From: a bacterium
GTDB lineage: Bacteria; Patescibacteriota; Microgenomatia; Curtissbacterales; GWA2-41-24
Assembly (NCBI GenBank): GCA_021813125.1
Contig: JAKALT010000004.1
Location: 7,941 to 71,940 of the forward strand
Length of the DNA stretch: 64,000 nucleotides
Reading direction: 5' to 3'
Position 1 is the first letter of the stretch; the number at the start of each line of letters is the position of its first letter. A program made the position numbers and the translations under genes. Below are positions 1 to 64,000 of this stretch, piece after piece. Under the pieces are notes generated by a model. That model saw only the letters and a program-made list of their open reading frames with translations. It had not been told where the DNA came from and did not search any database.

Positions 1-788
1 GCAACTTCAAAAAACTGATACGCCAGGCCGTAAAAGCCAACCTCGCGAGATGGCCAACTATAAGAGAGGATTAAAACATCGACCCTAAAATAAATCAGAT
101 TAAAAATCAATGCGACCCCAATTGGCCAGGCACCCTTTAGAAGTTTTCCGAACTCTATTTTGGAAAATTCCGGTATAAGTGAAACACTGTATTTTTTTAA
201 AATTAAAAAATAGGCAACTGCTACAAAAGTTATGCCTCCAAAAACATAGGCAGCAACATAGAGAAAGATTGAGGCCCGGGTTAAAACGGCAAAAATAGTA
301 ACCAAAAGTATTACAAAGGTCCCGATAATGCTGGCCAAGGTTGAGAGGTCATAGCGCAAGTTTTTTTGAAAAAAGGCGTTGGCGCTAGTAAAAAGTGCCT
401 GGGTAATAATTGTAAGTGAGGCGACAATAATTCCTAATTTGACAATAGGGCTGAATCCTAAACCTGAGGAAGGATTGTAAGGAAGCGCAAAACTTAAAGC
501 AATGGCAACTGCTGCCAAAAGTAATGACACCAATAGCCGCAAGCCGAAAAGGCAGCGAATCAAATTATTTGTTGCTGCTTTTGCTTCCAGTTTGATGTAA
601 ATTGCATTAAAACCAAAGTCTGCAAGAGTGTAAAAGTAACCGACGAAAGTAAAGACTTTGGTGAAATCTCCATAACCTGCAGGGCCCAGGGTGCGGCCGA
701 TTAAGATTGTTATCAGAAGACTTGATGAGGCTGTTACAAACTTGCCTAAAGTTTGTGAAGCAGTGTTGTAAATTACTTTTTTAAACAT
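1..788 (-). CDS. Polysaccharide biosynthesis / Wzx-like flippase, partial. The C-terminus runs off the window start.
   Basis: My own minus-strand translation starting at ATG 788 gives MFKKVIYNTASQTLGKFVTASSSLLITILIGRTLGPAGYGDF... with multiple TM helices. The N-terminal pattern is typical of the Polysacc_synt/MOP flippase family. There is no stop codon before position 1. Confidence 0.5.
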   Translation of the reverse strand, partial: MFKKVIYNTASQTLGKFVTASSSLLITILIGRTLGPAGYGDFTKVFTFVGYFYTLADFGFNAIYIKLEAKAATNNLIRCLFGLRLLVSLLLAAVAIALSFALPYNPSSGLGFSPIVKLGIIVASLTIITQALFTSANAFFQKNLRYDLSTLASIIGTFVILLVTIFAVLTRASIFLYVAAYVFGGITFVAVAYFLILKKYSVSLIPEFSKIEFGKLLKGAWPIGVALIFNLIYFRVDVLILSYSWPSREVGFYGLAYQFFEV

Positions 789-803
789 CTAAAGGTAAAT
801 ATA

Positions 804-2027
804 TCAGGAAGCGGATTGCTTTTGCGAACTTAAAATCCAGCTCAGCGAAAGCCAAAATATTAAGAGCCCCTGCTGGAGGGTCCAGAGGAAATGGTCTATT
901 GATGAAAAAATTAAAATGGCAATAAAAATGGCTGTTTTTTCTTTTGTTTGTGCCTTTTGGGAGACGGCAAAAAGAAAAAGCGTAAAAAACAAAAGCCCAA
1001 ATAAGCCATTTTCGGCAAGAACTAAAAGAAAAACGTTATGAACTGGCTGAAGAAGTCTAATCTGGGATATAGAAGTTAAATCCAGTTTGGAAAGCTCCAG
1101 TATAAAATTGCCTGCACCTACTCCAAATATAAGATTTTTGAGCGAAATGTTTAACGCAGCCTGGATTAAAGTTAGACGTTCGGCAACCGAAGCAACTTGG
1201 GTAGTTGTAGCAATTTTAGCCAAGAGCAGCACAATTAGGCCCAATAACATGCTTTTTAGTACAAACTCCTTAAGGTTATTTGACATGACTATAAAAGCCG
1301 TTATAAAAGTTAAGATTGCCCCTTTTGAAAAGGTAAGGACAGTTGCTGTTACACTTGTAAGAAACGTCGTTTTGTTTGGCTTTGAGGAAATTAAAATTAT
1401 TGTGTATATTACCAAAAATGCACCCAGAACGTTAGGGTGGGAGAAAGTTCCATATGGCCTTAGAAGTTGGTAACCAAAAAACTCAAAGTGGGCTATGTCG
1501 GGAGTAGTTGAGTTAAAAGATCTTTCACCCAAAATCCAAAGGCCTAAAGATCTTTGATATAAAAATTGCAAAAATACAACCACTGATTGCCATACAAGCG
1601 AAAAGGTAATTACCCCAGGAATTAATGCTTTGAGTTTATGATCTGAAAAATCATAAGCTGCAAAAACCGAAAGCAGGCCGAATTCGAAAATTTTTGCGAA
1701 CAGGTAAAGTGATGCTTGTTTCGAAACAGATGATATTAATGAATTGATTAATAAGAAGGCTAAAAAAGAAACAATACTTATAAGGTAAAACAACCTTTGA
1801 TTGTAAAATTTTTTAAAATCTGACCTTGTTTTTTTGCCACCTGCAAATATTCCAAAAACAGCAGTTACCAAGTAAGAAACAATAACTATGTCGGATAAAT
1901 ACAAATTTTGGGCACGGTAGTCTATTGGAATACCAAGCACATACGAATAATAGGGGAAAAAGAATTTGCCAAGCTGAATTGGAACGGCCGCTAAGATGAG
2001 CAGAAAGAGTATCTTTCTTTTTGGCAT
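804..2027 (-). CDS. O-antigen ligase / Wzy_C-family polytopic membrane protein
   Basis: 407-aa polytopic protein. It carries the PHNVFLLVLAENGLFG motif (H-N-x-x-L...E-x-G) characteristic of the O-antigen ligase/Wzy_C domain. Confidence 0.5.
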   Translation of the reverse strand: MPKRKILFLLILAAVPIQLGKFFFPYYSYVLGIPIDYRAQNLYLSDIVIVSYLVTAVFGIFAGGKKTRSDFKKFYNQRLFYLISIVSFLAFLLINSLISSVSKQASLYLFAKIFEFGLLSVFAAYDFSDHKLKALIPGVITFSLVWQSVVVFLQFLYQRSLGLWILGERSFNSTTPDIAHFEFFGYQLLRPYGTFSHPNVLGAFLVIYTIILISSKPNKTTFLTSVTATVLTFSKGAILTFITAFIVMSNNLKEFVLKSMLLGLIVLLLAKIATTTQVASVAERLTLIQAALNISLKNLIFGVGAGNFILELSKLDLTSISQIRLLQPVHNVFLLVLAENGLFGLLFFTLFLFAVSQKAQTKEKTAIFIAILIFSSIDHFLWTLQQGLLIFWLSLSWILSSQKQSAS

Positions 2028-2045
2028 TAAATTTTGTGGACAGCT

Positions 2046-2522
2046 TTATTTGGGTTTTATTATTAAATACCTGGCGTCGCCTTCACCCTCTGATATTGTG
2101 GTCACGGCTGGGTGATTTGTAAGATAGGCGTGGATTACTCTTCTTTCGGAAGGCTTAAGATTATAAAGAATTTCTTCTTTGCCGGTCTCTTCTACCCGTT
2201 GGGCTATTGAATCTGCCATTTTTTCCAATCTTTGCTCTTTTTGTTTACGCCAACCGTCAATATCGAGAAAAACCTCAAAGTCGTCATTTTTTGTTTGTGA
2301 TTTAAGCCGGACGGCCAAAACAAACTGCAAACTTTCGAGGTTTGCTCCGAGTTTGCCGATGAGAAGAGATGAGTCTTTTGATGACACATCCACAAAATAA
2401 GTGTTGTCTATTTTGGAAATTTCGGCTGTTGCGGAAACGTCCAGAAGTTCAATTAATTCCTTGACGTTTTGAGCAACCAAATTTTCGTCCAGCTTAACTG
2501 CTGATGTCTGTGTTTTTGGCAT
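2046..2522 (-). CDS. jag: Jag/KhpB-like RNA-binding protein with KH and R3H domains
   Basis: 158 aa located downstream of yidC, as in the conserved rnpA-yidC-jag arrangement. The C-terminal R3H-like region reads RVIHAYLTNHPAVTTISEGEGDARYLIIKP. Confidence 0.6.
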   Translation of the reverse strand: MPKTQTSAVKLDENLVAQNVKELIELLDVSATAEISKIDNTYFVDVSSKDSSLLIGKLGANLESLQFVLAVRLKSQTKNDDFEVFLDIDGWRKQKEQRLEKMADSIAQRVEETGKEEILYNLKPSERRVIHAYLTNHPAVTTISEGEGDARYLIIKPK

Positions 2523-2525
2523 ATA

Positions 2526-3365
2526 TCATTTCTTCCAATTTTCCGGCAGATATTTATTAAACGATCCTGCGCCAGAAATCAAATATTGTTGAATGATGCC
2601 GATTATAGTAAAAGTGTTCCAATAAAGCGAGAGGCCAACCGGGAATCCGTACGAAAAGAAAGCTATCATTGCCGGCATTATTAATGACATTTGTGATTGC
2701 ATGGAGGCCATTGCATCTTCCATACTTTCTTTTTCCTTTTCTTTGGTTTTAGGTTTTATGGCTTGAGTTTGGGCCGTTGGCATAAGCATTTTTGACTGAA
2801 CATATTGGAAAAGACCAGTTAAAATCGGGATTATCAAAATGAAAAAGCCAATATGGGCCCAGTCACTTGGTTTATTTTCAAGCCGCAATCCAAAAAAGAA
2901 CGTGTTGGGAATTTTATCAAGGTGCATGGCGGAAAAGTATATTTTAGAGTTGATCTTAGTTAGAAAATCTGTTTTTGTTGGATCAACTATTTCCAAAAGA
3001 ACTCTGTAAAGGGCAATAAACACAGGTATTTGAACTAACAACGGTAAACAGCCAGCCAGCGGGTTGACTCCGTGTTCCTTGTAAAGTTTGGTTACCTCCT
3101 CCTGGTGGCGAACTTTATCTTGACCGTGTTCGGCTTTAATTCGGTCAAGATGGGGCTTTAAGGCTGCCATCTTTTGAGTGCTCTTGAGCTGAGCCGCAGT
3201 AAGAGGCCAAAGGATAAGCCTTACAATGATTGTCAAAATAATTATTGCCAGTCCAAGAGCGCCAGGAATATGAATAAATAGAAAAACCTTATAAAAAACA
3301 ATAAGTAAGTTTAAGATTGGGGTTATAAGAAGTGCGTCAAACGGGTTCATATTAAGCTGGGTCAA
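2526..3365 (-). CDS. yidC: Membrane protein insertase YidC/Oxa1 family
   Basis: 279-aa polytopic protein. It sits in the conserved position between yidD/rnpA and jag, and its hydrophobic core resembles YidC. Confidence 0.7.
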
Positions 3366-3549
3366 AATAGGATCTTTTCGATAATGGATGGCAAGATAAA
3401 ACTCTCAAGGCTCCTTTTGCGGCACCTTTTATTAGCCCGTATTTGTTGATGGCGTCTAGCATATACTCGGAGCAGGTGGGGTCGTATCTGCATGCCCTGA
3501 CGTTAGACGGGAAAAGGATGTGATAAATGTTATACAAAATTCTGATCAT
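3352..3549 (-). CDS. yidD: Membrane protein insertion efficiency factor YidD
   Basis: 65 aa carrying the [10 protein letters not shown] motif that is the YidD hallmark. It overlaps the yidC start. Confidence 0.7.
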
Positions 3550-3551
3550 AT

Positions 3552-3836
3552 TTAGATAAGACTTTTTATTTGCGGCATAAGTTTTTTGGCAACGTCTGCT
3601 AATTTTAGTCCCGATAAGTCCTTTTTGACAATTATCCTTAGATCTCCTTTTAATTTCATATCTTGTAAAATTTCCCTGATCAATCTTTTTATCCTATTTC
3701 TTGAAACCGCCTTTGGGGCTGTTCTTTTGGTAATTATTATTGTCTGTTTTACTTTTTCCCCCTTCTTGAAGCTTATTACAAAATCGCCTGACTGGTTTTT
3801 TGATGGTAAACTTTCGCCTTTTGGGGAAAATGACAT
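3552..3836 (-). CDS. rnpA: RNase P protein component
   Basis: 94-aa basic protein immediately downstream of rpmH. It carries an IKRLIRE-type motif typical of RnpA. Confidence 0.7.
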
Positions 3837-3973
3837 TAAACGGCTAGCTTTGCCCTGCTTTTTGCCCTTCTTCTTTTGAGGACTTTTCTGCCGCCTGCGG
3901 TTTGCATTCGCTTTCTAAATCCGTGGGTTCTGGCCCTCTTTTTTTTCTTCGGTTGATAAGTGCGTTTTGGCAT
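3836..3973 (-). CDS. rpmH: 50S ribosomal protein L34
   Basis: [45 protein letters not shown] is the canonical L34 sequence. The listed ORF (to 4039) is over-extended, so the start is taken at the internal Met. Confidence 0.85.
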
Positions 3974-4029
3974 GGGAAAAGCATATATGAGAAGCTTAAA
4001 ATTTGCAAGAGGTGAGGCTAAATTTGTAG

Positions 4030-4038
4030 TTATCCACA
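4030..4038 (+). promoter_or_regulatory. Perfect DnaA box (TTATCCACA) in the rpmH-dnaA intergenic region. This is the likely oriC/dnaA promoter region.
   Basis: The 9-mer exactly matches the consensus DnaA box. A one-mismatch variant, TTATCAACA, occurs at 5651-5659 in the dnaA-dnaN spacer. Confidence 0.45.
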
Positions 4039-4189
4039 AAAATTTTAGCCGCTTGACAAGTGTTTATAAGTTTTGCAATGATAAATGCCGGAGCAAAAAA
4101 CAAGATCTTCTTTTCCTGCAAGATCAGATCTTCATAAGCCTGCAAGCGCGTTCGAGCGAAAGCTCCAAAAATTTATACATATTTATTGA

Positions 4190-5548
4190 ATGCAAAAAGA
4201 CGGACAAAAAGTCTGGAGTGATGTTTGCTCTCGGCTAAAACTACAAGTTTCTACGTCGGCTTTTAGGACCTGGTTTTCTGGGTCCTTTGTTTTGGACTCA
4301 AAGCAAGACGGCGGAAAAGTTCTTTTGGTTATTGGCCTAAAAAACAATTTCTTGAAGGAGCAGGTTGAAAACCGCTATATGGATATTGTTGCCCGGGCCA
4401 TTTCGGAGTGCGGCTACAAAGACACCTCGGCAATTTTTGTAGTCGCCAACAGAGAAGTGAAAGCCGATTCAATCGGGGCACCAATTTTTACAGGTATTGT
4501 GCCCGAGATGATTGTAAAAAATATCAGGTCTGATTCCCTTAATCCAAACCATACATTTAGTAATTTTGTCGTGGGGTATTCAAATAATCTCGCGTATTTG
4601 GCCGCTTCCAAGGTGGCCGGCAATTTAGGCGGAGCCTACAACCCCCTCATGATTTACGGCTCTGTCGGTGTCGGGAAAACCCATCTTTTGCAGGCTGTCG
4701 GGAACCAAGTGCTTTCAAGAGTGCTAGATTCTAAAGTACTTTACGTAACATCCGAAAAGTTTACAAATGATTTTTTAGAGTCGCTACGCAATAAAACACA
4801 GGCTTCTTTTAGACAAAAATACCGCAGCGTTGACCTCCTTTTGGTAGACGATATCCAATTCTTGGCCGGTAAAGAAAGCACTCAGGATGAATTTTTCCAC
4901 ACGTTTAACGAAATCTGCCTTTCGGGGAAGCAAGTCGTTTTGGCAAGCGATAGGCATCCAAAAGAGTTGGGTCGCCTTAAAGAAAGGTTAGTTAGTCGAT
5001 TTTTGGGTGGAATGACAGCTGATATCGGGTTACCTGATTTGGAAATGAGAATGGCAATTATTCGTGCAAAGTGCGCCGAGCGGGGGATAAAGCTTGACCA
5101 CGAGCTGGTCAGTTGGGTTGCCAAGGAAAGCACGGGTGGGGTAAGGGAACTTGAAGGTATGCTTACTTCAATGCTTGCCTACATGAAAATCAATGCCGGA
5201 AAAGCCACAGTTGAAGAGATTAAGTCGGCTGTTTCCAGTAATAGACCTTCTATTAAAAATCCGCCAACGCCAGGTAGGGTTATTGAGGCTGTTTGCCGAC
5301 ACTTTAAGGTTGACTCTATCTCTTTGCGCGGCTCAAGTCGAAAAGCAGCAATTGTTCTGGCAAGGCAAGTTCTAATGTACTTTTTGAGGACAGAGCTGGG
5401 TTTGCCCCTTGAGCAAATCGGTGACCTTGTTGGGGGCCGCGACCATTCTACTGTAATTCATGGAGTTGAAAAGATTTCCAGGTTGATTTCGGCAAGCCAA
5501 AAGAAGAAGGATGATATTTTGAGAATTCAGTCTTTAATCCACGCGTAA
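4190..5548 (+). CDS. dnaA: Chromosomal replication initiator DnaA
   Basis: Carries the AAA+ Walker A GSVGVGKTHLL and the Walker B region LLLVDDIQFL. The C-terminal DnaA box-binding domain reads VLARQVLMYFLRTELGLPLEQIGDLVGGRDHSTVIHG. Confidence 0.9.
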   Translation: MQKDGQKVWSDVCSRLKLQVSTSAFRTWFSGSFVLDSKQDGGKVLLVIGLKNNFLKEQVENRYMDIVARAISECGYKDTSAIFVVANREVKADSIGAPIFTGIVPEMIVKNIRSDSLNPNHTFSNFVVGYSNNLAYLAASKVAGNLGGAYNPLMIYGSVGVGKTHLLQAVGNQVLSRVLDSKVLYVTSEKFTNDFLESLRNKTQASFRQKYRSVDLLLVDDIQFLAGKESTQDEFFHTFNEICLSGKQVVLASDRHPKELGRLKERLVSRFLGGMTADIGLPDLEMRMAIIRAKCAERGIKLDHELVSWVAKESTGGVRELEGMLTSMLAYMKINAGKATVEEIKSAVSSNRPSIKNPPTPGRVIEAVCRHFKVDSISLRGSSRKAAIVLARQVLMYFLRTELGLPLEQIGDLVGGRDHSTVIHGVEKISRLISASQKKKDDILRIQSLIHA

Positions 5549-5773
5549 AGTAATTTTTTCCACGCAAGTTTTTTGTTTTTAACCCTAAAGCCTGGCTTTT
5601 ACACAATTTTTTGAACTCCAATTTAAATTTGCGGCCTGTGAGTTGTCAACTTATCAACATTACTTTAACTATGACTGCGGTTTAAAGAACCTATTTAGTA
5701 AGTGTAGATTTGAAGCTTTTATCTGTATATAATAGAGGTGCTATAATCCCCAAGGTCTGCCCCATGCACAATT

Positions 5774-6913
5774 ATGAAAGTGGTAATTTCTAAAGCCGAT
5801 CTTTTAAAAACACTTATTGTTGCAAGCAGGTCAATGCTTTCTAAGGCAAACTTACCGATTCTTTCAAATATTTTGATTGACGCGTCGGGCGGAAAGCTTG
5901 AGGTGGTTACCACCAATCTTGAAACCGCCGTTAAGGCAAGCGTTAAGTGCCAGGTGGATGCAGAGGGTAAAGTGACCGTTCCGGGCAAGGTTTTTCTGGA
6001 ATACGTGTCCCAGATACCCGAAGGGGAAATTTTGCTAGAAAAGCTCGGCGAGGAAGTGGTGGTTTCAACAAAAGGCTATAATGCGCGCTTTGCGACAATG
6101 CCTTCCGAGGAGTTTCCGGCGATACCAAAAATAACAGGCGGGAAGCTTTTAAATATTGATAGCCAAAAGTTTTTAGATAGTGTTACCAAGGTTTCTTTCG
6201 CTGCGGCCCAGGATGAAAGCAGGCCTGTTCTTTCCGGTGTTTTTGTAGAATTTAACAAAAAAGGCATGATTATGGTTGCAACGGATGGTTACCGGTTAAG
6301 CTATAACGAAACTGTAGTTGAGGCCGGTGAAGGATTATCGGGTCTTGGCTTGGTGATTCCCGCGAAGTCAATTGTTGAGGCTTCAAAAATAATTGGCGAA
6401 GCAGGAGAAGAGGGCGGAAAGGTGACTGTTGTAGTAGCTGAAAATCTTAGCCAGGTGAATTTTAAAATCGGAGAGGTGGAATTTACCTCCCGGCTTATCG
6501 AAGGCGAGTTCCCGGCATGGCAAAAGATAATCCCGACAAATTTTGCAACGAAGGCGGTTGTTCCCAAGCAGGATTTCATAAATGTTGTTCGGGCCGCCTC
6601 GATTTTTGCAAGGGAATCAGGAAGCATTGTCAAGCTTAAGCTTGAGCCTGGCAAGAATGGCCAGGGTAGCTTAGGTTTGAGTGCGGCGACAGCGCAGGTA
6701 GGCTCCGGAGATGCCCAGGTTTCTACTCAGCTAGACGGCAAGGGTGGGGAGATTGCTTTTAACTTCCGATATTTGCTGGAAGCGCTTTCGGTTATTGGTG
6801 GGGAAGACGTGGTTTTTGAGATGAACGAGAGCTTGAACCCCGGTAGGATGACGTCAACTGATCCCAAGGATAAGTTTTTCCATATTGTTATGCCTGTGCG
6901 GCTGCAAGGGTAA
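5774..6913 (+). CDS. dnaN: DNA polymerase III beta sliding clamp
   Basis: 379-aa three-domain clamp in the conserved position after dnaA. The sequence is typical of DnaN (LLKTLIVASRSM..., GYRLSYNE). Confidence 0.85.
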   Translation: MKVVISKADLLKTLIVASRSMLSKANLPILSNILIDASGGKLEVVTTNLETAVKASVKCQVDAEGKVTVPGKVFLEYVSQIPEGEILLEKLGEEVVVSTKGYNARFATMPSEEFPAIPKITGGKLLNIDSQKFLDSVTKVSFAAAQDESRPVLSGVFVEFNKKGMIMVATDGYRLSYNETVVEAGEGLSGLGLVIPAKSIVEASKIIGEAGEEGGKVTVVVAENLSQVNFKIGEVEFTSRLIEGEFPAWQKIIPTNFATKAVVPKQDFINVVRAASIFARESGSIVKLKLEPGKNGQGSLGLSAATAQVGSGDAQVSTQLDGKGGEIAFNFRYLLEALSVIGGEDVVFEMNESLNPGRMTSTDPKDKFFHIVMPVRLQG

Positions 6914-6924
6914 AATAGAGTTGT

Positions 6925-7230
6925 ATGTCATTTAAACCTGTAGGCAGCTTGATTAGCACTTCTGTTGTCCGTTCTAAAACTCCCGATGCGATTTTGGCCT
7001 TAAGGGTTAGGCAAATAGCAAAAGAGGCAATAAACAGAGAATTGTTTGATATGCCAAGGGATTTGCTTGCCGCAATTAAGGTTAAATCATACAGAAAGGG
7101 TGTCCTTATGGTATCTGCTCCACAACTTTTAGCTGCAGAACTTCAGATGCGCTCTGGTGGGCTGAAGGAAACTATTAATAGAGGGCTCGGCGGAAAGATT
7201 GTTAAGGGTTTACGGTTTCGGGTTTCTTGA
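6925..7230 (+). CDS. DUF721/DciA-like small protein
   Basis: 101 aa immediately after dnaN, ending in ...IVKGLRFRVS. This C-terminal pattern is typical of DUF721 proteins, which are found next to dnaN/recF. Confidence 0.45.
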   Translation: MSFKPVGSLISTSVVRSKTPDAILALRVRQIAKEAINRELFDMPRDLLAAIKVKSYRKGVLMVSAPQLLAAELQMRSGGLKETINRGLGGKIVKGLRFRVS

Positions 7231-8218
7231 AAAACTTTTCTTGAATTGCCGGTAAGGCAAAAGTGAGATAAACTTGTGAATTATTAACCGTTGCCTGGCC
7301 GTCAAAGGCCCAAATGGGCTGAATTGGGGCACTTAGGTCTGCCGGTATAAAGTAGGCAAGGCGAGGATTGTAGGCTGTTACTTTATCAATAGAGCTTATT
7401 TGCGAAGCATAACCGCCAAGACCTTCAATTAAAATTATGGACCCCTTCCCGTTTTGAAGGGCCTGAACAGCCTCGGCATATTTTATTAAGGGATATTTGC
7501 TAAGCGGTTTGGAGTTTTCCAGAGGGCTGAAATTAAAAGAGGTCACCTGGCCAGATATATCAACAGACGCATTAGTGGCGAAGGAGTTGGTGATTGTTGG
7601 TATTTCCGAGAAGGTATAGCCAAAGTTTAGATTTATTTGATCTGCTTGGTTTGGATCTTGGGTATCAACTATATTATCGCCAACAATAGCTTCGAGTTTG
7701 CTTTCTGCTAGATTAAGTCTGCTTGTATCAAGGCCAAGGCTTGATAAGTATTTTTTGGCAATTTCAGCTGCCTGATCCTTGTTGAATTTGCCTTTTTGGG
7801 GCTTAAGATTCAGTTTTTGGTAGGATATTGAATTTTTGTATACAGACAAAACACTATTTTGGCCTGCGTATATGTTACCCTGCCCCAGGTTCACATCTTT
7901 TGTTTGTATCGGGCTCTTGTCGATTCCGAGCTTAGAAGCAAGGGCGGCGGATTCTTTGAGGAAGTCATTGTTTTGTTTAATGGCATATGTCGGCAGCAAG
8001 TAAATGATATTTTTGGGTTCATTTAGGTTCTGGGTATCCAGGCTCTTTACTTTGATTGAGAATATAGCAAGTTGGGGCGGGTTTAATAAAGGAAGCTGAC
8101 TAATTTTTTTGTTTAGGTAAATTATTGTTATTGCAAAGATTAGAATAATAACCGCTGCCGAGGCTAGGATTATGCCGGTATATTTTTTTATAAATTGAGA
8201 AATTACAGTTAAGTTCAT
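7202..8218 (-). CDS. Membrane-anchored secreted hypothetical protein; last gene of the putative T4SS-like operon
   Basis: 338 aa with an N-terminal TM anchor and a hydrophilic ectodomain. Its start overlaps the upstream M23 gene by 4 nt. Confidence 0.4.
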   Translation of the reverse strand: MNLTVISQFIKKYTGIILASAAVIILIFAITIIYLNKKISQLPLLNPPQLAIFSIKVKSLDTQNLNEPKNIIYLLPTYAIKQNNDFLKESAALASKLGIDKSPIQTKDVNLGQGNIYAGQNSVLSVYKNSISYQKLNLKPQKGKFNKDQAAEIAKKYLSSLGLDTSRLNLAESKLEAIVGDNIVDTQDPNQADQINLNFGYTFSEIPTITNSFATNASVDISGQVTSFNFSPLENSKPLSKYPLIKYAEAVQALQNGKGSIILIEGLGGYASQISSIDKVTAYNPRLAYFIPADLSAPIQPIWAFDGQATVNNSQVYLTFALPAIQEKFFKKPETVNP

Positions 8219-8847
8219 GGTGCACTAGTTATTGTTATACCGCATGGGTCTGGATCGCAATATCTGGGAACAGAAACTGGAACATGCGGAGGGTCGCTTA
8301 TGGAATATGACCTATTTTGATACCTGTTAAATTGATAATGGGTGTGGGCTCCTGTGCCCTCCGTTCCAGAAAGACCTATTTGTTGTCCGAACACTACAGT
8401 GTCGCCAACATTAACATTGGTTGCAGAAAGATGCCAATAATAAACTACGTCAAGGCCTGGGCAATTTGGGGTTACAGTTATACGTTGGTCAAAGTTATCG
8501 CCTTTATTTTTAAAATTTTCAGTTACAGTGCCAGAGACAGTTGCGTAAACGGGGGTTCCAATTGGTGTGCCGATATCTATAGCTTCAAGTTCACCGTTAC
8601 CTATGAGTACCGGGGGGTCGCCATGAGAAGTGTGACCCATTGGCCCTTGAGTTATGTAACCTGTTGTGGCCCAGCCTTGCGGGCAATTACTGCTAACCGT
8701 GCCAATTTGCACTACTGCCCTTGCCGTGCCTTGATAAGTTGTGGCGGAGGATTGAATTGGGAAAATTGCTGAAACTAAAAAGAAAAAGGCGAGAAAGAGC
8801 TTTATTTTTAAGTTTGAGAGAACCTTAATCTTTAGTTTTTTTGTCAT
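8215..8847 (-). CDS. Peptidase M23 (LytM-type) family protein
   Basis: Signal peptide present. The motifs GHTSHGD...D and GTGAHTHYQF fit the M23 HxxxD / HxH zinc-site pattern. It is translationally coupled within the putative T4SS-like operon. Confidence 0.65.
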   Translation of the reverse strand: MTKKLKIKVLSNLKIKLFLAFFFLVSAIFPIQSSATTYQGTARAVVQIGTVSSNCPQGWATTGYITQGPMGHTSHGDPPVLIGNGELEAIDIGTPIGTPVYATVSGTVTENFKNKGDNFDQRITVTPNCPGLDVVYYWHLSATNVNVGDTVVFGQQIGLSGTEGTGAHTHYQFNRYQNRSYSISDPPHVPVSVPRYCDPDPCGITITSAP

Positions 8848-9428
8848 TGTTTTTCGAAAATGTATTTACCATTCTGCTTTACGACTTTAGGAAATTCTGC
8901 AGAAGGATTTAGCCAAGACTCGGCCGTTTTTTGGTTTTGAAAGTTGTCGGCCCAGATGATGTAGAGTGCGGACGGATTAACCCCGTTTGAGGTGAGAAAA
9001 TCGTAGAGAGAGCTTGCCGTATCCCGAAAATCCTGGACTGTTAGTGGAAATTTCGGGTCTTCTTTTAGGGTAGTAAAATCAATGCCAATTATCGCGACAT
9101 GAAGTTCGTAAAGATCGGGGGTTTTAACGAAGGCCAGGTAAGAAACTTTGGTGCCGGTTGAGGTTGTAATCGTTTGGTTGTGGGGCAGCTTAGGTTTTAT
9201 AAGGTCAAGGGCATTTTTGGACAGTTGTACTTCGGGGGCGGTTGTGTCGAGTTTACCGTTTGAAACAGGTTGTTGGCTCGATGGCGGAGGGGTATATCTT
9301 GGTTTTGCCCTACGGATCGCTTGTTGGGCAACTATTGCTATTGATAAGATGAGAATTACCAGGCCGGCCAACAAGAAAAACTTGTGGCGAATGAAGGTAT
9401 TTTGGATTTTGTTTAAAGAAAATGTCAT
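8844..9428 (-). CDS. Membrane-anchored hypothetical protein (T4SS-like operon)
   Basis: 194 aa with a single N-terminal TM and a 4-nt overlap with both neighbours. Confidence 0.4.
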   Translation of the reverse strand: MTFSLNKIQNTFIRHKFFLLAGLVILILSIAIVAQQAIRRAKPRYTPPPSSQQPVSNGKLDTTAPEVQLSKNALDLIKPKLPHNQTITTSTGTKVSYLAFVKTPDLYELHVAIIGIDFTTLKEDPKFPLTVQDFRDTASSLYDFLTSNGVNPSALYIIWADNFQNQKTAESWLNPSAEFPKVVKQNGKYIFEKQ

Positions 9429-11407
9429 GGGAAAGGGCCTGCCCCTGCTTTATAATACTCTTTTGCCGCTGTGGCAGCCCCGTCCCTGTCAAATAGTTTC
9501 GGAGGGTCACAGGGTATACCATGCACAACACCATCGGCATCCGTGTATTGGCCACAATAAATTTTGTACATGGTTTCGTGGGCAGTGTCGAAATGTGTCA
9601 TGACGTAGGAATCGTCAATGCCAATAGGTGGGTCTGGCGGTGAGGGACAAGGGCCGGTATATGGTACCGGCCGACCACAATTGTGGTTTCCGCCTCCGTT
9701 ATAATATGACATTGCGCCGACCATTTCATTAAAAGTAGCCGGGGGGCGGTTTCCAAAACCAAGATAACCCATTTTAACTTTAATCAGGTCGCCGGCGTAA
9801 TATGCGGTGTCTTGAAGGCTACTGAATTTACAGCCTGAGTTCCAAGTCCCGCCATAAGCCGTACAGTCTGCCGCGCTTGTTACATCTGGCTCTATCTCCA
9901 TTCCGAGAGTTCGCCCGCTTATAAAGGAACCGTCGTCGTACCAGCTGGCTTCAACATAATCTAAGCCAACAAGTAATTCACAAGCAACCCCGCTTTTCTG
10001 GGCGCCGTATACTGCAGCTGGGACTACTTGACCAGGAGAGTTTAGCCTGTTGAGGATGGTTGGAGAAACAGCCCCCACCGAAGGTGGTATTGGATTGGGT
10101 AATAGATTGGAGAATCCTGATCCTGCCCCGCAACTGCCGAGTGCCAGCGATTCTATATCGTAGTAAACATTGAACACATTTATAATACTGGCGTTTTGAA
10201 AATCGGGCGTGTTTTGGGCTTGGGTTGTAAAGTTAAACTTAATCTGTGCATTTGCATCTATAGTTGATGGGCAACTGGGGGTTGGGGAAATTGTAAGGGG
10301 GGCGGTTGAACCATTACTTTTGACAAGTGTTGTTAAGTCTTCACAAGTAACATTTATAAGCTTTACGGATTTGGCGGTAAGAGTTACTTCGAAATTGATA
10401 GTTTTGGGCAGGTCAGAATTTTGGAGACTTGAAGGTGTTGCGGTTTTTGTGACCGTCAAATAAGCACTCCCCGGTGGCGGAATGATATTTTGGCTTTTAT
10501 CTGTTTGGGTTGTGGCAAATTTTCCTGGAGTCAGGACACCGTTGTTAATAATTGTCATGGTTGCGGCTGCCGCGACAGTAGTGCCTACCGAAATGGCTGC
10601 TATTTTGCCTACGGCTACTGTTGAACCTCCCGAGAGCATTCCGAGTAGGTTGCTGCCGACACTAAGTGCGCTGCTTAAAAGCGAGCCTCCGGCACTGGTG
10701 AGCCCGTTGACAAACCAAGATCCTAGGCTGGTGAAGGTGCTGCCAAGTCCGGACCAGAATCCACTAGTAGAGATACTGCCAATAGGTATACCCTCAATGC
10801 GGGATACTATGGGATCTATGACATAATTGCCTATAACGTAACCCGCGAGGCCGCCAAGAATAGCAAACCCCGTTATTATTATTGGGGCGGATATTACTGC
10901 GACCGGTACCAAAAGGCATCCAAAGATTGTTGCTGCACAGACTCCAACTGCAAACGAAATAAATGAGCCTGCTACGTAGGTACCAACAATGGTGCCCGCG
11001 CCCGCGCCGATGCCGGTTGAAACCAAGCCCGCAGCGCCTTGATCAAGACCGAGTGCAATTAGAGCCCCTGCTATCCCCAGTAGGGTTGCTCCACCCAGGA
11101 AACCAATTAGCGCTCCCAGAGGCGGGGCGACTATTAATGAAATGCCAAAGGTGTATGGAGCAAGCGCGATTCCAACTTGAATTCCTATATATCCACCCCA
11201 TATAGCGCCCCCGACCCCGCCTGCTGTAGCGCCAACTTTGAACCCAGAGAGTGCAACTTTACCTAGGTGGTTGGCCCATGCTAGTGCGGTTAAAAATGCG
11301 GCTGAAACTCCGAGTGTGAGGTATTTTGCCGCTTTTTTTGAAAACTCCGCTACCTGGCTTTCAGGATTTAAATTTTTAAGCTTTTTGAGGTTGTCTAAAA
11401 GAGACAT
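9425..11407 (-). CDS. Glycine-zipper-rich polytopic membrane protein with a beta-rich ectodomain and a Cys-rich C-terminal domain that may be a cell-wall hydrolase (PrgK/TcpG-like role?)
   Basis: 660 aa. About 270 aa of repeated GxxxG-type hydrophobic helices are followed by a T/S-rich region. The C-terminal domain has many Cys, His and Trp residues (DYVEASWYDDGS..., NHNCGRPVPYTGPCP). It lies immediately downstream of VirB4. Confidence 0.4.
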   Translation of the reverse strand: MSLLDNLKKLKNLNPESQVAEFSKKAAKYLTLGVSAAFLTALAWANHLGKVALSGFKVGATAGGVGGAIWGGYIGIQVGIALAPYTFGISLIVAPPLGALIGFLGGATLLGIAGALIALGLDQGAAGLVSTGIGAGAGTIVGTYVAGSFISFAVGVCAATIFGCLLVPVAVISAPIIITGFAILGGLAGYVIGNYVIDPIVSRIEGIPIGSISTSGFWSGLGSTFTSLGSWFVNGLTSAGGSLLSSALSVGSNLLGMLSGGSTVAVGKIAAISVGTTVAAAATMTIINNGVLTPGKFATTQTDKSQNIIPPPGSAYLTVTKTATPSSLQNSDLPKTINFEVTLTAKSVKLINVTCEDLTTLVKSNGSTAPLTISPTPSCPSTIDANAQIKFNFTTQAQNTPDFQNASIINVFNVYYDIESLALGSCGAGSGFSNLLPNPIPPSVGAVSPTILNRLNSPGQVVPAAVYGAQKSGVACELLVGLDYVEASWYDDGSFISGRTLGMEIEPDVTSAADCTAYGGTWNSGCKFSSLQDTAYYAGDLIKVKMGYLGFGNRPPATFNEMVGAMSYYNGGGNHNCGRPVPYTGPCPSPPDPPIGIDDSYVMTHFDTAHETMYKIYCGQYTDADGVVHGIPCDPPKLFDRDGAATAAKEYYKAGAGPFP

Positions 11408-11523
11408 GGGTTTCTATTTAAATATACTAGTATGCCTTACTCTAAAGCAAAGAGATTTTGGGTGCAGAGGATTTAAGAAGGATGAACGCTTGGGTTGGGG
11501 GTGCCGCTTGCGCAAGTTGGTGA

Positions 11524-11571
11524 AGGTCAGGCCTTTTTCCATGAGAGACCGATAGCTAAGGCCTGACCTTG
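11524..11571. repeat. Palindromic intergenic element, copy 1 (AAGGTCAGGCCTT - 22-nt loop - AAGGCCTGACCTT)
   Basis: Perfect 13-bp inverted repeat lying between the 660-aa gene and virB4. Confidence 0.7.
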
Positions 11572-11602
11572 GCTTGACTAGTGCTGTTGGTTGTGGTGCG
11601 GA

Positions 11603-13507
11603 TCACTGATTCAACGAAGTTGGGGGTGATTGGTTTCCGTCGGTGCCTTTAGTTGCTTGTTGGTTTGCGGCTGAGTCGCTTTCAAATTGCTTGACGATCT
11701 CTTCTTGCGTATGCTGTTCCATTTGTTTGAGCTCTTCGGGGTTTGTGGTTACAAGTGAATGCTCCTCTTCCGATGCCATGACACGGACTGCAACATGGTT
11801 GGGGCCGGCAAAGAATATACCTTCTCCAACGTCGGCCGCCAAAAGAAGGTGTCTTTCTCCTTCTGAAAGATAAAAAACTTCGGCAACTTTGTCGATTGCT
11901 GCAGGTGACTGTTTCAGCAAAATTTGAAATGATGAGTTGGTAACAATTGCTTTGCCGTAGTCTGTGCTTAGAAAGTCTTCGACGTCCTGAGAAATTGTAG
12001 TCAGACCAAGGTAGTATTTACGGGCTCGTTTGGCGATTGAATAAAGAAAGGTGGCGCTTTCGGGAAACTGCATCATATACCAAGCCTCGTCGACGACTAA
12101 GAGGCGTTTTCTGATGTCGTTTTTGATCCTGGTCCAGATGAAATCCAAAATAAGATACATGGCGATGGGTCTTAGCTCCTCCTCTAAACTTTTTACGGAA
12201 AAGACGGTGAAGGTGTTTCGGAGGTCGATATTCGACTGCTGGTTGAAGATGCCGATAAGTGAGCCTTTAACGAATTTTTCAATGCGGTCTGCAAGGCTTT
12301 TGGCCTCGACTTCTTCCATGCCGAGTAAAACTTTGTAAAGATCCTCCATAAGTGGCGGTTCGTTTTTCTGGGTTGATGGGTCGGGAGTTATCCCTTTTTG
12401 CCTGTAAGTGTCGACTAGGGCTTTATCCAAAACGGCATCTTCGGCAGGACTCATGTTACCCATGACGACTTTAAAAAATCCATGGAGGGAAAGAATTTTA
12501 AGGCCCAGTTCATTTTCGCCTTCTTCATAAACCCCGGAAAGGTCAAAGGGATTAATTTTAGCGGGAGAATCGAAGCTAAAGGTGATGTATTCGCCACCTA
12601 TAGCATTGCAGAGATTTTTATATTCTTCTTCCGGGTCAATGACGAGGACTTCTGTTCCAAACATCAGAGATCTTAGGGCTTCAAGTTTGACAAGGTACGA
12701 TTTCCCGGCACCGGATTTGGCAAAGATTACCGAATTGGCGTTTTCCTGGGTGAATCGGTCGAAAATGACCAGGGAGCCGTTGTGCTCGTTTATTCCATAC
12801 ATGATGCCGGTGTTGGATGTTAAAGATGAGGAAATAAACGGAAAAGTTGTGGCAAGAGATGTAGTGTCCATGTTACGGGTTATGTAGAGATGATCCGTTT
12901 GCTGGGGGAGAGTCGTTTTGAATGCATCTTCCATTTGTAATGTGGCGTGTTTGGGCACAAGAAGAAGGGCGCCCATGGTTGATTCAACCTGCTTGGTGAC
13001 CAAATCCAATTCTTCTTTAGAGTCAGCAGGGATAGTGACATAAAGACCGAATTGAAAGAATCGTTCCTGGCCTTTGACCAGCTCTTCCTGCAGGAGCTGG
13101 GCGTCTTCCAGGGCTGCCTGGACGGCCGGGTCGAGAACTTTGCCATGCTGGATGTCCGATGCTATTGTTGCCTCCATTTCGGTGACTTTGCGCTTAAGAT
13201 CGTCCAGAACTCCTTTGGCTTCAACGGGATATTGATACATGGAAATTTCCAGAGTGTGAACAAAGTTGATTAACGGTGAGAGCCAATTAGCCTGGACGTA
13301 TCTGGGATAACCAACGACAAAAAGGGTTCGAAAGTAGGTTGAGCCTATTTTAATGTAGTCGAAATCGACTTCGATTGCCGGCGGGGCAATAATGTCTTTA
13401 ACGGAGACAACGCCTTTTGAAAGAGTTTGCGACCATTGCTTTTCCTTGTCGCTCAAAAGCTCTTGAGGATTTTTGGCTTTGGGTTTTAGGATGTTGACTA
13501 AATTCAT
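11603..13507 (-). CDS. virB4: Type IV secretion VirB4/TraC/PrgJ-family ATPase
   Basis: 634 aa. The N-terminus IAPPAIEVDFDYIKIGSTYFRTLFVVGYPRYV is typical of Gram-positive VirB4 homologues. Walker A is IFAKSGAGKSYLVK and Walker B is RLLVVDEAWYMM. Confidence 0.8.
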   Translation of the reverse strand: MNLVNILKPKAKNPQELLSDKEKQWSQTLSKGVVSVKDIIAPPAIEVDFDYIKIGSTYFRTLFVVGYPRYVQANWLSPLINFVHTLEISMYQYPVEAKGVLDDLKRKVTEMEATIASDIQHGKVLDPAVQAALEDAQLLQEELVKGQERFFQFGLYVTIPADSKEELDLVTKQVESTMGALLLVPKHATLQMEDAFKTTLPQQTDHLYITRNMDTTSLATTFPFISSSLTSNTGIMYGINEHNGSLVIFDRFTQENANSVIFAKSGAGKSYLVKLEALRSLMFGTEVLVIDPEEEYKNLCNAIGGEYITFSFDSPAKINPFDLSGVYEEGENELGLKILSLHGFFKVVMGNMSPAEDAVLDKALVDTYRQKGITPDPSTQKNEPPLMEDLYKVLLGMEEVEAKSLADRIEKFVKGSLIGIFNQQSNIDLRNTFTVFSVKSLEEELRPIAMYLILDFIWTRIKNDIRKRLLVVDEAWYMMQFPESATFLYSIAKRARKYYLGLTTISQDVEDFLSTDYGKAIVTNSSFQILLKQSPAAIDKVAEVFYLSEGERHLLLAADVGEGIFFAGPNHVAVRVMASEEEHSLVTTNPEELKQMEQHTQEEIVKQFESDSAANQQATKGTDGNQSPPTSLNQ

Positions 13508-14397
13508 TGTTGTGGCGGGTTTTGGTTTGGATTAAGTTGTTGCTCTCCGCGAATAGACTGGGCAGCTTTGGCGGTTGCCGTCTTAAGGTTTTCCAAAGCC
13601 TCCATTTGGGAAGGTGCAGGTGCCCGTTGGTTAATGTTTGGAAGGGAATCTGCGTAACCCGGTTGCGGTATCGGCTGGGAGGGTTCCTGGGTATAGGTTG
13701 GTTGCGGTTGAACCGGCGCTGGAGTTGGTACTTCCACCGCCGGTTCAACCATTGGTGTTGTGTAAGATGCTGAATCCAGAATTACCCTTTGAGTGCCTGT
13801 TGGCGCAGGATTATAGATGTCATAGAAGAGTTCAATTAGATCTTTTGTGGTTAGCTGCTTGGTTGTGAGACCAAGGCGGGCCGTCTGTTTTATTAAATGT
13901 TCCCGTTTTGGGGCAAGGGCAACTTTGGCGTCTTGGACCAGCTGTTCTTTATTGTTTGTTTTTACCGGTTTTTTGATGCCAGTTAAGCCAAGCTCGATTG
14001 GAGAAAAGCTGAGGACAAGATAAAAGCGTTTATCCAAAATGGTTTTTTGCTGAACGGTGGACTGGATAAAATCCATGTATTTTTGAATTTGACGCTTAAG
14101 GTCGGGATTCTGCTGGTTTCTTTCTGCTTCAACTAGATGTTGGTAATAGGCAGTGATGTCGGCTCTTTTGGATCGTATCAGAATTTGGATTGGAAACGTC
14201 AGCGAGTTTAAAAGGGCGCCATAAGCATAGATTGTGGCATCTTGTTCAGCTTCCGAGAGAATGTCGAAATTGACTGCAGTTGTTGCAAGGACCATGGCAA
14301 CCCAGCCTGTTTTTAAGATAACGAAGTCTTCGGTTATGTCTTCGATATCCAGATGTTCCTGGGTCGAAGCCTTAATTTTTTGGGCAGCTTGAGCCAT
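13504..14397 (-). CDS. Hypothetical T4SS-associated protein with a Pro/Gln-rich C-terminus
   Basis: 297 aa, translationally coupled upstream of virB4. It has no clear TM segment and ends in a low-complexity P/Q-rich tail. Confidence 0.4.
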   Translation of the reverse strand: MAQAAQKIKASTQEHLDIEDITEDFVILKTGWVAMVLATTAVNFDILSEAEQDATIYAYGALLNSLTFPIQILIRSKRADITAYYQHLVEAERNQQNPDLKRQIQKYMDFIQSTVQQKTILDKRFYLVLSFSPIELGLTGIKKPVKTNNKEQLVQDAKVALAPKREHLIKQTARLGLTTKQLTTKDLIELFYDIYNPAPTGTQRVILDSASYTTPMVEPAVEVPTPAPVQPQPTYTQEPSQPIPQPGYADSLPNINQRAPAPSQMEALENLKTATAKAAQSIRGEQQLNPNQNPPQQ

Positions 14398-15948
14398 TTA
14401 ATTTATCCTTTCTCCCCTGACTCCAATCGGGGCAAGCACTTGACCTGTTAGGTGAAGAGAAACCGGCTTAAAGGATGCAATGTCGCTTTCGGCTTCGATT
14501 GTGTAAGTGCCGCTAGACAAAGGGGTTGCAGAAAGAAACTGGCCAAGCTTGTTGGTTTTCAGGGCCCTTACCGGTATGCCGCTTTCGTCGCGGACCACCA
14601 GAACTGCTCCTTCGATCGGACTGCCTTTATCGTCGGTTACCAGGCCGGAAAGGACATTGGGTTTGTCGGTTAAGGGAATAATTTGAGCCTGCTGGACGCT
14701 CGGTGCAGCCTGAGTTTGTTGGTCTTTATCGGATATTGAAAACTGCGAAAATTCCCGTTTTTGCTGTTTTGGTTTTTCCTCCGTTTTCGGTGCGAGTTTA
14801 GCTGGATGCTGATCTGAATATTGGGTAGTTTCTTGCTTTGGCAGCTGTTTTGGTTGGACTTGAGGCTCAGTTGTTATTTGCGGCGCTGCTTGGACTTTTT
14901 CTTCCTGAATAGGCAGGACAACGGTTGGTGAGTTGTCTTCGAAATGGTATCTCTTTTTGAGCTCGTCGGAGATGTCAAATTTGCGCTCGCCGCGAATTGG
15001 AAGTTTGGAAAGGTCAAAATTGACAGGAGGTGCAAAGTGAAGTTTTCTGACTCTGGTATTACCCACTCCGTGAACAAGTCGAAATTGACCCTCGGAAATT
15101 TTGATAGGTATAACATTATCGAGTGAATAGTTGGTTTCCGATGCCAGATGAGCACTTGGCCTTGCCAGGTCAATTATTTCCTGAGGTTTGTGGTCCAGGC
15201 GCTTTTCGATGCCGGACAAGGTGAATTGTTTAGCTTGTGGCTGTATTTTTGCCCGAGTGAGGGCAGCGGGAGTCTTTTGGGAGATTATTTGTGGTCTCGG
15301 TTCGGGTTCCAAAACCGGAGCCGTTTGGCCTTGGGGAATTTCCTGAAGCGGACCGGAAACTTGCGGAAGTGACCCCAAAAGATAGCCGGACTCTCCTTGG
15401 CCGATCGCTACATATTTATCCTCCCAGGGACTTATCGGCCAAAGAATTGCAGGAGGTAGGTTACCTTCATACTGGCCGGCTGGGAAGCCAAGCCTGTCTA
15501 GTGCCAGTTGTTCTTTAATATCTAAGGAGGTGACGTTTTCTTTTGGAAGAGAACGTAGGTAGGCAATCATTCTTTCCCTGCCTTTTTCTGTTATTTCCTG
15601 GGGAATTTTAGCCTCTTTTTGGGGAGGTTTGGTGACCACGCTCAAAAAGCCCGGAATCCTTTTTTCTTTGATCCAAATCCTTTGGGTAGGGGCTGAGACC
15701 GCTTTGATAAAGGCAAAGATCCATTTATCAAAAGGCCTTCCACCGACAGGTACAAGAGCAATAAAAGCCCCGACGATGCCAATTGTTGCGGCCAAAGGCA
15801 AACGCAAAAGGGTTGGCAGGCCGGAAAAATAAACGAGTACGGCAATTGAAAGAGGGAATATTAAAGTTATAAACTGCCGTGCAGTGAGGTTGCCGAACAG
15901 TTTAAATTCAAAAGCCGCAATATGTTGCGGGACAGGATGCTGCTCCAT
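14398..15948 (-). CDS. PrgI/VirB3-like membrane protein fused to a long C-terminal extension with a carboxypeptidase-regulatory-like beta domain
   Basis: The N-terminal roughly 100 aa (AAFEFKLFGNLTARQFITLIFPLSIAVLVY...) match the PrgI-family pattern of two TM helices. The C-terminus SGLVTDDKGSPIEGAVLVVRDESGIPVRALKTNKLGQF resembles a CarboxypepD_reg-type fold. Confidence 0.5.
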   Translation of the reverse strand: MEQHPVPQHIAAFEFKLFGNLTARQFITLIFPLSIAVLVYFSGLPTLLRLPLAATIGIVGAFIALVPVGGRPFDKWIFAFIKAVSAPTQRIWIKEKRIPGFLSVVTKPPQKEAKIPQEITEKGRERMIAYLRSLPKENVTSLDIKEQLALDRLGFPAGQYEGNLPPAILWPISPWEDKYVAIGQGESGYLLGSLPQVSGPLQEIPQGQTAPVLEPEPRPQIISQKTPAALTRAKIQPQAKQFTLSGIEKRLDHKPQEIIDLARPSAHLASETNYSLDNVIPIKISEGQFRLVHGVGNTRVRKLHFAPPVNFDLSKLPIRGERKFDISDELKKRYHFEDNSPTVVLPIQEEKVQAAPQITTEPQVQPKQLPKQETTQYSDQHPAKLAPKTEEKPKQQKREFSQFSISDKDQQTQAAPSVQQAQIIPLTDKPNVLSGLVTDDKGSPIEGAVLVVRDESGIPVRALKTNKLGQFLSATPLSSGTYTIEAESDIASFKPVSLHLTGQVLAPIGVRGERIN

Positions 15949-16155
15949 AATAAATAAAATTCGAAATTCGAAATCCTAAATTCGAAAATTCTGATTTGTT
16001 CCGTGTTTCGATTTTCGCGCTTCGGATTTTTAGCCTATGGCTACCATAGCATATGAAACAAGAGGGTAAAAGTAGCGCACTTAGCCTCGAAAGTTGAGAA
16101 TTTTCACAAAAAATTAGTGATATGGTGGGATATCTTTTGGTCAGTAGAAGTTGTT

Positions 16156-16203
16156 AAGGTCAGGCCTTTTTCTTGCAAGAGGCGTTGGTTAAGGCCAGAC
16201 TTT
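16156..16203. repeat. Palindromic intergenic element, copy 2
   Basis: AAGGTCAGGCCTT...AAGGCCAGACTTT (two mismatches), lying between the PrgI-fusion gene and the AAA-wHTH gene. Confidence 0.6.
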
Positions 16204-16219
16204 TGCCAGGGATGGCTAT

Positions 16220-17476
16220 TTACGGTTCAAATTTAAGGCCTCGGCCTTTTACGGTCTGGATGTGTACAGGCTTGGCGGGTTCGTCTTCGATTTTCTTTCT
16301 AAGCCTGAAGACCATTTGATCTATTGCCTCATCACTTATTGCTTCCGAAGACTGGGTTTGTGGCCAGACGGCCTTTATGATCTGGTCCCGGTCGAGAACT
16401 TTTTTGGGATTTTCAATTAGAAACTTGAGCAGGCGATATTCCTGAGGAGAAAGAAGTTCGGAGATTATACTTTCCCCCTTTTTAATTTCGTTGGTTTGGG
16501 CGTCAAAAACAATCTTAGTTTGGAGATTTAATTTGGTTGTCTTTATAAATTCCTCAAAGATGGGGATAGTGATTTTATTTTGGTATGAAATTAGATCTAA
16601 ATTGATTAGAGTTTCGTCTATCTGGCTTGGAGTTTTACCCTGGGTAATTGTTAAAAGAGTTTGCTGTTCGACGCCGGTTAGAAATAGCCAAATTTCGTAT
16701 AAAGCCGCTTGTATTTGGTGATTTTTTAAAAGTTGGTTGGTTGTTGGGTCAACATTTTGGCCAAGAATAAGATCTGCTGCGATTTTGGTAAGTTTAGCAT
16801 GGCCACCTGTTATTTTGGTGATTTTGGACTTTTCGTCTTCCTTAAGCTTTTTGGAAAAAACTGCCTCAATTTGGGCAAAAAGATGGTTCAGGGCTGATTT
16901 CTCAAAGATTTTTAGGTAAATGGTATTGCCGATAAAAAAGTCCCAGTACTCTTTGAGGATTTCTTCATCAACCAGACCTGACAGATCTCTTCTGGTTGCA
17001 AAAACCACCGAGAATTTGTATTTAGCGATATTTTTGAGGTTTTTTAAGGTTTGGAAAAAAAACCTGGGAAGTTGGTTTTGGAACTCGTCAAAATGGTCAA
17101 GCAGAAAGATTAAGGTTTGACCCAAATCAGATAATTTATTGACTTCCTCTGAGAGCTGCTTAGTTAAAATTAATTGATCGTCGAGGCTTTTGGGGTCTTG
17201 GTCCATGGCAACTATAAGAAACCTCAAGATTTGAGTGTCGGTTAATTCTGAGAGTTCGAGCAGATTTAGGTATACAAAACGCAGGTTTTTTTCTTTTTCG
17301 CCGAGATGAAACCTCAAAAGGCTACGGTTGTGGGCCAGAAGCCTAAGGATTGTGGCCTTGCCGGCACCGGGAATGCAGATTAGCTGGCAAAATTTGCCGG
17401 TTGTAACGCAGTCTAGAACGGACTTGATTTCTGTTTTTCTAAAATCGTCAGGAAAAGCAGACTCAAAAATTTTCAC
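16220..17476 (-). CDS. AAA+ P-loop ATPase with a C-terminal OmpR/PhoB-type winged-helix DNA-binding domain; putative regulator
   Basis: Walker A is ICIPGAGKATILRLL. The C-terminal region EYRLLKFLIENPKKVLDRDQIIKAVW...QMVFRLRKKIE...IQTVKGRGLKF matches the trans_reg_C pattern. Confidence 0.55.
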   Translation of the reverse strand: MKIFESAFPDDFRKTEIKSVLDCVTTGKFCQLICIPGAGKATILRLLAHNRSLLRFHLGEKEKNLRFVYLNLLELSELTDTQILRFLIVAMDQDPKSLDDQLILTKQLSEEVNKLSDLGQTLIFLLDHFDEFQNQLPRFFFQTLKNLKNIAKYKFSVVFATRRDLSGLVDEEILKEYWDFFIGNTIYLKIFEKSALNHLFAQIEAVFSKKLKEDEKSKITKITGGHAKLTKIAADLILGQNVDPTTNQLLKNHQIQAALYEIWLFLTGVEQQTLLTITQGKTPSQIDETLINLDLISYQNKITIPIFEEFIKTTKLNLQTKIVFDAQTNEIKKGESIISELLSPQEYRLLKFLIENPKKVLDRDQIIKAVWPQTQSSEAISDEAIDQMVFRLRKKIEDEPAKPVHIQTVKGRGLKFEP

Positions 17477-17556
17477 TTAGTAATTATACCGCTGTTAGCT
17501 TCCTGTTAGCCAAATATCAAGCACAAACGTCTCTAGTTGGTTAATCTACGTGCAAC

Positions 17557-20500
17557 ATGGCTGAGCGAATTGTTGCATATGATGGCCAAAACGGCTACGC
17601 TCAAGATAGAGGTTTATTTAGTATGCCAGGCAAAGAGCCAGGTGAAACTCCGCGTCCAGAAATAACTCCACCAATAAAGCAGCCAAGAGGAGAAGCGCCG
17701 CAATTACTGGGTGGAGGTTTGGTGGATGAGCTTAGGAAAATTCAGGAACAATTAGGCAGACCTGAAGACAGGGCCGAAAAGCCTGAGGCTGACGAAGGAA
17801 GCCAAGCACGTAAAAGGTACAGGAGGCGAGGCCTGGAGCCTCGAGTGCCCAATGCTCCAGCTTCCGAGCCAACGATTGTGCCTACTGCCAAGGACCCCGT
17901 AATCATTCCCAGCTTTCCACATTTCGAGAACTGCTCTTCTGAACAGATTAAGGCAACGCTTGAAAGGCACGGTGTTAAAGTAGATGTTCCTTCGGAAGAA
18001 GAGTGGCGAAAAATGAATAAGCTTGAAAAAGCCAGGTGGGCTGAAAGCCATCACATTATCAACGTGACGGCAATTCCAGACGAAGTCACTGTTGCAAAAT
18101 CAACAAAGGGCGGCATTATTATAAGCGGCTTGAGGGAAGATTCCGCTGTGAACTCGCGTTATTTGGAAGAAGTTATTAAACAGTCGGGCCTGGAATTTGA
18201 TGTCGAGTTTCCGAAGGGATTTGATGAGAAGAGCTACAAGGATAAGCTTCGTTGGTGTAAAGACCATGGCTTAAAAATTGGCCCTGCCATTGCTGGCGCC
18301 GAGGTTGTGGGTACAGCTGTCCCGGTGCCTCCGCCCGCAATGTATGACGATAACGACAAGGTCGATGTAGCGACCGCGTACAGAAGGCTTGGAAAAATAA
18401 GAGATTCGGCCGAGCGGCTTGGTGTTACCCCTAATGTAACCGATATAGATCAGCTTCAAAGCAGAATAAGAAGTATTGATGCGCAAAGGAGGATTGCAGA
18501 ACTTGGTTCCAAGGAAGAAATCGAAAATAGATTAATCGAGCTTCAGCATATTGAAGCCAGATTTGGGCCAGTCGATTTTAAGGTAAAAGGTTTTGATGAA
18601 GAACAGAAGCTTCTTTACGAGATGATGAGAGTTTCAATTAACAAAGACGGCAGAATAAACGATGTTTTAGAAACGCTCCGAAACCTTGAAATCCAAATAG
18701 ATAAGGGAGAAATTTCAGCAGACGATCCCGAATACCGTGTCTGGAGAGGATATCTTAACCATATTTTGGGTCATGTTAGAACGAGCGAGGGGATCAAGAG
18801 AAATTTTCGTTTCGTTTTTAATGCATCAAAGGCGATTGATGACTTTGCAAAAGTCAATCATGATGGAGGAACTGATGTCCTCTTGAATAGGGTTATTTCA
18901 AAAAAAGAAAGAGATGATGTCCGTGATGCAACAGATAGTATTGACGCACACTTTCAAGGGAAAGAAGCTGCGTACAAGAATCCGGGGAAGAGGGATGCGT
19001 TAAGAACTCTTTACGAAGAGGTCGACACAGCAGCTACATCTTACAGAAGTTCTATTACATACGGTAGTTTGACTGGGATGAAAGACGTCGAAACGAGATT
19101 GTTCGACGTAGAAGGGGCGCCTGTTTACGAAGCGGCCAAAAATGAGCAAGCCGGCGAAAAAGGTTTAGTCGAATGGCATGCTGTTAAGACGCTTGAGGAG
19201 ATGAACATCCAGCAGATTGGTCAAAACGAAATGGATGTACCCTTGGATTGGCATGATTCAAAACGTAACGTGGACAATAACTTAAGGTATGCCGAATCCG
19301 GCGACTTCTCGGAACAAGACCTTAGGGCAATTCAGGATAGAATCAGCAAAATCCAATCTTCGTTGGCTCAGCGTGTTAATCAGATGAAGGGTGAAAGCGA
19401 AGCTGAAAAGGAAGAAAGAGGAAATGCGGAAGATATGCTTTCTGACATTAATGACCTTAAAGACGCTGTTTTGGCAATATACGATTTGAGGCTTGCGATG
19501 GAGGGTAAGGATATGAATCCTGAGGAGGTTGTGCAGCATTTTGGGAGCCACATTTGGAAGGACACCACTTTCCAGACGTATTTCAAGCGGTTTGCTAAAG
19601 ATGAAAATAACCAAGCTTTCAGGGACGGGAAAGGAGAATTCAATATTCAAGACAGGGCAATGCAAGTACTTTTCAAACAACTAGCACAAGAGAGGCGAGA
19701 TTTGAACCTACTGGAGGCTATGACTATAGTCGATATTACAACTGAGTTTAAACCTGGCGATGCAAGGTACGCTGAGATGGCGAGAATCATGGGTAGGGGC
19801 AATAGAACTAATGCATTTTCGCCGGACGAGGTGAAAAAAATAGAAGAGTTAAGAAAAGCAATGTATAGAGGTATGGAGAAACACCATTACAATCCAGGTG
19901 ATTGGGGTCAGGGCAATAGCAGCGAGATGTTGCAGGAAACGGGCCAAATGAAGGATGTTATTAATGACTGGTACAGAAATAACACATTTCTTGGAGCTTA
20001 CGGGACTTATGAAGGGGACGACCCTAAATATCAAGGGAAACAAAATATCGATTTTTTTAGAGGCAAGTTACTAGATGATTTTGAAGCCCGGCTTGTTGCT
20101 GATGGTGTAGATAAGGGTTCTATAGCAGAATACAAAAATTCGGGTCTTTTGAATCAGGTTGTTAACAATGCTTATCACCTCTCTTTTAGTTTGGGTGCTT
20201 TTTCTGACTATGACGGAATCCGTGTCTGGGACAGGAAAGCTGTTTGGTTTACAAACGAACAGCGCGGAGAAGTTTATAGGTTAGGTTCATACGTCTTTAA
20301 CAACGGTTCCAGCTGGTTCCATGGCCGAATGGTAGACCATTATACAGAATTTTTACAGGACGAATTTCGAGGTAGGCCGAGGGATGCCAATTTTGAGTTC
20401 ACAAAAAATATGATTGGTAAGAACAGATCAGTTTTAGGGCATAACCGTCTTCTTTCCAAAATAATACTGGACAATTTAAGCCAGGGATCAGTTGATCCAA

Positions 20501-21249
20501 CCGTTAAAGATAATTTGGTTGCTGGGCATAGCGAAACAGGTGTGTCTTACGATGGTCTACTTAAGGACAAAATGAAAAACATTGAGAATGGAAAGAGGCT
20601 GGATATAGAGGATAAAGACGACAAGTCATGGTTAAGAGGAGCTTCTGTCGAAGAGCTTATGCAAGACGGTGAGTTGACTTTGGAGGAAGTAAAGTGGAGT
20701 GAAATATTCAGCCATAATGATAAAGTTGTTAAGAAATTTAACATGGGCGATTGGTGGGGAGACCGGGCGGCAGCGCACAAATATTTTAATACAGAGGCTA
20801 TGCAGCAATACTTGAAGACACCTAACACCGATTTATTTTTCAAAATGAATGAAAGTATTTTCTATTCGAAGCGGGAAATTAGAATTCAGCCCTGGATGAA
20901 GCTTGTTATACCTGCCCACCAGGATTTGGGGCGGCATTGGCAGGAATGGTGGAAGCTTCCTTATGACATGCCGCACCGCGAAATAGAGAGAGTGATTGAC
21001 AAGGCCGCTAGACTCAATATGATTCGATATGCTTATGTTAGCAACATGAGGGGTCAATACTTAGGTTGGGGGCCGTTCAGCGGTAATGATTTTTTTGGTC
21101 TGGCTATGAAGGCTAGGTTTATCGCAGAGGCTGCGGATCGAGGTGCCCGGGAAACAGGTAAAGACAGTTGGCAGATGCCATTTGGATGGGGTTATGAGAT
21201 TTTCAGACTAGCTATGCAGCAGTCACAAGCCCAGCTAGCGGGCAAATAA
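17557..21249 (+). CDS. Large (1230 aa) acidic hydrophilic hypothetical protein
   Basis: Long uninterrupted ORF with no TM segments, no P-loop and a high D/E/K/R content. It is flanked by the palindromic elements. Confidence 0.5.
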   Translation: MAERIVAYDGQNGYAQDRGLFSMPGKEPGETPRPEITPPIKQPRGEAPQLLGGGLVDELRKIQEQLGRPEDRAEKPEADEGSQARKRYRRRGLEPRVPNAPASEPTIVPTAKDPVIIPSFPHFENCSSEQIKATLERHGVKVDVPSEEEWRKMNKLEKARWAESHHIINVTAIPDEVTVAKSTKGGIIISGLREDSAVNSRYLEEVIKQSGLEFDVEFPKGFDEKSYKDKLRWCKDHGLKIGPAIAGAEVVGTAVPVPPPAMYDDNDKVDVATAYRRLGKIRDSAERLGVTPNVTDIDQLQSRIRSIDAQRRIAELGSKEEIENRLIELQHIEARFGPVDFKVKGFDEEQKLLYEMMRVSINKDGRINDVLETLRNLEIQIDKGEISADDPEYRVWRGYLNHILGHVRTSEGIKRNFRFVFNASKAIDDFAKVNHDGGTDVLLNRVISKKERDDVRDATDSIDAHFQGKEAAYKNPGKRDALRTLYEEVDTAATSYRSSITYGSLTGMKDVETRLFDVEGAPVYEAAKNEQAGEKGLVEWHAVKTLEEMNIQQIGQNEMDVPLDWHDSKRNVDNNLRYAESGDFSEQDLRAIQDRISKIQSSLAQRVNQMKGESEAEKEERGNAEDMLSDINDLKDAVLAIYDLRLAMEGKDMNPEEVVQHFGSHIWKDTTFQTYFKRFAKDENNQAFRDGKGEFNIQDRAMQVLFKQLAQERRDLNLLEAMTIVDITTEFKPGDARYAEMARIMGRGNRTNAFSPDEVKKIEELRKAMYRGMEKHHYNPGDWGQGNSSEMLQETGQMKDVINDWYRNNTFLGAYGTYEGDDPKYQGKQNIDFFRGKLLDDFEARLVADGVDKGSIAEYKNSGLLNQVVNNAYHLSFSLGAFSDYDGIRVWDRKAVWFTNEQRGEVYRLGSYVFNNGSSWFHGRMVDHYTEFLQDEFRGRPRDANFEFTKNMIGKNRSVLGHNRLLSKIILDNLSQGSVDPTVKDNLVAGHSETGVSYDGLLKDKMKNIENGKRLDIEDKDDKSWLRGASVEELMQDGELTLEEVKWSEIFSHNDKVVKKFNMGDWWGDRAAAHKYFNTEAMQQYLKTPNTDLFFKMNESIFYSKREIRIQPWMKLVIPAHQDLGRHWQEWWKLPYDMPHREIERVIDKAARLNMIRYAYVSNMRGQYLGWGPFSGNDFFGLAMKARFIAEAADRGARETGKDSWQMPFGWGYEIFRLAMQQSQAQLAGK

Positions 21250-21265
21250 TTTTCCCGATCAAGTT

Positions 21266-23707
21266 TTAGGTTGGATTAGTTTCTTCTTGACCAGGCTGAT
21301 TGCCGCGTGGTCTAGCGAAAGCATCACTTATCCTCTTCGCTTGAGTCTTTTGTTGTTGCCTTTGCATAGCCCATCTTGCCGGGTATGCGGCGGCTGTTGC
21401 ACCGGCACCTAATGCTCCACCGATTGCTGCACCGGCGTTGAGGCCGCCCGGGCCGCCTTTGGCACCCATGGCGTTTTTAACCATTTCGGCGGCTGAGGGG
21501 GTGATAAGTAAGAAACCGATGCCGATTAATTTTGGTATTTCGCCCATACCGCCGGTTAGAAGCGGGAACTGGCCAACCTGCTCCGGGGTGATGATACCTT
21601 GTCCTTGGCCGCCGAGCGCTGAAATCCCGCCTATTATTCCGGCAAGCATGAACATCAGGGCAGTTACCGGAAAGACGGCGACATTGGAAGCCATTTGTTT
21701 AAACCATTCTTTGGCACCGTTATTGCCCGGTAGGGCTTGGATAAGGAAAAAGAAAGGGGCGAATATGGTCAGAATAATGATCATGACGTAGGCCATAAGA
21801 AGCATTAAAAAGACCCTGAACATAATATACAGTATAGTGGCGCCAACGACAAGTCCTGCAATAGTGCCACCGGTCCAGCCAATTGTCTTTTCTGCAAGAT
21901 CTCCGAGGATACCTCCAGGTAATTTTAATGATCCTTCTATGACACCGTCTATTGCTTTGGCCACAGTAAAAACAACTTGCTTCCATGTATCACCCCAAAG
22001 AAGTCCGAAGACATTATGCTGAAATATAAAATCACCTGTTGTTAGAAGCCCGGTTGCGACAAGAGCGCTTATCATAATATTTAAAAACAGGAACATCAGA
22101 TCGATCATGAAGCCGGCAATGGCATAGCTGAATGTGACCAAAATAAGGGCGACGACAATTCTGGGAATAGAATCCTGGACTGTGGCAACTGCTTGGGGTG
22201 AAATGTGGGCCCTGAACATGATCATAAAGCCCATGATAACGAAGACTAGGATGAATCCGATGTAGGAAATATTGCGGAAAGCGACCCAGATTTTTTGGAC
22301 CGGCCCGAGTGCCTGGTAGCCAATACCGCCTGGGTTGTTTCCTCCGGCACCGGCAAACGCGGGTTGGACCGGGTCAAGGTCATGGATTTTTTGGGCAAAA
22401 TATGTCACCCCGGAAGCAGGCGGTGCGGCGTAAAGTGATGCTACCATGCGGCCGGACAGGGCAAGAGCCCCTTTGCCGTTTATTGATGAGATTTTGTTTA
22501 AGTGCTGGTTTTTGCTAGAGCATCCAAAGAAGCTGAAGTACAGGAAGTCGAAAGTGTCGCCCCCCTGGTTATAAGTAAAGATGTTGCTGTCATAATAACC
22601 GTTTTGAATCGCGTCGTTGTTGACTGTGTCCAGCCAGGGGTTTTTCACTATTGGGCAATTTGAGGCACCTGCAACTGTGCTTGGAATCGTGAAATGGACA
22701 ACTGTTGAAACTGCGTTGAATATAGCAAAAACGGCGGCACAATATGATCCGTTTGGAAGCGACCATGACCAATTAGTTGTTGGAGATCCGACGGCGCCTA
22801 GAGCGCCACTATCTTTAACTACCGTTCCCGTGGTGTCGTCTTCTATGATGATACCGGCATTACCTGTTGCACCCACACCGGATGGGTCGGAAAAGGCGAA
22901 GGTAACAGTGTTCCCGCTAACATTGTCGGCGATTTTCCAGTCCGTGTTGGCTGGTGTGATATTGCAGCCAGTGCCAGGGGTTGGTGTTGGAGTTGGGCCG
23001 GCGGGGCCGACGTTTAAGATGTTGCTTGAAAGTCCTGGAATTACACATTGAGTCGGTGGGCTAGTGGAATTATCCTGGACAAAGACCGTATAATTTCCGC
23101 CGCTTGCAGGGGCGGTGAATGTTAAACTTGCAGCAGGGATATTACCACTTTGAGTAGCGGGATTTGATAAAACAGTACCCGAACTATCTTTTAAACCTGC
23201 TGTAAAAGGATTTCCGCTAACACCATTTATATTTTGTATGAAGAATTGTCCACTTGGCGCTACCGATGTAGGAGTGAACGTAAAGGCACACAATGGTGCA
23301 CCACTTACAGGAACTGTAAAAATTACTTCGTTAGAAACCAATGTCAAACCGACTACTATTGAAACCTTAAATCTACCGTCAGGAGGGTGAACTGCGATAT
23401 TCCAATCCGTTGTAGAAACAGTTAATTGGGTTTTACCCAGGAGAGATACACCATGTGCGGCACTGTCGTACACAGATGGGTGTGTGGGGTCGTCCCAATC
23501 AACGATTATCAAAACTGCGGCTGATGTGCCAGGATTGTCCCATTTAATGGTTACGTTGTTTCCTGACCAGGTTGGAGGATCAACTATATTGAAAAATGCG
23601 GCATTGGAAGGTTTAGTGGCAAAGCCCGATACAAGGAAAATAAAAGCGACGACGAAAAAGGATAGTAAGTATTTAGAAAACCACGGCAGTTTTAAATTGG
23701 GCTTCAT
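21266..23707 (-). CDS. Putative VirB6/TrbL-like T4SS channel protein with an N-terminal secreted beta-rich ectodomain
   Basis: 813 aa. A signal peptide is followed by about 450 aa of T/S/G-rich Ig-like region, then at least six TM helices and a Gly/Ala-rich C-terminal tail. The architecture resembles extended VirB6 homologues. Confidence 0.45.
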   Translation of the reverse strand: MKPNLKLPWFSKYLLSFFVVAFIFLVSGFATKPSNAAFFNIVDPPTWSGNNVTIKWDNPGTSAAVLIIVDWDDPTHPSVYDSAAHGVSLLGKTQLTVSTTDWNIAVHPPDGRFKVSIVVGLTLVSNEVIFTVPVSGAPLCAFTFTPTSVAPSGQFFIQNINGVSGNPFTAGLKDSSGTVLSNPATQSGNIPAASLTFTAPASGGNYTVFVQDNSTSPPTQCVIPGLSSNILNVGPAGPTPTPTPGTGCNITPANTDWKIADNVSGNTVTFAFSDPSGVGATGNAGIIIEDDTTGTVVKDSGALGAVGSPTTNWSWSLPNGSYCAAVFAIFNAVSTVVHFTIPSTVAGASNCPIVKNPWLDTVNNDAIQNGYYDSNIFTYNQGGDTFDFLYFSFFGCSSKNQHLNKISSINGKGALALSGRMVASLYAAPPASGVTYFAQKIHDLDPVQPAFAGAGGNNPGGIGYQALGPVQKIWVAFRNISYIGFILVFVIMGFMIMFRAHISPQAVATVQDSIPRIVVALILVTFSYAIAGFMIDLMFLFLNIMISALVATGLLTTGDFIFQHNVFGLLWGDTWKQVVFTVAKAIDGVIEGSLKLPGGILGDLAEKTIGWTGGTIAGLVVGATILYIMFRVFLMLLMAYVMIIILTIFAPFFFLIQALPGNNGAKEWFKQMASNVAVFPVTALMFMLAGIIGGISALGGQGQGIITPEQVGQFPLLTGGMGEIPKLIGIGFLLITPSAAEMVKNAMGAKGGPGGLNAGAAIGGALGAGATAAAYPARWAMQRQQQKTQAKRISDAFARPRGNQPGQEETNPT

Positions 23708-23823
23708 TGCAGGCTGTCCCTCCTACGCTAAAGCTACGAAGGATAAACCTTCGCTTTTTTAGACTCGAACTAATTCCATATTAGGCAGAAGGGCTATGGG
23801 AAGTCAAATAAAGATTGGAGATT

Positions 23824-23871
23824 AAGGTCAGGCCTTTTTCCAAGTCATGGCTTAGGATAAGGCCTGACCTT
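23824..23871. repeat. Palindromic intergenic element, copy 3
   Basis: AAGGTCAGGCCTT...AAGGCCTGACCTT, perfect, lying upstream of the VirB6-like gene. Confidence 0.7.
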
Positions 23872-24059
23872 GACAAAGGAATCTTAACGACTGAAAATTA
23901 GTTAATAAATTAATATTTGGTGCGGGGAAGTGTAGTTTGAATCTACCACTGTGCCGCAAGGGTAAACAAGTCCCAGTACCGCATCAAATTTTACTAAATC
24001 CCGAGCAGGATAATCGTCTAAATAAACGACTTTAACCTTCTTGGGATCAAGGAGGTTTT

Positions 24060-25331
24060 TTGTTGAAGGAAGCAAATGTTTGTCTGTTGAAGGCCGATGA
24101 TCCCTGCTACCGGAGTGAGGTAGAAGTTGACAGGTTCTCGGTAACGCCTCTAGAACCCGATGAGGCTGACCTGGCGTTTAGGCCGTCTCTTATTAAGCAT
24201 CGCTACAGTGAATTTATAAACTACGGATTTAATGAATTCGAATCATATTGCCGTACTTATAATTTGACCAGGAGTGATTTAACTTCTTACTTTTTGGAAC
24301 AATTTGCCAAAAAAAATTTGGTTGGTTTTGAATACCATTTTGAAACGACAGATGATGGGTCGGTTAATATGGTTTCCACCCATTACGAACAGTCTGGTGA
24401 CGTCTGCGATAGCTTCGCAAGAGCTCGAGACGAAAGGCGATTGGCTGGCTTAGATTCCTCACGTGAGGAGGCAGAGCTTGAAGGTGTAAGAAAGATAAAA
24501 TCAGAACTTCTACAAGAGGGAAAAGATGCAACTGTTCTTTTGGTAAGCAGGCCTCCTGAAAAAAATCAAAACCGTCCCGGTTATGCCGGCTACAGTTTCA
24601 TTTATTTTGGAAAATACGATACCAAGACCGGAAATCTGCCAATGTATGCTTGGAGAAATTACATGACAGTAGACGAGCAAAATGAGTTACGAAGAGAATT
24701 TTTAGGCTTTGAAACAGAGAAAATGAAGGATGCAAACGATTTTTTAAGAAATCCGGCTTTTTCCTTTGGAGAGGAAGGGAATTATGCCTTTGACAGATTA
24801 AGATTTCGGGCAGGAAAAGAAGTAGCAGATCTTTACGATTACAGGTCTGAAGTTGTTGATAGAGCTGCAAAGGAGCTTGTCGATCTTGCGGAAGCAGGGG
24901 TAAGCGATTGGCGTATGAACATCGCCCAAGCAAATATCGAACTTGATTTTATTGAGGCAATTGAAGGAAAACGCAGTTTAAAGTTAGAACCTTCGTCTAA
25001 AACGGAAAGTTTTAAATCCGATGCGGAGGCTTACGGATATATGGTGGCTAGAAAGAAAGATATGGAATCAAAATATAATTTGGCTTCTTATTCGGGTGGA
25101 GGCTGTGGGCGATCAATATTTGCTTCGGTTGGCGGTGAGGCCGAAGGCGCAATAGGTTTGATACCGACACTTGCTATTTCTGATTTGCACTTAAACGGTC
25201 GGGAATATTCAGCGAATTTTAATTGCCCGAAGTGTAACGGAAAGATTATATCTGGACGAGGAATTACCACTTGTCCGCACTGTGGATTTACCAAAGAACA
25301 AGCGGCCAAAGAAATGGGAATTGCCTGCTAG
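24060..25331 (+). CDS. Hypothetical protein with a C-terminal zinc ribbon
   Basis: 423 aa. The C-terminus CPKCNGKIISGRGITTCPHCG is a CxxC...CxxC ribbon. Confidence 0.4.
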   Translation: MLKEANVCLLKADDPCYRSEVEVDRFSVTPLEPDEADLAFRPSLIKHRYSEFINYGFNEFESYCRTYNLTRSDLTSYFLEQFAKKNLVGFEYHFETTDDGSVNMVSTHYEQSGDVCDSFARARDERRLAGLDSSREEAELEGVRKIKSELLQEGKDATVLLVSRPPEKNQNRPGYAGYSFIYFGKYDTKTGNLPMYAWRNYMTVDEQNELRREFLGFETEKMKDANDFLRNPAFSFGEEGNYAFDRLRFRAGKEVADLYDYRSEVVDRAAKELVDLAEAGVSDWRMNIAQANIELDFIEAIEGKRSLKLEPSSKTESFKSDAEAYGYMVARKKDMESKYNLASYSGGGCGRSIFASVGGEAEGAIGLIPTLAISDLHLNGREYSANFNCPKCNGKIISGRGITTCPHCGFTKEQAAKEMGIAC

Positions 25332-25370
25332 GGTATTACATTTGACAAATGACGGGCAGGCCACCAGGTA

Positions 25371-25416
25371 AAGGTCAGGCCTTTGTCAAGATCAACCAAA
25401 GTTAAGGCTTGACCTT
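25371..25416. repeat. Palindromic intergenic element, copy 4, in terminator-like position between convergent genes
   Basis: AAGGTCAGGCCTT...AAGGCTTGACCTT, lying between the 423-aa gene and the metzincin gene 3' ends. Confidence 0.6.
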
Positions 25417-25435
25417 GAACAAAGGTGTCTATGAC

Positions 25436-28400
25436 TCAGGTTGATTTATTGCTGGAGAAGATTACCAGGCCTGTCCCGCAATTTGGGGCACAAACTGTTT
25501 CTTGGTAAGTTGTTGAAGGTTGGAGGCCGGTGAAGGTTGCTTGAGGCAGTGTTGAGTTGTCGTTTATAGTCTGAGTCTTGCAAAGACTTCCTGCCGCACT
25601 GCAGCTTGAAAAAGAAGCAGGGTAAACAACGGCAACGTATGACCAACCCCAAGACATCGAGGCGCTGCCGTCCGCATTGGCTCTTGTACCGCCCGATTTT
25701 ATAATGGGCCCAGTTCCGTCTGTCACTCTCACCTCAAAGATGAGTGATGAGCCAGGCCAAAAGATAAACTTCGGAGTTGAACAGGAAAGACTAGTACTTC
25801 TGCAGTCGGAAGTTTTTTTGTTTACATCAACGAAACCGGCGTAACCCCATGGTCTTCCCCAGCTGAGGTTGAGGCTTGTATTCGGAGGGGTTGGTGTAGG
25901 GGTAGGCGTTGCCTTTGGGGTAGGTGTTGGTGTGGGCTTCGGGGTTGGAGTGGGTGTGGCTTCAGGAGGCAAAGTTGGAAGCGGTGTCGGTGTAGGTGTC
26001 GGACCGGGTGTCGGGGGTGGCGTGGGTGACGTTGTCGGATTTGGTGTCATGGTTGGTTTTGGGATACAGCTGGTATCGATATTTTGATAATGCTGCAGAA
26101 CAAGAGGTTTTAAGGCCATGTCACGGACGAACATTTTGAAACAGTCGGTTGAGCCGATTAAGGGCTGTTTACCTTCGCCAGTTGTATCGCCGAGAACGTT
26201 TGAAGTTGACACACCTAAGGAGGCGCCGCCTACCTGGCCAGGGAGTTTTTTGGTGAGGCCGGAGATAATCGATTCAGCCATTAATGATGCACATGTTTTA
26301 AGGGCGGGAAGGTTCAGTAAATTATCCTCTACACATTTCTTGATCTGTGGAAAGTTGTCAGATTCCGGCAGGTTAGCCCAGTTGAGTAAGCCGCTGCAAT
26401 CTCCAGCTTTGCATTGATCCAGTAAATCTTGGAGATGTGCAGCAAGAGGGTCTTGCTGGCCTTGATTAGCGCTTTGTAAGACAAGATTGGGTGTAAAAAA
26501 CGCGTAAACACCCGGCCGGCCGGTTTTTTGAATTGAATTTGGCCCATCAATATTCTCTGCAGTGTCCGAGGCAAGGGTGTGATTCCAGATTTCACCGATC
26601 CAGGGAATCCTAAACACCGGCCAGACACTGACTGTTGCCGTACAGGTTTCTATTCCTGCTGTTATTGCACAACTATCCCACTGGCCGTTGCCGGAGGTTG
26701 GCAAATCCATTTGTTTGGAAAAGGTAAATGTAATGTTGCAGACGACGTTGGTGTTTTGGGGATCCAGCTGATTTGGGTCGTTGGCGTTTGGTTGGCTGCA
26801 GGTGCCCGCAGGAAGTTGGCCCGCCGGAACTGCACAATAGGGGGCCGTCCCGGAGCGGCCGTTTCCGAGCACTTTTACGCATGTAGGATCAGAAGCAGCG
26901 TAGGCATTTTTGATCGGGTGGATGTTTTCGATTTGCAGGTAGCTGACGACCTTTTTTAAGGCTTTGGTTAGCGGGTTTTGGGAGGCCAGGAAAACGCATC
27001 TTTTGATGATTTTAGCGAGTACGTTTTGGGTGCCTTGAGTTGAGGCTTGAAGGATCAGGTTGTTTTGGGTAGACTGCGCGATTTTAGGGGCAAGCATCAT
27101 ATTGGTTATGCCGGTTGTGGCAGCAGCGCGGAAAGTGTCGGGCATAATGAAGGTAATTGGCGGTCTGGAGTCAAATGGCACTGGGCATGTTCCTCCATTT
27201 TTAATTTGCGTTATCATGTCGCTTCCAACACCTACTTTAAATTCCAGTTTTCCCTCGTAGTATTCGTTGTAGGCTGTTGGAATTTTTACCCAATAAGGCC
27301 CCCATGTTGACTGGAAATTAGCTGAATCTGGGTTTGGGGCCCCCCATTTTTGGACCATGTCATAGATTGTATGAGGGTTCAGGCCGTTAACATCGGTTAT
27401 GATACTTGTCGATTCGGCCAAAGTAGGCTTGTTGTAAACGTAGTTGACGTATTTGACTCTCAACTGGTTGGTCAAGACTTTTGAGCCCGCTTTTTGATTG
27501 GGGCCAAAAAAGTTGTCACGGTCTTCGGTTGTTACTGAGGTTAAAGGAGCTTGTTGGTGGTTTGGGTCCTGATAACGGCCTTCTGTGTAATTTGAATTAT
27601 TGTCGGCAAAAATTGCCTGCAGTTTGGACATGTCGAGGGTGAAGGTGAATTGTTTATTTGGAGGGTCTGTAACAGCTGTAACGGTTGAGCCGGGAGCGCC
27701 GGTACCTTTGATGGTAAATGTGAAGTTAGGGTCTTGAGGGTTGCCCTTGTCGTCTGTAATGTAATGGTCTGTCAGGTTATCGGTTTGAACTGCGTTACTG
27801 CAAGCTTCGGGTTTAGGTGGTGGGGGAGGCGTGGGGGTAGGATTAGGCGTTGGTGTGGGAGGTGTGCTAGAAAGTGTGATTCTAACCGCATTGGAAATTT
27901 GGGCTGTGAAGTAGGTTAAGGCTGCACAGAAAGTTCCGTTATAACCATTCCATATTTGCGAGTTGCCGCTTACATGGATATTCCCGCCGGTAGCCGGCAG
28001 TCCGGTATTAGCATCAATTATATTTAAATAAACTTCTTGAGATGAGAGTATTGGGAGGCTTAAAGAGCCGTTTTCAAAGGTGAAATTAGCGTTTGTGCCA
28101 CTTATTGATGGTGGATCTTTGAGCTTATACTGACCTGTGTTTATTTGGTTACACTCACCGGGAGGTGGCGGACCACCGATAGTGAAATTTGGTGTTTTTG
28201 CAAGGACAGAAAAGCCGTAAACCAACCCTCCGCAGTATGTACCTGGCGGCGCACTGTTCCAAATTGTTGTGTTTGGCGAGCCGATGGGTAGCGGACCTGA
28301 GTCGAAGGCGGGTGGCACGGTGAAGTCACAGTTGGGTGCTGCCCAAACCCCGAAGTTACCATTGGGAGGTGTATGGGAAAAGGTAACAGTGTTGCCGCTA

Positions 28401-30241
28401 ACGGAGGCACTAATAGACCATGTTGATGGTGTTGGTGATGGTGGAGGGGGCGCGCCAATTGTTACGGTTCCGGAAAGACCTGAGGCATCAATTGAGGTGA
28501 TTGAGATTGTTACACCGTTTGTGGGGTCGGAAAAGCTAGTACCGGGTTTAAAAGCGGCATCTATTAAATCTGTCCAGTCATTTGGGTCAGCTGATGTGGA
28601 ATCTGGTGTTGAGTCTATTAAATAACTGTGGATATCCCCTGGTTGGTTAAAACGAATTAGGGCGCCGTTTTGTCCCGCAGATGGAATTCCTGTATCTAAT
28701 CCAGTAGGTTGCCGCCATTCCACATAGTACCAGGATACAGTTCCCCCCATAGGTTCGGTGATCCTGGGTACTTTGATAACATTAATGCAGCTGGTACTTT
28801 CGAAAGGACACAGACGAAATGGGCTTGAACTGGTGATAGTTTGTGTATTTCCACTATTGAGCCACCCATAAATATCCTTGTGAGGAGCGTCCACATCGAA
28901 AACATCAACTCCCATTACAGAATAAAGACCGTTGTATTCCTGGGTTGTGCATCCTGTTGTGGTATATATTGCCGAGCCACAATCCCAGTCATTTGAATGG
29001 TCAGCACCTAGCTGGTGGCCAATTTCGTGTGTGAGGCCATGATTGCCAAAATTTTGATTACCGAAAGGGGTGACATAAGCACCATTAGTGGAAGATGTGA
29101 AACCTATGGTAACAGATTTTGTACCTGTGGAATCGACGATGGGGTACGTGACGGGAGGCATCCATGCAAACCCAAGTGAGGTATTGCAGTTAACTACGAA
29201 ATGTACATGTCCATATTGGGTAAAATCGACGCTTGCTGTTGAGGCATTGATGAAGTCAGGGATTTGGGTCCATAGTGCTACCGGATCATTATTACAACTG
29301 GTCCCTACATTTAATGGGATATTAAACCAACCGTATACGTCAGGTTGAATGTCTAGCTGGCCATTAGAGGAGGCTAAAAAAAAATTTTTCATAAAATTGA
29401 CATAACCTTCAACGTCGGTTTTTGAGCCATTTGGATATTCAGGAGGCTGGTCTTGCCAACGAACTAAAATAACGGCTACCTTTTGAGGGCCTGTGGAGAT
29501 AGATGTTCCCTGAACATTGCTTGTTTTGGAGTCTTTTACCAATACAGTGTTGTCCCACTTATAACCATCAACAGAAATTCTTGCTCCGTTTTGGTTAGGT
29601 TCATCAACGAACTTTAGAAGGTAAACTTCTTTCGGGCTTTGTTGGAGCATGTTTACTCTTTGAGGTTTCTCGTTGGCCTTTTCTATATATGTTTGAAGCA
29701 GAGTTCCTTCCTTGTTGAACGATTGTTCCAAGTCGTTTGGAGCTAAATCCTGAATAGGCTTGCGTTCGGCGTCGGGGATTGACAAGGCTAAGGCTTCGGA
29801 TATTTTATCTTCCTTGATTAGGGATAAAACTTCTTTTTTACGAGCTGCTGCTGTTTCTTTTATTTTCGATTCTAAAGCTTCTTTTTCCTTCCCTTGTGAT
29901 TTTTCATACTTTTTAGCCAGGGAAACTAATTCGGAGGTATCTTTTTGAGCCTGGGTGACAGTTGATGGAGCTGGCGAAGGTTTATGTTTTAAAAGTTTAA
30001 AGCCGAATATTAAGACAGATATTATGGACACTAAAAGCAGGACAATTAGGCTTATCTTGCGGAGAAATTTGAAATTTGGTGGAGGTTTTTGCGGATTTGG
30101 CGGCTGGTTTTGGAATTTGGTACCGGGATTTTCACCAAGCTGATTTGCAGTCGGTGACTGGAGACCGCCATTTAATGTCCCTTCGAGGCTGAAAGGCGTG
30201 GCCATACAAACAGTGTACATTTGATATATAACGTGTGACAA
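25436..30241 (-). CDS. Giant membrane-anchored metzincin-type zinc metalloprotease (1601 aa) with multiple beta-rich domains and Pro/Thr linkers
   Basis: HEIGHQLGADH (aa 405-415) matches the HExxHxxGxxH metzincin motif. A candidate Met-turn, LYSVMG, lies about 30 aa downstream. An N-terminal TM anchor spans aa 61-83. PTPTPTP linkers are present, and the C-terminal region is Cys-rich. Confidence 0.6.
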   Translation of the reverse strand: MSHVIYQMYTVCMATPFSLEGTLNGGLQSPTANQLGENPGTKFQNQPPNPQKPPPNFKFLRKISLIVLLLVSIISVLIFGFKLLKHKPSPAPSTVTQAQKDTSELVSLAKKYEKSQGKEKEALESKIKETAAARKKEVLSLIKEDKISEALALSIPDAERKPIQDLAPNDLEQSFNKEGTLLQTYIEKANEKPQRVNMLQQSPKEVYLLKFVDEPNQNGARISVDGYKWDNTVLVKDSKTSNVQGTSISTGPQKVAVILVRWQDQPPEYPNGSKTDVEGYVNFMKNFFLASSNGQLDIQPDVYGWFNIPLNVGTSCNNDPVALWTQIPDFINASTASVDFTQYGHVHFVVNCNTSLGFAWMPPVTYPIVDSTGTKSVTIGFTSSTNGAYVTPFGNQNFGNHGLTHEIGHQLGADHSNDWDCGSAIYTTTGCTTQEYNGLYSVMGVDVFDVDAPHKDIYGWLNSGNTQTITSSSPFRLCPFESTSCINVIKVPRITEPMGGTVSWYYVEWRQPTGLDTGIPSAGQNGALIRFNQPGDIHSYLIDSTPDSTSADPNDWTDLIDAAFKPGTSFSDPTNGVTISITSIDASGLSGTVTIGAPPPPSPTPSTWSISASVSGNTVTFSHTPPNGNFGVWAAPNCDFTVPPAFDSGPLPIGSPNTTIWNSAPPGTYCGGLVYGFSVLAKTPNFTIGGPPPPGECNQINTGQYKLKDPPSISGTNANFTFENGSLSLPILSSQEVYLNIIDANTGLPATGGNIHVSGNSQIWNGYNGTFCAALTYFTAQISNAVRITLSSTPPTPTPNPTPTPPPPPKPEACSNAVQTDNLTDHYITDDKGNPQDPNFTFTIKGTGAPGSTVTAVTDPPNKQFTFTLDMSKLQAIFADNNSNYTEGRYQDPNHQQAPLTSVTTEDRDNFFGPNQKAGSKVLTNQLRVKYVNYVYNKPTLAESTSIITDVNGLNPHTIYDMVQKWGAPNPDSANFQSTWGPYWVKIPTAYNEYYEGKLEFKVGVGSDMITQIKNGGTCPVPFDSRPPITFIMPDTFRAAATTGITNMMLAPKIAQSTQNNLILQASTQGTQNVLAKIIKRCVFLASQNPLTKALKKVVSYLQIENIHPIKNAYAASDPTCVKVLGNGRSGTAPYCAVPAGQLPAGTCSQPNANDPNQLDPQNTNVVCNITFTFSKQMDLPTSGNGQWDSCAITAGIETCTATVSVWPVFRIPWIGEIWNHTLASDTAENIDGPNSIQKTGRPGVYAFFTPNLVLQSANQGQQDPLAAHLQDLLDQCKAGDCSGLLNWANLPESDNFPQIKKCVEDNLLNLPALKTCASLMAESIISGLTKKLPGQVGGASLGVSTSNVLGDTTGEGKQPLIGSTDCFKMFVRDMALKPLVLQHYQNIDTSCIPKPTMTPNPTTSPTPPPTPGPTPTPTPLPTLPPEATPTPTPKPTPTPTPKATPTPTPTPPNTSLNLSWGRPWGYAGFVDVNKKTSDCRSTSLSCSTPKFIFWPGSSLIFEVRVTDGTGPIIKSGGTRANADGSASMSWGWSYVAVVYPASFSSCSAAGSLCKTQTINDNSTLPQATFTGLQPSTTYQETVCAPNCGTGLVIFSSNKST

Positions 30242-30268
30242 GTGACATGGGATAATCGTGGGTAATCT

Positions 30269-30628
30269 CTAGCTTGTAAACCTTACGTTTGAGAGGTCAA
30301 ACCCCAGAAGATTTTGAAGAAGCAGAATTATAAGCCAGGAAACTACCACCAAAATAATGCCAATTAGGGCATAAGTCATGGTGTTTCTGGCTCCAGCCGT
30401 AGCTTTCGGGTCTCCTCCGGACATCAGAAACTGAAAACCGCCAACCAGCAACATAAAGAAAAAGGCAATCCCAGCAGCCGGGGCCAAAAGGCCAATGATG
30501 TTTTTTATAACGTTTACAATATCCGCCAATTGGGCAGGCGTGTTGGGATCGCCCGGAACTGTACAGCCCGACAATACAAGTGCCAAGGCCGAAAAGGCAA
30601 TGAAATGCCTCAGCTTGTTGAAAACCAT
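30269..30628 (-). CDS. VirB2/TrbC-like (T4SS-type) pilin-like small protein
   Basis: 119 aa. A lipoprotein-like signal peptide (LSGC) is followed by two hydrophobic helices flanking the loop MSGGDPKATAGAR. Confidence 0.5.
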   Translation of the reverse strand: MVFNKLRHFIAFSALALVLSGCTVPGDPNTPAQLADIVNVIKNIIGLLAPAAGIAFFFMLLVGGFQFLMSGGDPKATAGARNTMTYALIGIILVVVSWLIILLLQNLLGFDLSNVRFTS

Positions 30629-31032
30629 TATGATCCAGCGACAGTTGGAATGGTTAATGATCCAGAGATGATTGTGACACCAAAGAATGTTTCAACAAGT
30701 TTGATGATTGCAAATGCCAGCAGAACGATAACCAAACCGATTAGGGCGGCTGTGATCATACCTCGTGCTCCGGCAACAGACTTTTCGTCTCCTCCTGCCG
30801 TGATCCACCTGAGACCACCGATCAAAAGGAAGATGAAGGCCAAAACGAAAGCGATCAAAAGAATGAACCTGATGACGGCTCTGACAATTTGGATGATGTC
30901 CGTGTTACCTTGAAGCTCACTTGGTACGATGTTTTGAGCAAAGACTGCCATTGGCAGAGTCATTGCTGCTGCTTGCAGTGCGGCGAAGCCGATTAATTTT
31001 TTAGCTTTTGACATATTTTCACCTCCTTTCAA
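30628..31032 (-). CDS. VirB2/TrbC-like pilin-like small protein
   Basis: 134 aa. A signal peptide is followed by two helices flanking TAGGDEKSVAGAR. It shares the AFAIIKLVETFFGVTI segment with the next gene. Confidence 0.5.
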   Translation of the reverse strand: MKGGENMSKAKKLIGFAALQAAAMTLPMAVFAQNIVPSELQGNTDIIQIVRAVIRFILLIAFVLAFIFLLIGGLRWITAGGDEKSVAGARGMITAALIGLVIVLLAFAIIKLVETFFGVTIISGSLTIPTVAGS

Positions 31033-31084
31033 AGTAAGTTACTTGCGAATAAAGTCTAGAACAAAAACTCATTTTTGCGCCCTA

Positions 31085-31423
31085 TTATCTTGTCGGTAGC
31101 TGGAAGCCGCCGGAAACAATTGTGACGCCAAAAAAAGTCTCTACTAATTTGATTATAGCAAAGGCACCGAGGACTACAATCATGCCAATCAAGCCCCAAT
31201 AAATTTGTGCCCAGGCGGAGGAAACAGATTTGGAATCGCTCCCTGATGTTATGAAGCGAAAACCTGCCAGAATTATCCAGATAAAAGAGAGTATGAAGCC
31301 GCCAATTAAGAGCATCGATATTGAACCTCGAATTAATCCGGCGACAAAGTTGGAGGGATTGCCGCCTACTGTCGGGACACCGCCCGGAGGATTGATTGTA
31401 CCTAGTTGGGCAAGATTAGTCAT
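31085..31423 (-). CDS. VirB2/TrbC-like pilin-like small protein
   Basis: 112 aa. Two hydrophobic helices flank TSGSDSKSVSSA, and the second helix is paralogous to that of the 30628-31032 gene. Confidence 0.45.
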   Translation of the reverse strand: MTNLAQLGTINPPGGVPTVGGNPSNFVAGLIRGSISMLLIGGFILSFIWIILAGFRFITSGSDSKSVSSAWAQIYWGLIGMIVVLGAFAIIKLVETFFGVTIVSGGFQLPTR

Positions 31424-32469
31424 TAGGTGATTGGTATATTAGACTGCAAAAAGTACTGTAAAATCCTGACTATCACAAAAGCCAAAACTATGACTGCAAT
31501 TCCAATGATAGCATAGGTTAAGGTACCCTTGGCGCTTGCAAGTTTTTTCTCATCACCTGAGGATGTTGCAAATTTAAAGCCTGCCAAAACAATGAAGAAA
31601 AGCGCTAAGGCACCTGCAAGGCTGACTAAGACTAACAGTACATCTGAGACAAGCTGCCCAAATGACCCAAAACGTTTAGCGGGTTGAAAAACGTCCATGA
31701 TATTGAAAGGCGGAGCAGGGTTGTCGGGGTTATTCCAGTTATTACAATTGTCGGGGGCGGTAAATGGGACAGTATTAGATATATCAACCCAGGCTAAACG
31801 TAGCACTGCCGTGTCTGCCCCTTTCTGGTGGGCAGTATAAGTGACAGAGGTGACACCATCGGGGATGATTGGGGAAGTATACCCAGCTCCCAAAACAGCC
31901 AGGGCACTATTGTGACCGGCACCAGGTGTACCGTCCTTTCTTGCAATAGAAAAAACAAAGTCGCAGCCGGCTGAACTTTGCAGAGCCAATGTGAAATTAA
32001 TTGCATCCCCCGGCGGCGGAGTAGGAGGAGGACCGCAGGTTGGTGCCGTGACGCTGGCCGGGGTTGGATAGGTATCGACAAGCCCATTCCAAATCCGCCA
32101 TTCATAGGTTACTCCGGGTGCGAACCCGCCTGACTCGTAGCTGAAAGGTCCTATCCCAATATTTGTTATTCCTGAAAGACCACCCCAGGTGTATGATGTG
32201 GTGGTTCCGGGGATATACTGACCTGGATGAGTGGCGTCCGGCCACGCTGCTCCTGGTTCTCTGACATCAAGATAATAATAACTGCTTATTTCGCTATCGT
32301 TCCATTCAAATTTGATAAACCCTGCATCCCCAAAGCATCCGGCTGTGGCAGTTAGATTGTAAGGAGTTGCAAAAACTGGTTTTGCTCCTTTTGCTAGGAA
32401 AACTGCAGCGAATACTAAGACGAAAGAAAATGAGATTAGGGTTTTTGCGAGTTTGCTATTAAGAAACAC
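31423..32469 (-). CDS. Secreted beta-rich protein with a C-terminal pilin-like module (putative adhesin-pilin fusion)
   Basis: 348 aa. A signal peptide is followed by a P/T/G-rich ectodomain. The C-terminus reads FIVLAGFKFATSSGDEKKLASAKGTLTYAIIGIAVIVLAF. There is a 1-nt overlap with the downstream gene. Confidence 0.5.
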   Translation of the reverse strand: MFLNSKLAKTLISFSFVLVFAAVFLAKGAKPVFATPYNLTATAGCFGDAGFIKFEWNDSEISSYYYLDVREPGAAWPDATHPGQYIPGTTTSYTWGGLSGITNIGIGPFSYESGGFAPGVTYEWRIWNGLVDTYPTPASVTAPTCGPPPTPPPGDAINFTLALQSSAGCDFVFSIARKDGTPGAGHNSALAVLGAGYTSPIIPDGVTSVTYTAHQKGADTAVLRLAWVDISNTVPFTAPDNCNNWNNPDNPAPPFNIMDVFQPAKRFGSFGQLVSDVLLVLVSLAGALALFFIVLAGFKFATSSGDEKKLASAKGTLTYAIIGIAVIVLAFVIVRILQYFLQSNIPIT

Positions 32470-34963
32470 CGGTGCCTCCTAAAAATAGTTTATCGACAAT
32501 TTGCAAAACTGCAAAGGCAAGGATAATAACGGCGAGGCCAATAAGGGCGAAAATGAGTCGATTTCTCGCCGAGGCTGCCGCTTCCGGGTTGCCGGAAGAT
32601 GTTATGAATTGAATTCCTGAGATGACGATTATGATAATCGAGAGGAATCCGGCTATGCCAAATATGTATGGCAGAATTGCAGAAATTATTCCGCCGGGTG
32701 TTGCAAGCGCACAGTTTTTTATCGGCCCCTGGACTACGCCTGCACCTCCCGGGAAAGCAAGCCAGCCGCATTTGTTGTTTTGAGGCAAAGTAAAGTCGAC
32801 AACTCCTGACTCTTCTGACATAAAAACCACAACAACAGCTTGATGATGTCCGTTAGGTAGGGCATTGAAGCGGACAATACCGCCGCCTGCTGGGACCGGT
32901 TGGCTTAAGCCGTCAAGGTCTTTAATTGCGACAATGGCTTCACCGCCTATTCCGGGACAATTATCAGTTGGGCATTTTACATTAAAGATGGCATCGTTTC
33001 CGTTTATGACACTGGCAAGATACATGGTCCATTGGATGGCGTCGGTTTTGCAGGGAACGTCTATATTAACTGGGTTAGAAACTTGGTTTGCAGCATAGAT
33101 TATTTCCGCGGTGTAGCTGGCGGGTGTTGCCGGTGCGTCCCAGACGACGCTGGAGACATTTTCTGGTATCGAGATTTCCGCGCCGGTTTCGTTGATGTGG
33201 ATGACGCTACTTTTTCCGGAATTGGGTGAGATGCCGAAAATCACTTTGTACTCAAAGCAATTGGTAATTGAAAGTGTCCAGGTGTTGCCCGGGGGCGGGT
33301 TGACGGTAAAAAACTGGGTATTGGAAACTGCTACTCCGAATGCCAGCTGAGCGCAATAGTCGCCAACAGGCGGGAAGTTCCAAGTGACTTGAGTATTGCC
33401 CGATGCTATGGCGCCGCTATCAAACGGTCTTGGTAAAACACCCCAGTTACAGACGTCCCCGCTGCGTGGAGCAACAACAAGGGCAATATTGCCATTTGAT
33501 TCTGGGGTAAATGAAAATAGGACGGATAGTTGATTACTGGCAACATTTGGCGGGTCCAGATGCCAAGTTGCGACTGCTTTTACGGTGAGGGTGTTTGTTG
33601 CACCTACCGTAAGGGCACAAAGGTTTTTGGTGACATCGTCCCTCGCCCCAACGAGATAAGTTGTGTCGCTTGGCACATTAGGGGCTGTTAGCGGAATATT
33701 GCCAAGCCCGGTTCTGGTCCCACTACTTGGAGCCGAAAGGGAATCAATCGCAGCAAAGAATGTATGGGTTGAGTCACCACTTATGATTGAAACAGTTATG
33801 CTTCCCCCCTCGTCTACTGTTGTTGGAGAGAAATTGTAACTGCATGGGGTAGGCGGGTTGACGTTGATAACAACAGAATCGCTGGCGCTTCCGCCGGGCC
33901 CATTACAATTTAAAGTGTACGTGGTATCTATGATTAAGCTAGGTGTGGGTTGACCGGGTGATGACGTACCACTCCAACCTCCAGGAGATACGGAGCATGT
34001 TGTGGAGTTTGTTGAGGACCAGGTAAGAGTGGCAGTAGCACCATAGCTAATGGTTATGGGGCCATTGGAACCGTTAGCTTTAATATCGGCAGTTGGTGCT
34101 GGTGCAGTTACTGTTACCGAACACGTGGCATTTTGGGTACCGCTTGTGACAGTGACGGTTTTGGTCCCGGCAGTTGAATAATTCGTTGCAAAGTTCGAGC
34201 CAGACCCAGAAGATGGTGTCCCTCCGGGTGCTGACCAGCTGAATGTTCCGGTGCCTGCCGCGGCTGTGAAATTGGCGTTGACTCCAGTTGTAACTGTTTG
34301 TGTTGGCGGTGAACAGGTAGGTGCCGGAGGCGGGGCGACATTAACTGTGACGGAGGCCGTAGCAGTTCCACTGACATTGGTGCAGGTTAAGGTGAAGGTA
34401 GTTGTGGATATAAGGTTGCCGGTTGGTTGGGTACCGCTTGTGGCAACGGATGTGCCATTTAGAGTGCAGGTATCTGCGTTTGTTGAAGTCCAGGTTAAGT
34501 CTGTTGACGTGTTATATGGAATATTGGTGCTGGCTGCGGTTATGGAGACAGTTGGTACGGGAGGGGCGATGACGGTGATTGTGATACCGGTAGTTGGAGA
34601 ACAGATTTCCGGAAATGGGGTGAGGGGGTTTGATGTTCCGGCTACAACTAAGAATGATCCAGAATATGATCGTGGGTCACCAGCACCAAATAGATCATCA
34701 AGGTTTACTGTGGTGGTGAAGGAATTGCTGGGTGTATTAAAGTTTGTGGGAAAGAGACTGCTGTCATATTTAATTACGTAATCCACGTTTGGTTGGAGGT
34801 TTTGGACTGTTACATTAAAAGACCCATGGGCGACAACTTCCGTTGTTGAGACAATCAACTGACAGCCGGCTTGGGCTTCTATAGGTTTTGGAGAAGCGGC
34901 AAAAGGCAGCAATATGAGAACAAACGTAAACAAAACGGCAGCTAACTTCAGGAACAGTTTCAT
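32459..34963 (-). CDS. Large secreted multi-Ig-like-domain protein with a C-terminal pilin-like module
   Basis: 834 aa. A signal peptide is followed by about 700 aa of T/S-rich repeated beta domains. The C-terminus reads IIVISGIQFITSSGNPEAAASARNRLIFALIGLAVIILAF. Confidence 0.5.
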   Translation of the reverse strand: MKLFLKLAAVLFTFVLILLPFAASPKPIEAQAGCQLIVSTTEVVAHGSFNVTVQNLQPNVDYVIKYDSSLFPTNFNTPSNSFTTTVNLDDLFGAGDPRSYSGSFLVVAGTSNPLTPFPEICSPTTGITITVIAPPVPTVSITAASTNIPYNTSTDLTWTSTNADTCTLNGTSVATSGTQPTGNLISTTTFTLTCTNVSGTATASVTVNVAPPPAPTCSPPTQTVTTGVNANFTAAAGTGTFSWSAPGGTPSSGSGSNFATNYSTAGTKTVTVTSGTQNATCSVTVTAPAPTADIKANGSNGPITISYGATATLTWSSTNSTTCSVSPGGWSGTSSPGQPTPSLIIDTTYTLNCNGPGGSASDSVVINVNPPTPCSYNFSPTTVDEGGSITVSIISGDSTHTFFAAIDSLSAPSSGTRTGLGNIPLTAPNVPSDTTYLVGARDDVTKNLCALTVGATNTLTVKAVATWHLDPPNVASNQLSVLFSFTPESNGNIALVVAPRSGDVCNWGVLPRPFDSGAIASGNTQVTWNFPPVGDYCAQLAFGVAVSNTQFFTVNPPPGNTWTLSITNCFEYKVIFGISPNSGKSSVIHINETGAEISIPENVSSVVWDAPATPASYTAEIIYAANQVSNPVNIDVPCKTDAIQWTMYLASVINGNDAIFNVKCPTDNCPGIGGEAIVAIKDLDGLSQPVPAGGGIVRFNALPNGHHQAVVVVFMSEESGVVDFTLPQNNKCGWLAFPGGAGVVQGPIKNCALATPGGIISAILPYIFGIAGFLSIIIIVISGIQFITSSGNPEAAASARNRLIFALIGLAVIILAFAVLQIVDKLFLGGTGVS

Positions 34964-35016
34964 CTCGGCTTAACTTAAATGTAGCATTTTTCGAAGATTG
35001 ACGCTAAAAGTAGCGA

Positions 35017-35946
35017 TTAAGAATTGTATACAAGCCCCGGTATAGGAACAATGGCAACACCTAAAAATTGCATAATTATCACGGAAAAGGCTATGAAAAG
35101 TGCTCCGGCTATGGCAGCGACGATCATTTCCCGGCCTCCCGACATTTTTTGAGGGTCGCCAGACGAAGTCATAACACGTATTGATCCGATGACCATAAGA
35201 ATTAAAGCGATGCCTCCCGATATACCGAGGGCAATGCGAAGAAGCGTTGTTGCAAAATCACCAATTTTAATAGGTATTGTGCCTATTGCTGTTTCGCACC
35301 CAGCCTTGCATGGGTTGAAACCTGCACTTGAAGTGCTACCAACGCTACCACTACCAATTCCATTTATAGGGTCTGCTATTGCAGCATAATGTTGGCACTG
35401 TGCAAGGTCGGTATAGGTACTGGGATATGAAGATACGCGGCATTGATAAGTATTGTTTGTATCCACATATATTTCATAATATGTGGTATCTGGAGGGTGA
35501 AAGTAGGGATCCTTGGAAGAATCATAAGGAATAGGGTCTGCGGTAGTACTCCCGCAATCGATCTCCTTTCCACTTATGAGTAGTTGCTTGTAATCAAAAG
35601 TATATGATCCACCGCTATATGGGATTTTGCCAGCAATTGAATAAGTTGTGCTTATTGCTGAATTGTAGGATATGTTTGTTATTTTAGTTTTACCTTTGTA
35701 TATTATTCCGAGCGAGTACCAGTCACCAGTATCGTAATAACCGGGGTTAGCTGCACCGGTCACCACAGCATTATTGAAAAAAAGCATGATCTGAGTTCCG
35801 TCTGAAGAAACCATGGAGAATACATAGGCAAGTTGACAAGTATCTGCTTGAGCATTTGGAGGTTTTATTAATACTGTTCCAAGGGTTAATAGAAAAATAA
35901 TGGCAAACGATAAAAAACCAGGAACAAACTTGAGGAGCAGTTTCAT
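35017..35946 (-). CDS. Secreted protein with a C-terminal pilin-like module
   Basis: 309 aa. The C-terminal roughly 95 aa (CKAGCETAIGTIPIKIGDFATTLL...VMTSSGDPQKMSGGR...) are about 90% identical to the C-terminus of the 36068-37432 gene. Confidence 0.5.
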   Translation of the reverse strand: MKLLLKFVPGFLSFAIIFLLTLGTVLIKPPNAQADTCQLAYVFSMVSSDGTQIMLFFNNAVVTGAANPGYYDTGDWYSLGIIYKGKTKITNISYNSAISTTYSIAGKIPYSGGSYTFDYKQLLISGKEIDCGSTTADPIPYDSSKDPYFHPPDTTYYEIYVDTNNTYQCRVSSYPSTYTDLAQCQHYAAIADPINGIGSGSVGSTSSAGFNPCKAGCETAIGTIPIKIGDFATTLLRIALGISGGIALILMVIGSIRVMTSSGDPQKMSGGREMIVAAIAGALFIAFSVIIMQFLGVAIVPIPGLVYNS

Positions 35947-36000
35947 ACGCTTATCTCAAATGTAGCATTTTTGGAGCTTTACCGCTAAGTTGCCAGGATA

Positions 36001-36045
36001 AAGGTCAGGCCTTTGCTAAGGATCGCCCAAGTTAAGCCTGACCTT
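36001..36045. repeat. Palindromic intergenic element, copy 5
   Basis: AAGGTCAGGCCTT...AAGCCTGACCTT, lying inside the pilin-module array between the 309-aa and 454-aa genes. Confidence 0.6.
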
Positions 36046-36067
36046 AGCTTTTGATATGGCTCCGATT

Positions 36068-37432
36068 TTAGCCTGTGAAGTAGCCCAGTCCCGGTATTGG
36101 AACAATGGCAATGCCTATGAATTGCATAATCATAACGGAAAAAGCGATAAAAAGGGCACCGGCTATTGCTGCAACAATCATATCCCGACCACCAGCCATT
36201 TTTTGAGGATCACCAGATGAAGTCATAACACGTATTGATCCGATGACCATAAGGATTAAAACGATACCACCCGAAATGCCCAGAGCAATTTTCAAAAGAG
36301 TACTGGCAAAGTCGCCAAGATTGATAGGAATAGTGCCCAATGCTGTTTGACAGATGCCGCCGTTACACGGGTTCTTGCCCGCGCCGCCGCCAGCAGCAAC
36401 ACCGATGGAAAGACTATTTGTGCATTGAACCTGGCTTGGTGACCCTGGTAAGTCTGTAATATTGACAGCGTAAGTACCGACAAGCGCATCTTTAGGGATT
36501 GTTACCATGGCACCCCCTTGGGTATAGTGTATGGCTGGATCAAGTTCTACTACTCTGAACGTAGCAATATTTTTGTAATCGGGCGTACCATTTACATTTA
36601 CAAGCTCTACGGGATAATCGCCAACCGGGAACTGCTGTCCTATTACAGCAAAATCATCTCCCGCTTTTAGACCAGGTGAAGAAGCGTCGCACTTGGCAAG
36701 GGTTAAACTGACTTGAAGGTCAGGCGTACAGGTAACCGGTGGACTGGTTTCGACAACGACCGTATAAGTTCCCGGGGCAATACTTTGGGGCAGGTTAAAA
36801 TCGGATAACCAAAAATCCCAGGGGAAGCTAATGTAACTTACGCTCCCTATGTGATAGTAGCCCGGATTGATATCAACGGCATACGAAGCGTTTTTGTCGT
36901 CAAGAGCTGAGCCGTGCAGGGTCACACCAAATTTACCCCCCGGTGTGTCTTGCGGTGTTTGCACGGTGCAACCTAGGGGTATGTTGGGTTTGTTTCCGGG
37001 TGAGCCGTCGCCGAATATTACTGTGTATGAGATATCGTTACCACATGTGGTTCCATCCTGGTCTTTGACAGTAATTGTTAATGTGTCGGCATTTAGGTCA
37101 AATCCACCAAACTGTAGATCGGAGAGCGGGATTTTTTCGTAGTATGAATTGCTGCTGTCTAGAATACCAATGTCGGAATGACCGGTAGGGTCAGTGATTC
37201 GAAAATTATAGTTGTTGCCCGGCGTATGGATTGTCATCCAAAATTCAAGGGGAGGGCTTGTAGCGTTTGCTGGATATACGTGCTGATTAATCCAGAAATT
37301 GCAAGTTGCTGCATCTGCCGGTTTTGGGTTTTGCGCAATTAAAACTGCATAAAATAGGATTGGAAGCGTCAAGAAGACTACAAGCCTAAAGAAGGCCTTT
37401 ATTTGCATGCTTAATTTCAGTTTAGCACCCAT
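36068..37432 (-). CDS. Secreted protein with a C-terminal pilin-like module
   Basis: 454 aa with a signal anchor and an ectodomain. The C-terminus reads CNGGICQTALGTIPINLGDFASTLL...VMTSSGDPQKMAGGR.... It is the first gene of the array. Confidence 0.5.
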   Translation of the reverse strand: MGAKLKLSMQIKAFFRLVVFLTLPILFYAVLIAQNPKPADAATCNFWINQHVYPANATSPPLEFWMTIHTPGNNYNFRITDPTGHSDIGILDSSNSYYEKIPLSDLQFGGFDLNADTLTITVKDQDGTTCGNDISYTVIFGDGSPGNKPNIPLGCTVQTPQDTPGGKFGVTLHGSALDDKNASYAVDINPGYYHIGSVSYISFPWDFWLSDFNLPQSIAPGTYTVVVETSPPVTCTPDLQVSLTLAKCDASSPGLKAGDDFAVIGQQFPVGDYPVELVNVNGTPDYKNIATFRVVELDPAIHYTQGGAMVTIPKDALVGTYAVNITDLPGSPSQVQCTNSLSIGVAAGGGAGKNPCNGGICQTALGTIPINLGDFASTLLKIALGISGGIVLILMVIGSIRVMTSSGDPQKMAGGRDMIVAAIAGALFIAFSVMIMQFIGIAIVPIPGLGYFTG

Positions 37433-37582
37433 TTTGGGTTGGCGTCTAATTGGTTTGGTCTAACGACGCAAGACTAGGATTTACCGGGTCGGTATATCAG
37501 CAGGTCGCCTTGGCACCTTTCAGTCACATTAAAGGCGCTGTTCTGATATACCCGATGCTGACGCATCAGTTATATCAGCCAA

Positions 37583-39283
37583 TTGCGAGCAATTTCTGAT
37601 GTATCCCATCACTATGTGATGGGATATAATGTGTGGGCTCCAATGAGGAAAGTTTTTGCCCTGATTTTACTGGTTTTGTTGCTTGGTCTGTTTTTTATTC
37701 ATAATGTCAGGGCCGATGAACTTGAAGATTTGCAAAAGCAGATAAACGACCTTCAACACCAACTGGATCTTTCTAAAAACGCAACAACGCCGCTTGAGTC
37801 TCAGGTGAAGGATCTGGACGGTCAACTTTCGGCAATCGGGGCAAGACTTAATGCGATTTCTGCCGATTTGGTGCAAAGCGAGAAGGATATTTTGGAGCAG
37901 AAAAAAGTTTTGGCAGGAACTGTTAGGAATTATTACATCCAGAGTTTTGTGGATATTCCGCTTTTGACGCTTTTTGCGACAAGAGACGCAACGGATACTC
38001 TAAGAATTATTGCTTTTCAACAACTTTCCAGTAAAAGTGACCGGGAGATAATTTCGACTATTTCCGAGCGGGTTGCCAAGCTTGCCGATGATAAAAAACG
38101 TTTGGCTTCGGCTAAAGCCCAAATAGATAAACAGTCACAATTTTTAAAAGGGGAGATTGCTTCGGCAAAATCGTTCCAGAGCCAGCTTGAAGGTCAGATT
38201 TCGGCTCTAAGTGCCAGGCAACAGGAAATTTTGTCGGAAAAGTCTGGCACATTTCAAACGACGGTTGGGGATGTTCCTCTAGCTGACGATGTTGCGAGCA
38301 GGCCGGATTACAATCCCGGTTTTTCACCCGCATTTGCTGCATTTTCTTTTGGAGCTCCACACTTTAAAGGAATGAGCCAGTACGGTGCGTTGGGGAGGTC
38401 AAAACAGGGGCAAAGTTATGAGCAGATTTTGAAGGCATATTATGGAGGAGGGATTGAAATTAAGGACCAGGATCCAAACACCCAGATCAATGTGGAAGGA
38501 TATGGTACGTATTCTCTCGAGGAGTATGCAAAGCGAATATACGAGATGCCTGGAAGCTGGGGAGATGAAGGAGGAATGGAAGCACTAAAGGCACAAGCTA
38601 TTGCGGCAAGAAGCTACGTATTGGCACGCGGCGGGTCGATTTGTGCAACAGAATCATGTCAAGTATTCAAGCCGGAACCAAAAGGAGGTAATTGGGAACA
38701 GGCGGTCAATGCGACGCGGGGCAAAGTTTTGTATGCAAATGGCCAGCCGTTTTCGACTTGGTACGCTTCAACTTCAGGAGGATATCAGGAATCTTATAGC
38801 TCAAACGGTTATTCAACGCCAGGTTTTTGGGATACTCCAAACGGGCGAAGCGGTTGGACGAGTCAGGCTTATGAAAAAATTGCGGGCAGTCCATGGTTTT
38901 ATAAGGGTTGGTACAGGAGTAGATCAGGTGATAGTTGTGGTAGAAGTCATCCGTGGTTGACCAGCGAGGAGATGGCAGATATTTTGAACGGCTGGAAAGT
39001 GCTCTCTGAAGGGGGAGGCGATGGCTCGAGAGTGACACCATTAGGTTCCTGCTGGGGCGGAAATCCGTATAGTATGGGTGAACTCCGCTCGATTGGTGGG
39101 TTCACAAGTGTGTCAGGTGTAAGCGTTTCATACTCTGATGGCGGAGTCACTGCGAGTGTTGTATTTCAAACTAATAAAGGAAGTGTGACTATTAATGGCA
39201 ATGATTTTTATAAAGTATTTAATTTGCGAGCACCAGGGAGAATATCTTTGAAGTCTGGCCTTTACAACATAGAGAAGAAGTAA
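37583..39283 (+). CDS. SpoIID/LytB-domain protein (peptidoglycan remodelling) with an N-terminal coiled-coil
   Basis: GMSQYGALGRSKQGQSYEQILKAYYGG matches the SpoIID/LytB signature. The signal peptide starts at the internal Met (MRKVFALILLVLLLG), so the real start is probably near 37643. Confidence 0.55.
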   Translation: MRAISDVSHHYVMGYNVWAPMRKVFALILLVLLLGLFFIHNVRADELEDLQKQINDLQHQLDLSKNATTPLESQVKDLDGQLSAIGARLNAISADLVQSEKDILEQKKVLAGTVRNYYIQSFVDIPLLTLFATRDATDTLRIIAFQQLSSKSDREIISTISERVAKLADDKKRLASAKAQIDKQSQFLKGEIASAKSFQSQLEGQISALSARQQEILSEKSGTFQTTVGDVPLADDVASRPDYNPGFSPAFAAFSFGAPHFKGMSQYGALGRSKQGQSYEQILKAYYGGGIEIKDQDPNTQINVEGYGTYSLEEYAKRIYEMPGSWGDEGGMEALKAQAIAARSYVLARGGSICATESCQVFKPEPKGGNWEQAVNATRGKVLYANGQPFSTWYASTSGGYQESYSSNGYSTPGFWDTPNGRSGWTSQAYEKIAGSPWFYKGWYRSRSGDSCGRSHPWLTSEEMADILNGWKVLSEGGGDGSRVTPLGSCWGGNPYSMGELRSIGGFTSVSGVSVSYSDGGVTASVVFQTNKGSVTINGNDFYKVFNLRAPGRISLKSGLYNIEKK

Positions 39284-39313
39284 TCCCAAAATTGTTATAT
39301 TGTTAACAATGCA

Positions 39314-40690
39314 ATGATAATGGGCTTGATTATCAAGTACAGATTTCACTTATTGATATTTTTGCTAAGCTTTTTGGTTTTGACCCGTTTTAACATTGAC
39401 GGCGATTTGGGTTGGCATATAGCCTATGGCCGCGAATTTTTAAGGTCGGGTGTTATTATTGCCAACGACCCTTTTTCCTGGACAATAAAAGGCCACTTTT
39501 GGGCTAATTCTTACTTTTTTTACCAAATTTTAGTTGCCTGGCTTTTTGAAAATGCCGGCTATTTGGCAACTGTAATTTTATTTGGGGTTATCTCTGCAGC
39601 GCCGGTGGTTTTGCTCTTGCCAAAAAAGTTAAATAAGTTGGCGCCTTTTGCGGTTTTGGTTGGCGTTTTGATGGCTTCTGCAAGCCTTGGTATAAAACCG
39701 CACACTTTCGATTTTTTGTTTTATGCAATTTTATTGTTTTTGATCGAACGTAAACTTTACAAAAACTTTAAGCTTGTGCCATTTTGGTTTTTATTTTTTG
39801 CCATTTGGGCAAATTTTCATGTCGGGTTTTTAATTGGCCTTTTTGCTTTTTCGGGCTTTGTTGTTTTGGATTTACTCAAGCGAAAAAAGTTTCCCGGTTA
39901 TGAGTCGGCTTTGCTTTTAGCAGTTGCATGGTTGGGAACACTGGCAACGCCATTTAATTTCCAAATTTGGAAAGCAATTTTTTTTGATTCTACGAGTCCA
40001 TTGGGACTACTTTATGTTTATGAGTGGCAACCTATCATTTATTCTCTGAAATTCACTTTACTTTTTGTTTTAAGCGGTTTAATTTTTCTTTACATTTTTC
40101 GAAAAAAATACCAAAAAATTGACCCTGAGTGGTTTCTTTTGGGGACGGTTCTTTTTATGCTGCCTTTTATAAGCACCTTTTATCTGATTTTTTGGGCTGA
40201 GTATTTCATTTTTATCACTTCTCGATATTTTGATATAAAAACCGATTTGTCTAAAATTTTGATTACTTTGATACTGGTTGTTTTGGTTTTGGGGGCGATT
40301 ATTAACTTTGGAAAGCAGCTTACCAAGTCAAAGACCTTAAATGAGCGGTTTATGGCAGACGGTTATCCGGTTGAAGCGATGAATTATATTGTGTCACATG
40401 GCTATACAGACCAACTTTTTAACCATTTTAATTGGGGCGGATTTATCGATTGGCAGTATCCAAATGTTACGGTTTTTATTGACGGCAGAATGAATGGCTG
40501 GAGACAAGACGATGGAAGATACATTTTTGACGAATTCATTCAAATTGTGCGGGGCAAGTGCGATTCATTTTCCAGGTACGATCCTAAAGTTGCGCTTGTG
40601 ACCAAAGGTTCCAGCGAAAAATGTTTCAGCGGGTGGCGGACTGTATATTCAGATAGTATTTCAAAAGTTTTGGTAAAGCAGAATGAATAA
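39314..40690 (+). CDS. Polytopic membrane protein, possibly a GT-C-type glycosyltransferase
   Basis: 458 aa with at least nine TM helices and a C-terminal soluble domain. Confidence 0.35.
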   Translation: MIMGLIIKYRFHLLIFLLSFLVLTRFNIDGDLGWHIAYGREFLRSGVIIANDPFSWTIKGHFWANSYFFYQILVAWLFENAGYLATVILFGVISAAPVVLLLPKKLNKLAPFAVLVGVLMASASLGIKPHTFDFLFYAILLFLIERKLYKNFKLVPFWFLFFAIWANFHVGFLIGLFAFSGFVVLDLLKRKKFPGYESALLLAVAWLGTLATPFNFQIWKAIFFDSTSPLGLLYVYEWQPIIYSLKFTLLFVLSGLIFLYIFRKKYQKIDPEWFLLGTVLFMLPFISTFYLIFWAEYFIFITSRYFDIKTDLSKILITLILVVLVLGAIINFGKQLTKSKTLNERFMADGYPVEAMNYIVSHGYTDQLFNHFNWGGFIDWQYPNVTVFIDGRMNGWRQDDGRYIFDEFIQIVRGKCDSFSRYDPKVALVTKGSSEKCFSGWRTVYSDSISKVLVKQNE

Positions 40691-40722
40691 TTTTGCCTTT
40701 TGGAAGTTTATAATGGATTTAG

Positions 40723-41328
40723 ATGGACGAAAATACCGTTAAGCCTAAGCGAAGCCGCAACCCTTTTGCTATGTTTGCGCTTGCGCCCTTGGGGGTTTCT
40801 TTTGATGAGCAGGATGAGGGTGAAGATATTGTGCTACTTTTGCGGGCTCATATTGTGACTTTGGTGCCTGCGTTTTTGGAGTTTATTGTGTTTAGCATAC
40901 TTCCTTTTGTGGTGATCCCTGTTGGATCATTAATTGGCTTTAATATATCTGGCTTTTTCGGTGCAACGCAGCTTTGGATTTTAATTATTTGCTGGTATGT
41001 ATTTTTAGCGGGTTTTGTGTTTTTCCGGTTTATTTTTTGGTATTTTAACGTTTATCTTTTGACAAATGAAAGAATTATAGACTTTGATTTTCGGGGAATT
41101 TTACACAAGGAAACATCTTATGCAAATTTGACGCAAATTCAGGATGTGTCGCCGAGGATTATCGGTTTTTTTGGAACGTTTTTTCACTACGGCAATGTTT
41201 ATATTCAAACGGCAGGCGAAAAACCCGAATTTGAATTCATGAATGTGGCAAGGCCAGACGATGTGGCACGCACAATATTGGGAGAAGTCAGAGATGAGGA
41301 GACAGAAGCGCCTGGGGAGATACGTTAA
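40723..41328 (+). CDS. Membrane protein with a bacterial PH (bPH_2, YdbS/YdbT-like) domain
   Basis: Two TM helices are followed by TNERIIDFDFRGILHKETSYANLTQIQDV...GNVYIQTAGEKPEFEF, which is typical of bPH_2. Confidence 0.5.
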   Translation: MDENTVKPKRSRNPFAMFALAPLGVSFDEQDEGEDIVLLLRAHIVTLVPAFLEFIVFSILPFVVIPVGSLIGFNISGFFGATQLWILIICWYVFLAGFVFFRFIFWYFNVYLLTNERIIDFDFRGILHKETSYANLTQIQDVSPRIIGFFGTFFHYGNVYIQTAGEKPEFEFMNVARPDDVARTILGEVRDEETEAPGEIR

Positions 41329-41561
41329 TGGTTGTTGACGGAGCTGCAATTTTTCCCGGTTTGGGTTTGGCTATTGCCGTAAAAGCGATTTTAATTTTAC
41401 TTTTGGTCTTTAATCTAGTTTTTTCACTTATTATTTTTCGACAGATACAACTTATGGGCAAGCGCCTCCCGACACCATTGGAACCTTTTTTGAGATTTAT
41501 TGCAACAATTTATATCGGTGTGGCAGCTGCGGTTTTACTTCTGGTTATAGGGGTGTTTTAA
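41328..41561 (+). CDS. Small two-TM membrane protein
   Basis: 77-aa hydrophobic protein whose ATG overlaps the stop of the preceding gene. Confidence 0.35.
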   Translation: MVVDGAAIFPGLGLAIAVKAILILLLVFNLVFSLIIFRQIQLMGKRLPTPLEPFLRFIATIYIGVAAAVLLLVIGVF

Positions 41562-41562
41562 G

Positions 41563-43473
41563 ATGGATAGTCAAATTTCTGTTGGGATTGAAAAAATCCA
41601 TGGCCAGGCCGACTCAAACGCTGCCTGTGGAATTTTTACGAAAAGGATAACTTTCGAGGGTGGAGTAGTTGGAACGATAGTCAGCACTATTTTGGTTTTA
41701 GGATCAGAGGGAGATGATAACCAAACTTATCTTCGGGATATTTTTGAATTATCAGCCGAGAAATTGGAAAACGGTGACGGTAAACCACTTGAGGTTTTAA
41801 AAGAAGCCGGTGAGGCATGCCGCAGTTATATTGAGCAAAGAAATCTTAACGTAAGCTTTGTAAATGCGCTTGTTTATAAAAATGCTTTCTATTTCGGCAG
41901 ATATAAGGAAGACGTGCGCATTTGGGTGTTTGCCGGTAAGAATTCGTCGGAGCTTAAATTTGAATACGGTTCCGGACTTTTAAACCCGACACAGATTTTT
42001 TTAATAGGGACTCAAAAGTTTTTTTTGACTTTTGACACTTCTGTTCTTTCCGGAGGTGCCGCCTTAGATTTGGAAGGAATAATAGACGGACTGGCAACAG
42101 AAATTTCGGCTGAGGAGAGCCAAAGCGAAATAGGGGTGGCGATTGTTTACGTTAAGAACGAGGGGGAGAACTTGGTTCCTGTTGATAAAGGTGAGAAGTT
42201 AGAGGGAAAGGTTGACCAGAAATTGGAAGTTTCTCCAGATGTGGCAGTAGAAGAGGTTGAAAAGAGACAAGATGGGCAAGAGTTACCGCCGCAGTTTCCA
42301 ACAGTGCAGAGTAGTGGAAACCGGCTGGCATTTGTAAGTTTTTTCCTATCATCTTCCATTTCGACAATAGTCAGAATCGCCAAGACGGTTATCTCTGAGG
42401 CCGGCAAGCTAAAAAGGGGTGACGGTATGGCTATTTTGAGGTTAAGGCGCAATATAGTAGTGGTTGCCTTTCTGATACTTTTGATTTTAGGAATTTCAGT
42501 TCTTGTTGCAATTCGTTCGGAAGGCAGCAAGAAAAAGCTTGTCGATTTTAACGATCACATGAAAGCGGCGTCTTCTAAGCTTGCAGAAGGAGAAGCGATA
42601 TTGGATCTTAATCGTGACAGAGCAAGAACGGCGCTTTCGGATGCAGACAGAGAAGTAAAGGCGGCTTTGGTTATAGAGCCAAAAAGTGCTGATGCTCGTG
42701 ATTTGGAAACTAAAATCTCTGAAAAGCTTAAAGCAACCGAAGATAAAACAGGTGTTAACTTTCAAACGTTTGCCGATTTGAGTGAGCCGGTTTTTGGCCT
42801 TTCCGCTTCGGGAAATAATTTGGTAGCCTTTTCAAGCAGCAAGATGTACCAGATTGATAGTGATGGTAAGGTCAAGGACAAAACGGATACGGGAGGCAAT
42901 GTTAATAGCGGTTTTTTTACAAATGACAGCGGTTTTTTCATAAGCGGAGGAAAAGTTTTCAGGCAAGGTTTTTCCGATAGTAAGCCAAAGGAAATTGCAG
43001 ACAGCGGCGGTTATACCGATATATCTGTGTTTTTGGGTAATGTCTATCTTTTGGGTTCCAGCCAAATAGCAAAATACGTTCCAATTGAGGGCGGTTATGC
43101 CAAAAGCGTTGATTATCTTAACAATCCGGAACAGTTTTCCATAAATTCACGTTTGGCAATTGACGGATCTGTTTGGGTTACAAACGGAAAAAACGTTAAT
43201 AAGTATATGAGGGGAGCGAAGGAAGACTTTTCTATTACGGGGCTCCAAGACACTAATGGAGAATTCGGAGAAATATTTACCAGTCCGCAAAGTGACAACT
43301 TGTATGTTGTCGATATTTCCAATTCTGCACTTTTGGTAATTAACAAGGACGGTGTTTACCAGAAGGCTTACCAGTCACCGGAATTTGCTAAAGCAACTTC
43401 TATAGTAGTTGATGAGTCGGCCGGGAAAATGTATATTTCCAGTGGTAGCAAGATTTTGCAGGCCAGCCTCTAG
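41563..43473 (+). CDS. Hypothetical membrane-spanning protein with a C-terminal beta-propeller-like ectodomain
   Basis: 636 aa with a central TM segment. The C-terminal repeats resemble NHL/YVTN-like strands (LYVVDISNSALLVINKDG..., KMYISSGSKILQ). Confidence 0.4.
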   Translation: MDSQISVGIEKIHGQADSNAACGIFTKRITFEGGVVGTIVSTILVLGSEGDDNQTYLRDIFELSAEKLENGDGKPLEVLKEAGEACRSYIEQRNLNVSFVNALVYKNAFYFGRYKEDVRIWVFAGKNSSELKFEYGSGLLNPTQIFLIGTQKFFLTFDTSVLSGGAALDLEGIIDGLATEISAEESQSEIGVAIVYVKNEGENLVPVDKGEKLEGKVDQKLEVSPDVAVEEVEKRQDGQELPPQFPTVQSSGNRLAFVSFFLSSSISTIVRIAKTVISEAGKLKRGDGMAILRLRRNIVVVAFLILLILGISVLVAIRSEGSKKKLVDFNDHMKAASSKLAEGEAILDLNRDRARTALSDADREVKAALVIEPKSADARDLETKISEKLKATEDKTGVNFQTFADLSEPVFGLSASGNNLVAFSSSKMYQIDSDGKVKDKTDTGGNVNSGFFTNDSGFFISGGKVFRQGFSDSKPKEIADSGGYTDISVFLGNVYLLGSSQIAKYVPIEGGYAKSVDYLNNPEQFSINSRLAIDGSVWVTNGKNVNKYMRGAKEDFSITGLQDTNGEFGEIFTSPQSDNLYVVDISNSALLVINKDGVYQKAYQSPEFAKATSIVVDESAGKMYISSGSKILQASL

Positions 43474-43498
43474 AATTTCTGCCTTGATTTGAGAATAT

Positions 43499-43930
43499 AT
43501 GAAAATTTTCAACCGCAAAGCCCGTTTTAAATACCAGTTTTTAGAAAAAGCCGAAGCAGGAATTGTTTTGACGGGAGCTGATATTAAATCGATTAGGGCA
43601 GGTCGGGTTGATCTTTCGGAGGCCTTTGCCAGGATTCGTGACGGGGAGGTTTTTTTGGTGAATGCCAATATATTGCCATGGATGGGATCGCAGAAGTATG
43701 GTGATCCACGAAGGGATAGAAAGTTGCTACTTCACAGGAAGCAGATCCTGAATTGGCAGGGAAAAATGTCCGGCGGCAATTTGGCACTCGTGCCTGTTTC
43801 GATATATTTGAAGGGAAATTTGGCAAAGGTGGAGCTGGCGCTTTCCAAGTCCAAAGCGAAATTTGATAAACGTGCGGCTCTCCGCAAAAAGACAATCAAG
43901 CGCGATATTGAACGGGAAATAAGGGGATAA
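43499..43930 (+). CDS. smpB: SsrA-binding protein SmpB
   Basis: Canonical SmpB sequence (AGIVLTGADIKSIRAGRVDLSEAFARIRDGEVFLVNANI...KLLLHRKQI). Confidence 0.85.
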   Translation: MKIFNRKARFKYQFLEKAEAGIVLTGADIKSIRAGRVDLSEAFARIRDGEVFLVNANILPWMGSQKYGDPRRDRKLLLHRKQILNWQGKMSGGNLALVPVSIYLKGNLAKVELALSKSKAKFDKRAALRKKTIKRDIEREIRG

Positions 43931-43946
43931 AAGTAGGTCTTTACGG

Positions 43947-44222
43947 CTATTTAGGGAAAACAAATTCCACCCTAACGAAATCCGGTTTTGCGGCTATGGC
44001 ACGCAGCAGGTCAACACCCGACAATCCTTGTGCAACGACCCTATACCACGGTCTTTCATCTTCTGGTTTACTTCCTAGATTGGTATATGTCCACCAGCCC
44101 GGGTAATGCTGATTCCTTGCATCATCCAAACCTTCAGAAACTAGGCCCGCGAAGACCTCGCGAATGGTGCCGGCTTGTGAGTCGGTTATTTTTAATCTGT
44201 CCGATTCAATTGCGTTTGCCAT
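43947..44222 (-). CDS. Hypothetical small protein
   Basis: 91-aa hydrophilic ORF. It is preferred over the overlapping plus-strand ORF, whose composition looks spurious. Confidence 0.3.
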   Translation of the reverse strand: MANAIESDRLKITDSQAGTIREVFAGLVSEGLDDARNQHYPGWWTYTNLGSKPEDERPWYRVVAQGLSGVDLLRAIAAKPDFVRVEFVFPK

Positions 44223-44229
44223 ATTTTGT

Positions 44230-44642
44230 GGAGATGCCGGGTATTGGGCCCGGGTCCAGAATTACAATTTGTAAACATCTACAAGCTTAGTTTATCTATT
44301 AAATCTTGCCGCAATTTAAAACCGATAAACAGGATAAATTTTGGCAAAGACCAAATTTTTGCCCACCCGTTTGGTCAAAACGACTGGACTATCCCGGCTG
44401 AGTTATTGCCCAAAAAGTTCCACCGGGAAAAAACTTTAAGGACAAGCCTTATTGCTACTTAAAAATTGTTAAGCAGCTAAAAAGGCTGGAGCTGCGCTAG
44501 GAGCAAATGCGCTCCTAATAAACGCAATTCCTTGTGCAATTTTAGATTTTGCACGTAATTTTGAACCAAAGCCTGACGCGCTTTAGATTCGTATTCGGCT
44601 TGCAGTTTGTCAAAGTGCGATCCTGTCGAAACAATACATCCC
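44230..44642 (-). ncRNA. ssrA: Putative tmRNA (ssrA)
   Basis: The minus-strand 5' end GGGGATGTATTGTTTCGACAGG resembles the tmRNA 5' end GGGGCTGATTCTGGATTCGACGGG. An internal reading frame ends ...GCT CCA GCC TTT TTA GCT GCT TAA, giving a tag ...APAFLAA*. The 3' end CATCTCCA pairs with the 5' GGGGATG. The gene is adjacent to smpB. Confidence 0.5.
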
Positions 44643-44699
44643 CAGGAAGCGAAATTATAGCAAAGAATAGATCTATTTTCAAAATTGATATCATGAATT

Positions 44700-45371
44700 A
44701 TGGATCTTCTTGATTTCATTTTCCCGAAAACTTGTGTTTCGTGTGGAAAGATTGGGAGTTATATTTGCCGAAAGTGTTTTTCCAAGATTGAATTTGTTGG
44801 AAATCCGGTTTGTCCCGAATGTCAACGCCAGGCAATTGGCGGGAAGACACACCCCGGTTGCAAGAGAAAATACGGACTTGATGGTCTAGTTGTGGCCACA
44901 AAATATAAAGGTCCGGTTAGAGCGGCAATCCAAAAAGTTAAATATCGGTTTGTTTGGGATATTCACAAAGTATTAGTTGATTTAGTTGCCGATTCTATCT
45001 GGCGATACAGCTTGCCAAAAAATGTAGTTTTGACCTCCATCCCGCTTTTTGTGCAACGCAAAAGGTGGAGAGGATTTAACCAGGCCGAGCTTTTAGCTCG
45101 AGATCTGGCAAAACGGTTCGGGGAAAAATACCAGAGCGATTTATTGGTCAGGGTTGTGGACACAAAGACGCAAGTTGGACTATCACGCGAGGAAAGAAAA
45201 GTAAATATAAAGGGAGCATTTAAAATATCTCAAAACTCAAACGTCAAATCGCAAAATTTTATTATTGTAGATGATGTATACACAACGGGAGCGACAATGA
45301 AAGAGGCGTGCAAAGTATTAAAGCGTGCGGGTGCCGGTGAGGTATGGGCAATGGCCGTTGCTTTGGACTAA
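44700..45371 (+). CDS. comFC: ComF-family phosphoribosyltransferase (competence protein ComFC-like)
   Basis: The N-terminal zinc finger reads CVSCGK...CRKCF...CPECQ. The PRTase motif is IIVDDVYTTGATM. Confidence 0.7.
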   Translation: MDLLDFIFPKTCVSCGKIGSYICRKCFSKIEFVGNPVCPECQRQAIGGKTHPGCKRKYGLDGLVVATKYKGPVRAAIQKVKYRFVWDIHKVLVDLVADSIWRYSLPKNVVLTSIPLFVQRKRWRGFNQAELLARDLAKRFGEKYQSDLLVRVVDTKTQVGLSREERKVNIKGAFKISQNSNVKSQNFIIVDDVYTTGATMKEACKVLKRAGAGEVWAMAVALD

Positions 45372-46531
45372 ACCATTATTTTTGCCAGATATAGGATTGA
45401 GAAATAAACTGAGAAAAATACTCCCCAAAAAACCAAAAGGTAGAGGTATTTCAAGTTAAGTTTTTTTACAGGACCGGCAAGCAACAAAAAGATGAACGGA
45501 AAAAAATCGAGTGCGTAGCGGTATCCTACTTGTCTTTGGCCAATACCGTAATATGTGATTATCGGAATGAGAATGATAAGTGAAGTTATTGCGGACATTT
45601 TTATTAACTCTTTTTTGTAGTCGGCCCAAAAAACAAGGAATAGTATTGGTGAGAGAAATAAAATGCTTAAACCGTAGCTGTCAAATGTCAGGTAAGGGAA
45701 TTTTAAATCGTGTGAGTTGTCTTTGAAGATCGGTTCCGGCCCTTTAAGGATCATGTAGTATAAATTTGCCGGTAAATGTTTTATAGAAAACAGACCGGTA
45801 TTTCTTCTTTGCAGAGCTTCTTGGGGAACGATTTGATACCTGTAACCCTGTTCTAACGGGTTTTGAAATCTTAATTGGTTATAGATCCCTAATAAAAATA
45901 GACAAACTACGATTGGGGTTAAAAACTTCAGTAAATTTCCCAAATTGAACGGTTTTTTTGCAAGGAAATAGAGAAAGAAAATTGCGGTTGCTGCCAAATT
46001 TAATCGAGTAGCGATGGCAAAGGCGAGCAGAAGACCGATTAAGAGATAGCGTTTTTTAGTTAAAAATTCATAAATTACCAGAATCAGTATGCTGCAGACG
46101 ACAGTTTGGGCAAAATACCATGATCCCGGAAGCGATGCCAGGGGAAAGTATATTGAGCCAAAAATAAAAAAAGTCGCAAGAAGGATTGAGCGTTTTTTAT
46201 CAAGACCAAGAACAGTCGCTATTTTTGTAAGGAAGTAGAAATTAATGATGCTTAGCGGAAATGAAATAAACCCCTGATAAAAGTTTTTGAAAACGGCTAC
46301 AAAGGGAATAAGAATTATGGCTGGAAATGGTCCAAGCGGCCAATAATATTTGCCGTTGAAATAGGCGAAGTCGGAAACATTTTTAGGAACGGAGGTAGTT
46401 GAGAGGTTTCCCGAAATAAATGACCTGGCGAGAAAGACGAAATGTTGGGACGAATCTACTTCAAGATTTAAAACAAGAAGGATTGTAAAAAGCAGGAGGA
46501 GAATGTATGTTAGGGGATTTTTGTAGGACAT
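45368..46531 (-). CDS. GT-C family glycosyltransferase (PMT_2/ArnT-like, GT39/GT83-like) membrane protein
   Basis: 387-aa polytopic protein whose pattern is typical of PMT_2-family mannosyltransferase-like proteins. Confidence 0.5.
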   Translation of the reverse strand: MSYKNPLTYILLLLFTILLVLNLEVDSSQHFVFLARSFISGNLSTTSVPKNVSDFAYFNGKYYWPLGPFPAIILIPFVAVFKNFYQGFISFPLSIINFYFLTKIATVLGLDKKRSILLATFFIFGSIYFPLASLPGSWYFAQTVVCSILILVIYEFLTKKRYLLIGLLLAFAIATRLNLAATAIFFLYFLAKKPFNLGNLLKFLTPIVVCLFLLGIYNQLRFQNPLEQGYRYQIVPQEALQRRNTGLFSIKHLPANLYYMILKGPEPIFKDNSHDLKFPYLTFDSYGLSILFLSPILFLVFWADYKKELIKMSAITSLIILIPIITYYGIGQRQVGYRYALDFFPFIFLLLAGPVKKLNLKYLYLLVFWGVFFSVYFSILYLAKIMV

Positions 46532-46591
46532 CAGCTCTGCTTTAATTATACAGTTGAAGGCTTGATGTCGATCGAGGGACTTTGTTGAGTG

Positions 46592-46676
46592 CGGAGAGGG
46601 TGGGATTCGAACCCACGGTAGCTTGCGCTACAGTCGTTTTCAAGACGACCGCACTAGTCCACTATGCGACCTCTCC
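46592..46676 (-). tRNA. tRNA-Ser(TGA)
   Basis: Minus-strand reading GGAGAGGTCGCATAGTGGACTAGTGCGGTCGTCTTGAAAACGAC-(long variable arm)-GTGGGTTCGAATCCCACCCTCTCCG. The anticodon loop is CTTGAAA with discriminator G. Confidence 0.8.
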
Positions 46677-46682
46677 AAATAG

Positions 46683-46772
46683 CGGAGGAGGTGGGATTCG
46701 AACCCACGTGAGCCGTTTATAGGCTCGCGAGTTTAGCAAACTCGTGCAATGGACCAGCTATGCGACTCCTCC
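46683..46772 (-). tRNA. tRNA-Ser(GCT)
   Basis: Minus-strand reading GGAGGAGTCGCATAGCTGGTCCATTGCACGAGTTTGCTAAACTCG-(long variable arm)-GTGGGTTCGAATCCCACCTCCTCCG. The anticodon loop is TTGCTAA. Confidence 0.8.
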
Positions 46773-47381
46773 TTGAGAACAAAAACCTTCAAAAATGCCT
46801 AGTAATCTAAGTTGTATTTTATTGTCTATATACCTTAGGCTGCACGTACCAGGATAATTTTGACGTTTCATTTTACCACGCGGTTGTGTTACTGTGGGCT
46901 TTAAAAATTTTCCGGTTGGTATTTCCAACAAACGGCTCCAGTATTTTATAAGTTTTGAATAGGTATGGGTATTGTGTATTTGAAGTTGAACGCGAAGTTT
47001 ATTCTCATCAAGTTTGAACCCTTTCCTTAAAAGAAAGAGGAAAGTTTTAACCAGGCTAGGGTCGCTATTTACAAAAGCTATTATGTTTGTTGCAGGGTAT
47101 TTTGCGCCTTCACAACCATATAAAAGTGCAGCGAGAAATTTGGCCATATCGCTAGATATTGCTTTTTGTTCCGGGACTAAATTTAAGTCAAGGCGTTTAG
47201 TTTTCTCTCTGCGTAATTTGTTATTAGTGATAAGAGATTGTTTTCTGTCAATTCTCAGATCAATGCACCAATTTCTAACACTACTGGAAGGTACATTTAA
47301 CAATTTGCTTATCTCGTAAAGAGAAAGTTGTTTTTCCCTTAGTTCTCGTGCTTCAGAGACAACTGAACTCGGGTATTTCAT
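46758..47381 (-). CDS. HTH-domain protein with a single degenerate LAGLIDADG-like motif (homing-endonuclease-related?)
   Basis: 207 aa. The N-terminal HTH reads LSLYEISKLLNVPSSSVRNW. The motif KFLAALLYGCEGAK resembles one LAGLIDADG block. It lies next to the tRNA-Ser pair, and its last 15 nt overlap tRNA-Ser(GCT). Confidence 0.35.
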   Translation of the reverse strand: MKYPSSVVSEARELREKQLSLYEISKLLNVPSSSVRNWCIDLRIDRKQSLITNNKLRREKTKRLDLNLVPEQKAISSDMAKFLAALLYGCEGAKYPATNIIAFVNSDPSLVKTFLFLLRKGFKLDENKLRVQLQIHNTHTYSKLIKYWSRLLEIPTGKFLKPTVTQPRGKMKRQNYPGTCSLRYIDNKIQLRLLGIFEGFCSQGGVA

Positions 47382-47518
47382 TGGATTAACTGCACGGTTT
47401 TAGTATATCATTATCTTTGCTTTTAGAAGAAAGGCTAGCTGTGTTCTGAATTTAGCTAGGTCGAACAAAAGTCAGAACCAATTTTGGGATTTTGTGTTAA
47501 ACTCTAAATATAACTGCC

Positions 47519-48094
47519 GTGGCGAAGTTTATAAGAAATAACCCTGAACTTGACAGCGAACCGCAGCGGATTCTTTCCAAAGAAGAACTTGATACAAAGC
47601 ATCAAGTAGCACTTGAGGCAAAAACAATTATTTCATGGAAATCCCCTGTGAGAGTTTTTAAAGCCAGATCCCGTCAATATTTTATTAAAGTCGGGCTTTA
47701 TGGGTTGGTTTTTATGCTGGCGGCTATCGCGTTTGGAGAGTTTCTGTTGGTTGGTGTAATAATGGCCGTTATTTTTCTGGTGTATGTTTTGGCCTCCGTT
47801 GCCCCTGAGACAATTGATCATAGGATTACCGGTATGGGAATTGTATCCGGGGACCGATCGTTTTTATGGGATGATTTGGATTCGTTCTGGTTTGATAGGC
47901 GTGGTGACGACAGGCTTTTGGTTGTACAAACTAAACTGCGATTTCCATCGAGACTGATTATCCTTTTGACGACGGTTTCCGAGCGGGCGCTTTTGGATAT
48001 TTTAGAAAAGCATCTGCATTACCACAGAGGGCCTGTGCATACTTTATTTGATAAGTGGGCTTTATTCTTACAGGAACGAGTCAATTTGGAGTAG
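47519..48094 (+). CDS. Hypothetical protein with two central TM helices
   Basis: 191-aa ORF. Its 3' end is tandemly duplicated in the downstream spacer. Confidence 0.4.
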   Translation: MAKFIRNNPELDSEPQRILSKEELDTKHQVALEAKTIISWKSPVRVFKARSRQYFIKVGLYGLVFMLAAIAFGEFLLVGVIMAVIFLVYVLASVAPETIDHRITGMGIVSGDRSFLWDDLDSFWFDRRGDDRLLVVQTKLRFPSRLIILLTTVSERALLDILEKHLHYHRGPVHTLFDKWALFLQERVNLE

Positions 48095-48257
48095 CCCACT
48101 TGCAGTCCTCGGCTTTGCCTGCGGGTCTAAAGTGGGCGTTATTCCTTCAGGAAAGAGTCAATCTAGAGTAGCCAACGACCTCACTTAGCTTACTGAAGCA
48201 AATTCTCGAATATAATTAGAAAAAGTTTGGCGCAAAAGTTATAATTAGCACGCATTT

Positions 48258-48331
48258 GCGCCCATAGCTCAATTGGATAGAGCACAACCTTGCGGAGGTT
48301 GCGGTTGGGGGTTCGAGTCCCTTTGGGCGCA
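48258..48331 (+). tRNA. tRNA-Arg(GCG)
   Basis: GCGCCCATAGCTCAATTGGATAGAGCACAACCTTGCGGAGGTTG...GGGGGTTCGAGTCCCTTTGGGCGCA. The anticodon loop is TTGCGGA. Confidence 0.7.
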
Positions 48332-48339
48332 CAGATAGG

Positions 48340-48429
48340 GGAGGCGTCGCATAGTGGACTAGTGCGGTCGTTTCGAAAACGACTATCGGGGCAACTCGAT
48401 CAGAGGTTCGAATCCTCTCGCCTCCGCCA
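48340..48429 (+). tRNA. tRNA-Ser(CGA) with an encoded CCA
   Basis: GGAGGCGTCGCATAGTGGACTAGTGCGGTCGTTTCGAAAACGAC-(long variable arm)-AGAGGTTCGAATCCTCTCGCCTCCGCCA. Confidence 0.8.
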
Positions 48430-48432
48430 GGT

Positions 48433-48864
48433 ATGAGATTAGCTATAGTTTGCAGCCTCACATTTTTTTTGGAGGCCGGCGAAATTAAAAGGAAACTGGA
48501 AGAAAAAGGCCATAGTGTGAGCCTTCCATATTCAGTAGAGAGACTTCTAAAGGGAGAACTAAAGATTGAAAAGATTAATAAAATGAAGCAGGATGGAAGT
48601 TTCAATAAATACGTCAGATCGAATGATTTAATCAGGCGAAATTGGATAAGGATGAAAAATGATGATGCTATTCTGGTTATTAATTTGGAGAAGAAAGGTA
48701 TTAAGGGATATGTCGGCGGTAATACTTTTCTTGAAATGGGGTTAGCTTTTGTAAACCACATGAAGATTTTCTTATGGGACCCGATTCCAAATATGGAGTA
48801 CTCGGATGAAATACACTCTATGGATCCTGTAGTTATAAATGGAAATATCGATCAGGTTATGTAA
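48433..48864 (+). CDS. Hypothetical protein, possibly nucleoside 2-deoxyribosyltransferase-like
   Basis: 143-aa ORF starting right after the tRNA. It resembles small Rossmann-like proteins (ILVINLEKKGIKGYVGGNTFLEMGLAF), but the call is uncertain. Confidence 0.3.
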   Translation: MRLAIVCSLTFFLEAGEIKRKLEEKGHSVSLPYSVERLLKGELKIEKINKMKQDGSFNKYVRSNDLIRRNWIRMKNDDAILVINLEKKGIKGYVGGNTFLEMGLAFVNHMKIFLWDPIPNMEYSDEIHSMDPVVINGNIDQVM

Positions 48865-48901
48865 ATATTAAAAAATTCTCCGTATTTGATAGAATTTTAT
48901 T

Positions 48902-49198
48902 GTGGAGTATTTCCGAAATAAGGTTGTTAATGTTGTTGTAATTTTCGCCGCTTCTTTTTTTGTTGGTGCGCAATGGCCGAGAACAGAAATTGACCGACAA
49001 GCGTGGGGCTTCCCCTTTGTTTATAAATGGGTAATGAAGCCCGAATTCACTTTTCCCGAGCAAATAAACTCGCACTTCAGCCTTTTTTTTCTGGCGCTTA
49101 ATGTTCTTCTTCTGTTTTTGGCGGGGATTATGACCTGGTTTCTTGTAAGCTGGGCAATTTGGTTTATTCGGCAGATTACATATAAAATCAGCGCTTAG
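48902..49198 (+). CDS. Small membrane protein (hypothetical)
   Basis: 98 aa with two or three TM helices. It is preferred over the overlapping minus-strand ORF, which is K/R-rich low-complexity sequence. Confidence 0.3.
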   Translation: MEYFRNKVVNVVVIFAASFFVGAQWPRTEIDRQAWGFPFVYKWVMKPEFTFPEQINSHFSLFFLALNVLLLFLAGIMTWFLVSWAIWFIRQITYKISA

Positions 49199-49239
49199 TC
49201 TCCGCACGAAAATTCCCTATCTGGTAAAATCTTGCTGTT

Positions 49240-49665
49240 ATGGTTAAACGCGTATTTTCGGCCGGCGGGATAGTAATAAAAATAGAAGATAGTGTTATAA
49301 AAGTTCTAGTGACCCAACACTCCGGACACCACGGATGGGATTTTCCAAAAGGCCATTTGGAAGCTGGTGAAAGTAGCGAGCAAGCAGCTCTGAGGGAGGT
49401 TGAGGAGGAAACCGGTGTCCGCGGGAAGATTTTGGAGAAAGTTGGGCAAACACAGTATTTTTACTTTGAAGAGAGCCAGAAAGTTTTTAAGACAGTAACG
49501 TTTTTTTTGATGGAATATATTTCCGAAGGCAAAGCTTCAACAGCGTTTGAGGTAAGTGATAAAGTTTGGCTTCCGGTTGGCGAGGTTGAGAAAAAATTGA
49601 CATTTAAGGACACAAAAAGACTTTGGGAAGAGGCAAAAGAAAAGATCGGGGAGTTAAACTATTGA
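49240..49665 (+). CDS. NUDIX hydrolase
   Basis: The Nudix box GHLEAGESSEQAALREVEEETGV fits GX5EX7REUXEEXGU. Confidence 0.75.
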   Translation: MVKRVFSAGGIVIKIEDSVIKVLVTQHSGHHGWDFPKGHLEAGESSEQAALREVEEETGVRGKILEKVGQTQYFYFEESQKVFKTVTFFLMEYISEGKASTAFEVSDKVWLPVGEVEKKLTFKDTKRLWEEAKEKIGELNY

Positions 49666-49689
49666 TTTCGGGTTTAATTCGGAATAAAA

Positions 49690-50448
49690 TTGATTGTGAA
49701 ATCAAACCTATTAAAGTATCCTCTTAAAAGTCATAGAAAAGAAATTTTAATTCCTCAGGAATCTGTATATCTTGCAGAGTTCATGGGAATTGTTTTTGGA
49801 GATGGGGGAATTAACAATGATTGGCAACTGGTTATATCTTTGAATAGTGAACGAGACCTTGAGTACAGCAAGTACGTAGTTAAACTTATTAAAACCCTTT
49901 TTAGTCTCGAAATTTCTATAAGAAAAAGACCAAGACAGAATACACTTGTAATCGTTTGTTCGAGTATGAATTTACTCGATTTTTTAATTGAAAAAGGGGC
50001 GGTTAAGGGTAATAAAATCCGACAAAAATTCGATATTCCTAAGTGGATAAGTGGGAACAGTAGTTATGAAAAGGCGTTTGTAAGAGGAGTGGTTGATACT
50101 GATGGATGTTTATATACCCACAAACATAAGGTTGCAGGTAAGGTCTATACAAATATAGGATTTTGTTTTGCAAGTTCTTCGCCACCTCTTTTAAAAAGTG
50201 TTGGGAATATACTTCGTTTGGTGGGAATCGAACCACACATTAAGTATGAGAAAAATAGTATCTATTTGTATAGCAGTAAAGCCGTGTTAAAATATCTTCA
50301 AATTTTTGGATCTTCCAATCCTAGAGTCTTAAATAAGTATATAAACTGGAGAGGTGCTGGAGTGGACGATCAGGCAGACCTGGAAAGTCTGTATAGCCGC
50401 AAGGTTATCGTGGGTTCGAATCCCACCCTCTCCGCTTTAAATAATTAA
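49690..50448 (+). CDS. Double-motif LAGLIDADG homing endonuclease family protein; the ORF runs through a tRNA-Ser gene
   Basis: Motif 1 is LAEFMGIVFGDGG and motif 2 is FVRGVVDTDGCL. The last roughly 33 codons are encoded by the tRNA-Ser(GGA) sequence (...VIVGSNPTLSA). Confidence 0.6.
   Translation: MIVKSNLLKYPLKSHRKEILIPQESVYLAEFMGIVFGDGGINNDWQLVISLNSERDLEYSKYVVKLIKTLFSLEISIRKRPRQNTLVIVCSSMNLLDFLIEKGAVKGNKIRQKFDIPKWISGNSSYEKAFVRGVVDTDGCLYTHKHKVAGKVYTNIGFCFASSSPPLLKSVGNILRLVGIEPHIKYEKNSIYLYSSKAVLKYLQIFGSSNPRVLNKYINWRGAGVDDQADLESLYSRKVIVGSNPTLSALNN
50348..50434 (+). tRNA. tRNA-Ser(GGA)
   Basis: GGAGAGGTGCTGGAGTGGACGATCAGGCAGACCTGGAAAGTCTG-(long variable arm)-GTGGGTTCGAATCCCACCCTCTCCG. The anticodon stem is CAGAC/GTCTG and the loop is CTGGAAA. 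Confidence 0.7.
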
Positions 50449-50775
50449 ATGAAAGATTCTCTATTTAATAAATTACCCTTAGCCTTTGTGATTGCTGGTT
50501 TGTGGTCAGCTATAGGTTTTGTCGGGATGGTTATGGGTACAGGTTGTTTTGGTCCAGGTGGCTTAAGCGGTCACCTTTTTCAAACAGATTGTTCATTGAT
50601 ATACAGAGCATTAGTTGTTGTAATGGCTTTACCTTATTTCCTTATGGGTCTAGTCTTGAGATCTATTGAGAGTTGGGATGCTATAGTATTTATGTTTTCT
50701 GGTTTTGTTTTTTCGCTTATATTATCTTTTTTGTTGGTTAATTTAATCTCATTTTTTTGGGCAAAGAAGAAATAG
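50449..50775 (+). CDS. Small polytopic membrane protein
   Basis: 108 aa with three hydrophobic helices. Confidence 0.35.
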   Translation: MKDSLFNKLPLAFVIAGLWSAIGFVGMVMGTGCFGPGGLSGHLFQTDCSLIYRALVVVMALPYFLMGLVLRSIESWDAIVFMFSGFVFSLILSFLLVNLISFFWAKKK

Positions 50776-50875
50776 TCGATTATAAAACAAAATATTGGAC
50801 ATTTTGATATTTGAGCAGGTTGGAACAAAAGGTAGTTAATAACTGTAGGTTGCTTGGTATATAATTCGGGACGAG

Positions 50876-52732
50876 ATGGATCAGAAGGACGAAGTTAAAA
50901 GCAAGGTTGATATTGTTGAGGTAATCTCATCCTATGTTCCCCTTAAAAAAGCCGGGCGAAATTTTTCGGGATTGTGCCCATTCCATAGCGAAAAGACGCC
51001 TTCGTTTATGGTTTCTGCCGAGCGGCAGGTTTTTAAATGCTTCGGGTGCGGTGAATCCGGCGACGTTTTTACATTTTTGGAAAAAATTGAGGGTTGGGAA
51101 TTTCGAGAATCACTTGAGGAGCTTGCCTCGCGGGTTGGGGTAAAGCTTAAATCATTTGCTCCGAGTGCCCAGTCGAGGGAAAAGGAGAAAATTCTAGCGA
51201 TAAATGAACTGTCCGGCAAGTTTTACGGGCATATTTTAAACAAGCACGGGTTGGGTGAGAGAGCCAGAAAATATTTGGAAGACAGGGGTGTCAAGCCAAA
51301 GGCATGGGCAGATTACGGGTTGGGTTTTGCACCGGCCGGGTGGCAAAATCTTCTGGACTTTTTGGTAAAACGCGGTTTTTCGGGGGCTGATATTGCGGCA
51401 TCGGGTTTGGTAATCGCAAGACAAGGGTATAGCAAAGAAGGAGAGTCATTTTACGACAGGTTCAGGGGCCGGTTGATTTTTCCCTTGAAGGATGCGAGGG
51501 GAGTGATACTTGGTTTTTCGGCAAGAGTGATAGACGATGCAACATTTGACAAGAAACAAGAGACAAGAAACGAGCCGAAGTATGTTAATTCACCGGAAAC
51601 TCCGGTTTTTAACAAAGGCTCTCTTCTTTTCGGGTTGGATGTTGCCAAAACCTCAATTCGCAGTAAAAACGAAGCCCTTTTGGTGGAAGGTGAATTTGAT
51701 GTTATATCGGCCCACCAGGCAGGTGTTGAGAACGTCGTAGCTTCCAAGGGTACGGCTTTAACCGAAAAGCAGGTAGCGCTGGTTTCGAGGATGTGTGAGA
51801 ATGTGGCGCTTTGTTTTGACGGCGATATAGCAGGTGATGCGGCCGCAAGGAGAGGAATTGAGCTTTTGGATATGGCAGGTGTTTTAGTCAAAGTGGTCAA
51901 ACTTGGTAAGTTTAAAGACCCGGATGAGTTTATTAAAAGCGATAGCGCCGGTTTTAAAAAAGCAATTAGTTCTGCCGAAAATATTTACGATTTTTATATA
52001 GAGTCTGCGCTTTCACGGTTTGACGGCACGACGGCTGAGGGCAAAAAGAAAATCGGGGGAGAAGTGCTTGGAGTCTTTGCAAAAATTTCAGACGATATGG
52101 TTCGGGCCCATTACATCGAGAAGCTTTCAAGGGTATTGGATTTGGATGTTGGTCTTGTTGCCCAGGCGGTCGAAAAACGTTTGCCTGCAGGGGTTATTGA
52201 ATCCGGGCAAGCTTCATCTTTGGGAGGTACAGGTAGCAAAGACGGAGCGAGTTTGGAAAGGTATTTTTTGGCACTTTTAGTTTCCGGGGATAGTTTGGAG
52301 ACAGAAGTTTTGGGTTTTTTGAATAATGACGATTTTAGTGACACACGGGCAAAAACTTTCTTTATTTGGCTTCATGATATAATAACTGCTCCAAAGAGAA
52401 GAAAAGGGAAACAATCGACCAAAAAAACTTTGCTTAGCCAGAAGAGTTTAGCAGTTCTTTTGCGTAAGCTGCCTTCTGATTTAGCAAGTTTTGTTGATGA
52501 TTTATTTCTTCTTAATATAAGCCCGGCACTTTCAGACAAGGATTTATGGACTTCTGAGGTGAAGGGTGTTTCTGGTAGGATAAAACGTATAGCTTTAAAG
52601 AGAAAGCTCGGGGAGCTTTCCCATGATATAAAAATTGCAGAAGCGAGATCTGATGTTCGTGAAGCCGCAATTTTAACGAAGAAGTTTAGTGAACTTTCGA
52701 AAACTTTAAAGGGAGGTTTAAATAATGCCTAA
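50876..52732 (+). CDS. dnaG: DNA primase DnaG
   Basis: The CHC2 zinc finger reads [30 protein letters not shown]. The Toprim region reads [16 protein letters not shown]...[12 protein letters not shown]. Confidence 0.85.
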
Positions 52733-53852
52733 GAAGGCAGCAAGTCAAAAAACAAAGGAAGAAAAGACCGGGAAAAATATCGATGTAAAAGCCGAGATTA
52801 GAAAGCTTTTGAAGCGTGGCCGAGAGCAGGGATTTATCGCTCAAGAAGACGTTTTGGCAATTTTCCCAGCACCGGAGGATTCAATTGCCGAAATAGATGA
52901 ACTTTTCCATAGATGCCTTGAAGAGGGTATTGACGTTTTTGACACTACGGAAATCGACGTTTCAGATGCAACAAAGTCGGTAACAGAACTAGAAAAGGAG
53001 CTGGAGAGCCTGGCTTCTTTGGAAGAAGGTTATCTTTCGGATCCGGTGAGGATGTATCTTAGGGAAATTGGCCGTGTTTCACTTTTGACATATGAAGAGG
53101 AAGTTTCTTTGGCAAAGAGAGTTGAGAAATCTGACAGACGAGCCCGCGAGAAACTAATCAACGCCAATTTAAGACTTGTTGTTTCCATTGCCAAAAAATA
53201 TGTTAACCGGGGCTTGACGCTTTTGGATTTGATTGAGGAGGGAAACATTGGTTTGATGCGGGCGGTTGCCAAGTACGACTGGAGACGCGGATATAAGTTT
53301 TCGACTTATGCAACATGGTGGATCAGGCAGGCAATAACCAGGGCGATTGCCGACCAGGCAAGGACGATTCGGATTCCGGTTCACATGGTTGAGACAATTA
53401 ACAAATTCAACCGTGTTTCCAGAAAGCTGATGCAGGAGTTGGGGAGGGAGCCAACGCCCGAAGAGGTGGCAATGGAGATGGAAGTGCCGCCGGAAAAGGT
53501 TAGAGAGATTATCAAAGTTTCGCAGGAACCGGCATCTCTGGAAGCACCGGTTGGAGAGGAAGAGGATTCAAGGCTTGGGGATTTTATCCAGGATGCTTCT
53601 GCAGGCCCAACAGACCAGGCGACGCAGGCGCTTTTAAAAGATGACATCCGCGAAATGCTGGCGACCCTTTCTCCGAGAGAAGCCAAGGTTTTGGAATACC
53701 GGTTTGGACTTGAGGACGGTAAGCAGAGGACACTGGAGGAAGTAGGCAAAGAATTTGGTGTGACCCGCGAGCGAATCAGGCAAATTGAGGCTAAGGCTAT
53801 CCGCAAACTAAGGCATCCCACCCGGGCGAAGAAGCTAAGGGATTACCTTTAA
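52725..53852 (+). CDS. rpoD: RNA polymerase sigma-70 factor RpoD
   Basis: Region 2 reads [54 protein letters not shown]. Region 4 reads [29 protein letters not shown]. Confidence 0.9.
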
Positions 53853-53911
53853 AATTTTCAATTAATAATTTCTAATTTTCAATTGCCGGCTAAGGTGGTT
53901 TAATAAGCCTA

Positions 53912-56350
53912 ATGAAATTGGCAATCGGGGCAAAGTTTCTTGTTGGAATTTTTGCAATATTTACCCTACTTTCATTAGTTTTATTCTGGCCGATATTTTT
54001 GGGAAAAGTTAATTTAAACGGCAATTTACTGGTTTCGTTTTACCCGTTTTTCGGCCAAAATCTGCCTTATAAAAATATAATAGGTTTAGATCAACTGAGG
54101 TTATATTTTCCGAATTATCCTTTAATTTTTGACCAGTTGAGGCATTTTGAAATTCCTTTGTGGAATCCTTACATTTTTGCAGGAAATTTAAATTTAGCCA
54201 GTTTGCAGAGCGCTGTATTTTATCCTCTTAACGTTTTCGGGTTACTACTTCCTATCTTTTGTTTCTGGCATTTGATGAGGGTGACGCCGATCATTTTGGG
54301 TGCGTTTTTTATGTTTTTGTATCTTTCGAATTTAAAGTTTTCTAAGGCAGCTTCTTTTTTTGGATCCATAGCTTTTGGTTTTAGCCCGTTTATTTTAACT
54401 TGGGGCGAGGAGCAGGTAATAACACCGCATTCGGTTATCTGGCTGCCTCTAATTTTGCTTTGTATCGATAAACTCGGAGGTTTTAACGCGACAAATGACT
54501 CATTTTTTAGGAAACTTTGTTTTTTGGTAATTAGCCTTTCGGTTGCTTTTTCTGTCTTTGCGGGTTTTGTGCAAACCACAATTTATGTTGTGGCGGTTTG
54601 TATGCTTTATGCCATTTTTAGGTTTTGGGAAGGCGGGCAAAAAGTTAAAACCCTGGCGGTTGTTTTAGGGGCTGTCTTGGTTGGAATTCTTGTATCTGCA
54701 ATCCAGCTTGTACCAACGGCCGAACTGTATTTTTTTTCGGCCAGATCGGTTGTGGCATCGCGGGATATTTTACATAAGTTTTTGCTGCCGCCCGAATCAC
54801 TTTTGAGTTACCTGGCACCTGATTTTTTCGGCAATCCGGCAACCTGGAATTTTTTCAGAAACGGCGTTTCAACCTATTACGAGAGCATAATGTTTGTGGG
54901 CACACCGGTTTTAATATTTGCGCTTTATGAGATTTGGGAAGGCAGGCGCGAGAGGTTTTCCAAGTTTTATTTTCTTTTAGGCTTTTTTGCTTTGGTGCTA
55001 ACGTTAGATAGCCCAATTGCGAGGCTGTTTCTGCTTTTGCCGGTTCCGGTGCTTTCAACATCGATTGCCAACAGGCTGCTTTTTATAACCACATTTAGCT
55101 TGGCGGTTTTGGGATCAATGGGGATGGAAAGGTGGTTTCGGGCAAAAGACAAAAAGATTTTAAAGTATGTTTTTGTGGTTTTAATATTTTACCTTGCAAC
55201 TTTTGCTTACCTTTTGGGAGTTAGATTTTTGGGGTTTGCCTACTTTATTTCCGGGGCAATGGGCCAGAACATAACTTACAAGATAAGCGTTAGAAATTTG
55301 GTTGTTCCGTTTGCATTCTTTCTGGCTAGCTCTATATTGGTGACTTTTGCCTTTTTTGTTAAACAGGTAAGGATAAGGATTTGGGTTGGTTTGGTTTTGA
55401 CGGTTTTTTTGTATGTTCAACTTTTTCTTTTTGCTTCAAAATATTTTTCATTTACCGATGCCGGCAATGTATTTCCCTTGAATCCGGTTTTATCTTATAT
55501 TCAAAGAAATCAGGGCTATTTCCGCTCTTGGGGGATAGGCAAGGTTTACCTTGAAAATAATTTTGCAACCCAGTACCGTATATTTTCCCCGGAAGGTTAC
55601 GATTCTTTAAACATCCTTTCTTACGCTGAATTTACCCAGGCAATGCAAAACGGGGGAATGGGAGATGTCAGTTTCCGGGCAGATGCGGGTTTGGGAAGAG
55701 GCGATACGGATAAGTTGCTGGCAAATACCAACCGGAGGAAACTGATTGATTTTGTAGGAGTCAAATATGTTGTTGCCAATCAGGATGATTTTGAAATGAT
55801 GGATAAAAATAACTTCAAGAGAGTTTTTGAAAGCGGTAATTTGGGTGTTTTTGAAAATAACGAGGTTTTGCCAAGAGTGTTTTTGGCCTCAAATTACGAA
55901 GGGCCGCCGGAGGTGGATCCGACTAACAAGACGACCGATGTAATAAACGCCGAAAGAAGAAAACTGATTCCCGAAAAGCTTTTGTCTTCGGATTTTGACT
56001 TTAGAAACGTTTTGGTTTTGGAAAAACCGTCACCAGTCTCGGCCCAATATGGTCCCGGCTCTGCCGAGATAATAAGCTACCGGCCACAGGAAGTAATTGT
56101 CAAAACCGAGTCGGATGAGCCGAAGCTTTTGTTTCTTTCGGACAATTACTATCCGGGTTGGAAGGCTAAAGTTGACGGTAACGAAGTGGAAATATTACGG
56201 GCGGACTACACTTTCAGGGCGGTGCCCTTAGTGCCGGGGGTGCATACAGTAAGGTTTTATTTTGATAGTGATTCTTTTAGGCTTGGAGCAATAATTTCTT
56301 TGGCAAGTTTAATTTTTATGGGAGGATTCTTATACATTAGAAGGATTTAA
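53912..56350 (+). CDS. Large polytopic membrane protein (YfhO-like / GT-C-like) with a C-terminal extracytoplasmic domain
   Basis: 812 aa with at least twelve TM helices followed by about 250 aa of soluble C-terminal domain. Confidence 0.4.
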   Translation: MKLAIGAKFLVGIFAIFTLLSLVLFWPIFLGKVNLNGNLLVSFYPFFGQNLPYKNIIGLDQLRLYFPNYPLIFDQLRHFEIPLWNPYIFAGNLNLASLQSAVFYPLNVFGLLLPIFCFWHLMRVTPIILGAFFMFLYLSNLKFSKAASFFGSIAFGFSPFILTWGEEQVITPHSVIWLPLILLCIDKLGGFNATNDSFFRKLCFLVISLSVAFSVFAGFVQTTIYVVAVCMLYAIFRFWEGGQKVKTLAVVLGAVLVGILVSAIQLVPTAELYFFSARSVVASRDILHKFLLPPESLLSYLAPDFFGNPATWNFFRNGVSTYYESIMFVGTPVLIFALYEIWEGRRERFSKFYFLLGFFALVLTLDSPIARLFLLLPVPVLSTSIANRLLFITTFSLAVLGSMGMERWFRAKDKKILKYVFVVLIFYLATFAYLLGVRFLGFAYFISGAMGQNITYKISVRNLVVPFAFFLASSILVTFAFFVKQVRIRIWVGLVLTVFLYVQLFLFASKYFSFTDAGNVFPLNPVLSYIQRNQGYFRSWGIGKVYLENNFATQYRIFSPEGYDSLNILSYAEFTQAMQNGGMGDVSFRADAGLGRGDTDKLLANTNRRKLIDFVGVKYVVANQDDFEMMDKNNFKRVFESGNLGVFENNEVLPRVFLASNYEGPPEVDPTNKTTDVINAERRKLIPEKLLSSDFDFRNVLVLEKPSPVSAQYGPGSAEIISYRPQEVIVKTESDEPKLLFLSDNYYPGWKAKVDGNEVEILRADYTFRAVPLVPGVHTVRFYFDSDSFRLGAIISLASLIFMGGFLYIRRI

Positions 56351-56379
56351 TAAGAAAGCTTATTATTCGAGGACTCGCT

Positions 56380-57966
56380 ATGAAAAAGATCAATTGGTTT
56401 CTGGTTCTAATTTTTCTTCTGGCATTTGTGCTTCGTGTTTACATGCTAAACACGATTCCTGCTGGTTTCCAAAGTGATGGGATCGATGTAGGTTATGTTG
56501 GGAAATTTCTTGTTTTGAACGGTCGGGATACTGCAGGCAATGTTTTGCCGCTTGCTTTCAATAAATTTGGTGATTTCCGGCCAACAGGCCTTTTTTATCT
56601 TTCAGGGCTTGTACAGTTGGTTTTAGGGTCCAGCGTTTTTGCTGTCGGACTTGTAACTGCCTTTTTTGGAGCGGCTTCGGTTTTTGTCGTATTTGCATTT
56701 GCAGGCGAGCTTTTTAAAAAGCGGCAAATCGCTTATTTTTCAAGTCTGTTTTTGGCAGTTTTGCCGTGGGATATTGTGTTATCCCGTGCAACACATGAGG
56801 CTATCGTCGGCTACTTTTTTACGATTTTGGGTTTTTACTGCCTTTTGAAGTTTACCTACGATGAAAAAAGGAAAAAGTATCTTATATATGGCGCATTGCT
56901 GCTTCTGGTTTCATACCTTTTTTACCATGGTTTAAGGACTTTAACGCCGCTTTTGCTTTTAGCATTTTGGGTGTTTTACAGAAGCCGCGATTTGGCGAAA
57001 TTAACTATTTTGTTTTTCATTTTGACTTTTTTGATAGTTATTTCCCCTTACGGCGGCGGCAGGTTAGGGCAGATTGTATTTTACAAAAGTCCCGGCGCTT
57101 CCCAAAAGTTGCAGGAGCTTCCGTACGCCGACAGCAGCGTTAAAATGGCTAGAATCTTCCACAATAAAGCAGTTGTTTACAGCCGAGATCTGGTTTCAAC
57201 CTGGGTTGAGCATTTTTCTCCGAGTTTCCTCCTGCTGAAAGGGGGTTATCCCGAAAGATACATGGTGCCGGAGGCGGGGCTTGCCTATTTCACTTTGATT
57301 TTGGTAGTAATTGCAGGTCTTGTCTATATTGCCAAAAAGCCCCGCGAAGTAGGTCTTATCGCTGCCTGGCTTTTAGTTTCCCCGGTGCAGGCGGCGTTAA
57401 CTTACGAGGATATTCCTTCTGTAACCCGCGCTTCGTTTATGATTTTTCCCCTGGTAATTTTAGGCGGAGTTGGTTTGTGGTGGATCCTTGAGCTTTTAAA
57501 AAAACCTTTATGGAGGAGAATGTTCTTGGCAATATTTTTTCTTCTGATGACTTTGGAGATTATCTATTTTATGCACCAGTATCTTGTACACCAGAAGGGT
57601 TATAAAGGTTTTTTTAGGGGGGAGGGCAATACGGAGATCAGCCGCTATATTATTGCCAACCAGAAGAATTATGATTTGATTTTGGCCCCTTTTGAGGACA
57701 ACATGCCTTTTTACTTTCTGTTTTTTGGAAACCATTTCGAAAGGAACATAAGAGTTGATATTGTCGATAGTTCTTCCGGATTTAGCTACCAAAACGTTAA
57801 ATATTTGAGGATCAGTTGCTCTTCGCAAGAAGCTTCCAAGTATTTGGGTCAAAAGGTGTTTTATATTGATGAGCCGAGCTGTGAGGAGAGACCAAATCTT
57901 AAGGAGATATACAGGGTTAAAAGAACCGATTTGACAGACGCCTGGGTAGCGAGGGCGGCAAAGTAA
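56380..57966 (+). CDS. GT-C family glycosyltransferase (ArnT/PMT-like)
   Basis: The N-terminus FVLRVYMLNTIPAGFQSDGIDVGYVG...NVLPLAFNKFGDFRPTGLFYLSG is typical of GT39/GT83 enzymes. The protein is polytopic. Confidence 0.5.
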   Translation: MKKINWFLVLIFLLAFVLRVYMLNTIPAGFQSDGIDVGYVGKFLVLNGRDTAGNVLPLAFNKFGDFRPTGLFYLSGLVQLVLGSSVFAVGLVTAFFGAASVFVVFAFAGELFKKRQIAYFSSLFLAVLPWDIVLSRATHEAIVGYFFTILGFYCLLKFTYDEKRKKYLIYGALLLLVSYLFYHGLRTLTPLLLLAFWVFYRSRDLAKLTILFFILTFLIVISPYGGGRLGQIVFYKSPGASQKLQELPYADSSVKMARIFHNKAVVYSRDLVSTWVEHFSPSFLLLKGGYPERYMVPEAGLAYFTLILVVIAGLVYIAKKPREVGLIAAWLLVSPVQAALTYEDIPSVTRASFMIFPLVILGGVGLWWILELLKKPLWRRMFLAIFFLLMTLEIIYFMHQYLVHQKGYKGFFRGEGNTEISRYIIANQKNYDLILAPFEDNMPFYFLFFGNHFERNIRVDIVDSSSGFSYQNVKYLRISCSSQEASKYLGQKVFYIDEPSCEERPNLKEIYRVKRTDLTDAWVARAAK

Positions 57967-58701
57967 TTACTTCAGCTCAAAGTCCACTAGAAGGTTGATG
58001 GTTACATCGTTCTGGCCGGGCTGGATCTGGCTTTGTTTCATCATTAAATCTTCGCTTCCTACTGCCATCATAGGCATGGGGTAGGCGTAGTCGCCTTGTT
58101 CTTTTATCGACACCACTTTGCCAACAGATCTTCCGGAGGCCTGAGCCAACTCTTTGGCTTTGACCTTGGCATTATCAACCGCATTCTGGCGGGCCTGTGA
58201 TTTGGCGGCTTCGAGTTTGGTGTCGTCAACTGTCAGCTGAGGACCGTAAATGTTGGTTGCACCGTTTGAGGTTAAAGCCGCAGTAACCGCATCGGCATTT
58301 TTGAGATTACGGATGGTAATTTCCAGCGATGTTGAAAAAGAATTGGTGTTTGGCCTTGGCGGGATTGGGTACATCATAGGTTGGGCACCGTAGCTTTGGT
58401 TACCGGAGATATAGTTGGTTTTGATGTCTTTTTCGTCCAGTCCAAGCGTTTTGAGTTTGGAAACGACGGCGTCTACTTTTTTCTGGTTTTCGGCCCGGGC
58501 CTGATCCAGATTTTGATTATTAGACTGGATGTTGGCGGTTATTTTGGCAATCGAGGGGACTGCTTCTGCTTTTCCTTGAGCCGATACGGAAATTGTCTGG
58601 ACTGTTTTTGTTTGCCACGGTTTTACCCAAATAACCACAAGGGCGATTACCAAAACAACAATTGGCCAAAGAAGGGAAGCTGTTACTTTCGGGGGTTTCA
58701 C
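57967..58701 (-). CDS. SIMPL-domain (DUF541) periplasmic protein
   Basis: 244 aa with an N-terminal TM. The pattern SVSAQGKAEAVPSIAKITANIQSNNQNLDQARAENQKKVDAVVSKLKTLGLDEKDIKT is typical of the SIMPL family. Confidence 0.5.
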   Translation of the reverse strand: MKPPKVTASLLWPIVVLVIALVVIWVKPWQTKTVQTISVSAQGKAEAVPSIAKITANIQSNNQNLDQARAENQKKVDAVVSKLKTLGLDEKDIKTNYISGNQSYGAQPMMYPIPPRPNTNSFSTSLEITIRNLKNADAVTAALTSNGATNIYGPQLTVDDTKLEAAKSQARQNAVDNAKVKAKELAQASGRSVGKVVSIKEQGDYAYPMPMMAVGSEDLMMKQSQIQPGQNDVTINLLVDFELK

Positions 58702-59038
58702 ATTTTTTATTTTAGCAGATTATTGTAAAAGTTCACGTTTATGTCTAAAATTTGCAACATGAGGGCTGAGAGACCTTTAAGTGTATTGTCTGCTGTTGCC
58801 GCGATTGGAATTGCTATTTTACCGGCAGATAATGCGACTGCTCGCAAAACTCCAGGCGGGGAGACGATGATTTTACGTCAGGGTGTCATGCCGCCAGAAG
58901 ATAGGCTAAAGCCAAAACTTCCGGGAAAACTAAAACTTGAGCCAAAAACCACTTAATTGAAGCAGTGATTGCTTCATGTTAAAATCACATCTGCACTTTG
59001 ACAATCCGCGATAGCTCAATGGTAGAGCGTCCCGCTGT

Positions 59039-59554
59039 GAAGATTTATTTGGTATACTCAAGTGTGTATGCCAGATAAGAGAACTTATGCTGACCGCGCC
59101 GAATATTTAAAGCGAGCAGTTACAAAGCGAAGAAGAAAGCTTAAACAACTGGTTGTCGAATACAAAGGCGGTAAGTGCATTCTTTGTGGGTATAACAAAT
59201 CAATGTGGGTTCTCGAATTACACCATGTTGATAGCAGTACTAAAGAATTTAATATGTCTGTTAGGGGTTTAACTCGTTCTTGGGAAAAAATCAAAGCAGA
59301 AGCAGACAAATGTATTCTTGTATGTGCAAATTGTCACAGGGAAGTGCATGCAGGCATTACGCAGCTCCCGAAAGAAATTTTCGGGATGAAAAATCGGGCT
59401 AATTCGGGGAAACCCTGAAACGGGTAATCCCGAGCTAAATGCACGTTCATGTAAACTGAACGTACTAAATGTGTAGAGACTATATACCCGGGGCCTAAGT
59501 CAAAAGATATGGTCATGAGATAGTCCACTCCTTTTGGTAACAAGAGGGTTTGTG
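59039..59554 (+). mobile_element. Putative group I intron within the tRNA anticodon loop, carrying an HNH homing endonuclease ORF
   Basis: A 516-nt insertion separates two perfectly complementary tRNA halves. The 5' exon ends in U and the intron's final nucleotide is G, which are group I splice-site conventions. It contains a 118-aa HNH ORF. Confidence 0.45.
59062..59418 (+). CDS. HNH endonuclease (intron-encoded)
   Basis: CILCGYNKSMWVLELHHVDSSTKEFNMSVRGLTRSWEKIKAEADKCILVCANCHREVHAG contains the CxxC...HH...CxxCH HNH motif. Confidence 0.7.
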   Translation: MCMPDKRTYADRAEYLKRAVTKRRRKLKQLVVEYKGGKCILCGYNKSMWVLELHHVDSSTKEFNMSVRGLTRSWEKIKAEADKCILVCANCHREVHAGITQLPKEIFGMKNRANSGKP

Positions 59555-59603
59555 TAACGGGAGGGTTGTAGGTTCGAGTCCTACTCGCGGAGCAAATTTT
59601 TGT

Positions 59604-60707
59604 TTAAGCCTGTTTCAAAATGCTGATATACCTTGGGGTAATATAAATATATCTGTTTTTTCCAGTCTGTTTATGTTTCATGGTGATTTTCTCTTTTTCT
59701 AAATCTGATAAATATTTACGTGCTGTCATCGGGCTTACCCTGACAGCTTTTTCAAAATCTTTCTGTGTGAAATACACATTGGAGAAAAGATAATCGACCA
59801 GTTCTGAACTATATAAATAATTAAGATTATCCCTCATTACCTGTTTTGCTGAGTTAATTGCCCTCCTTATTTTTTCAAGAATCTCACAGGTATATTTTGC
59901 CTGTTCGGTAGTAGCACGGGTGATATACAGCACCCAGTCCCTCCAATTGTTATCAGAAGTAACCGCCCTTAATTTTTGATAGTATTCATCTCGATGTTCC
60001 AGGATATAGTGACTAATGAATAGCACAGGTACGGGCAATTTACGCTGTTTCATAAGATATAAAGGCATAAGCATTCTGCCGGTACGTCCATTACCATCAC
60101 TAAACGGGTGTATTGCTTCAAATTGATAATGCAGGATAGCCATTCGGGCAAACACCTCATGAATGGGAGCAGCCTCGTTGAAGTATTTTTCAAAATTGTG
60201 CAAAAAATCTCTAAGTCTGCTCTCGCCCTCGGGTGGGGTGTAATATATTTTTTTTGTCACTGGATTACTTAGTTGTGTGCCGGATAATGTTCGAATTCCT
60301 GATTTGGTAGGTTCAATTACCTTTTGCAGAGCGACATAATCATTAGTTGTTAAAAATCCGTTGGTTGATAGTTTGCTTGCACCATCCATTAATGCATTAG
60401 TGTAGTTTAAGGCTTCCTTTTCGGCGGGACTTAGTTCCCGTTCTTCCATTATTTTTGCATAGTACACACTATCGTTAGTTGTAACGATATTTTCTACTCC
60501 TGAACTTGATACTGCCTCTGGAACGAATAGAGGTGACAGTAAATCCAGGGTGTTTGAAATACTCCGACTGCTTAAAGTAAGCATTGTCTTTAATTGCGAT
60601 ATTGCGTCGCTTGCCTCTAATGTCGCCAATAGTAGCTCTTGATCTTTTAAATCCACTTTGGGTGGAAGTAGGGGCAAATCGTTATAAGGTTTGTTTACGT
60701 CATACAT
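59604..60707 (-). CDS. fic: Fic/DOC family protein
   Basis: Carries the Fic motif HPFSDGNGRTGR, with a C-terminal winged-helix-like region. Confidence 0.8.
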   Translation of the reverse strand: MYDVNKPYNDLPLLPPKVDLKDQELLLATLEASDAISQLKTMLTLSSRSISNTLDLLSPLFVPEAVSSSGVENIVTTNDSVYYAKIMEERELSPAEKEALNYTNALMDGASKLSTNGFLTTNDYVALQKVIEPTKSGIRTLSGTQLSNPVTKKIYYTPPEGESRLRDFLHNFEKYFNEAAPIHEVFARMAILHYQFEAIHPFSDGNGRTGRMLMPLYLMKQRKLPVPVLFISHYILEHRDEYYQKLRAVTSDNNWRDWVLYITRATTEQAKYTCEILEKIRRAINSAKQVMRDNLNYLYSSELVDYLFSNVYFTQKDFEKAVRVSPMTARKYLSDLEKEKITMKHKQTGKNRYIYITPRYISILKQA

Positions 60708-60822
60708 GCTAGTACTATATAAATATATGTGTATATTATAAAGTACTCAGCTCACTATGTCTAGAGAGTATAAAGTACTCGATACCCCGAGTTGGGCAAT
60801 AGAACTCTGATATACTTTTTGC

Positions 60823-61392
60823 ATGAATAACACATTTTATTTTCTAAGGCATGGAGAGACGAAAGTCGATAGAGATGTTCCTATCAGCAAGTGGGTGCTT
60901 TCGGAAAGAGGAGAAGCGCAAGCAAAACAACTTGCCCAAGAGGGCGTTTTTAAGGATGTTGACTTAATTTTTTCATCAACTGAGAAAAAAGCTTACCAAA
61001 CCGCTTTGCCAATTGCCGAAAGTTTAGGTAAAGAAGTAGCAAAGCTAGAAGAAATTGTTGAGCTTGATCGGGATAAAGGTAATTTTATGGAAGCTGAAGA
61101 ATATGAGAAGACAATTGAGGAATGCTTAAAGCATCAATCGGAATCAGTTAATAAATGGGAAACTGCTGTCCATGCTTTAGATAGGTTTTTAGATAAGATC
61201 GACGAGTTAGATAGAAAGTACGATAACAAGAAAATACTTGTGGTTGGGCATGGTTTTACTATCAATTTGTACTTTGCAAAGCTCTTGGGTGTTTTGGATA
61301 AAGTTTACGAAAGGCTAGAGACTAACGATTTTGCCGATTGGGGTATAGTGAAGAATCAGTTGGTGATGAAAGATATTACTGAGGCAGTTTAA
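60823..61392 (+). CDS. Histidine phosphatase family (phosphoglycerate mutase-like) protein
   Basis: The N-terminal motif FYFLRHGET is the RHG catalytic motif. A later segment reads VVGHGFTI. Confidence 0.65.
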   Translation: MNNTFYFLRHGETKVDRDVPISKWVLSERGEAQAKQLAQEGVFKDVDLIFSSTEKKAYQTALPIAESLGKEVAKLEEIVELDRDKGNFMEAEEYEKTIEECLKHQSESVNKWETAVHALDRFLDKIDELDRKYDNKKILVVGHGFTINLYFAKLLGVLDKVYERLETNDFADWGIVKNQLVMKDITEAV

Positions 61393-61850
61393 GCTGTATG
61401 AGTAGTAGTTGGAATAATTGGAGTAACTTTATCTGAAGGATTGAAAGGTTGTAAAATGCCATTTCTCATTAAAACCACTGTCTTTACTCCTTGTCTTCGA
61501 ATTCGAGATACCTCGATTGGGTCAAGACCAGAAGGTAATATTCCGTTGTTAGCTTCAAGTTCATAAACTTTTCCATCAGGATAAATGGTAGAAATGACCT
61601 GTTTGTTTGGCCCGAATTTAATATCTTGGCCATTAAGTTTGCCGGAACCGGTAATTATGCGGTAAGTGGAGATTGCAACAAGTCCGGTCCAACCCAATTT
61701 CCAGCCTTGTTTTACTAACTCGTCAGGTTGCTGGCCACTATAAGGTTCTGTGTGCACTGCCACTAAGCTGTTTGTGGAGAATTGGTAGGTCAGGAAATCA
61801 ACTTTGGCTTCAATTTCCACCTCTGGGTTATTTAATGCTTCTTTTGGCAT
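61389..61850 (-). CDS. Hypothetical protein
   Basis: 153-aa ORF with a 4-nt overlap with the upstream gene. No motif was recognised. Confidence 0.35.
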   Translation of the reverse strand: MPKEALNNPEVEIEAKVDFLTYQFSTNSLVAVHTEPYSGQQPDELVKQGWKLGWTGLVAISTYRIITGSGKLNGQDIKFGPNKQVISTIYPDGKVYELEANNGILPSGLDPIEVSRIRRQGVKTVVLMRNGILQPFNPSDKVTPIIPTTTHTA

Positions 61851-61994
61851 CTTTGCGTTGGTAAATATATATTATCTTATAGGCTTTGTCAAGCTTGATA
61901 GAGGTTTTTCGTCAGTGATACAAACACTACGGGTTTTTTCGGATTTTTTGCCCTTCGGTAAACTCAGGATAAACTTCTGATATAATCATAAATT

Positions 61995-62438
61995 ATGAAA
62001 GACACCAAAAATAAAAAGCTCAGGGGATTTTCGGACGAAGAACGGGCTGCGATGCAGCAACGCGCCAGGGAACTTGCAGCGGAGGCCAGGTCAAACAAGA
62101 ATAAAGCTCAAGGGGAAAGTGACGTTCTTGCTGCGATTGCCGCAATGTCGGAGCCGGACCGCAGCATTGCCAAACGGTTGCATGTGATCATTAAGAAGAC
62201 TGCCCCAGACCTTTCACCGAAAACCTGGTATGGATTTCCTGCATATGCTAAAGGAGATAAGGTAGTTTGTTTTTTCCAATTCGCAGGGAAGTTCAAAACC
62301 AGGTACGCAACACTTGGCTTCAATGATATTGCCAAACTCGACGATGGGAATATGTGGCCGGTTGCATTCGCGCTGAAGAAATTGACACCTGTCGAGGAGA
62401 AAAAAATCGTTGCGCTTGTTAAAAAAGCCGTGAGCTGA
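61995..62438 (+). CDS. DUF1801/YdhG-like small protein
   Basis: 147 aa. The segment [34 protein letters not shown] resembles DUF1801. Confidence 0.35.
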
Positions 62439-62496
62439 GAACACAAATTTTGCCCTATAGTTTGACTGTTTAGCTTTGATTTAATATAATCATCAA

Positions 62497-62979
62497 ATGA
62501 CTGAGCAAACAGGGGGACAGAACACCCATATAACCCAAGAACCTTCATCTAGAGAAATAGTAACTCGAACTCAATTTTCCGAACGCGCCCGCGGGCTTTT
62601 GCGAGAACCTTTAAAGGGTGTATTAGCAATAGTAGGACCGGATGGCAGAATAGTCCAGACAGAGATGTGGTATGACCTTCAAGAGGATGGTACGATTTTA
62701 ATGAACACAACTAAATTTAGGCGTAAATATGCGCATTTGCAACGAAATCCATCTGTGTCTTTATTGATATCTCGAGGTAATTATCAATATGTAACTATGA
62801 ATGGGGCAGTTACCTTAAATGACAATCCTGAAATTGCTCAACAAGATATAAGGTATCTAGCTGAACGCTATCTAGGCAAAGAAGAAGCAGATAAAATTAT
62901 GCAGGATGAATTCTCAAAGGAAGAAAGAGTCAGTATTGTGCTAACACCTACAAAAATAACAGAATACTTTTCTAGCTAG
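62497..62979 (+). CDS. Pyridoxamine 5'-phosphate oxidase-like FMN-binding split-barrel protein
   Basis: 160 aa. The segment LAIVGPDGRIVQTEMWYDLQEDGTILMNTTKFRRKYAHLQRNPSVSLLI is typical of the PNPOx-like fold. Confidence 0.5.
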   Translation: MTEQTGGQNTHITQEPSSREIVTRTQFSERARGLLREPLKGVLAIVGPDGRIVQTEMWYDLQEDGTILMNTTKFRRKYAHLQRNPSVSLLISRGNYQYVTMNGAVTLNDNPEIAQQDIRYLAERYLGKEEADKIMQDEFSKEERVSIVLTPTKITEYFSS

Positions 62980-63032
62980 GTAACATTCATGGCGGTAGAT
63001 TGGCCGCTTTGCAGTTTATTAATCTTTTTCGT

Positions 63033-63130
63033 TGTACTCTACTTTTAAAATTAAATTAGGTTTAACACCTGCTACTGCGGGCAAGAGGTGATTTAAGACT
63101 TGTTCGGCAGTCATGCGGTGAGCTGAGGGT
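63033..63130. repeat. Roughly 98-nt direct repeat, copy A (copy B at 63590-63690, about 80% identical)
   Basis: TTGTTGTACTCTACTTT...AGGTTTAACACCTGCTACTGCGGGCAAGAGGTGATTTAAGACTTGTTCGGCAGTCAT aligns with TTGTTGTAATCTACTTT...AGGTTTAATGCCGGCAAGTGCAGGTAAAAGGTGATTTAGGACTTGTTCGGCAGTCAT. On the minus strand each copy encodes a short peptide (31 and 39 aa) beginning MTAEQVLNHLLPA. Confidence 0.5.
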
Positions 63131-63197
63131 TGAGTTTGCCACAGACAGCTATCTCAATTCAAAGTCGGACGATCGAACCTTTTGATATAATCCACTT

Positions 63198-63512
63198 ATG
63201 ACTGAAATTGGTGAAACTCCACCTCCACAATCTGAACAGCCAGGGCCTCAAAGTGATAGAGAACATCGATCCTCTAGTCTAGATTACATCAAGAAAGCAC
63301 AAAACGCAGTTAGGATGAACGAAATGGCAAATCGGGAATTAAAAAGAGTTTTGCGTGATCAGGGGATGACCGAAGGAGAAATAGAAAAGGCAACAAGCCC
63401 CGTAACTCAAGAAAAACAACAACAATTTGCGGAACATGTAATAAAATCGCGAAAGAGTTTGTTAAACCGTGGATTGTTGGGGAAATTTTTTGGTTGGCTA
63501 GAGGGGGACTAA
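63198..63512 (+). CDS. Hypothetical small charged protein
   Basis: 104-aa ORF. Confidence 0.3.
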   Translation: MTEIGETPPPQSEQPGPQSDREHRSSSLDYIKKAQNAVRMNEMANRELKRVLRDQGMTEGEIEKATSPVTQEKQQQFAEHVIKSRKSLLNRGLLGKFFGWLEGD

Positions 63513-63589
63513 GCTACTGAATAATTTTTGACTTCACTCGTGATGTGGCGCTTATCATTTTCTGTATTGCTTTAGTTCCAAATCTTCTT

Positions 63590-63690
63590 TGTTGTAATCT
63601 ACTTTGACTGTGAGATTAGGTTTAATGCCGGCAAGTGCAGGTAAAAGGTGATTTAGGACTTGTTCGGCAGTCATCCGGAAAGTTTTGCCG
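63590..63690. repeat. Roughly 98-nt direct repeat, copy B
   Basis: See copy A. Confidence 0.5.
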
Positions 63691-63780
63691 CGGGCGGAGA
63701 TTTTTAGTAGACCAATGCGGCCACTTGCACTAAATTTTTCGATGAGATATAAAGACTCTTCATAGTTAGGAGGTGAAAAT

Positions 63781-64000
63781 ATGCCAAGTATTATTAAAAA
63801 AAGCTTTGATTCTCCAGATAAAACTTCAAGCCCTGCAGAAAAAATGAAGGTAGATTTTGTCGAAGTAGGAGACCTAAAAATCCAGAAAGTGACCGCGGAG
63901 CCAGGATGGCAATGGTCAAAACATTTGAAGCCGGTGGTTGGAGGGGAAAGCTGTCAGGTTAATCACAGGATACATTTGTTGTCAGGGAAACTCATGTCGA
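63781..64000 (+). CDS. Hypothetical protein, partial; the C-terminus runs off the window end
   Basis: AGGAGGTG lies 6 nt upstream of the ATG at 63781. The ORF MPSIIKKSFDSPDKTSSPAEKMKVDFVEVGDLKIQ... remains open to the window end. Confidence 0.35.
   Translation, partial: MPSIIKKSFDSPDKTSSPAEKMKVDFVEVGDLKIQKVTAEPGWQWSKHLKPVVGGESCQVNHRIHLLSGKLMS

What the first reader, a model, noticed from the sequence alone, without database searches (positions are those of the whole stretch)
17557..21249. 1230-aa acidic protein with no detectable motifs, located between the T4SS-like operon and the VirB6-like gene
This very large hydrophilic ORF has no TM segments, no nucleotide-binding motifs, a high charge and predicted helical regions. 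Its position between the VirB4 operon and the VirB6-like gene makes it a candidate secreted substrate or effector, or a structural (coiled-coil, tape-measure-like) component. It is flanked on both sides by copies of the palindromic element.
Basis: inference. Interest (0 to 1): 0.55.

Follow-up and report, generated by a model that had tools for sequence, protein, structure and literature searches.

The report
Fast-evolving orphan protein of Patescibacteria T4SS
A real 1230-residue soluble protein with no known sequence or fold relatives sits at a fixed place in the type IV secretion locus of Curtissbacteria (ultra-small, host-dependent bacteria) and diverges far faster than its neighbours, making it a candidate accessory part or cargo of a secretion machine whose function is still unknown.

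Summary
The ORF (17557-21249, +) is real and intact, and two independent assemblies give the identical protein. It has no TM segment and no P-loop, and it is mildly acidic (pI 5.6). Pfam, NCBIfam, PADLOC, PHROGs and PDB give no match. It is not an orphan: exhaustive HMMER finds about 65 relatives of 1000-1400 aa, all "hypothetical" and those with a source name from Ca. Curtissbacteria.

The gene is always tail-to-tail with a polytopic membrane gene and next to PrgI-TrsD-VirB4, near dnaA. In some genomes it lies directly downstream of VirB4 on the same strand.

Median identity between loci is 29%, against 83% for VirB4, and it does not track VirB4: the window versus its closest genome gives VirB4 95% but this protein 23%.

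All members have an acidic body and a basic C-terminal patch followed by a hydrophobic or amphipathic helix. A conserved direct-repeat promoter co-occurs with the adjacent winged-helix regulator gene.

Best reading: a membrane-proximal cytoplasmic T4SS accessory protein (0.4). Main rival: a translocated substrate (0.3). The palindromes do not flank the gene, and "VirB6-like" is unproven.

The parts
17557..21249 (+). CDS of the 1230-aa soluble protein. It founds an uncharacterised Curtissbacteria family of about 65 cluster representatives.
   Evidence: ORF; identical in two assemblies; family found by exhaustive HMMER; no Pfam, NCBIfam, PADLOC or PDB match.
17493..17521 (+). Promoter-like motif TGTTAGC-N4-TGTTAGC (11-bp period) followed by TAAATATCAAG (-10-like), 36 nt upstream of the ATG. 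It is a candidate binding site for the adjacent winged-helix regulator.
   Evidence: Unique in the window, with 0 expected by chance. Conserved upstream of the family gene in L003, L006 and L010, which are the loci with the adjacent regulator gene, and with 3 mismatches in L011 (whose regulator status was not checked). Absent where no adjacent regulator was detected.
17557..17628 (+). Conserved N-terminal peptide (aa 1-24), pattern M.E..VA.......Y.E.(R/K)G....MP(E/D). A possible alternative start is Met23 at 17623.
   Evidence: N-termini of family members; leader alignment; this short stretch is 58% identical to the L003 counterpart although the rest is barely alignable.
17629..17877 (+). Disordered, Pro/Glu/Arg-rich linker (aa 25-107).
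   Evidence: AF2 pLDDT is below 50 for model residues 1-27 and 35-74; composition.
17899..18285 (+). Two tandem ~60-aa alpha/beta modules (aa ~115-170 and ~178-243) with the signature G(V/I).V.(V/I)P..W.......R..W. They are variable in number across the family.
18754..21246 (+). Family core (aa ~400-1230): a large all-alpha bundle body with two beta-hairpin insertions. It carries the invariant residues E580, F679, N696, N717, W805, G813, D927, E936, R938, G939, G954, D1065, D1069, R1070, Q1083, Y1103, S1104 and R1106.
21097..21246 (+). C-terminal tail (aa ~1181-1230): a basic patch followed by an aromatic amphipathic helix (WQMPFGWGYEIFRLAM) and the ending QAQLAGK. The equivalent segment is TM-like in a third of the family.
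   Evidence: Charge and hydropathy analysis of 57 members; lower pLDDT (58-82) in the last 60 residues.
16220..17476 (-). Divergently transcribed regulator gene (418 aa): an N-terminal AAA_22/NACHT-like NTPase and a C-terminal OmpR/PhoB-type winged-helix DNA-binding domain.
   Evidence: Pfam Trans_reg_C 1.7e-20 and AAA_22 7.7e-06; NCBIfam; co-occurs with the promoter motif.
21266..23707 (-). Convergent polytopic membrane protein (813 aa), the invariant tail-to-tail partner. It occupies the position where a VirB6-type protein would be expected, but homology is unproven.
   Evidence: TM-like segments; conserved adjacency in all loci; no Pfam or PDB match even with a profile.
11603..15948 (-). 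T4SS core module: PrgI/VirB3-like fused to a CarboxypepD_reg domain (14398-15948), a TrsD/VirB4-N-like gene (13504-14397) and the VirB4 ATPase (11603-13507).
   Evidence: Pfam and NCBIfam; the same module is described for Patescibacteria in PMC12102498.

Best explanation
The gene encodes a lineage-specific (Ca. [quoted passage not shown] The proposed mechanism is as follows.

A globular, acidic, all-helical body of about 830 residues is held at the inner face of the cytoplasmic membrane. The tether is a basic patch plus a C-terminal hydrophobic or amphipathic helix. There it works with the adjacent polytopic membrane protein (the VirB6-position gene) and the PrgI-TrsD-VirB4 module, as an accessory or docking platform. 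These systems usually have no coupling protein encoded near virB4, so the protein may take over substrate reception or gating.

Its transcription is driven from a promoter whose -35 region is replaced by an 11-bp-spaced direct repeat. The adjacent NTPase/winged-helix regulator most probably activates it.

The variable N-terminal part (leader peptide, disordered linker, alpha/beta modules) and the deep allelic types would adapt the platform to variable partners.

Shown here: the ORF, the family, the synteny, the structure model, the divergence pattern, the tail properties and the promoter conservation. Inferred: membrane tethering, interaction with the T4SS, regulation by the neighbour, and the platform role.
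For: Synteny:
- The family gene is next to PrgI-TrsD-VirB4 and convergent (0-30 nt) with the polytopic gene in all eight Curtissbacteria-type genome loci (L003-L006, L010-L013).
- In the rearranged L004 and L083/L084 it lies directly downstream of VirB4 on the same strand, 77-170 nt away.
- It is single-copy in the window.

Soluble, structured protein:
- No TM segment and no signal peptide.
- AF2 pLDDT 86.5 and pTM 0.72.
- 18 invariant, mostly polar or charged residues in the core.

Membrane-tether signature:
- The body is acidic in 57 of 57 members (median net -29).
- The last 50 aa are net-positive in 98% of members, with a P(F/V)RR.RQ patch followed by a hydrophobic segment.
- That segment is TM-like (KD17 of 1.6 or more) in 20 of 57, and is the most hydrophobic 17-mer of the whole protein in 30 of 57.
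- The same design appears in positional equivalents from other Microgenomates.

Regulation:
- The promoter motif is unique in the window and conserved in L003, L006 and L010, the loci that carry the adjacent regulator gene; a 3-mismatch copy is in L011.
- The neighbour has an OmpR-type DNA-binding domain. Members of that family typically bind direct repeats (established knowledge).

Context from the literature:
- Patescibacteria T4SS loci are dnaA-proximal, lack relaxases, and rarely have a T4CP near virB4 (PMC12102498).
- The S. epibionticum locus is essential and contains large essential proteins with helical 'ARM-like' hydrophilic regions next to PrgI (PMC10633639 supplement).
Against: - In the target itself the C-terminal segment is only amphipathic, not TM-like.
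- A machine subunit that contacts the 83-95% conserved VirB4 would not be expected to diverge to 23-29% identity or to show allele incongruence.
- There is no detectable homology to any known T4SS component, nor to the hydrophilic parts of extended polytopic proteins in related loci.
- No interaction, localisation or expression data exist.
- The regulator-promoter link is correlative, and several family genes (L004, L005, L012, L013) have neither the motif nor an adjacent regulator.
Confidence: 0.4

Rival explanations
1. It is a translocated substrate (effector) of the Patescibacteria T4SS. It would be made in the cytoplasm, recognised through its basic C-terminal tail and/or its conserved N-terminal peptide, and delivered into or onto the host bacterium, where the conserved helical core acts. 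Host-driven diversifying selection would explain the deep allelic types.
For: - No Sec signal, yet it is among the fastest-evolving genes of the locus: median identity 29% against 83% for VirB4, and incongruent with the backbone (window-L003: VirB4 95%, this protein 23%; L006-L013: 81% and 45%).
- Two deep types occupy the same slot in near-identical backbones.
- Every cluster looked up at 90% identity is a singleton.
- The C-terminal 50 aa are net-positive in 98% of members while the rest is acidic. This recalls the positively charged C-terminal signals of Agrobacterium VirB/D4 substrates (established knowledge).
- It has its own activator-type promoter.
- The N-terminal domain content is variable.
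- The fold is novel, as is common for effectors.
- The literature states that the T4SS may export proteins and that no substrate is known.
Against: - One copy sits at one fixed position in every locus, and sometimes in the VirB4 operon. That is more typical of a machine part than of an effector repertoire.
- TM-like C-terminal helices in 20 of 57 members would tend to hold the protein in the producer's membrane.
- An 830-aa conserved core with invariant residues is shared by both deep types.
- No toxin, enzyme or immunity-gene signature is found nearby.
Confidence: 0.3
2. It is the detached counterpart of the large hydrophilic helical domain that 'extended VirB6' proteins carry in other lineages (for example SEML1_0011 and SEML1_0013 of S. 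epibionticum). In this reading the membrane part and the cytoplasmic helical part of one functional unit are encoded by the convergent gene pair.
For: - The tail-to-tail pairing with the polytopic gene is invariant.
- In Curtissbacteria the conserved part of the polytopic partner is essentially only its TM region, and its homologs are about 510-610 aa.
- The S. epibionticum VirB6-like proteins combine TM regions with ARM-like helical parts and are essential.
- Extended VirB6 proteins are described in the T4SS review PMC12857230.
Against: - Profile-profile comparison of the family against all 65 other large-ORF clusters in 80 loci, including extended polytopic proteins of 950-1600 aa, gave no relation (best E 0.0025, and that hit was to other soluble slot proteins).
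- No fused form was found.
- The genes are convergent, not co-transcribed.
- The S. epibionticum sequences themselves could not be compared here.
Confidence: 0.12
3. It has no functional link to the T4SS. It would be an origin-proximal cytoplasmic protein (for example a scaffold or a nucleoid- or division-related factor) that merely sits in the locus and drifts quickly under weak constraint.
For: No homology to any T4SS part. The locus lies about 12 kb from dnaA and dnaN. Fast evolution could reflect weak constraint.
Against: - Adjacency to the T4SS genes survives an inversion of the VirB4 module.
- The fold is confidently predicted from only 56 sequences, and 18 residues are invariant across types that are about 25% identical. 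That argues for constraint.
- Positional equivalents with the same acidic body and basic, hydrophobic tail occur in the T4SS loci of other Microgenomates.
Confidence: 0.12
4. It is an artefact: a fusion of smaller genes through sequencing or assembly errors, or a non-coding ORF.
For: None found.
Against: - The identical 1230-aa product is encoded in two independent assemblies.
- Full-length collinear homologs of 1228-1238 aa exist.
- The AF2 model is confident along the whole chain.
Confidence: 0.01

Closest known systems
Patescibacteria/CPR chromosomal T4SS (MPF-FATA-like; PrgI-TrsD-VirB4 with VirB2-like pilin arrays), as described in PMC12102498 and shown to be essential in S. epibionticum (PMC10633639)
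   Same: The window carries this system. It has PrgI, a TrsD-like gene, a CD1110-type VirB4, an M23 peptidase, and an array of PF18895 pilin-domain genes, it lies next to dnaA and dnaN, and no relaxase or T4CP was seen in the locus.
   Different: I found no component like the 1230-aa soluble protein in the parts of those papers that I read. It matches none of the T4SS profiles in Pfam or NCBIfam.
Extended VirB6 proteins and the S. epibionticum proteins SEML1_0011 and SEML1_0013
   Same: They are large (about 1000 aa), sit in the T4SS locus next to PrgI, have helical 'ARM-like' hydrophilic regions, and are essential in S. epibionticum. The target is always paired with the polytopic gene at the VirB6 position.
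   Different: The target has no TM segments at all. No sequence relation to the extended polytopic proteins in related loci was found. A direct comparison with the SEML1 proteins was not possible.
Type IV coupling protein (VirD4/TrwB/PcfC)
   Same: It is a cytoplasmic-face, membrane-tethered protein of a T4SS, and in one distant locus (L045) the equivalent slot is occupied by a VirD4-like gene. These systems often lack a T4CP near virB4.
   Different: The target has no P-loop and no Walker A or B motif. It has no HMM match to T4CP families. Its tether is C-terminal, not an N-terminal TM pair, and its fold is all-alpha, not RecA-like.
Large helical T4SS effectors with orphan folds (e.g. H. pylori CagA) and substrates with basic C-terminal signals (Agrobacterium VirE2, VirF)
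   Same: It is about 1200 aa, mostly helical, has disordered regions, is encoded in the T4SS locus, diverges rapidly and has no homologs outside a narrow lineage. The C-terminal tail is net-positive.
Tail-anchored or amphipathic-helix-anchored peripheral membrane proteins
   Same: The design is a large cytosolic body, then a basic patch, then a single hydrophobic or amphipathic helix within the last ~40 residues.
   Different: This is a topological class, not a homologous family. In the target itself the helix is amphipathic and not clearly membrane-spanning.

Membership tests
Type IV coupling protein (VirD4/TraG/TrwB) | Walker A/B P-loop NTPase domain | tested here: not met
   No [AG]xxxxGK[ST] motif and no Walker-B-like motif. 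No hit to TrwB_AAD_bind, TraG-D_C or AAA models in Pfam or NCBIfam. The AF2 fold is all-alpha bundles.
Type IV coupling protein (VirD4/TraG/TrwB) | N-terminal transmembrane anchor | tested here: not met
   No TM-like segment. The N-terminus is a conserved peptide followed by a disordered linker.
VirB6/TrbL/PrgH | Polytopic membrane protein with five or more TM helices | tested here: not met
   Zero TM-like segments in the target. For the neighbouring 813-aa gene the topology criterion is met, but no HMM or PDB similarity was found.
Conjugative relaxase (MOB families) | Match to relaxase HMMs or a His-hydrophobic-His / catalytic Tyr N-terminal domain | tested here: not met
   No Pfam or NCBIfam match for the target or for any of 36 family members. 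The profile has no PDB match.
Coiled-coil ruler or tape-measure-like protein | Long uninterrupted helices forming an extended rod | tested here: not met
   60 helices, median length 10 and longest 36 residues. pTM of 0.72 indicates a compact multi-bundle body.
T4SS-translocated substrate (VirB/D4-type signal) | Net-positive, unstructured C-terminal tail | tested here: inconclusive
   The tail is net-positive in 98% of members, but it is predicted helical and hydrophobic or amphipathic, and TM-like in 20 of 57.
T4SS-translocated substrate (VirB/D4-type signal) | Demonstrated T4SS-dependent export | not testable with these tools
   This needs a secretion or translocation assay in a cultivated relative.
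Tail-anchored membrane protein (topological class) | Single TM helix within about 40 residues of the C-terminus, preceded by a cytosolic domain and basic residues | tested here: inconclusive
   Met in 20 of 57 family members (KD17 of 1.6 or more) and partly met in 31 of 57 (1.0 or more). In the target itself the segment WQMPFGWGYEIFRLAM is amphipathic only.
Curtissbacteria T4SS-slot family (defined here) | Match to the family HMM, including the invariant core residues (E580 ... R1106), and a position convergent with the polytopic gene next to PrgI-TrsD-VirB4 | tested here: met
   The target is the founding sequence. Eight genome loci match the HMM at E values from 1.7e-119 down to 0 and share the position; L083/L084 carry family member P0038 in the same position.
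Anti-phage defence systems (PADLOC) or phage proteins (PHROGs) | HMM match | tested here: not met
   No PADLOC hits. The only PHROG hit is a sub-threshold one (E 0.0088, 34 residues).

The most novel reading that the evidence does not exclude
This family is the long-sought cargo of the Patescibacteria T4SS. In this reading it is a 140-kDa effector with a previously unseen fold, delivered into the host bacterium through the pilus-bearing monoderm T4SS. The two or more deep allelic types that swap between near-identical genomic backbones would then determine or track host range.
Probability: 0.25. Interest if true: 0.85.

Novelty: new variant of a known kind. Interest (0 to 1): 0.58.

Why it matters
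The T4SS of Patescibacteria is essential for epibiotic growth in the one species where it has been tested. Reviews nevertheless state that its role is 'completely unknown' and that no substrate, coupling protein or relaxase is recognisable.

This gene gives that question a concrete handle. It is a conserved-by-position, T4SS-linked, cytoplasmic protein with a confident but unprecedented structure. It has a family-wide tail that could be either a membrane tether or a secretion signal, a dedicated regulated promoter, and an evolutionary pattern typical of host-interaction genes (allele replacement at a fixed slot).

Whether it turns out to be a docking platform that replaces the coupling protein or the cargo itself, it would fill a gap in the parts list of a secretion system found in a very large fraction of bacterial diversity. 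It also shows that Pfam-negative 'hypothetical' genes in these loci can be organised into families by exhaustive profile search combined with synteny.

Tried and rejected
1. Word-index homology search with the protein, with a 36-sequence alignment and with the C-terminal core alignment returned only the query or three Curtissbacteria hypothetical proteins. The index is ineffective for this family. The exhaustive HMMER search was what revealed it.
2. PDB sequence search with the single sequence and with the profile gave nothing better than E 0.079, and only spurious helical matches.
3. Pfam scan of all 36 aligned members gave no family. PADLOC gave none and PHROGs gave no significant hit.
4. 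Foldseek against PDB gave a best E of 0.014 with TM of 0.11 or less, all generic HEAT/ARM solenoids.
7. AFDB50 was not available.
8. Self-BLAST found no significant internal repeats, although the two alpha/beta modules are visibly related in alignment A5.
9. The hypothesis that 'slot' proteins of other Microgenomates are remote orthologs received only weak support: hhalign E 0.0025-0.0095 at probabilities of 4-12%, C-terminus to C-terminus for the two best hits, with FYSKRE.R aligned to YFSKTPEDR in the best one. I report this as possible, not shown.
10. The hypothesis of a split extended VirB6 received no sequence support.
11. The idea that the conserved N-terminal peptide is really a 5' UTR with a Shine-Dalgarno sequence read as codons could not be settled. 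Conservation at the amino-acid level in L011 favours a real peptide.
12. The palindromes are not part of this gene. They are a genome-specific REP-like hairpin repeat.


Full report
**1. The observation**

The window holds an uninterrupted ORF at 17557-21249 on the + strand, running from ATG to TAA and encoding 1230 aa.
- The product has a mass of 140.8 kDa, pI 5.63, net charge -27 (204 D+E against 177 K+R) and GRAVY -0.75.
- Its most hydrophobic 19-residue window scores 1.28, far below a TM helix. It has no Walker A, Walker-B-like, HExxH, CxxC or LPXTG motif.
- Exactly the same protein is encoded on a contig of MAG GCA_027346405.1 and on an independent Logan assembly of run SRR13300764.
- The three closest homologs are 1238, 1229 and 1228 aa and align from end to end.

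The ORF is therefore genuine and is not a fusion created by sequencing error.

- The palindromic element (AAGGTCAGGCCTT...AAGGCCTGACCTT) is real and over-represented: 12 arm matches against about 2 expected. But neither intergenic region next to the ORF contains it. The 3' gap to the convergent gene is only 16 nt.
- The nearest copies, at 16156-16203 and 23824-23871, bracket a three-gene block. In addition, a regulator gene separates the ORF from the T4SS operon.

**2. Genomic setting**

The window is chromosomal and close to the replication origin, with dnaA at 4190-5548 and dnaN at 5774-6913. Relatives of its VirB4 in species-representative genomes are 63-93% identical. They carry Candidatus Curtissbacteria, Microgenomates or Patescibacteria labels, or evidently wrong auto-assigned labels. 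The locus contains:
- an M23 peptidase;
- a PrgI (VirB3-like) protein;
- a TrsD/VirB4-N-like protein;
- a VirB4 ATPase of the CD1110 family (NCBIfam 1.9e-114);
- a 1601-aa metalloprotease-like protein;
- a series of proteins ending in the PF18895 T4SS-pilin domain.

This is the MPF-FATA-like T4SS that Quinonero-Coronel et al. describe for Patescibacteria. According to that paper it is dnaA-proximal, lacks a relaxase, usually has no coupling protein near virB4, and shows VirB6 homologs as 'scarce' in Microgenomatia (PMC12102498). Its counterpart in Southlakia epibionticum is essential for epibiotic growth, while its function and substrates are unknown (PMC10633639, PMC11665869, PMC12857230).

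**3. Not an orphan, but a 'dark' family**

Pfam, NCBIfam, PADLOC, PHROGs and PDB sequence searches give nothing for the protein. The word-index search of 5.8 billion clusters returned only the query.

The exhaustive HMMER scan of 1.84 billion representatives found 65 proteins at E of 1e-3 or better, and 34 at 1e-30 or better. Most are 1000-1400 aa, and the best are only 48-49% identical.
- All ten clusters looked up are singletons at 90% identity. They are unnamed or called 'hypothetical protein', and where a source name exists it is Ca. Curtissbacteria.
- A 36-sequence alignment shows that the N-terminal ~400 residues are variable and indel-rich, while residues ~400-1230 form the family core.
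- The core has 18 invariant residues, mostly polar or charged: E580, N696, N717, D927, E936, R938, D1065, D1069, R1070, Q1083, Y1103, S1104, R1106 and others. Its motifs include WSDYDGIR, DE.RGR, LPQNR and FYS.RE.R..PWMKL.
- Neither the profile (against PDB) nor any individual member (against Pfam) hits a known family.

**4. Synteny ties it to the T4SS**

I searched 80 VirB4-anchored genome loci. Eight Curtissbacteria-type loci (L003, L004, L005, L006, L010, L011, L012, L013) contain a family member by HMM, with E from 1.7e-119 down to 0.
- In every one the gene is convergent with a homolog of the 813-aa polytopic membrane gene, separated by 0-30 nt or overlapping it, and it is adjacent to the PrgI-TrsD-VirB4 module.
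- In L004 and in L083/L084 (which carry family member P0038) the VirB4 module is inverted relative to the window. There the family gene lies directly downstream of VirB4 on the same strand, 77-170 nt away, while still convergent with the membrane gene.
- So the linkage survives rearrangement. The gene is single-copy in the window.

In more distant Microgenomates the same slot holds a large soluble ORF of 690-1170 aa, tail-to-tail with the membrane gene, and without a Pfam match. The one exception is L045, where the slot holds a VirD4-like coupling protein.

Profile-profile comparison links these slot proteins to the family only weakly.
- The best E values are 0.0025-0.0095, with probabilities of 4-12%.
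- For the two best hits the alignment runs C-terminus to C-terminus. In the best one the family's invariant FYSKRE.R is aligned to YFSKTPEDR.
- However, the three best hits among all 65 other protein clusters in these loci are precisely slot proteins.

Remote orthology is therefore possible but not shown.

**5. Structure**

AlphaFold2 with a 56-sequence alignment gives a confident model of residues 31-1230: mean pLDDT 86.5, pTM 0.72, and 811 residues at pLDDT of 90 or more. Its parts, in protein numbering, are:
- a disordered Pro/Glu/Arg-rich stretch up to about aa 105;
- two tandem ~60-residue alpha/beta modules (about 115-170 and 178-243), each with the signature G(V/I).V.(V/I)P..W.......R..W; some homologs have three;
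- a short disordered linker;
- an all-alpha body of about 960 residues with two beta-hairpin insertions.

The model is 62% helix in 60 helices, the longest being 36 residues. This is a compact multi-bundle body, not a coiled-coil rod or tape measure.

The fold searches found no relative.
- Foldseek against PDB gives nothing: best E 0.014, TM of 0.11 or less, all generic HEAT/ARM proteins.
- AFDB was unavailable.

**6. Evolutionary behaviour**

Across 36 pairs of Curtissbacteria-type loci, the median identities are 83% for VirB4-C, 64% for TrsD, 51% for PrgI, 51% for the polytopic partner and 29% for this family.

The divergence is decoupled from the backbone.
- The window and L003 share 95% VirB4, 88% PrgI, 85% DnaA and 81% DnaN. 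Yet their slot proteins are 23% identical and barely alignable by BLASTP (E 4e-10 over 379 residues).
- L006 and L010 have 94% VirB4 but 29% for this protein.
- L006 and L013 have only 81% VirB4 but the highest family identity, 45%.

The family splits into at least two deep types. One contains the window, P0002-P0015, L010 and L012. The other contains L003, L006, L013, P0034 and P0038. Between the window and L003, identity falls towards the slot from both sides: VirB4 95, PrgI 88, regulator 69, target 23, membrane partner 62. This looks like replacement or long-term maintenance of deeply diverged alleles at a fixed position, and not like simple clock-like drift.

**7. A family-wide C-terminal signature**

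I analysed the 57 full-length members.
- The body is net-negative in all 57 (median -29).
- The last 50 residues are net-positive in 98%.
- The tail consists of a basic patch, consensus P(F/V)RR.RQ..E...(R/K)E..K, then a hydrophobic or amphipathic helix, then an ending F(K/T)Q...Q(L).GK.
- The hydrophobic segment reaches TM-like values (Kyte-Doolittle 17-mer of 1.6 or more) in 20 of 57 members, and 1.0 or more in 31 of 57. It is the most hydrophobic stretch of the whole protein in 30 of 57.
- In the remaining members, including the target (WQMPFGWGYEIFRLAM), it is strongly amphipathic and aromatic.

The same 'acidic body, basic tail, hydrophobic C-terminus' design is seen in slot proteins of other Microgenomates: L015, L016, L030, L024, L026, L046 and L053. 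This is the design of tail-anchored or amphipathic-helix-anchored proteins at the cytoplasmic face of a membrane. A basic C-terminus is also a known feature of some T4SS substrates, so on its own it does not decide between the two main models.

**8. Regulation**

The 80-nt region between the target and the divergent 418-aa gene contains TGTTAGC-N4-TGTTAGC (11-bp period), directly followed by TAAATATCAAG (-10-like), 36 nt before the ATG.
- The motif is unique in the window, with 0 expected by chance.
- The same motif lies upstream of the family gene in L003, L006 and L010, the loci that also have the adjacent regulator gene. A 3-mismatch version is in L011, whose regulator status was not checked.
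- L004, L005, L012 and L013, in which no adjacent regulator homolog was detected, have ordinary -10-type promoters instead.
- The window and L003 share the last 21 nt before the ATG although their proteins are almost unalignable.
- The divergent gene encodes an N-terminal AAA_22/NACHT-like NTPase and a C-terminal OmpR/PhoB-type winged helix (Trans_reg_C, 1.7e-20). That family typically binds direct repeats overlapping the -35 region (established knowledge).

Regulation of the target by this neighbour is a reasonable inference, but it has not been demonstrated.

**9. Interpretation**

The evidence firmly places the protein with the T4SS and shows a constrained, novel structure. Two mechanisms remain.

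I favour (0.4) a cytoplasmic, membrane-proximal accessory or docking subunit that works with the polytopic partner and the VirB4 module. The reasons are:
- its strict single-copy positional conservation;
- its occasional operon arrangement with VirB4;
- the large invariant core shared by both deep types;
- the tail that is TM-like in a third of members.

The main rival (0.3) is a translocated substrate. It is favoured by the extreme and incongruent divergence, the basic tail, the dedicated activator-type promoter, the variable N-terminal modules and the orphan fold.

It gained no sequence support. An unrelated hitch-hiking function (0.12) and an artefact (0.01) are unlikely.

**10. Comparison with known systems and novelty**

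The protein fails the defining tests for a coupling protein (no P-loop, no N-terminal TM), VirB6 (no TM), a relaxase (no HMM match) and a tape measure or coiled coil (no long helices). It shows no similarity to any solved structure. This includes effectors: no T4SS effector appears among the listed fold matches other than non-specific three-helix-bundle hits to Legionella SdeC and Lem22.

It belongs to a known kind of system, the Patescibacteria T4SS locus. But it is a component that I did not find described in the papers I read, and it has no Pfam family. I therefore rate it a new variant of a known kind.

Interest is moderate to high (0.58), because the substrates and cytoplasmic machinery of this essential, widespread secretion system are an acknowledged open question. 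The interest is tempered by the family's restriction to an uncultivated lineage and by the unresolved mechanism.

Noticed in passing
window 11523-11570, 16156-16203, 23824-23871, 25371-25416, 36001-36045: Five copies of a ~48-nt palindromic element. The 13-14-nt arms AAGGTCAGGCCTT(T) / AAGGCCTGACCTT are strictly conserved and the ~20-nt loop is variable. All copies lie in intergenic gaps of the T4SS region, in promoter, intercistronic and convergent-terminator contexts. They fold into strong hairpins (dG -20 to -32 kcal/mol; z -3 to -6.5, except the degenerate copy at 16156). The element is absent from all related loci, including the closest genome L003, so it behaves like a genome-specific REP-like repeat.
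   Followed up: partly
window 16220-17476 (-): An unusual regulator architecture: an N-terminal AAA_22/NACHT-like (NPHP3_N) NTPase with a C-terminal OmpR/PhoB winged helix, and no receiver domain. It is conserved next to the family gene in L003, L006 and L010, and a homolog is also present in L009. It may be a small STAND-type sensor that controls the slot gene.
   Followed up: partly
window 17557-17628; family N-termini: A conserved ~24-aa N-terminal peptide, M.E..VA.......Y.E.(R/K)G....MP(E/D). Other family members, and also non-family slot proteins (L015, L017, L030, L039, L026), start at or near MP(E/D). It could be a docking or secretion signal. Alternatively the true start is Met23 (17623), preceded by an AGAGG Shine-Dalgarno-like sequence.
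   Followed up: partly
window 31423-32469, 32459-34963, 35017-35946, 36068-37432 (all -): Four consecutive proteins of 309-834 aa each end in a PF18895 T4SS-pilin (VirB2-like) domain. They are therefore much larger than ordinary pilins, with long N-terminal extensions. Two further small pilin genes lie just beyond the 1601-aa gene.
   Followed up: no
window 25436-30241 (-): A 1601-aa protein with one N-terminal TM-like segment and weak reprolysin/M6/serralysin-type metalloprotease matches around aa 340-440. It lies inside the T4SS region. A partial homolog is present in L015-L017, and a 1513-aa gene sits in the same position in L083.
   Followed up: no
window 14398-15948 (-) and 13504-14397 / 11603-13507 (-): PrgI (VirB3-like, aa 5-91) is fused to a long C-terminal extension that contains a CarboxypepD_reg-like domain. 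VirB4 is split into a TrsD-like N-terminal gene and the ATPase gene, which overlap by 4 nt.
   Followed up: no
L045 5019-7346 (-): In this distant Microgenomates locus the slot upstream of the PrgI-like gene, on the opposite strand, is occupied by a VirD4-like coupling protein (TrwB_AAD_bind, TraG-D_C, DUF87), not by an orphan helical protein.
   Followed up: no
window 7202-11407 (-) compared with L003: The membrane or secreted proteins downstream of VirB4 also diverge quickly between the window and L003: the 660-aa protein 59%, the 194-aa protein 42%, the M23 peptidase 41% and the 338-aa protein 25% identical. This contrasts with VirB4 at 93-95% and DnaA at 85%. The whole periphery of the apparatus is hypervariable.
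   Followed up: partly
window 46591-50435: A cluster of four tRNA-Ser genes (anticodons tga, gct, cga, gga) and one tRNA-Arg within 4 kb. Several mechanical ORFs overlap them (e.g. 48216-48761 and 49690-50448) and are probably spurious.
   Followed up: no
record titles of L007, L013-L030 and others: Many public MAG records that carry this Patescibacteria T4SS locus are labelled 'uncultured Gammaproteobacteria', 'Pseudomonadales', 'Clostridia', 'Nevskiaceae', 'Limisphaerales' or 'Bathyarchaeia'. These look like wrong taxonomic labels in the source records.
   Followed up: no

Follow-up and report, generated by a model that had tools for sequence, protein, structure and literature searches.

Type IV secretion (T4SS) loci that include pilin arrays are described from Patescibacteria (PMC12102498), and in a cultivated Saccharibacterium such a locus and its array are essential for epibiotic growth (PMC10633639). 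Arrays of divergent VirB2-like pilins are especially common in Microgenomatia (PMC12102498; PMC10633639). A relaxase is missing from most Patescibacteria T4SS clusters, and effectors have not been described (PMC12102498). Enzymes are known from T4SS loci of the Gram-positive type in the form of VirB1/PrgK-type proteins, which are modular, N-terminally membrane-anchored peptidoglycan hydrolases with SLT, CHAP or LytM domains.

The gene examined here encodes an enzyme of another kind, a metzincin, and its closest described counterparts are found among secreted proteases. Stand-alone bacterial members of family M11 (gametolysin) are secreted proteins of roughly 530-660 aa with MG2/Ig C-terminal domains, one of them coming from a proteobacterial MAG. 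The M6 family, exemplified by the soluble, secreted InhA, has the consensus HEXXHXXGXXD, in which Asp is the third zinc ligand. Neither a TM anchor nor the domain that we call domain X is joined to any of the stand-alone M11 proteins, and InhA has no membrane tether, T4SS locus or domain X; the protein described below differs from both in these respects.

The T4SS locus and its downstream gene

The window (the whole stretch of 64,000 nucleotides that was analysed) holds a locus that resembles those described from Patescibacteria, with an MPF-FATA-like T4SS near dnaA and an array of divergent VirB2-like pilins (PMC12102498; PMC10633639). The array comprises seven genes (30269..37432, minus strand), whose products start with a signal peptide, continue with an extracellular module that varies between them and end in a VirB2-like T4SS_pilin hairpin. 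Pfam PF18895 was found in six of them, above its cut-off in four and just below it in two, and the seventh was recognised by a local HMM and, at a score under the cut-off, by an NCBIfam model. The remainder of the locus (7202..23707, given here without strand) adjoins dnaN and dnaA. It includes a polytopic ORF (21266..23707), an ORF at 17557..21249, a regulator (16220..17476), a PrgI/VirB3-like gene (14398..15948), a TrsD-like gene (13504..14397), a VirB4-like ATPase (11603..13507), an ORF at 9425..11407 and an M23 peptidase (8215..8847). PrgI, the VirB4-like ATPase, the TrsD-like gene and the M23 peptidase lie with the array in one 30-kb block beside dnaA. The first-pass annotation had spoken of neighbouring "pilin-adhesin" genes; the pilin half of that label holds, but the genes encode VirB2-like pilins of a Gram-positive-type T4SS and not generic adhesins.

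Directly downstream of this array, as first reported, lies the gene for the metzincin protein, which starts 63 nt after the last of the seven co-oriented pilin-domain genes. A crude scan of the 63-nt gap found no terminator-like site, and strand and spacing likewise suggest that the gene is probably co-transcribed with the pilin genes. The next gene downstream is not strictly conserved, since the ORF in that position in a related locus (L001, 5552..6835) and that of the window (24060..25331) share 20% identity and are not homologues.

The open reading frame at 25436..30241 encodes 1601 aa when read from a TTG at 30241. It exists as originally described, except that it lies on the minus strand and that its true start is likely the ATG at 30205 (MATPFSL...), giving a CDS at 25436..30205 (minus strand) of 1589 aa plus the stop codon. 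We favour this start because it is used in public assemblies (gene calls P0001/P0005) and agrees with the conserved M-x-LPFSL N-terminus of the orthologues. Residue numbers in this text are counted from the TTG. The gene is uninterrupted and identical in four contigs that come from separate assemblies, and an orthologue of 76% identity is intact and of equal architecture, by which we rejected a chimeric ORF or misassembly.

Architecture and family of the metzincin protein

The protein begins with a Pro/Gln-rich tail of about 50 aa ending in FKFLRK, followed by the sole hydrophobic segment in a hydropathy scan, KISLIVLLLVSIISVLIFGFKLL (29990..30058, minus strand; about aa 62-84). Hydropathy is thus in keeping with the signal anchor first proposed, and suggests that the protein is tethered to the membrane at its N-terminus with the remainder at the surface. 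Next, sequence alignments delimit a charged helical region (aa 91-167; 29741..29971, minus strand), a stalk or perhaps a propeptide, which is absent from the stand-alone M11-like relatives. Activation by a cysteine switch in such a propeptide is excluded, as aa 13-315 contain no Cys, and no activation mechanism was identified for the protein. An N-terminal beta domain follows (aa 168-248; 29498..29740, minus strand), defined by alignment and by AF2 strands at residues 6-74 of the model; the stand-alone M11-like relatives have it ahead of their catalytic domain as well.

The metzincin catalytic domain (aa 249-462; 28856..29497, minus strand) contains the exact HExxHxxGxxH motif that had first drawn attention to the gene, HEIGHQLGADH at aa 405-415 (H405, E406, H409, G412, H415; 28997..29029, minus strand), followed by Ser. 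The Met-turn SVMGV (28907..28921, minus strand), located by an alignment of 30 relatives, aligns with the SVMS of serralysins and places M443 28 residues past the third His. Within the 30-sequence alignment E406, G408, H409 and M443 are invariant and H405, G412 and H415 nearly so, and the orthologue also conserves HEIGHQLGADH. The catalytic domain is succeeded by a beta-sandwich domain with the conserved motif WYY-E-RQP-G-D (aa 463-600; 28442..28855, minus strand), which accompanies it in all relatives.

Two beta modules come next: module A (aa 604-695; 28157..28432, minus strand), a two-Cys unit of about 90 aa, and module B (aa 696-795; 27857..28156, minus strand). A short PT linker (aa 796-812) leads into domain X, a Cys-rich mixed alpha/beta region (aa 813-1395; 26057..27805, minus strand), and a longer Pro/Thr linker, the one quoted in the first-pass annotation (aa 1396-1453; 25883..26056, minus strand), connects this to a C-terminal beta domain of weak fn3-like similarity (aa 1454-1601; 25439..25882, minus strand). 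This last domain is shared with orthologues that lack the protease (L004, L005, P0035). The multidomain layout with PT linkers and a Cys-bearing C-terminus, proposed in the first-pass annotation, is therefore borne out, with 6 of the 32 Cys residues falling in the last 148 aa.

A word-indexed search with the whole protein returned only three proteins, and further relatives came from separate searches with the catalytic unit and with the remainder. The top whole-protein sequence match in the PDB (8zvk) was a low-complexity match to the PT linker and was discarded. The zinc motif is no chance match, because it lies within a region of 380 aa whose whole length shows homology to metallopeptidases, and in the predicted structure this region adopts the metzincin catalytic fold. 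Zinc motif, Met-turn, homology and predicted fold together support the identification of the protein as a metzincin, which would be catalytically active.

Its nearest sequence relatives are stand-alone bacterial proteins of the M11 type (P0007-P0011, P0013-P0020), which show 27-31% identity over 97-100% of a 350-380 aa unit. These share with the window protein the N-terminal beta domain, HExxHxxGxxH-S, a C...C pair, Y-x-D, the MG Met-turn and the WYY-E-RQP-G-D beta domain. Most of them pass Pfam PF05548 Peptidase_M11 (P0007: 54.5 bits, cut-off 21), and relatives carrying PF05548 reach profile scores of up to 570 bits. The window protein, in contrast, has no PF05548 match at E<=1 and carries an insertion of about 22 aa (aa about 355-376) in the catalytic domain. 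InhA/InhA2 (M6; PDB 4yu5) is 17% identical, over a match spanning the catalytic and beta-sandwich domains. In M6-type relatives carrying PF05547 (P0033/P0034) the third zinc ligand is Asp (HEFGHQLGLPD/VD), whereas in the window protein it is His.

Serralysins and alkaline protease (M10B) gave the best direct PDB sequence match (E 1e-4), which takes in zinc motif and Met-turn and spans only about 60 residues; the window sequence SVMGV lacks the Tyr found two residues past Met in serralysin SVMSY, and neither Pfam nor NCBIfam detected an RTX repeat domain. The Akkermansia O-glycopeptidases OgpA and Amuc_1438 (annotated M11-like; PDB 6z2o, 8df2) match no better than ADAMs/adamalysins. Reprolysin_5 (24.3 bits, cut-off 27), the M6 model (TIGR03296 / PF05547 family; 32.8 bits, cut-off 110.8) and the NCBIfam serralysin model (26 bits, cut-off 500) were all below threshold and were dropped as the direct family of the whole protein. 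By transitive homology and predicted structure, the protein comes closest to M11 (gametolysin) and M6 (InhA), and not to M10, M12, M66, pappalysin or M64, which had been suggested beforehand.

Measured against the 76%-identical orthologue, the protein is under purifying selection, with omega at 0.05-0.14 in every structured domain and 0.14 in the catalytic domain; the only higher region is the N-terminal tail with the TM segment (0.45). Conservation between the two lineages peaks in the stalk (91% identity, omega 0.09). Synonymous divergence between them is lower in the protease half than in its flanks (pS 0.38-0.58 versus about 0.73), a sign that the protease cassette may be under selection, or may have been exchanged, in this particular context.

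Domain X and the modules mounted on it

About 100 representative clusters match the region at aa about 800-1392, 95 of them at E<1e-10. The domain X that they define is about 590 aa long, with the motifs WG-YW-KIPT-Y-E-Y, P-F-IP---EIWN-T--S, Q--G-PG-Y--F-P and IG--DC-K. Pfam gave no match on 55 of its members, a profile search against PDB sequences reached a best E of 0.84, and Foldseek against the PDB returned nothing at E<=1e-3. The domain-X gene lies directly 3' of a pilin array of 4-7 genes in all 12 related Curtissbacteria-type loci that have upstream flanking sequence, and directly 3' of the VirB2-like array in the window and in L001-L003 as well; the gene order around it is conserved across related loci. 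Synteny and domain sharing suggest that domain X is associated with the pilus or T4SS. Term searches of PMC12102498 and PMC10633639 found no passage on a fused protease, or on a large conserved gene that follows the pilin array.

Among the roughly 95 representative domain-X proteins, the M11 unit occurs only in the cluster of the window protein. This lineage alone has, between anchor and domain X, a complete M11/M6-type metzincin unit (stalk, N-terminal beta domain, catalytic domain with motif and Met-turn, C-terminal beta sandwich) together with two beta modules. The orthologues L004 and L005 keep the N-terminus, TM segment, domain X, PT linker and C-terminal domain, and have a module of about 110 aa where the protease would be; this module resembles that of the pilin-fusion gene at 31423..32469. 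In seven representative proteins and three loci, domain X is followed by a domain homologous to aa 425-653 of the ORF at 9425..11407, so other lineages mount other add-on modules on the domain-X scaffold likewise. Module A recurs in an 834-aa pilin-fusion protein (38% identity) and in the ORF at 21266..23707, and module B in homologues of the latter. As judged by sequence comparison, the conserved core of the protein is domain X. The protease, for which the first-pass annotation had named the protein, is rather a lineage-specific N-terminal addition to a conserved T4SS-locus protein.

Some add-ons of other domain-X proteins show sub-threshold similarity to SLT, which we treat as a weak lead only. 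The identification of these add-ons and of the C-terminal part of the ORF at 9425..11407 as SLT lytic transglycosylases was not upheld, with Pfam below threshold throughout (no SLT match in the ORF of the window, 19.3 bits against 21.3 in P0038, E 0.12 in P0036).

Likely role and alternatives

We propose, with a probability of roughly 0.6, that the gene encodes a tethered surface protein of a Patescibacteria T4SS locus, in which a domain-X core carries a lineage-specific metzincin acting at the envelope. On sequence and predicted structure, the metzincin is most likely a proteolytic module peculiar to this lineage, carried at the surface by a conserved protein associated with the T4SS/pilus. 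The protein would be co-transcribed with the pilins, exported by Sec and retained on the outer face of the membrane, and domain X would place it at or near the T4SS/pilus apparatus. There the zinc endopeptidase could cut proteinaceous surface material where apparatus and envelope meet, whether that of the host or the cell's own. The host- or prey-directed function put forward in the first-pass annotation is conjectural.

A further, tentative reading is that domain X is an unrecognised structural component of the T4SS/pilus of the Microgenomates type, maybe a scaffold at the surface, pilus-associated or tip-like, for exchangeable lineage-specific modules. The metzincin, the homologue of aa 425-653 of the ORF at 9425..11407 and the Ig modules of the pilin type would then be its "warhead" or binding modules, and such modules would pass between lineages as cassettes.

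Since a single small lineage has the protease, the T4SS cannot require it, and the enzyme could serve an unrelated purpose such as nutrition. An auxotrophic, ultra-small bacterium might free peptides with a surface protease for which the T4SS locus is a mere display scaffold. The closest stand-alone relatives are indeed secreted proteases of free-living bacteria (signal peptide, M11 unit, MG2/Ig domain), and Patescibacteria are described as broadly auxotrophic (PMC10633639; PMC12102498). We nevertheless regard scavenging as unlikely, given that the fusion is located within a conserved T4SS-locus gene, that the protease half is less divergent synonymously than its flanks between the two lineages, and that no adjacent peptide transporter was found in the neighbouring genes.

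The proximity of the pilin genes raises the alternative of a self-directed maturation protease, a biogenesis factor and not a weapon, that would process the cell's own T4SS pilin fusions, for example at their large N-terminal modules or PT linkers. Other T4SSs employ dedicated pilin-processing enzymes, and here the gene directly follows seven pilin-fusion genes with which it is probably co-transcribed; PT linkers and bulky N-terminal domains occur in the fusions, one of which has module A in common with the metzincin protein. Yet the 12 related loci have equivalent pilin-fusion arrays and a domain-X protein without any protease, and the protease is also missing from the nearest orthologues L004/L005. 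An essential maturation step would not be restricted to one lineage, and we thus consider this role quite unlikely.

Remodelling of the cell's own envelope, with the protein opening the wall or S-layer for T4SS/pilus assembly as a VirB1/PrgK analogue, seems decidedly improbable. A TM anchor joined to an enzymatic domain in a T4SS locus does recall PrgK-type hydrolases, whose architecture is described in PMC12102498, and recognisable VirB1 is often missing from Patescibacteria T4SS loci (PMC12102498); some domain-X proteins also show the sub-threshold C-terminal SLT similarity noted above (P0038). However, the window protein combines a metzincin endopeptidase with a domain of unassigned fold and is no muramidase, amidase or LytM enzyme; Pfam and NCBIfam found no SLT, CHAP or LytM domain in it. 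An M23 peptidase is already present in the locus, and relatives assemble the same locus without the metzincin.

That the metzincin fold is kept as a catalytically silent, adhesin-like binding module or as a permanently latent zymogen is barely credible: the protein is made of swappable binding-type modules and lacks an identified means of activation, but both lineages retain every catalytic determinant (three His, general-base Glu, Gly, Met-turn), these are (nearly) invariant across the family, and omega in the catalytic domain is low.

If the metzincin were merely a scavenging enzyme, the finding would amount to no more than a new metzincin of an ordinary kind whose anchor is unusual. If domain X is a scaffold as outlined above, the fusion would be the first identified enzymatic effector that is physically part of a candidate-phyla-radiation (CPR) T4SS apparatus, for breaching the host surface. 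Much of bacterial diversity belongs to the Patescibacteria, which seem to live on other microbes, and the locus offers two handles on the role of their T4SS. One is domain X itself, an undescribed domain of 590 aa and constant companion of the pilin array. The other is an experiment of nature: one lineage has joined to domain X a recognisable and assayable enzyme. The protease domain should lend itself to expression and testing, and its substrates would point to the surface on which the apparatus acts.

A minus-strand metzincin gene under purifying selection

The first-pass annotation described a 1601-aa membrane-anchored metzincin metalloprotease encoded directly downstream of a pilin-module array. 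The ORF (25436..30241) exists and spans 1601 aa from a mechanical TTG start, but its orientation had to be corrected to the minus strand. The start is likely the ATG at 30205 (MATPFSL...), which yields a product of 1589 aa, is also used by public gene calls (the retrieved homologues P0001 and P0005) and keeps the M-x-LPFSL N-terminus common to orthologues; residues are numbered here from the TTG.

The features claimed for the product were all recovered. A hydropathy scan revealed one hydrophobic segment at ~aa 62-84, after a Pro/Gln-rich tail, as the predicted single N-terminal anchor. The exact HExxHxxGxxH motif, HEIGHQLGADH, lies at aa 405-415 (28997..29029, minus strand), and the Met-turn is SVMG, with M443 28 residues past the third His. 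The PT linker originally quoted corresponds to aa 1396-1453, accompanied by a shorter one at aa 796-812, and the Cys-containing C-terminus holds six of the protein's 32 Cys within its last 148 aa. A gap of 63 nt separates the gene from the last of the seven upstream array genes (30269..37432, minus strand), which share its orientation, and a crude terminator scan found no terminator-like site there.

The gene is intact. No interruption is present in any of four contigs or in a 76%-identical orthologue of the same architecture, and contigs of GCA_027346405.1 and of an ENA metagenome have a sequence identical to the window. Purifying selection acts on every structured domain of the product: omega against the 76%-identical orthologue was 0.05-0.14 in each (catalytic domain 0.14), and only the N-terminal tail with the TM segment exceeded these values (0.45). 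The first-pass annotation was to be abandoned if the motif region did not fold as a zincin or if the gene was interrupted in other assemblies; since the predicted fold is that of a metzincin and the gene is uninterrupted, neither objection held.

Searches of the whole product against curated families returned sub-threshold matches only (Reprolysin_5, an M6 domain and serralysin), and a PDB sequence search matched serralysins over 60 residues across the zinc site and Met-turn. A second homologue search used aa ~218-600 alone as the query, followed by a profile built from its matches. It recovered stand-alone secreted proteins of ~530-660 aa with ~30% identity over 97-100% of the query; the profile yielded 26 proteins in total, most with Pfam Peptidase_M11 (gametolysin) and the most remote with Peptidase_M6. 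The metzincin unit retains all catalytic determinants. Five positions never vary in a 30-sequence alignment: the catalytic Glu, the next Gly, the second His, the Met of the Met-turn and an Arg in the beta domain that follows. The remaining two His and the Gly of the consensus are almost invariant. The window protein shows the M11-type signature (HExxHxxGxxH-S, a Cys pair, Y-x-D/G and MG) and has His as its third ligand, whereas M6-type relatives have Asp; its catalytic domain also carries a 22-aa insertion relative to its relatives. InhA2 is the closest structural relative by the predicted model, whereas the closest sequence relatives are bacterial gametolysin-family proteins. The enzyme belongs, as a divergent member, to the M11/M6 neighbourhood of the metzincins and itself falls below every curated family threshold.

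A type IV secretion locus with a pilin array

The protease gene is the last of the pilin array inside a T4SS locus. Each array protein comprises a signal peptide, a variable extracellular module and a two-helix pilin hairpin. PF18895 (Pfam T4SS_pilin, VirB2-like) matched the C-termini of six of the seven, four above the cut-off and two just below; the seventh reached 25.6 bits with an NCBIfam pilin-like conjugal-transfer model (cut-off 40) and is also matched by the local array HMM. Further on, the same block encodes PrgI/VirB3-like and TrsD-like proteins, a VirB4-like ATPase, an M23 peptidase and several unannotated membrane proteins, with dnaN and dnaA coming next. The locus is the Patescibacteria T4SS of PMC12102498, described there as MPF-FATA-like and located near dnaA; its arrays of 2-11 divergent VirB2-like pilins are especially common in Microgenomatia. 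According to PMC10633639, the T4SS and pilin array are essential to epibiotic growth of a cultivated Saccharibacterium.

The 813-aa product of ORF 21266..23707 (minus strand) combines a signal peptide and Ig-like modules with a polytopic membrane domain at its C-terminus, and no family match was found for it. It may be a divergent equivalent of VirB6/PrgH, reported as scarce in Microgenomatia (PMC12102498). Also inside the locus, and convergent with the protease gene, ORF 24060..25331 (plus strand) encodes an unannotated Cys-rich protein of 423 aa with a C-terminal zinc-ribbon-like CPKC...CPHC. An AdoCbl-II (cobalamin) riboswitch aptamer (23908..23989, plus strand; 41.8 bits, gathering score 36.5) lies ~70 nt upstream of it, and homologues occupy the same position in three related loci (L007, L013 and L015).

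Elsewhere in the window, 53912..57966 (plus strand) codes for a YfhO-like protein and for a membrane glycosyltransferase of the PMT family (protein O-mannosyltransferase-like); these could matter if the PT linkers of the T4SS locus are O-glycosylated. A tmRNA gene lies at 44226..44643 (minus strand), and four tRNA-Ser genes (TGA, GCT, CGA, GGA) and one tRNA-Arg fall within 4 kb at 46591..50435. A group I intron (59322..59547, plus strand; 66.7 bits) is preceded by a coding sequence with an HNH-like motif (CANCHREVH) and followed at ~59560-59595 by the apparent 3' half of a tRNA (GGTTCGAGTCC T-arm). ARAGORN called no tRNA there; the region may encode a tRNA split by the intron, together with a homing endonuclease.

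Domain X as the syntenic core and the protease as a swappable module

We use the name domain X for aa 813-1395 (26057..27805, minus strand). A HMMER scan with aa 597-1395, run in full over 1.84 billion representative proteins, returned 100 clusters (95 at E<1e-10), nearly all aligning to aa ~800-1392. Typical family members have 550-900 aa, with domain X directly after the signal peptide. Conserved motifs are WG-YW-KIPT-Y-E-Y, P-F-IP---EIWN-T--S, Q--G-PG-Y--F-P and IG--DC-K, with ~10 conserved Cys. The family has no Pfam match, and its predicted structure has no PDB fold match, though the AF2 model is confident. Five homologues (P0041, P0057, P0058, P0061 and P0066) hold several hundred extra residues inside domain X, with runs of two-Cys modules.

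A one-genome-per-species scan identified 16 loci encoding domain X (L004-L019), mostly from Candidatus Curtissbacteria (Microgenomates group), which we annotated with local HMMs for the window's pilin hairpin, the M11 unit, domain X and neighbouring proteins. Twelve of these loci include upstream sequence, and in every one of them the domain-X gene comes directly after 4-7 pilin genes. Gene order is as in the window: a membrane protein and a SpoIID-like gene, both in divergent orientation, on one side, then the pilins and the domain-X gene, then homologues of ORFs 21266..23707 (conserved there in 11 loci) and 17557..21249, a regulator and PrgI, preceded in four loci by a homologue of ORF 24060..25331. 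Several MAGs titled 'uncultured Gammaproteobacteria bacterium' (L005, L008, L013, L014 and L017) carry this same Patescibacteria-type locus, with pilin array, domain X and SpoIID-like neighbour; the titles look like placeholders or wrong taxonomy.

The local HMM detected the M11 unit in none of the 16 loci, and among ~95 representative domain-X proteins only the window's cluster has it. The nearest orthologues by domain X identity (L004, 67%; L005, 64%) retain the N-terminus, TM segment, domain X, PT linker and C-terminal domain, with a ~110-aa module in place of ~730 aa (stalk, protease and two beta modules, A and B). This module is similar to the N-terminal domain of a 348-aa pilin-fusion protein in the window (31423..32469, minus strand). 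Module A (28157..28432, minus strand) shares 38% identity with part of the 834-aa pilin-fusion protein (32459..34963, minus strand) and recurs in ORF 21266..23707. Between the protease, the pilin-fusion proteins and this polytopic ORF, small beta modules with two Cys are shuffled.

Other lineages bear a different domain C-terminal to domain X, homologous to aa 425-653, the extracellular C-terminal domain, of the polytopic T4SS-cluster ORF 9425..11407 (minus strand). This add-on occurs in three loci (L014, L016 and L019) and seven representative proteins (P0044, P0048, P0052, P0058, P0071, P0101 and P0103), and a homologue of the neighbouring ORF 8844..9428 follows the fusion. The fusion connects domain X with the T4SS core cluster in Rosetta-stone fashion. 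By eye, aa 425-653 resemble an SLT, which Pfam does not support; the SLT similarity of one add-on (P0038) was sub-threshold in Pfam.

Given the synteny of domain X, the restriction of the M11 unit to the window's cluster and the varied add-ons, domain X forms the conserved core, kept in synteny, and the protease is one swappable module among several, its fusion to a conserved component of the locus being lineage-specific. When the window was compared with the L001 lineage, which also bears the protease, the protease half (28157..29971, minus strand) showed 81-91% amino-acid identity with pS 0.38-0.58; values were 70% and 0.73 for domain X, and 52-73% and 0.69-0.75 for flanking genes. This may reflect a recent exchange of the protease half between lineages after their divergence, or extra constraint, a reading that is suggestive, as synonymous sites elsewhere in the gene are near saturation.

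Possible role of the protease

A role in pilin maturation, or a VirB1-like one, is argued against by the protease being accessory and missing from relatives. Neither the fusion of a metzincin to a T4SS-locus protein nor the domain-X family is mentioned in the passages of PMC12102498 and PMC10633639 returned by a term search; compared with the protease finding, the unassigned domain X, so strictly linked to pilin arrays, is the more novel part. We propose that the protein would be co-transcribed with the pilins, exported and retained at the cell surface, where domain X would place it at or near the T4SS/pilus and the zinc endopeptidase would cleave proteinaceous surface material at the contact site; less probably, the enzyme would serve nutrition. 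Since relatives lack it, the protease is an accessory specialisation rather than a requirement for biogenesis.

Follow-up and report, generated by a model that had tools for sequence, protein, structure and literature searches.

The region at 30269-37432 of the window, the whole 64-kb stretch of DNA analysed here from a small-genome bacterium of candidate phyla radiation (CPR) type, holds seven consecutive minus-strand ORFs of 119, 134, 112, 348, 834, 309 and 454 aa, and raises the question of whether proteins of such different sizes are subunits of one T4SS-associated surface structure or surface proteins that share a membrane anchor. Coordinates and ORF lengths are exactly those given in the first-pass annotation (Table 1). 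Its description of all seven genes as translationally coupled does not hold, as genes overlap at only three of the six junctions (distances of -1, +52, -1, -11, +53 and +121 nt from g119 to g454) and the array is thus not fully coupled. The +52-nt gap between g134 and g112 is measured by ORF and comes to about +70 nt from the likely ATG of g134; the true start of this gene is most likely the ATG at 31014, which would give a product of 128 aa, because gene callers and orthologues begin at MSKAKK.

Table 1. Features of the window; array genes are named by ORF length in residues.
Feature	Position	Strand	Description
dnaA	4190-5548		
dnaN	5774-6913		
VirB4 P-loop ATPase	11603-13507	-	Core T4SS gene
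TrsD/TraC-N-like gene	13504-14397	-	Core T4SS
PrgI/VirB3-like gene	14398-15948	-	PrgI, 37.5 bits
813-aa protein	21266..23707	-	Signal peptide, Ig-like ectodomains, predicted C-terminal polytopic membrane domain (TM profile)
Large surface protein	25436..30241	-	1601-aa ORF (1589 aa as called), N-terminally anchored, HEIGHQLGADH zincin motif
g119	30269..30628	-	Small pilin-like; lipoprotein-type signal peptide (lipobox LSGC), two-helix module
g134	30628..31032	-	Small pilin-like; signal peptide, two-helix module; TTG-initiated ORF
g112	31085..31423	-	Small pilin-like, without signal peptide; nearest paralogue g134 (52% identity)
g348	31423..32469	-	Signal peptide, two FN3/Ig-like beta-sandwich domains, C-terminal pilin hairpin (~261-347)
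g834	32459..34963	-	Signal peptide, ~720-aa Cys-rich, beta-rich ectodomain, internal ~80-aa repeats, C-terminal hairpin (~746-831)
Upstream element before g834	34968..35007	-	Core AAAATGCTACATTT, 12-13 nt ahead of ATG
g309	35017..35946	-	Signal peptide, ~200-aa ectodomain, conserved C-terminal cassette (NPCxxxC loop and hairpin)
Upstream element before g309	35949..35988	-	Second copy of the element at 34968-35007
g454	36068..37432	-	Signal peptide, ~340-aa ectodomain, C-terminal cassette as in g309; first gene of array
SpoIID-domain protein	37583..39283	+	PF08486, 50.6 bits; divergent from array

The seven proteins are united by their C-termini, all of which match the Pfam family PF18895 (T4SS_pilin) in profile searches. 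Four genes score above the curated cut-off of 26.6 bits (g119, 37.2 bits over residues 37-101; g134, 29.3; g348, 39.5; g834, 31.5) and three below it (g454, 25.9; g309, 25.1; g112, 16.2), these three being tied to other array members by pairwise module BLASTP with E-values of 1e-3 to 1e-26, including g112 to g134 (E 4e-26), while g309 and g454 are 84% identical over their C-terminal 98 aa. The module is laid out as a helix, an SSGD(P/E)xK..(A/G)R loop and a second helix, and AlphaFold2 models it as a helical hairpin (pLDDT ~80) in which each helix spans ~35 residues, as in g134 (residues 38-72 and 77-111, pLDDT ~80). The proposed two-helix module common to all seven proteins is thereby borne out, and BLASTP and alignment relate large and small genes through the module and not through low-complexity sequence. 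A module profile finds no further match among all other ORFs of the window.

The suggestion that this module is a VirB2/TrbC-like pilin stands in part. Membership in PF18895 and a sub-threshold match of several array modules to the NCBIfam 'pilin-like conjugal transfer protein' of Mycoplasma ICEs count in its favour. Counting against a pilus, none of the seven proteins matches PF04956 (TrbC/VirB2) at E<=1, hhalign comparisons with Agrobacterium VirB2 and with PrgF give probabilities of 0.2% and 1% and thus no signal, and AlphaFold2 confidence for the modelled proteins is moderate (pLDDT 63-67; g348, 63.5). Fold searches with the module return only generic helical hairpins, and the modelled likeness to solved pilins is suggestive and not significant, as is the match to the conjugation/DNA-import pilin of Aeropyrum pernix (PDB 8dfu; 14-15% sequence identity), a single small subunit from another domain of life. 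In general features the array proteins resemble VirB2/TrbC/TraA and PrgF of pCF10, which have a signal peptide, two long hydrophobic helices and a short charged loop, are encoded with VirB4-type machinery and have termini expected outside, although profile similarity to VirB2 and PrgF is not detectable. Conjugative pilins are 60-100 aa when mature and lack folded domains, and we know of none that occurs as an ordered set of seven paralogues. To our knowledge, a filament has been demonstrated for no PF18895 protein, which also counts against a pilus.

Outside the module, the proteins have features of exported products. Signal-peptide-like N-terminal segments are present in six of the seven, g112 being the exception, and the lipobox of g119 is kept in its orthologues at loci L004 and L007. 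The four members of 309-834 aa are built of a predicted signal peptide, a beta-rich ectodomain and then the pilin hairpin, as the first-pass annotation had it for the large genes. The ectodomain cysteine counts of these four are all even (4, 18, 6 and 8), which fits extracellular disulfide bonding. Ig-like folds are supported for g348, whose model places strands at 40-141 and 157-238, ahead of helices at 263-302 and 307-342, in two beta-sandwiches that Foldseek matches to tandem FN3 pairs (E 4e-6), while g834 contains an internal ~80-aa repeat (44% identity, E 1e-15).

Core T4SS genes (11603..15948) lie in the same window and match P-loop_TraG (104.3 bits), AAA_10 and CagE_TrbE_VirB; VirB4 is eight genes (14 kb) away from the array, and dnaA lies ~6 kb beyond it. 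Of the VirB4/VirB6 cluster reported earlier, the VirB4 and PrgI (VirB3)-type T4SS adjoining dnaA is present, whereas no VirB6 is recognisable by sequence in the neighbouring cluster. Patescibacteria typically have their pilin arrays close to virB4 and dnaA (PMC12102498), and the presence of VirB4, PrgI and dnaA counts for pilins, while the 14-kb distance from the VirB4 operon and the unrecognised VirB6 count against a pilus. The 813-aa protein, with no Pfam or PDB sequence match, is a candidate channel component, perhaps VirB6-like; its residues 39-146 are 55-59% identical to g348-type pilin-fusion ectodomains of other genomes, and L004, L007 and L020 have syntenic genes of 815-843 aa. The SpoIID-domain gene occurs at this position in every orthologous locus (L001, L004, L007 and L021 among them), and its product is possibly a cell-wall remodelling partner of the array. 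The 1601-aa protein has a sub-threshold Reprolysin_5 match (24.3 bits) and shares beta-rich domains with the array ectodomains (38% identity between its residues 618-707 and residues 480-574 of g834). This metzincin-like protein is not conserved as a partner of the array, since the protease half is absent from its orthologues (938 and 1048 aa), which start with a g348-like domain instead.

This layout had been taken as non-standard; however, pilin arrays near virB4 and dnaA were already described (PMC12102498, PMC10633639), and the core of the finding is known from tandem arrays of VirB2-like pilins beside Gram-positive-type T4SS near dnaA in Patescibacteria (Wang 2023; Quinonero-Coronel 2025). 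Quinonero-Coronel et al. report 441 pilin arrays: 383 Patescibacteria assemblies carry 2-11 genes for VirB2-like pilins close to virB4 and dnaA. In their statistics 1135 of 1948 assemblies have pilin genes in the vicinity of virB4, and they report no adhesins in Patescibacteria T4SS loci (PMC12102498). In Southlakia epibionticum (ML1), the pilin array is essential together with the T4SS genes and its PF18895 members also match PF04956 (PMC10633639, Table S2), both of which count for pilins. The published arrays, including ML1 SEML1_0014-0019, resemble the one described here in PF18895 membership, divergent tandem paralogues, a distance of up to 20 genes from virB4, proximity to dnaA, and a monoderm-type T4SS in which PrgI is present, VirB4 is split and no relaxase is seen. 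The ML1 members of stated size are small (SEML1_0017-0019, 126-138 aa; PF18895 matches of SEML1_0014-0016 end by residue ~180), whereas four of the seven proteins here reach 309-834 aa and have a folded ectodomain ahead of the hairpin; the array here is also preceded by a conserved upstream element of its own and lies 14 kb from VirB4. No description of a large ectodomain fused to an array pilin was found in the literature searched, and such fusions could fill the adhesin role found absent from Patescibacteria T4SS loci.

We give roughly an even chance (about 0.5) to the reading that the seven genes encode paralogous VirB2-like pilins of the Patescibacteria Gram-positive-type T4SS, kept beside the replication origin, with the small proteins building a pilus or conduit and the large ones adding adhesins. 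The proteins would be exported, five by ordinary signal peptides, g119 by a lipoprotein signal peptide and g112 without any, and would insert into the membrane as helical hairpins with the SSGDPxK..R loop in the cytoplasm and both termini outside. A VirB4-driven machine would then pull the hairpins out of the membrane and build a tube or short conduit from them, with its lumen lined by the loop and the N-termini pointing outward. The three small conserved proteins may form the body of the assembly, which the four large ones would join through the same hairpin, sparsely or at fixed positions, displaying FN3/Ig-like stalks and variable distal domains that bind the host cell; swapping ectodomains while the hairpin types stay conserved would adjust host recognition. 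Polymerisation, T4SS dependence and adhesion of the array proteins are what we infer from this arrangement. Solved structures of conjugative pili have both termini on the outside and the charged loop towards the lumen (preprint 10.64898/2025.12.18.695078), so an N-terminal ectodomain is topologically compatible with incorporation. If each subunit bore an ectodomain of up to ~720 aa, packing would be difficult for steric reasons, and sparse incorporation must be assumed.

On balance unlikely is the alternative that the hairpin is a mere C-terminal membrane anchor, a two-helix element that substitutes for an LPXTG or cell-wall anchor, with the four large proteins being fibrillar-adhesin-like proteins of the cytoplasmic membrane that form no polymer. 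Signal peptide, repeated beta-sandwich stalk, repeat-number variation and C-terminal attachment element are indeed those of Gram-positive fibrillar adhesins (Ig-like stalk and LPXTG, e.g., PrgB of pCF10), which differ in using a sortase signal rather than a pilin-family hairpin and in not being encoded within a pilin array. This alternative also gains from structural searches that cannot separate the module from any helical hairpin, from the same domains on other membrane anchors in the neighbouring 1601-aa and 813-aa proteins, and from the Ig-like central repeats of g834, which recur in many large CPR surface proteins that bear PKD, DUF11 or fn3 domains and are anchored by other means, among them two N_methyl (type IV) pilins (P0268 and P0278). 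Type IV minor pilins with large C-terminal domains likewise fuse a polymerisation element to a bulky adhesive domain; their polarity is opposite, with the hydrophobic element N-terminal, their family, assembly machine (PilB/PilC) and prepilin-peptidase signal all differ from those of the array, and PF07963 has no match in the array proteins in the Pfam profile search.

The pattern of conservation across genomes weighs against a mere anchor. At least five other assemblies have the block in the same order, and every hairpin type holds its array position. Orthologues of the three genes that encode a hairpin with essentially no cargo are 70-91% (g119), 78-95% (g134) and 78-88% (g112, invariably 112-113 aa) identical, a pattern that points to the hairpin as a functional unit in its own right. 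In the g348 family the C-terminal 100 aa are 82% identical and the ectodomain, of variable length, only 26%; in the g834 family the module is 89.6% and the ectodomain 65.6% identical, with one repeat deleted in P0165. The last ~110 aa of g309 are conserved at 70-75% in L004 and L007, its ectodomain having no detectable counterpart at the same position in either, and g454 shares 39% overall identity with L007_a, the cassette being conserved. Some ectodomains are replaced outright between genomes, and among relatives one and the same type of highly conserved hairpin can bear unrelated ectodomains, as the idea of interchangeable ectodomains had anticipated. Constraint is stronger on the hairpin than on its cargo, whereas generic anchors evolve fast, and the fixed positions of seven distinct types, helices of ~35 residues that exceed a simple membrane span, and the literature link of PF18895 to T4SS loci further favour pilins over anchors.

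Decidedly improbable is an arrangement in which the seven hairpins assemble within the membrane as a hetero-oligomeric ring or platform at the T4SS, c-ring-like or channel-lining, crowned by ectodomains at the host contact site and with no extended pilus. The structure-based annotation of SEML1_0018 includes an ATP-synthase subunit c domain as an ECOD-type match (PMC10633639), and the constant gene order, with its seven specialised types, points to an assembly of defined stoichiometry. Elsewhere, single polypeptides hold 2-17 tandem copies of the module, which is not obviously compatible with a classical pilin, and those with 5-7 or more would suit a pre-linked ring. Long hydrophobic helices with a charged loop are nevertheless closer to pilins than to ring subunits, and the PrgF preprint supports membrane extrusion in a Gram-positive analogue (10.64898/2025.12.18.695078). 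Less probable still is that the array is unconnected to the T4SS, its module a mis-named abundant CPR membrane domain clustered by tandem surface-gene duplication, as the enormous family (79,664 clusters at 50% identity, E<=1e-3), the lack of contiguity with the VirB4 operon and a non-essential PF18895-type 'pilin' gene outside the ML1 T4SS locus (PMC10633639) might suggest, against the frequency of pilin genes near virB4 (PMC12102498), the double Pfam matches and essentiality of the ML1 array (PMC10633639) and the Mycoplasma ICE match.

The array also contains conserved non-coding sequence. A 40-nt element is present twice, ahead of g834 and g309, and its 14-mer is exactly kept upstream of g834 orthologues in L004, L007, L011 and L013; the element is a candidate promoter or leader. 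A stem-loop lies downstream of g454 (folding energy -34.6 kcal/mol, z -2.0).

The array consists of seven consecutive ORFs, here called g119, g134, g112, g348, g834, g309 and g454 after their lengths in amino acids, and all of the encoded proteins terminate in two long hydrophobic segments with a short polar loop between them, as seen in hydropathy profiles and in the alignment. The loop has the form (T/M)(S/A)(S/G)G(D/N)(P/E)xK...(A/G)R, with the core SSGD(P/E)xK..R, and the segments are modelled by AlphaFold2 as a helical hairpin in both g348 and g134 (monomer model, helices 38-72 and 77-111, pLDDT ~80), so that the hydropathy, the models and the loop motif all show the two helices and polar or charged loop typical of the Pfam family PF18895 (T4SS_pilin). 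Four proteins score above the curated gathering score of this family of 26.6 bits (g348 39.5, g119 37.2, g834 31.5 and g134 29.3 bits) and three below it (g454 25.9, g309 25.1 and g112 16.2 bits), the latter being joined to the others by pairwise BLASTP limited to the module, with E values of 1e-3 to 1e-26 (e.g., 4e-26 for g112 and g134, and 2e-8 for g454 and g134). The array proteins thus belong to the PF18895 family, and the claim of the first-pass annotation that all seven share a C-terminal two-helix module is confirmed. Searched with a profile of the seven modules, the 64-kb window contains no further matching ORF. The relationship between the large and small proteins, also claimed initially, is genuine, as the similarity is confined to the hairpin and lies outside the T/S/P-rich parts, and a low-complexity artefact is therefore rejected. 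A gene-calling artefact behind the fusions is likewise rejected, since no reading frame is interrupted and at least six independent assemblies retain the fusions.

The placement of the module in the wider VirB2/TrbC superfamily, as had been proposed from its architecture, did not follow from our own tests against PF04956 and solved pilins. None of the seven proteins matches PF04956 (TrbC/VirB2) at E ≤ 1, a PDB profile search with the module retrieved no pilin, and hhalign comparison gave probabilities of 0.2% with Agrobacterium VirB2 (sequence confirmed against PDB 8cue) and 1% with PrgF. An indirect bridge between the two families is found in Southlakia epibionticum ML1, where two of the PF18895 proteins SEML1_0014-0019 also match PF04956 (PMC10633639, Table S2). 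The module additionally matches NCBIfam NF045849, the 'Mbov_0395 family pilin-like conjugal transfer protein' of Mycoplasma ICEs, below threshold (33.6 bits for g834, cut-off 40), which agrees with the reported kinship of Patescibacteria VirB4 to the MPF-FATA class. Type IV pilins possess a prepilin-peptidase motif and an N-terminal hydrophobic helix, neither of which occurs in the array proteins; with no PF07963 match or N_methyl motif and with the hydrophobic module at the wrong, C-terminal end, this assignment is rejected. In size, g119, g134 and g112 conform to mature pilins of ~60-100 aa lacking extra domains, whereas g348, g834, g309 and g454 do not. Elsewhere the hairpin also occurs in tandem, with 2-17 copies per polypeptide in metagenomic 'poly-pilins' (e.g., 6 copies in the 552 aa of P0012 and 17 in the 1775 aa of P0014) that are either real proteins or read-through under a wrong genetic code, and in 28 of the 149 top matches the sequence outside the modules amounts to 150 aa or more. 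Such tandem polypeptides and other large extensions should temper the classical pilin picture.

Six of the seven proteins begin with segments resembling ordinary or lipoprotein signal peptides, including the four large proteins for which signal peptides had been anticipated; the exception is g112. The g119 protein, which closes the array, carries the lipobox LSGC, as do its orthologues; judging from this motif, the protein would have a lipid-modified N-terminus as well as the hairpin, an unusual arrangement for a pilin. Between signal peptide and hairpin the four long proteins contain 4, 18, 6 and 8 cysteines, even counts that are expected of disulfide-bonded extracytoplasmic domains. In the AlphaFold2 model of g348, which is of moderate confidence only (11 input sequences, pLDDT 63.5), a signal helix is followed by two beta-sandwich domains (~residues 40-141 and 157-238), and a linker modelled with low confidence leads to the hairpin, whose helices (263-302 and 307-342) span ~35-40 residues each at pLDDT 75-83. 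Its ectodomain matches tandem fibronectin-III pairs in a Foldseek search of the PDB (E 4e-6), in line with the Ig-like fold originally suggested. Direct segment comparison reveals an internal repeat of ~80 aa in g834 (44% identical, E 1e-15), with repeat loss in one orthologue. Repeats homologous to the central part of this protein occur in hundreds of large surface proteins, of which many have PKD, DUF11 or fn3 Pfam domains and two a type IV pilin N_methyl domain. The ectodomains of g309 and g454 have no Pfam match.

An identical sequence is found in an ENA contig of 131.6 kb and in the NCBI assembly GCA_021843035.1, and the ordered block recurs in at least five other assemblies at 50-79% protein identity. 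Where the contig reaches far enough, a SpoIID-domain gene borders the block at one end, and genes for a large surface protein, a protein of ~400 aa and a membrane protein of ~815 aa lie at the other. Arrays at greater distance (44% identity) start with a single longer gene (up to 271 aa), after which come four small ones. Scanning the genome collection with the g834 alignment matched a single locus, and a search with the 111-aa C-terminal cassette of g454 and g309 gave 2 matches out of 110 candidates with a word index that is too coarse for short hydrophobic queries. The source records derive from groundwater metagenomes, and the presence of DUF5657, of a T4SS adjoining dnaA and of named Patescibacteria homologues would fit a patescibacterial host. 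Coordinates and block compositions are collected in the table below.

Features of the window and of related loci in other assemblies (designated L)
Feature	Sequence	Positions	Strand	Remarks
dnaA	window	4190-5548		
VirB4 P-loop ATPase	window	11603-13507		P-loop_TraG, 104 bits
TrsD/TraC-N-like protein	window	13504-14397		
PrgI/VirB3-like protein	window	14398-15948		
813-aa protein	window	21266-23707	-	signal peptide, Ig-like ectodomains, C-terminal polytopic membrane domain; kept beside array
AdoCbl-II (cobalamin) riboswitch match	window	23908-23989	+	41.8 bits; gathering score 36.5
423-aa ORF	window	24060-25331		
1601-aa large surface protein	window	25436-30241	-	HEIGHQLGADH zincin motif, sub-threshold reprolysin matches
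Pilin-like array	window	30269-37432	-	seven consecutive ORFs (119, 134, 112, 348, 834, 309, 454 aa)
g119	window	30269-30628	-	
40-nt element before g834	window	34968-35007	-	
40-nt element before g309	window	35949-35988	-	
SpoIID-domain protein	window	37583-39283	+	divergent from array in every orthologous locus; long coiled-coil N-terminal region
smpB	window	43499-43930		
tmRNA gene	window	44226-44643	-	111.7 bits
Group I catalytic intron match	window	59322-59547	+	66.7 bits
Block	L004/L013			394, 435, 828, 333, 112, 136, 120 aa
Block	L007			374, 389, 779, 344, 112, 135, 121 aa
Block	L011			464, 849, 341, 113, 134, 120 aa
Block	L020			837, 256, 113, 130, 120 aa
Block	L021			355, 709, 410 aa, then contig ends
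Large surface protein	L004	12923-15739		
Large surface protein	L007	12278-15424		
Copy of 14-nt core	L004	7499-7512		
Copy of 14-nt core	L007	7647-7660		
Copy of 14-nt core	L011	2882-2895		
Copy of 14-nt core	L013	8543-8556		

The most informative result comes from comparison of the related loci, which separates the hairpins from their cargo. The three small proteins are 70-95% identical between genomes, and in g834 orthologues the last 85 residues have a mean identity of 89.6% against 65.6% for the ectodomain. For the g348 family, the last 100 residues are on average 81.6% and at most 97% identical, and the ectodomains average 26% identity, come in different lengths (the proteins measure 256-438 aa) and can in part not be aligned, the g348 position being occupied by a 256-aa protein in L020 and a 410-aa protein in L021. 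Conservation of g309 and g454 between genomes is limited to the last ~110 residues (70-75%), a cassette that combines the hairpin with an NPCxxxC loop. Neither L004 nor L007 contains a counterpart of the g309 ectodomain, and identity between g454 and the orthologue at its position is 39%. At the DNA level the two cassettes are 81% identical within the window, the L004 pair is 85% identical, and between genomes the values are 70-78%, a within-genome resemblance that is compatible with occasional gene conversion. Module identity between paralogues of the array is mostly 26-45%, with the exceptions of g112 and g134 (52%) and of the g309 and g454 cassette (84% at the protein level). As the hairpins are strongly conserved across genomes and the paralogues within one genome are only ~26-45% identical, the array represents seven old, specialised hairpin types, each strongly constrained and in fixed order, four of which bear fast-evolving or exchangeable cargo. 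The interchangeability of ectodomains postulated in the first-pass annotation is thus seen as conserved hairpins carrying varied or replaced ectodomains across related genomes.

The window covers the chromosomal origin region (yidC, jag, dnaA and dnaN), downstream of which lies a monoderm-type T4SS that includes an M23 peptidase and a 660-aa membrane protein. Of the VirB4/VirB6 cluster said to lie near the array, the VirB4 part stands, g119 being the eighth gene counting from VirB4, and no VirB6 was recognisable by sequence when the 660-aa and 813-aa membrane proteins were compared with Pfam, the PDB and PrgH. VirB6 is reported as 'scarce' in Microgenomatia, and the 813-aa protein could be a highly divergent, extended form of it; the N-terminal domain of this protein shares 55-59% identity with ectodomains borne by g348-type pilin fusions of other genomes. 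The 1601-aa neighbour shares a beta-rich domain with g834 and is a mosaic, as the N-terminal zincin half present here is missing from its L004 and L007 counterparts, which begin instead with a domain that shares 48-52% identity with the first g348 domain. The SpoIID-domain protein could be a cell-wall remodelling partner in a system mostly lacking VirB1. The 423-aa ORF directly downstream of the AdoCbl-II riboswitch match belongs to no Pfam family, has a weak C-terminal zinc-ribbon signal and is syntenic (395-422 aa) beside the pilin array in related genomes.

Reading these genes as a pilin array was correct, and the array type itself is already published, so the layout is not the non-standard one for a T4SS that it was initially taken to be. 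In S. epibionticum, the sole genetically tested Patescibacteria species, the T4SS and pilin array are essential for epibiotic growth (Wang et al., PMC10633639), with SEML1_0014-0019 listed as PF18895 proteins (Table S2), SEML1_0017-0019 measuring 126-138 aa and the PF18895 matches in SEML1_0014-0016 ending by residue ~180. A survey counted 441 arrays, each with 2-11 VirB2-like genes, across 383 assemblies, above all of Microgenomatia and Saccharimonadia, with a mean identity of 25% inside arrays and often close to virB4 and dnaA (Quinonero-Coronel et al. 2025, PMC12102498), and a 2025 review describes them as the first pilus candidates for a monoderm T4SS (PMC12857230). The present array resembles these in its number of mutually divergent tandem genes, its position within ~20 genes of virB4, with PrgI/TrsD-type components, and its proximity to dnaA. 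PF18895 is also the dominant Pfam domain in freshwater-specific structure clusters. What appears to be new relative to the published arrays are the ectodomain-pilin fusions, their ordered conservation and the turnover of their cargo; in the literature searched, coverage of which is incomplete, no description of VirB2-like pilins fused to large ectodomains was found.

With a probability of roughly 0.5, we propose a tube or short conduit that is associated with the T4SS and has the three small proteins as its body. The four large proteins would enter it through the same hairpin, sparsely or at defined positions, with the FN3/Ig-like stalks of their N-terminal parts and the variable distal domains pointing outward and touching the host cell. 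This proposal draws on the PF18895 assignment and associated literature, on pilin N-termini pointing outward, on the helix length, on the conserved members without cargo and, above all, on the stronger constraint on hairpin than on cargo together with the fixed order of the seven types. A December 2025 preprint shows PrgF of pCF10 to be a VirB2-like pilin that conjugation requires, and notes that every conjugative pilus solved so far has its charged loop on the lumen side and the two termini on the outside (10.64898/2025.12.18.695078). The main rival, which we regard as rather unlikely, is that the hairpin merely serves as a membrane anchor for proteins similar to fibrillar adhesins. It accounts for the large proteins; however, it leaves unexplained the conserved small proteins and the extreme conservation of the supposed anchor. 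The two sandwiches of g348 and the 80-aa repeat of g834 provide the repeated Ig-like/FN3-like stalks of fibrillar adhesins; of the covalent cell-wall anchor of such adhesins there is no sign, the array C-termini being pilin hairpins with no LPXTG visible. A membrane-embedded ring or platform is improbable, and a T4SS-independent role is the least probable of these alternatives.

Within the tube or conduit proposal, recognition could be retuned through ectodomain exchange. More tentatively, the array might encode a VirB2-class pilus of seven specialised subunits, four of them adhesins in their own right, with folded FN3/Ig-like stalks and hypervariable distal domains joined directly to a polymerising hairpin; ectodomains swapped on invariant pilin cores would retune the host specificity of the episymbiont. 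Hairpin proteins with large, fast-evolving and exchangeable ectodomains in an ordered array are concrete candidates for host contact. The main survey of Patescibacteria T4SS detected no adhesins (PMC12102498), and, if the pilus reading is true, the fusions would supply the adhesin reported missing from this essential system, would be the first VirB2-class pilins with a large displayed domain among those covered by the literature searched, and would broaden the accepted definition of a VirB2-type pilin. As the PrgF preprint search was restricted to proteins of 50-150 aa (10.64898/2025.12.18.695078), such fusions would have escaped it by design.

The translational coupling initially ascribed to the whole array would apply to three of its six junctions, which overlap (-1, -1 and -11 nt), the remaining three being separated by +52, +53 and +121 nt. 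A stem-loop follows g454 (-34.6 kcal/mol, z -2.0), and a 40-nt element is repeated before g834 and g309, with its 14-nt core AAAATGCTACATTT located 12-13 nt ahead of both start codons. The core is exactly kept before g834 orthologues in four other assemblies, the proteins themselves being only ~70% identical. From its sequence the element looks like an extended -10 (TGcTACATT), which would give a nearly leaderless mRNA; promoter and terminator scans showed no excess over shuffled controls. The non-overlapping junctions, the stem-loop and the repeated conserved element suggest that the array probably has several transcription or regulatory units. The true start of g134 is most likely the ATG at 31014, giving a protein of 128 aa. 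Other RNA features of the window are the group I catalytic intron match and an ordinary tmRNA gene beside smpB.
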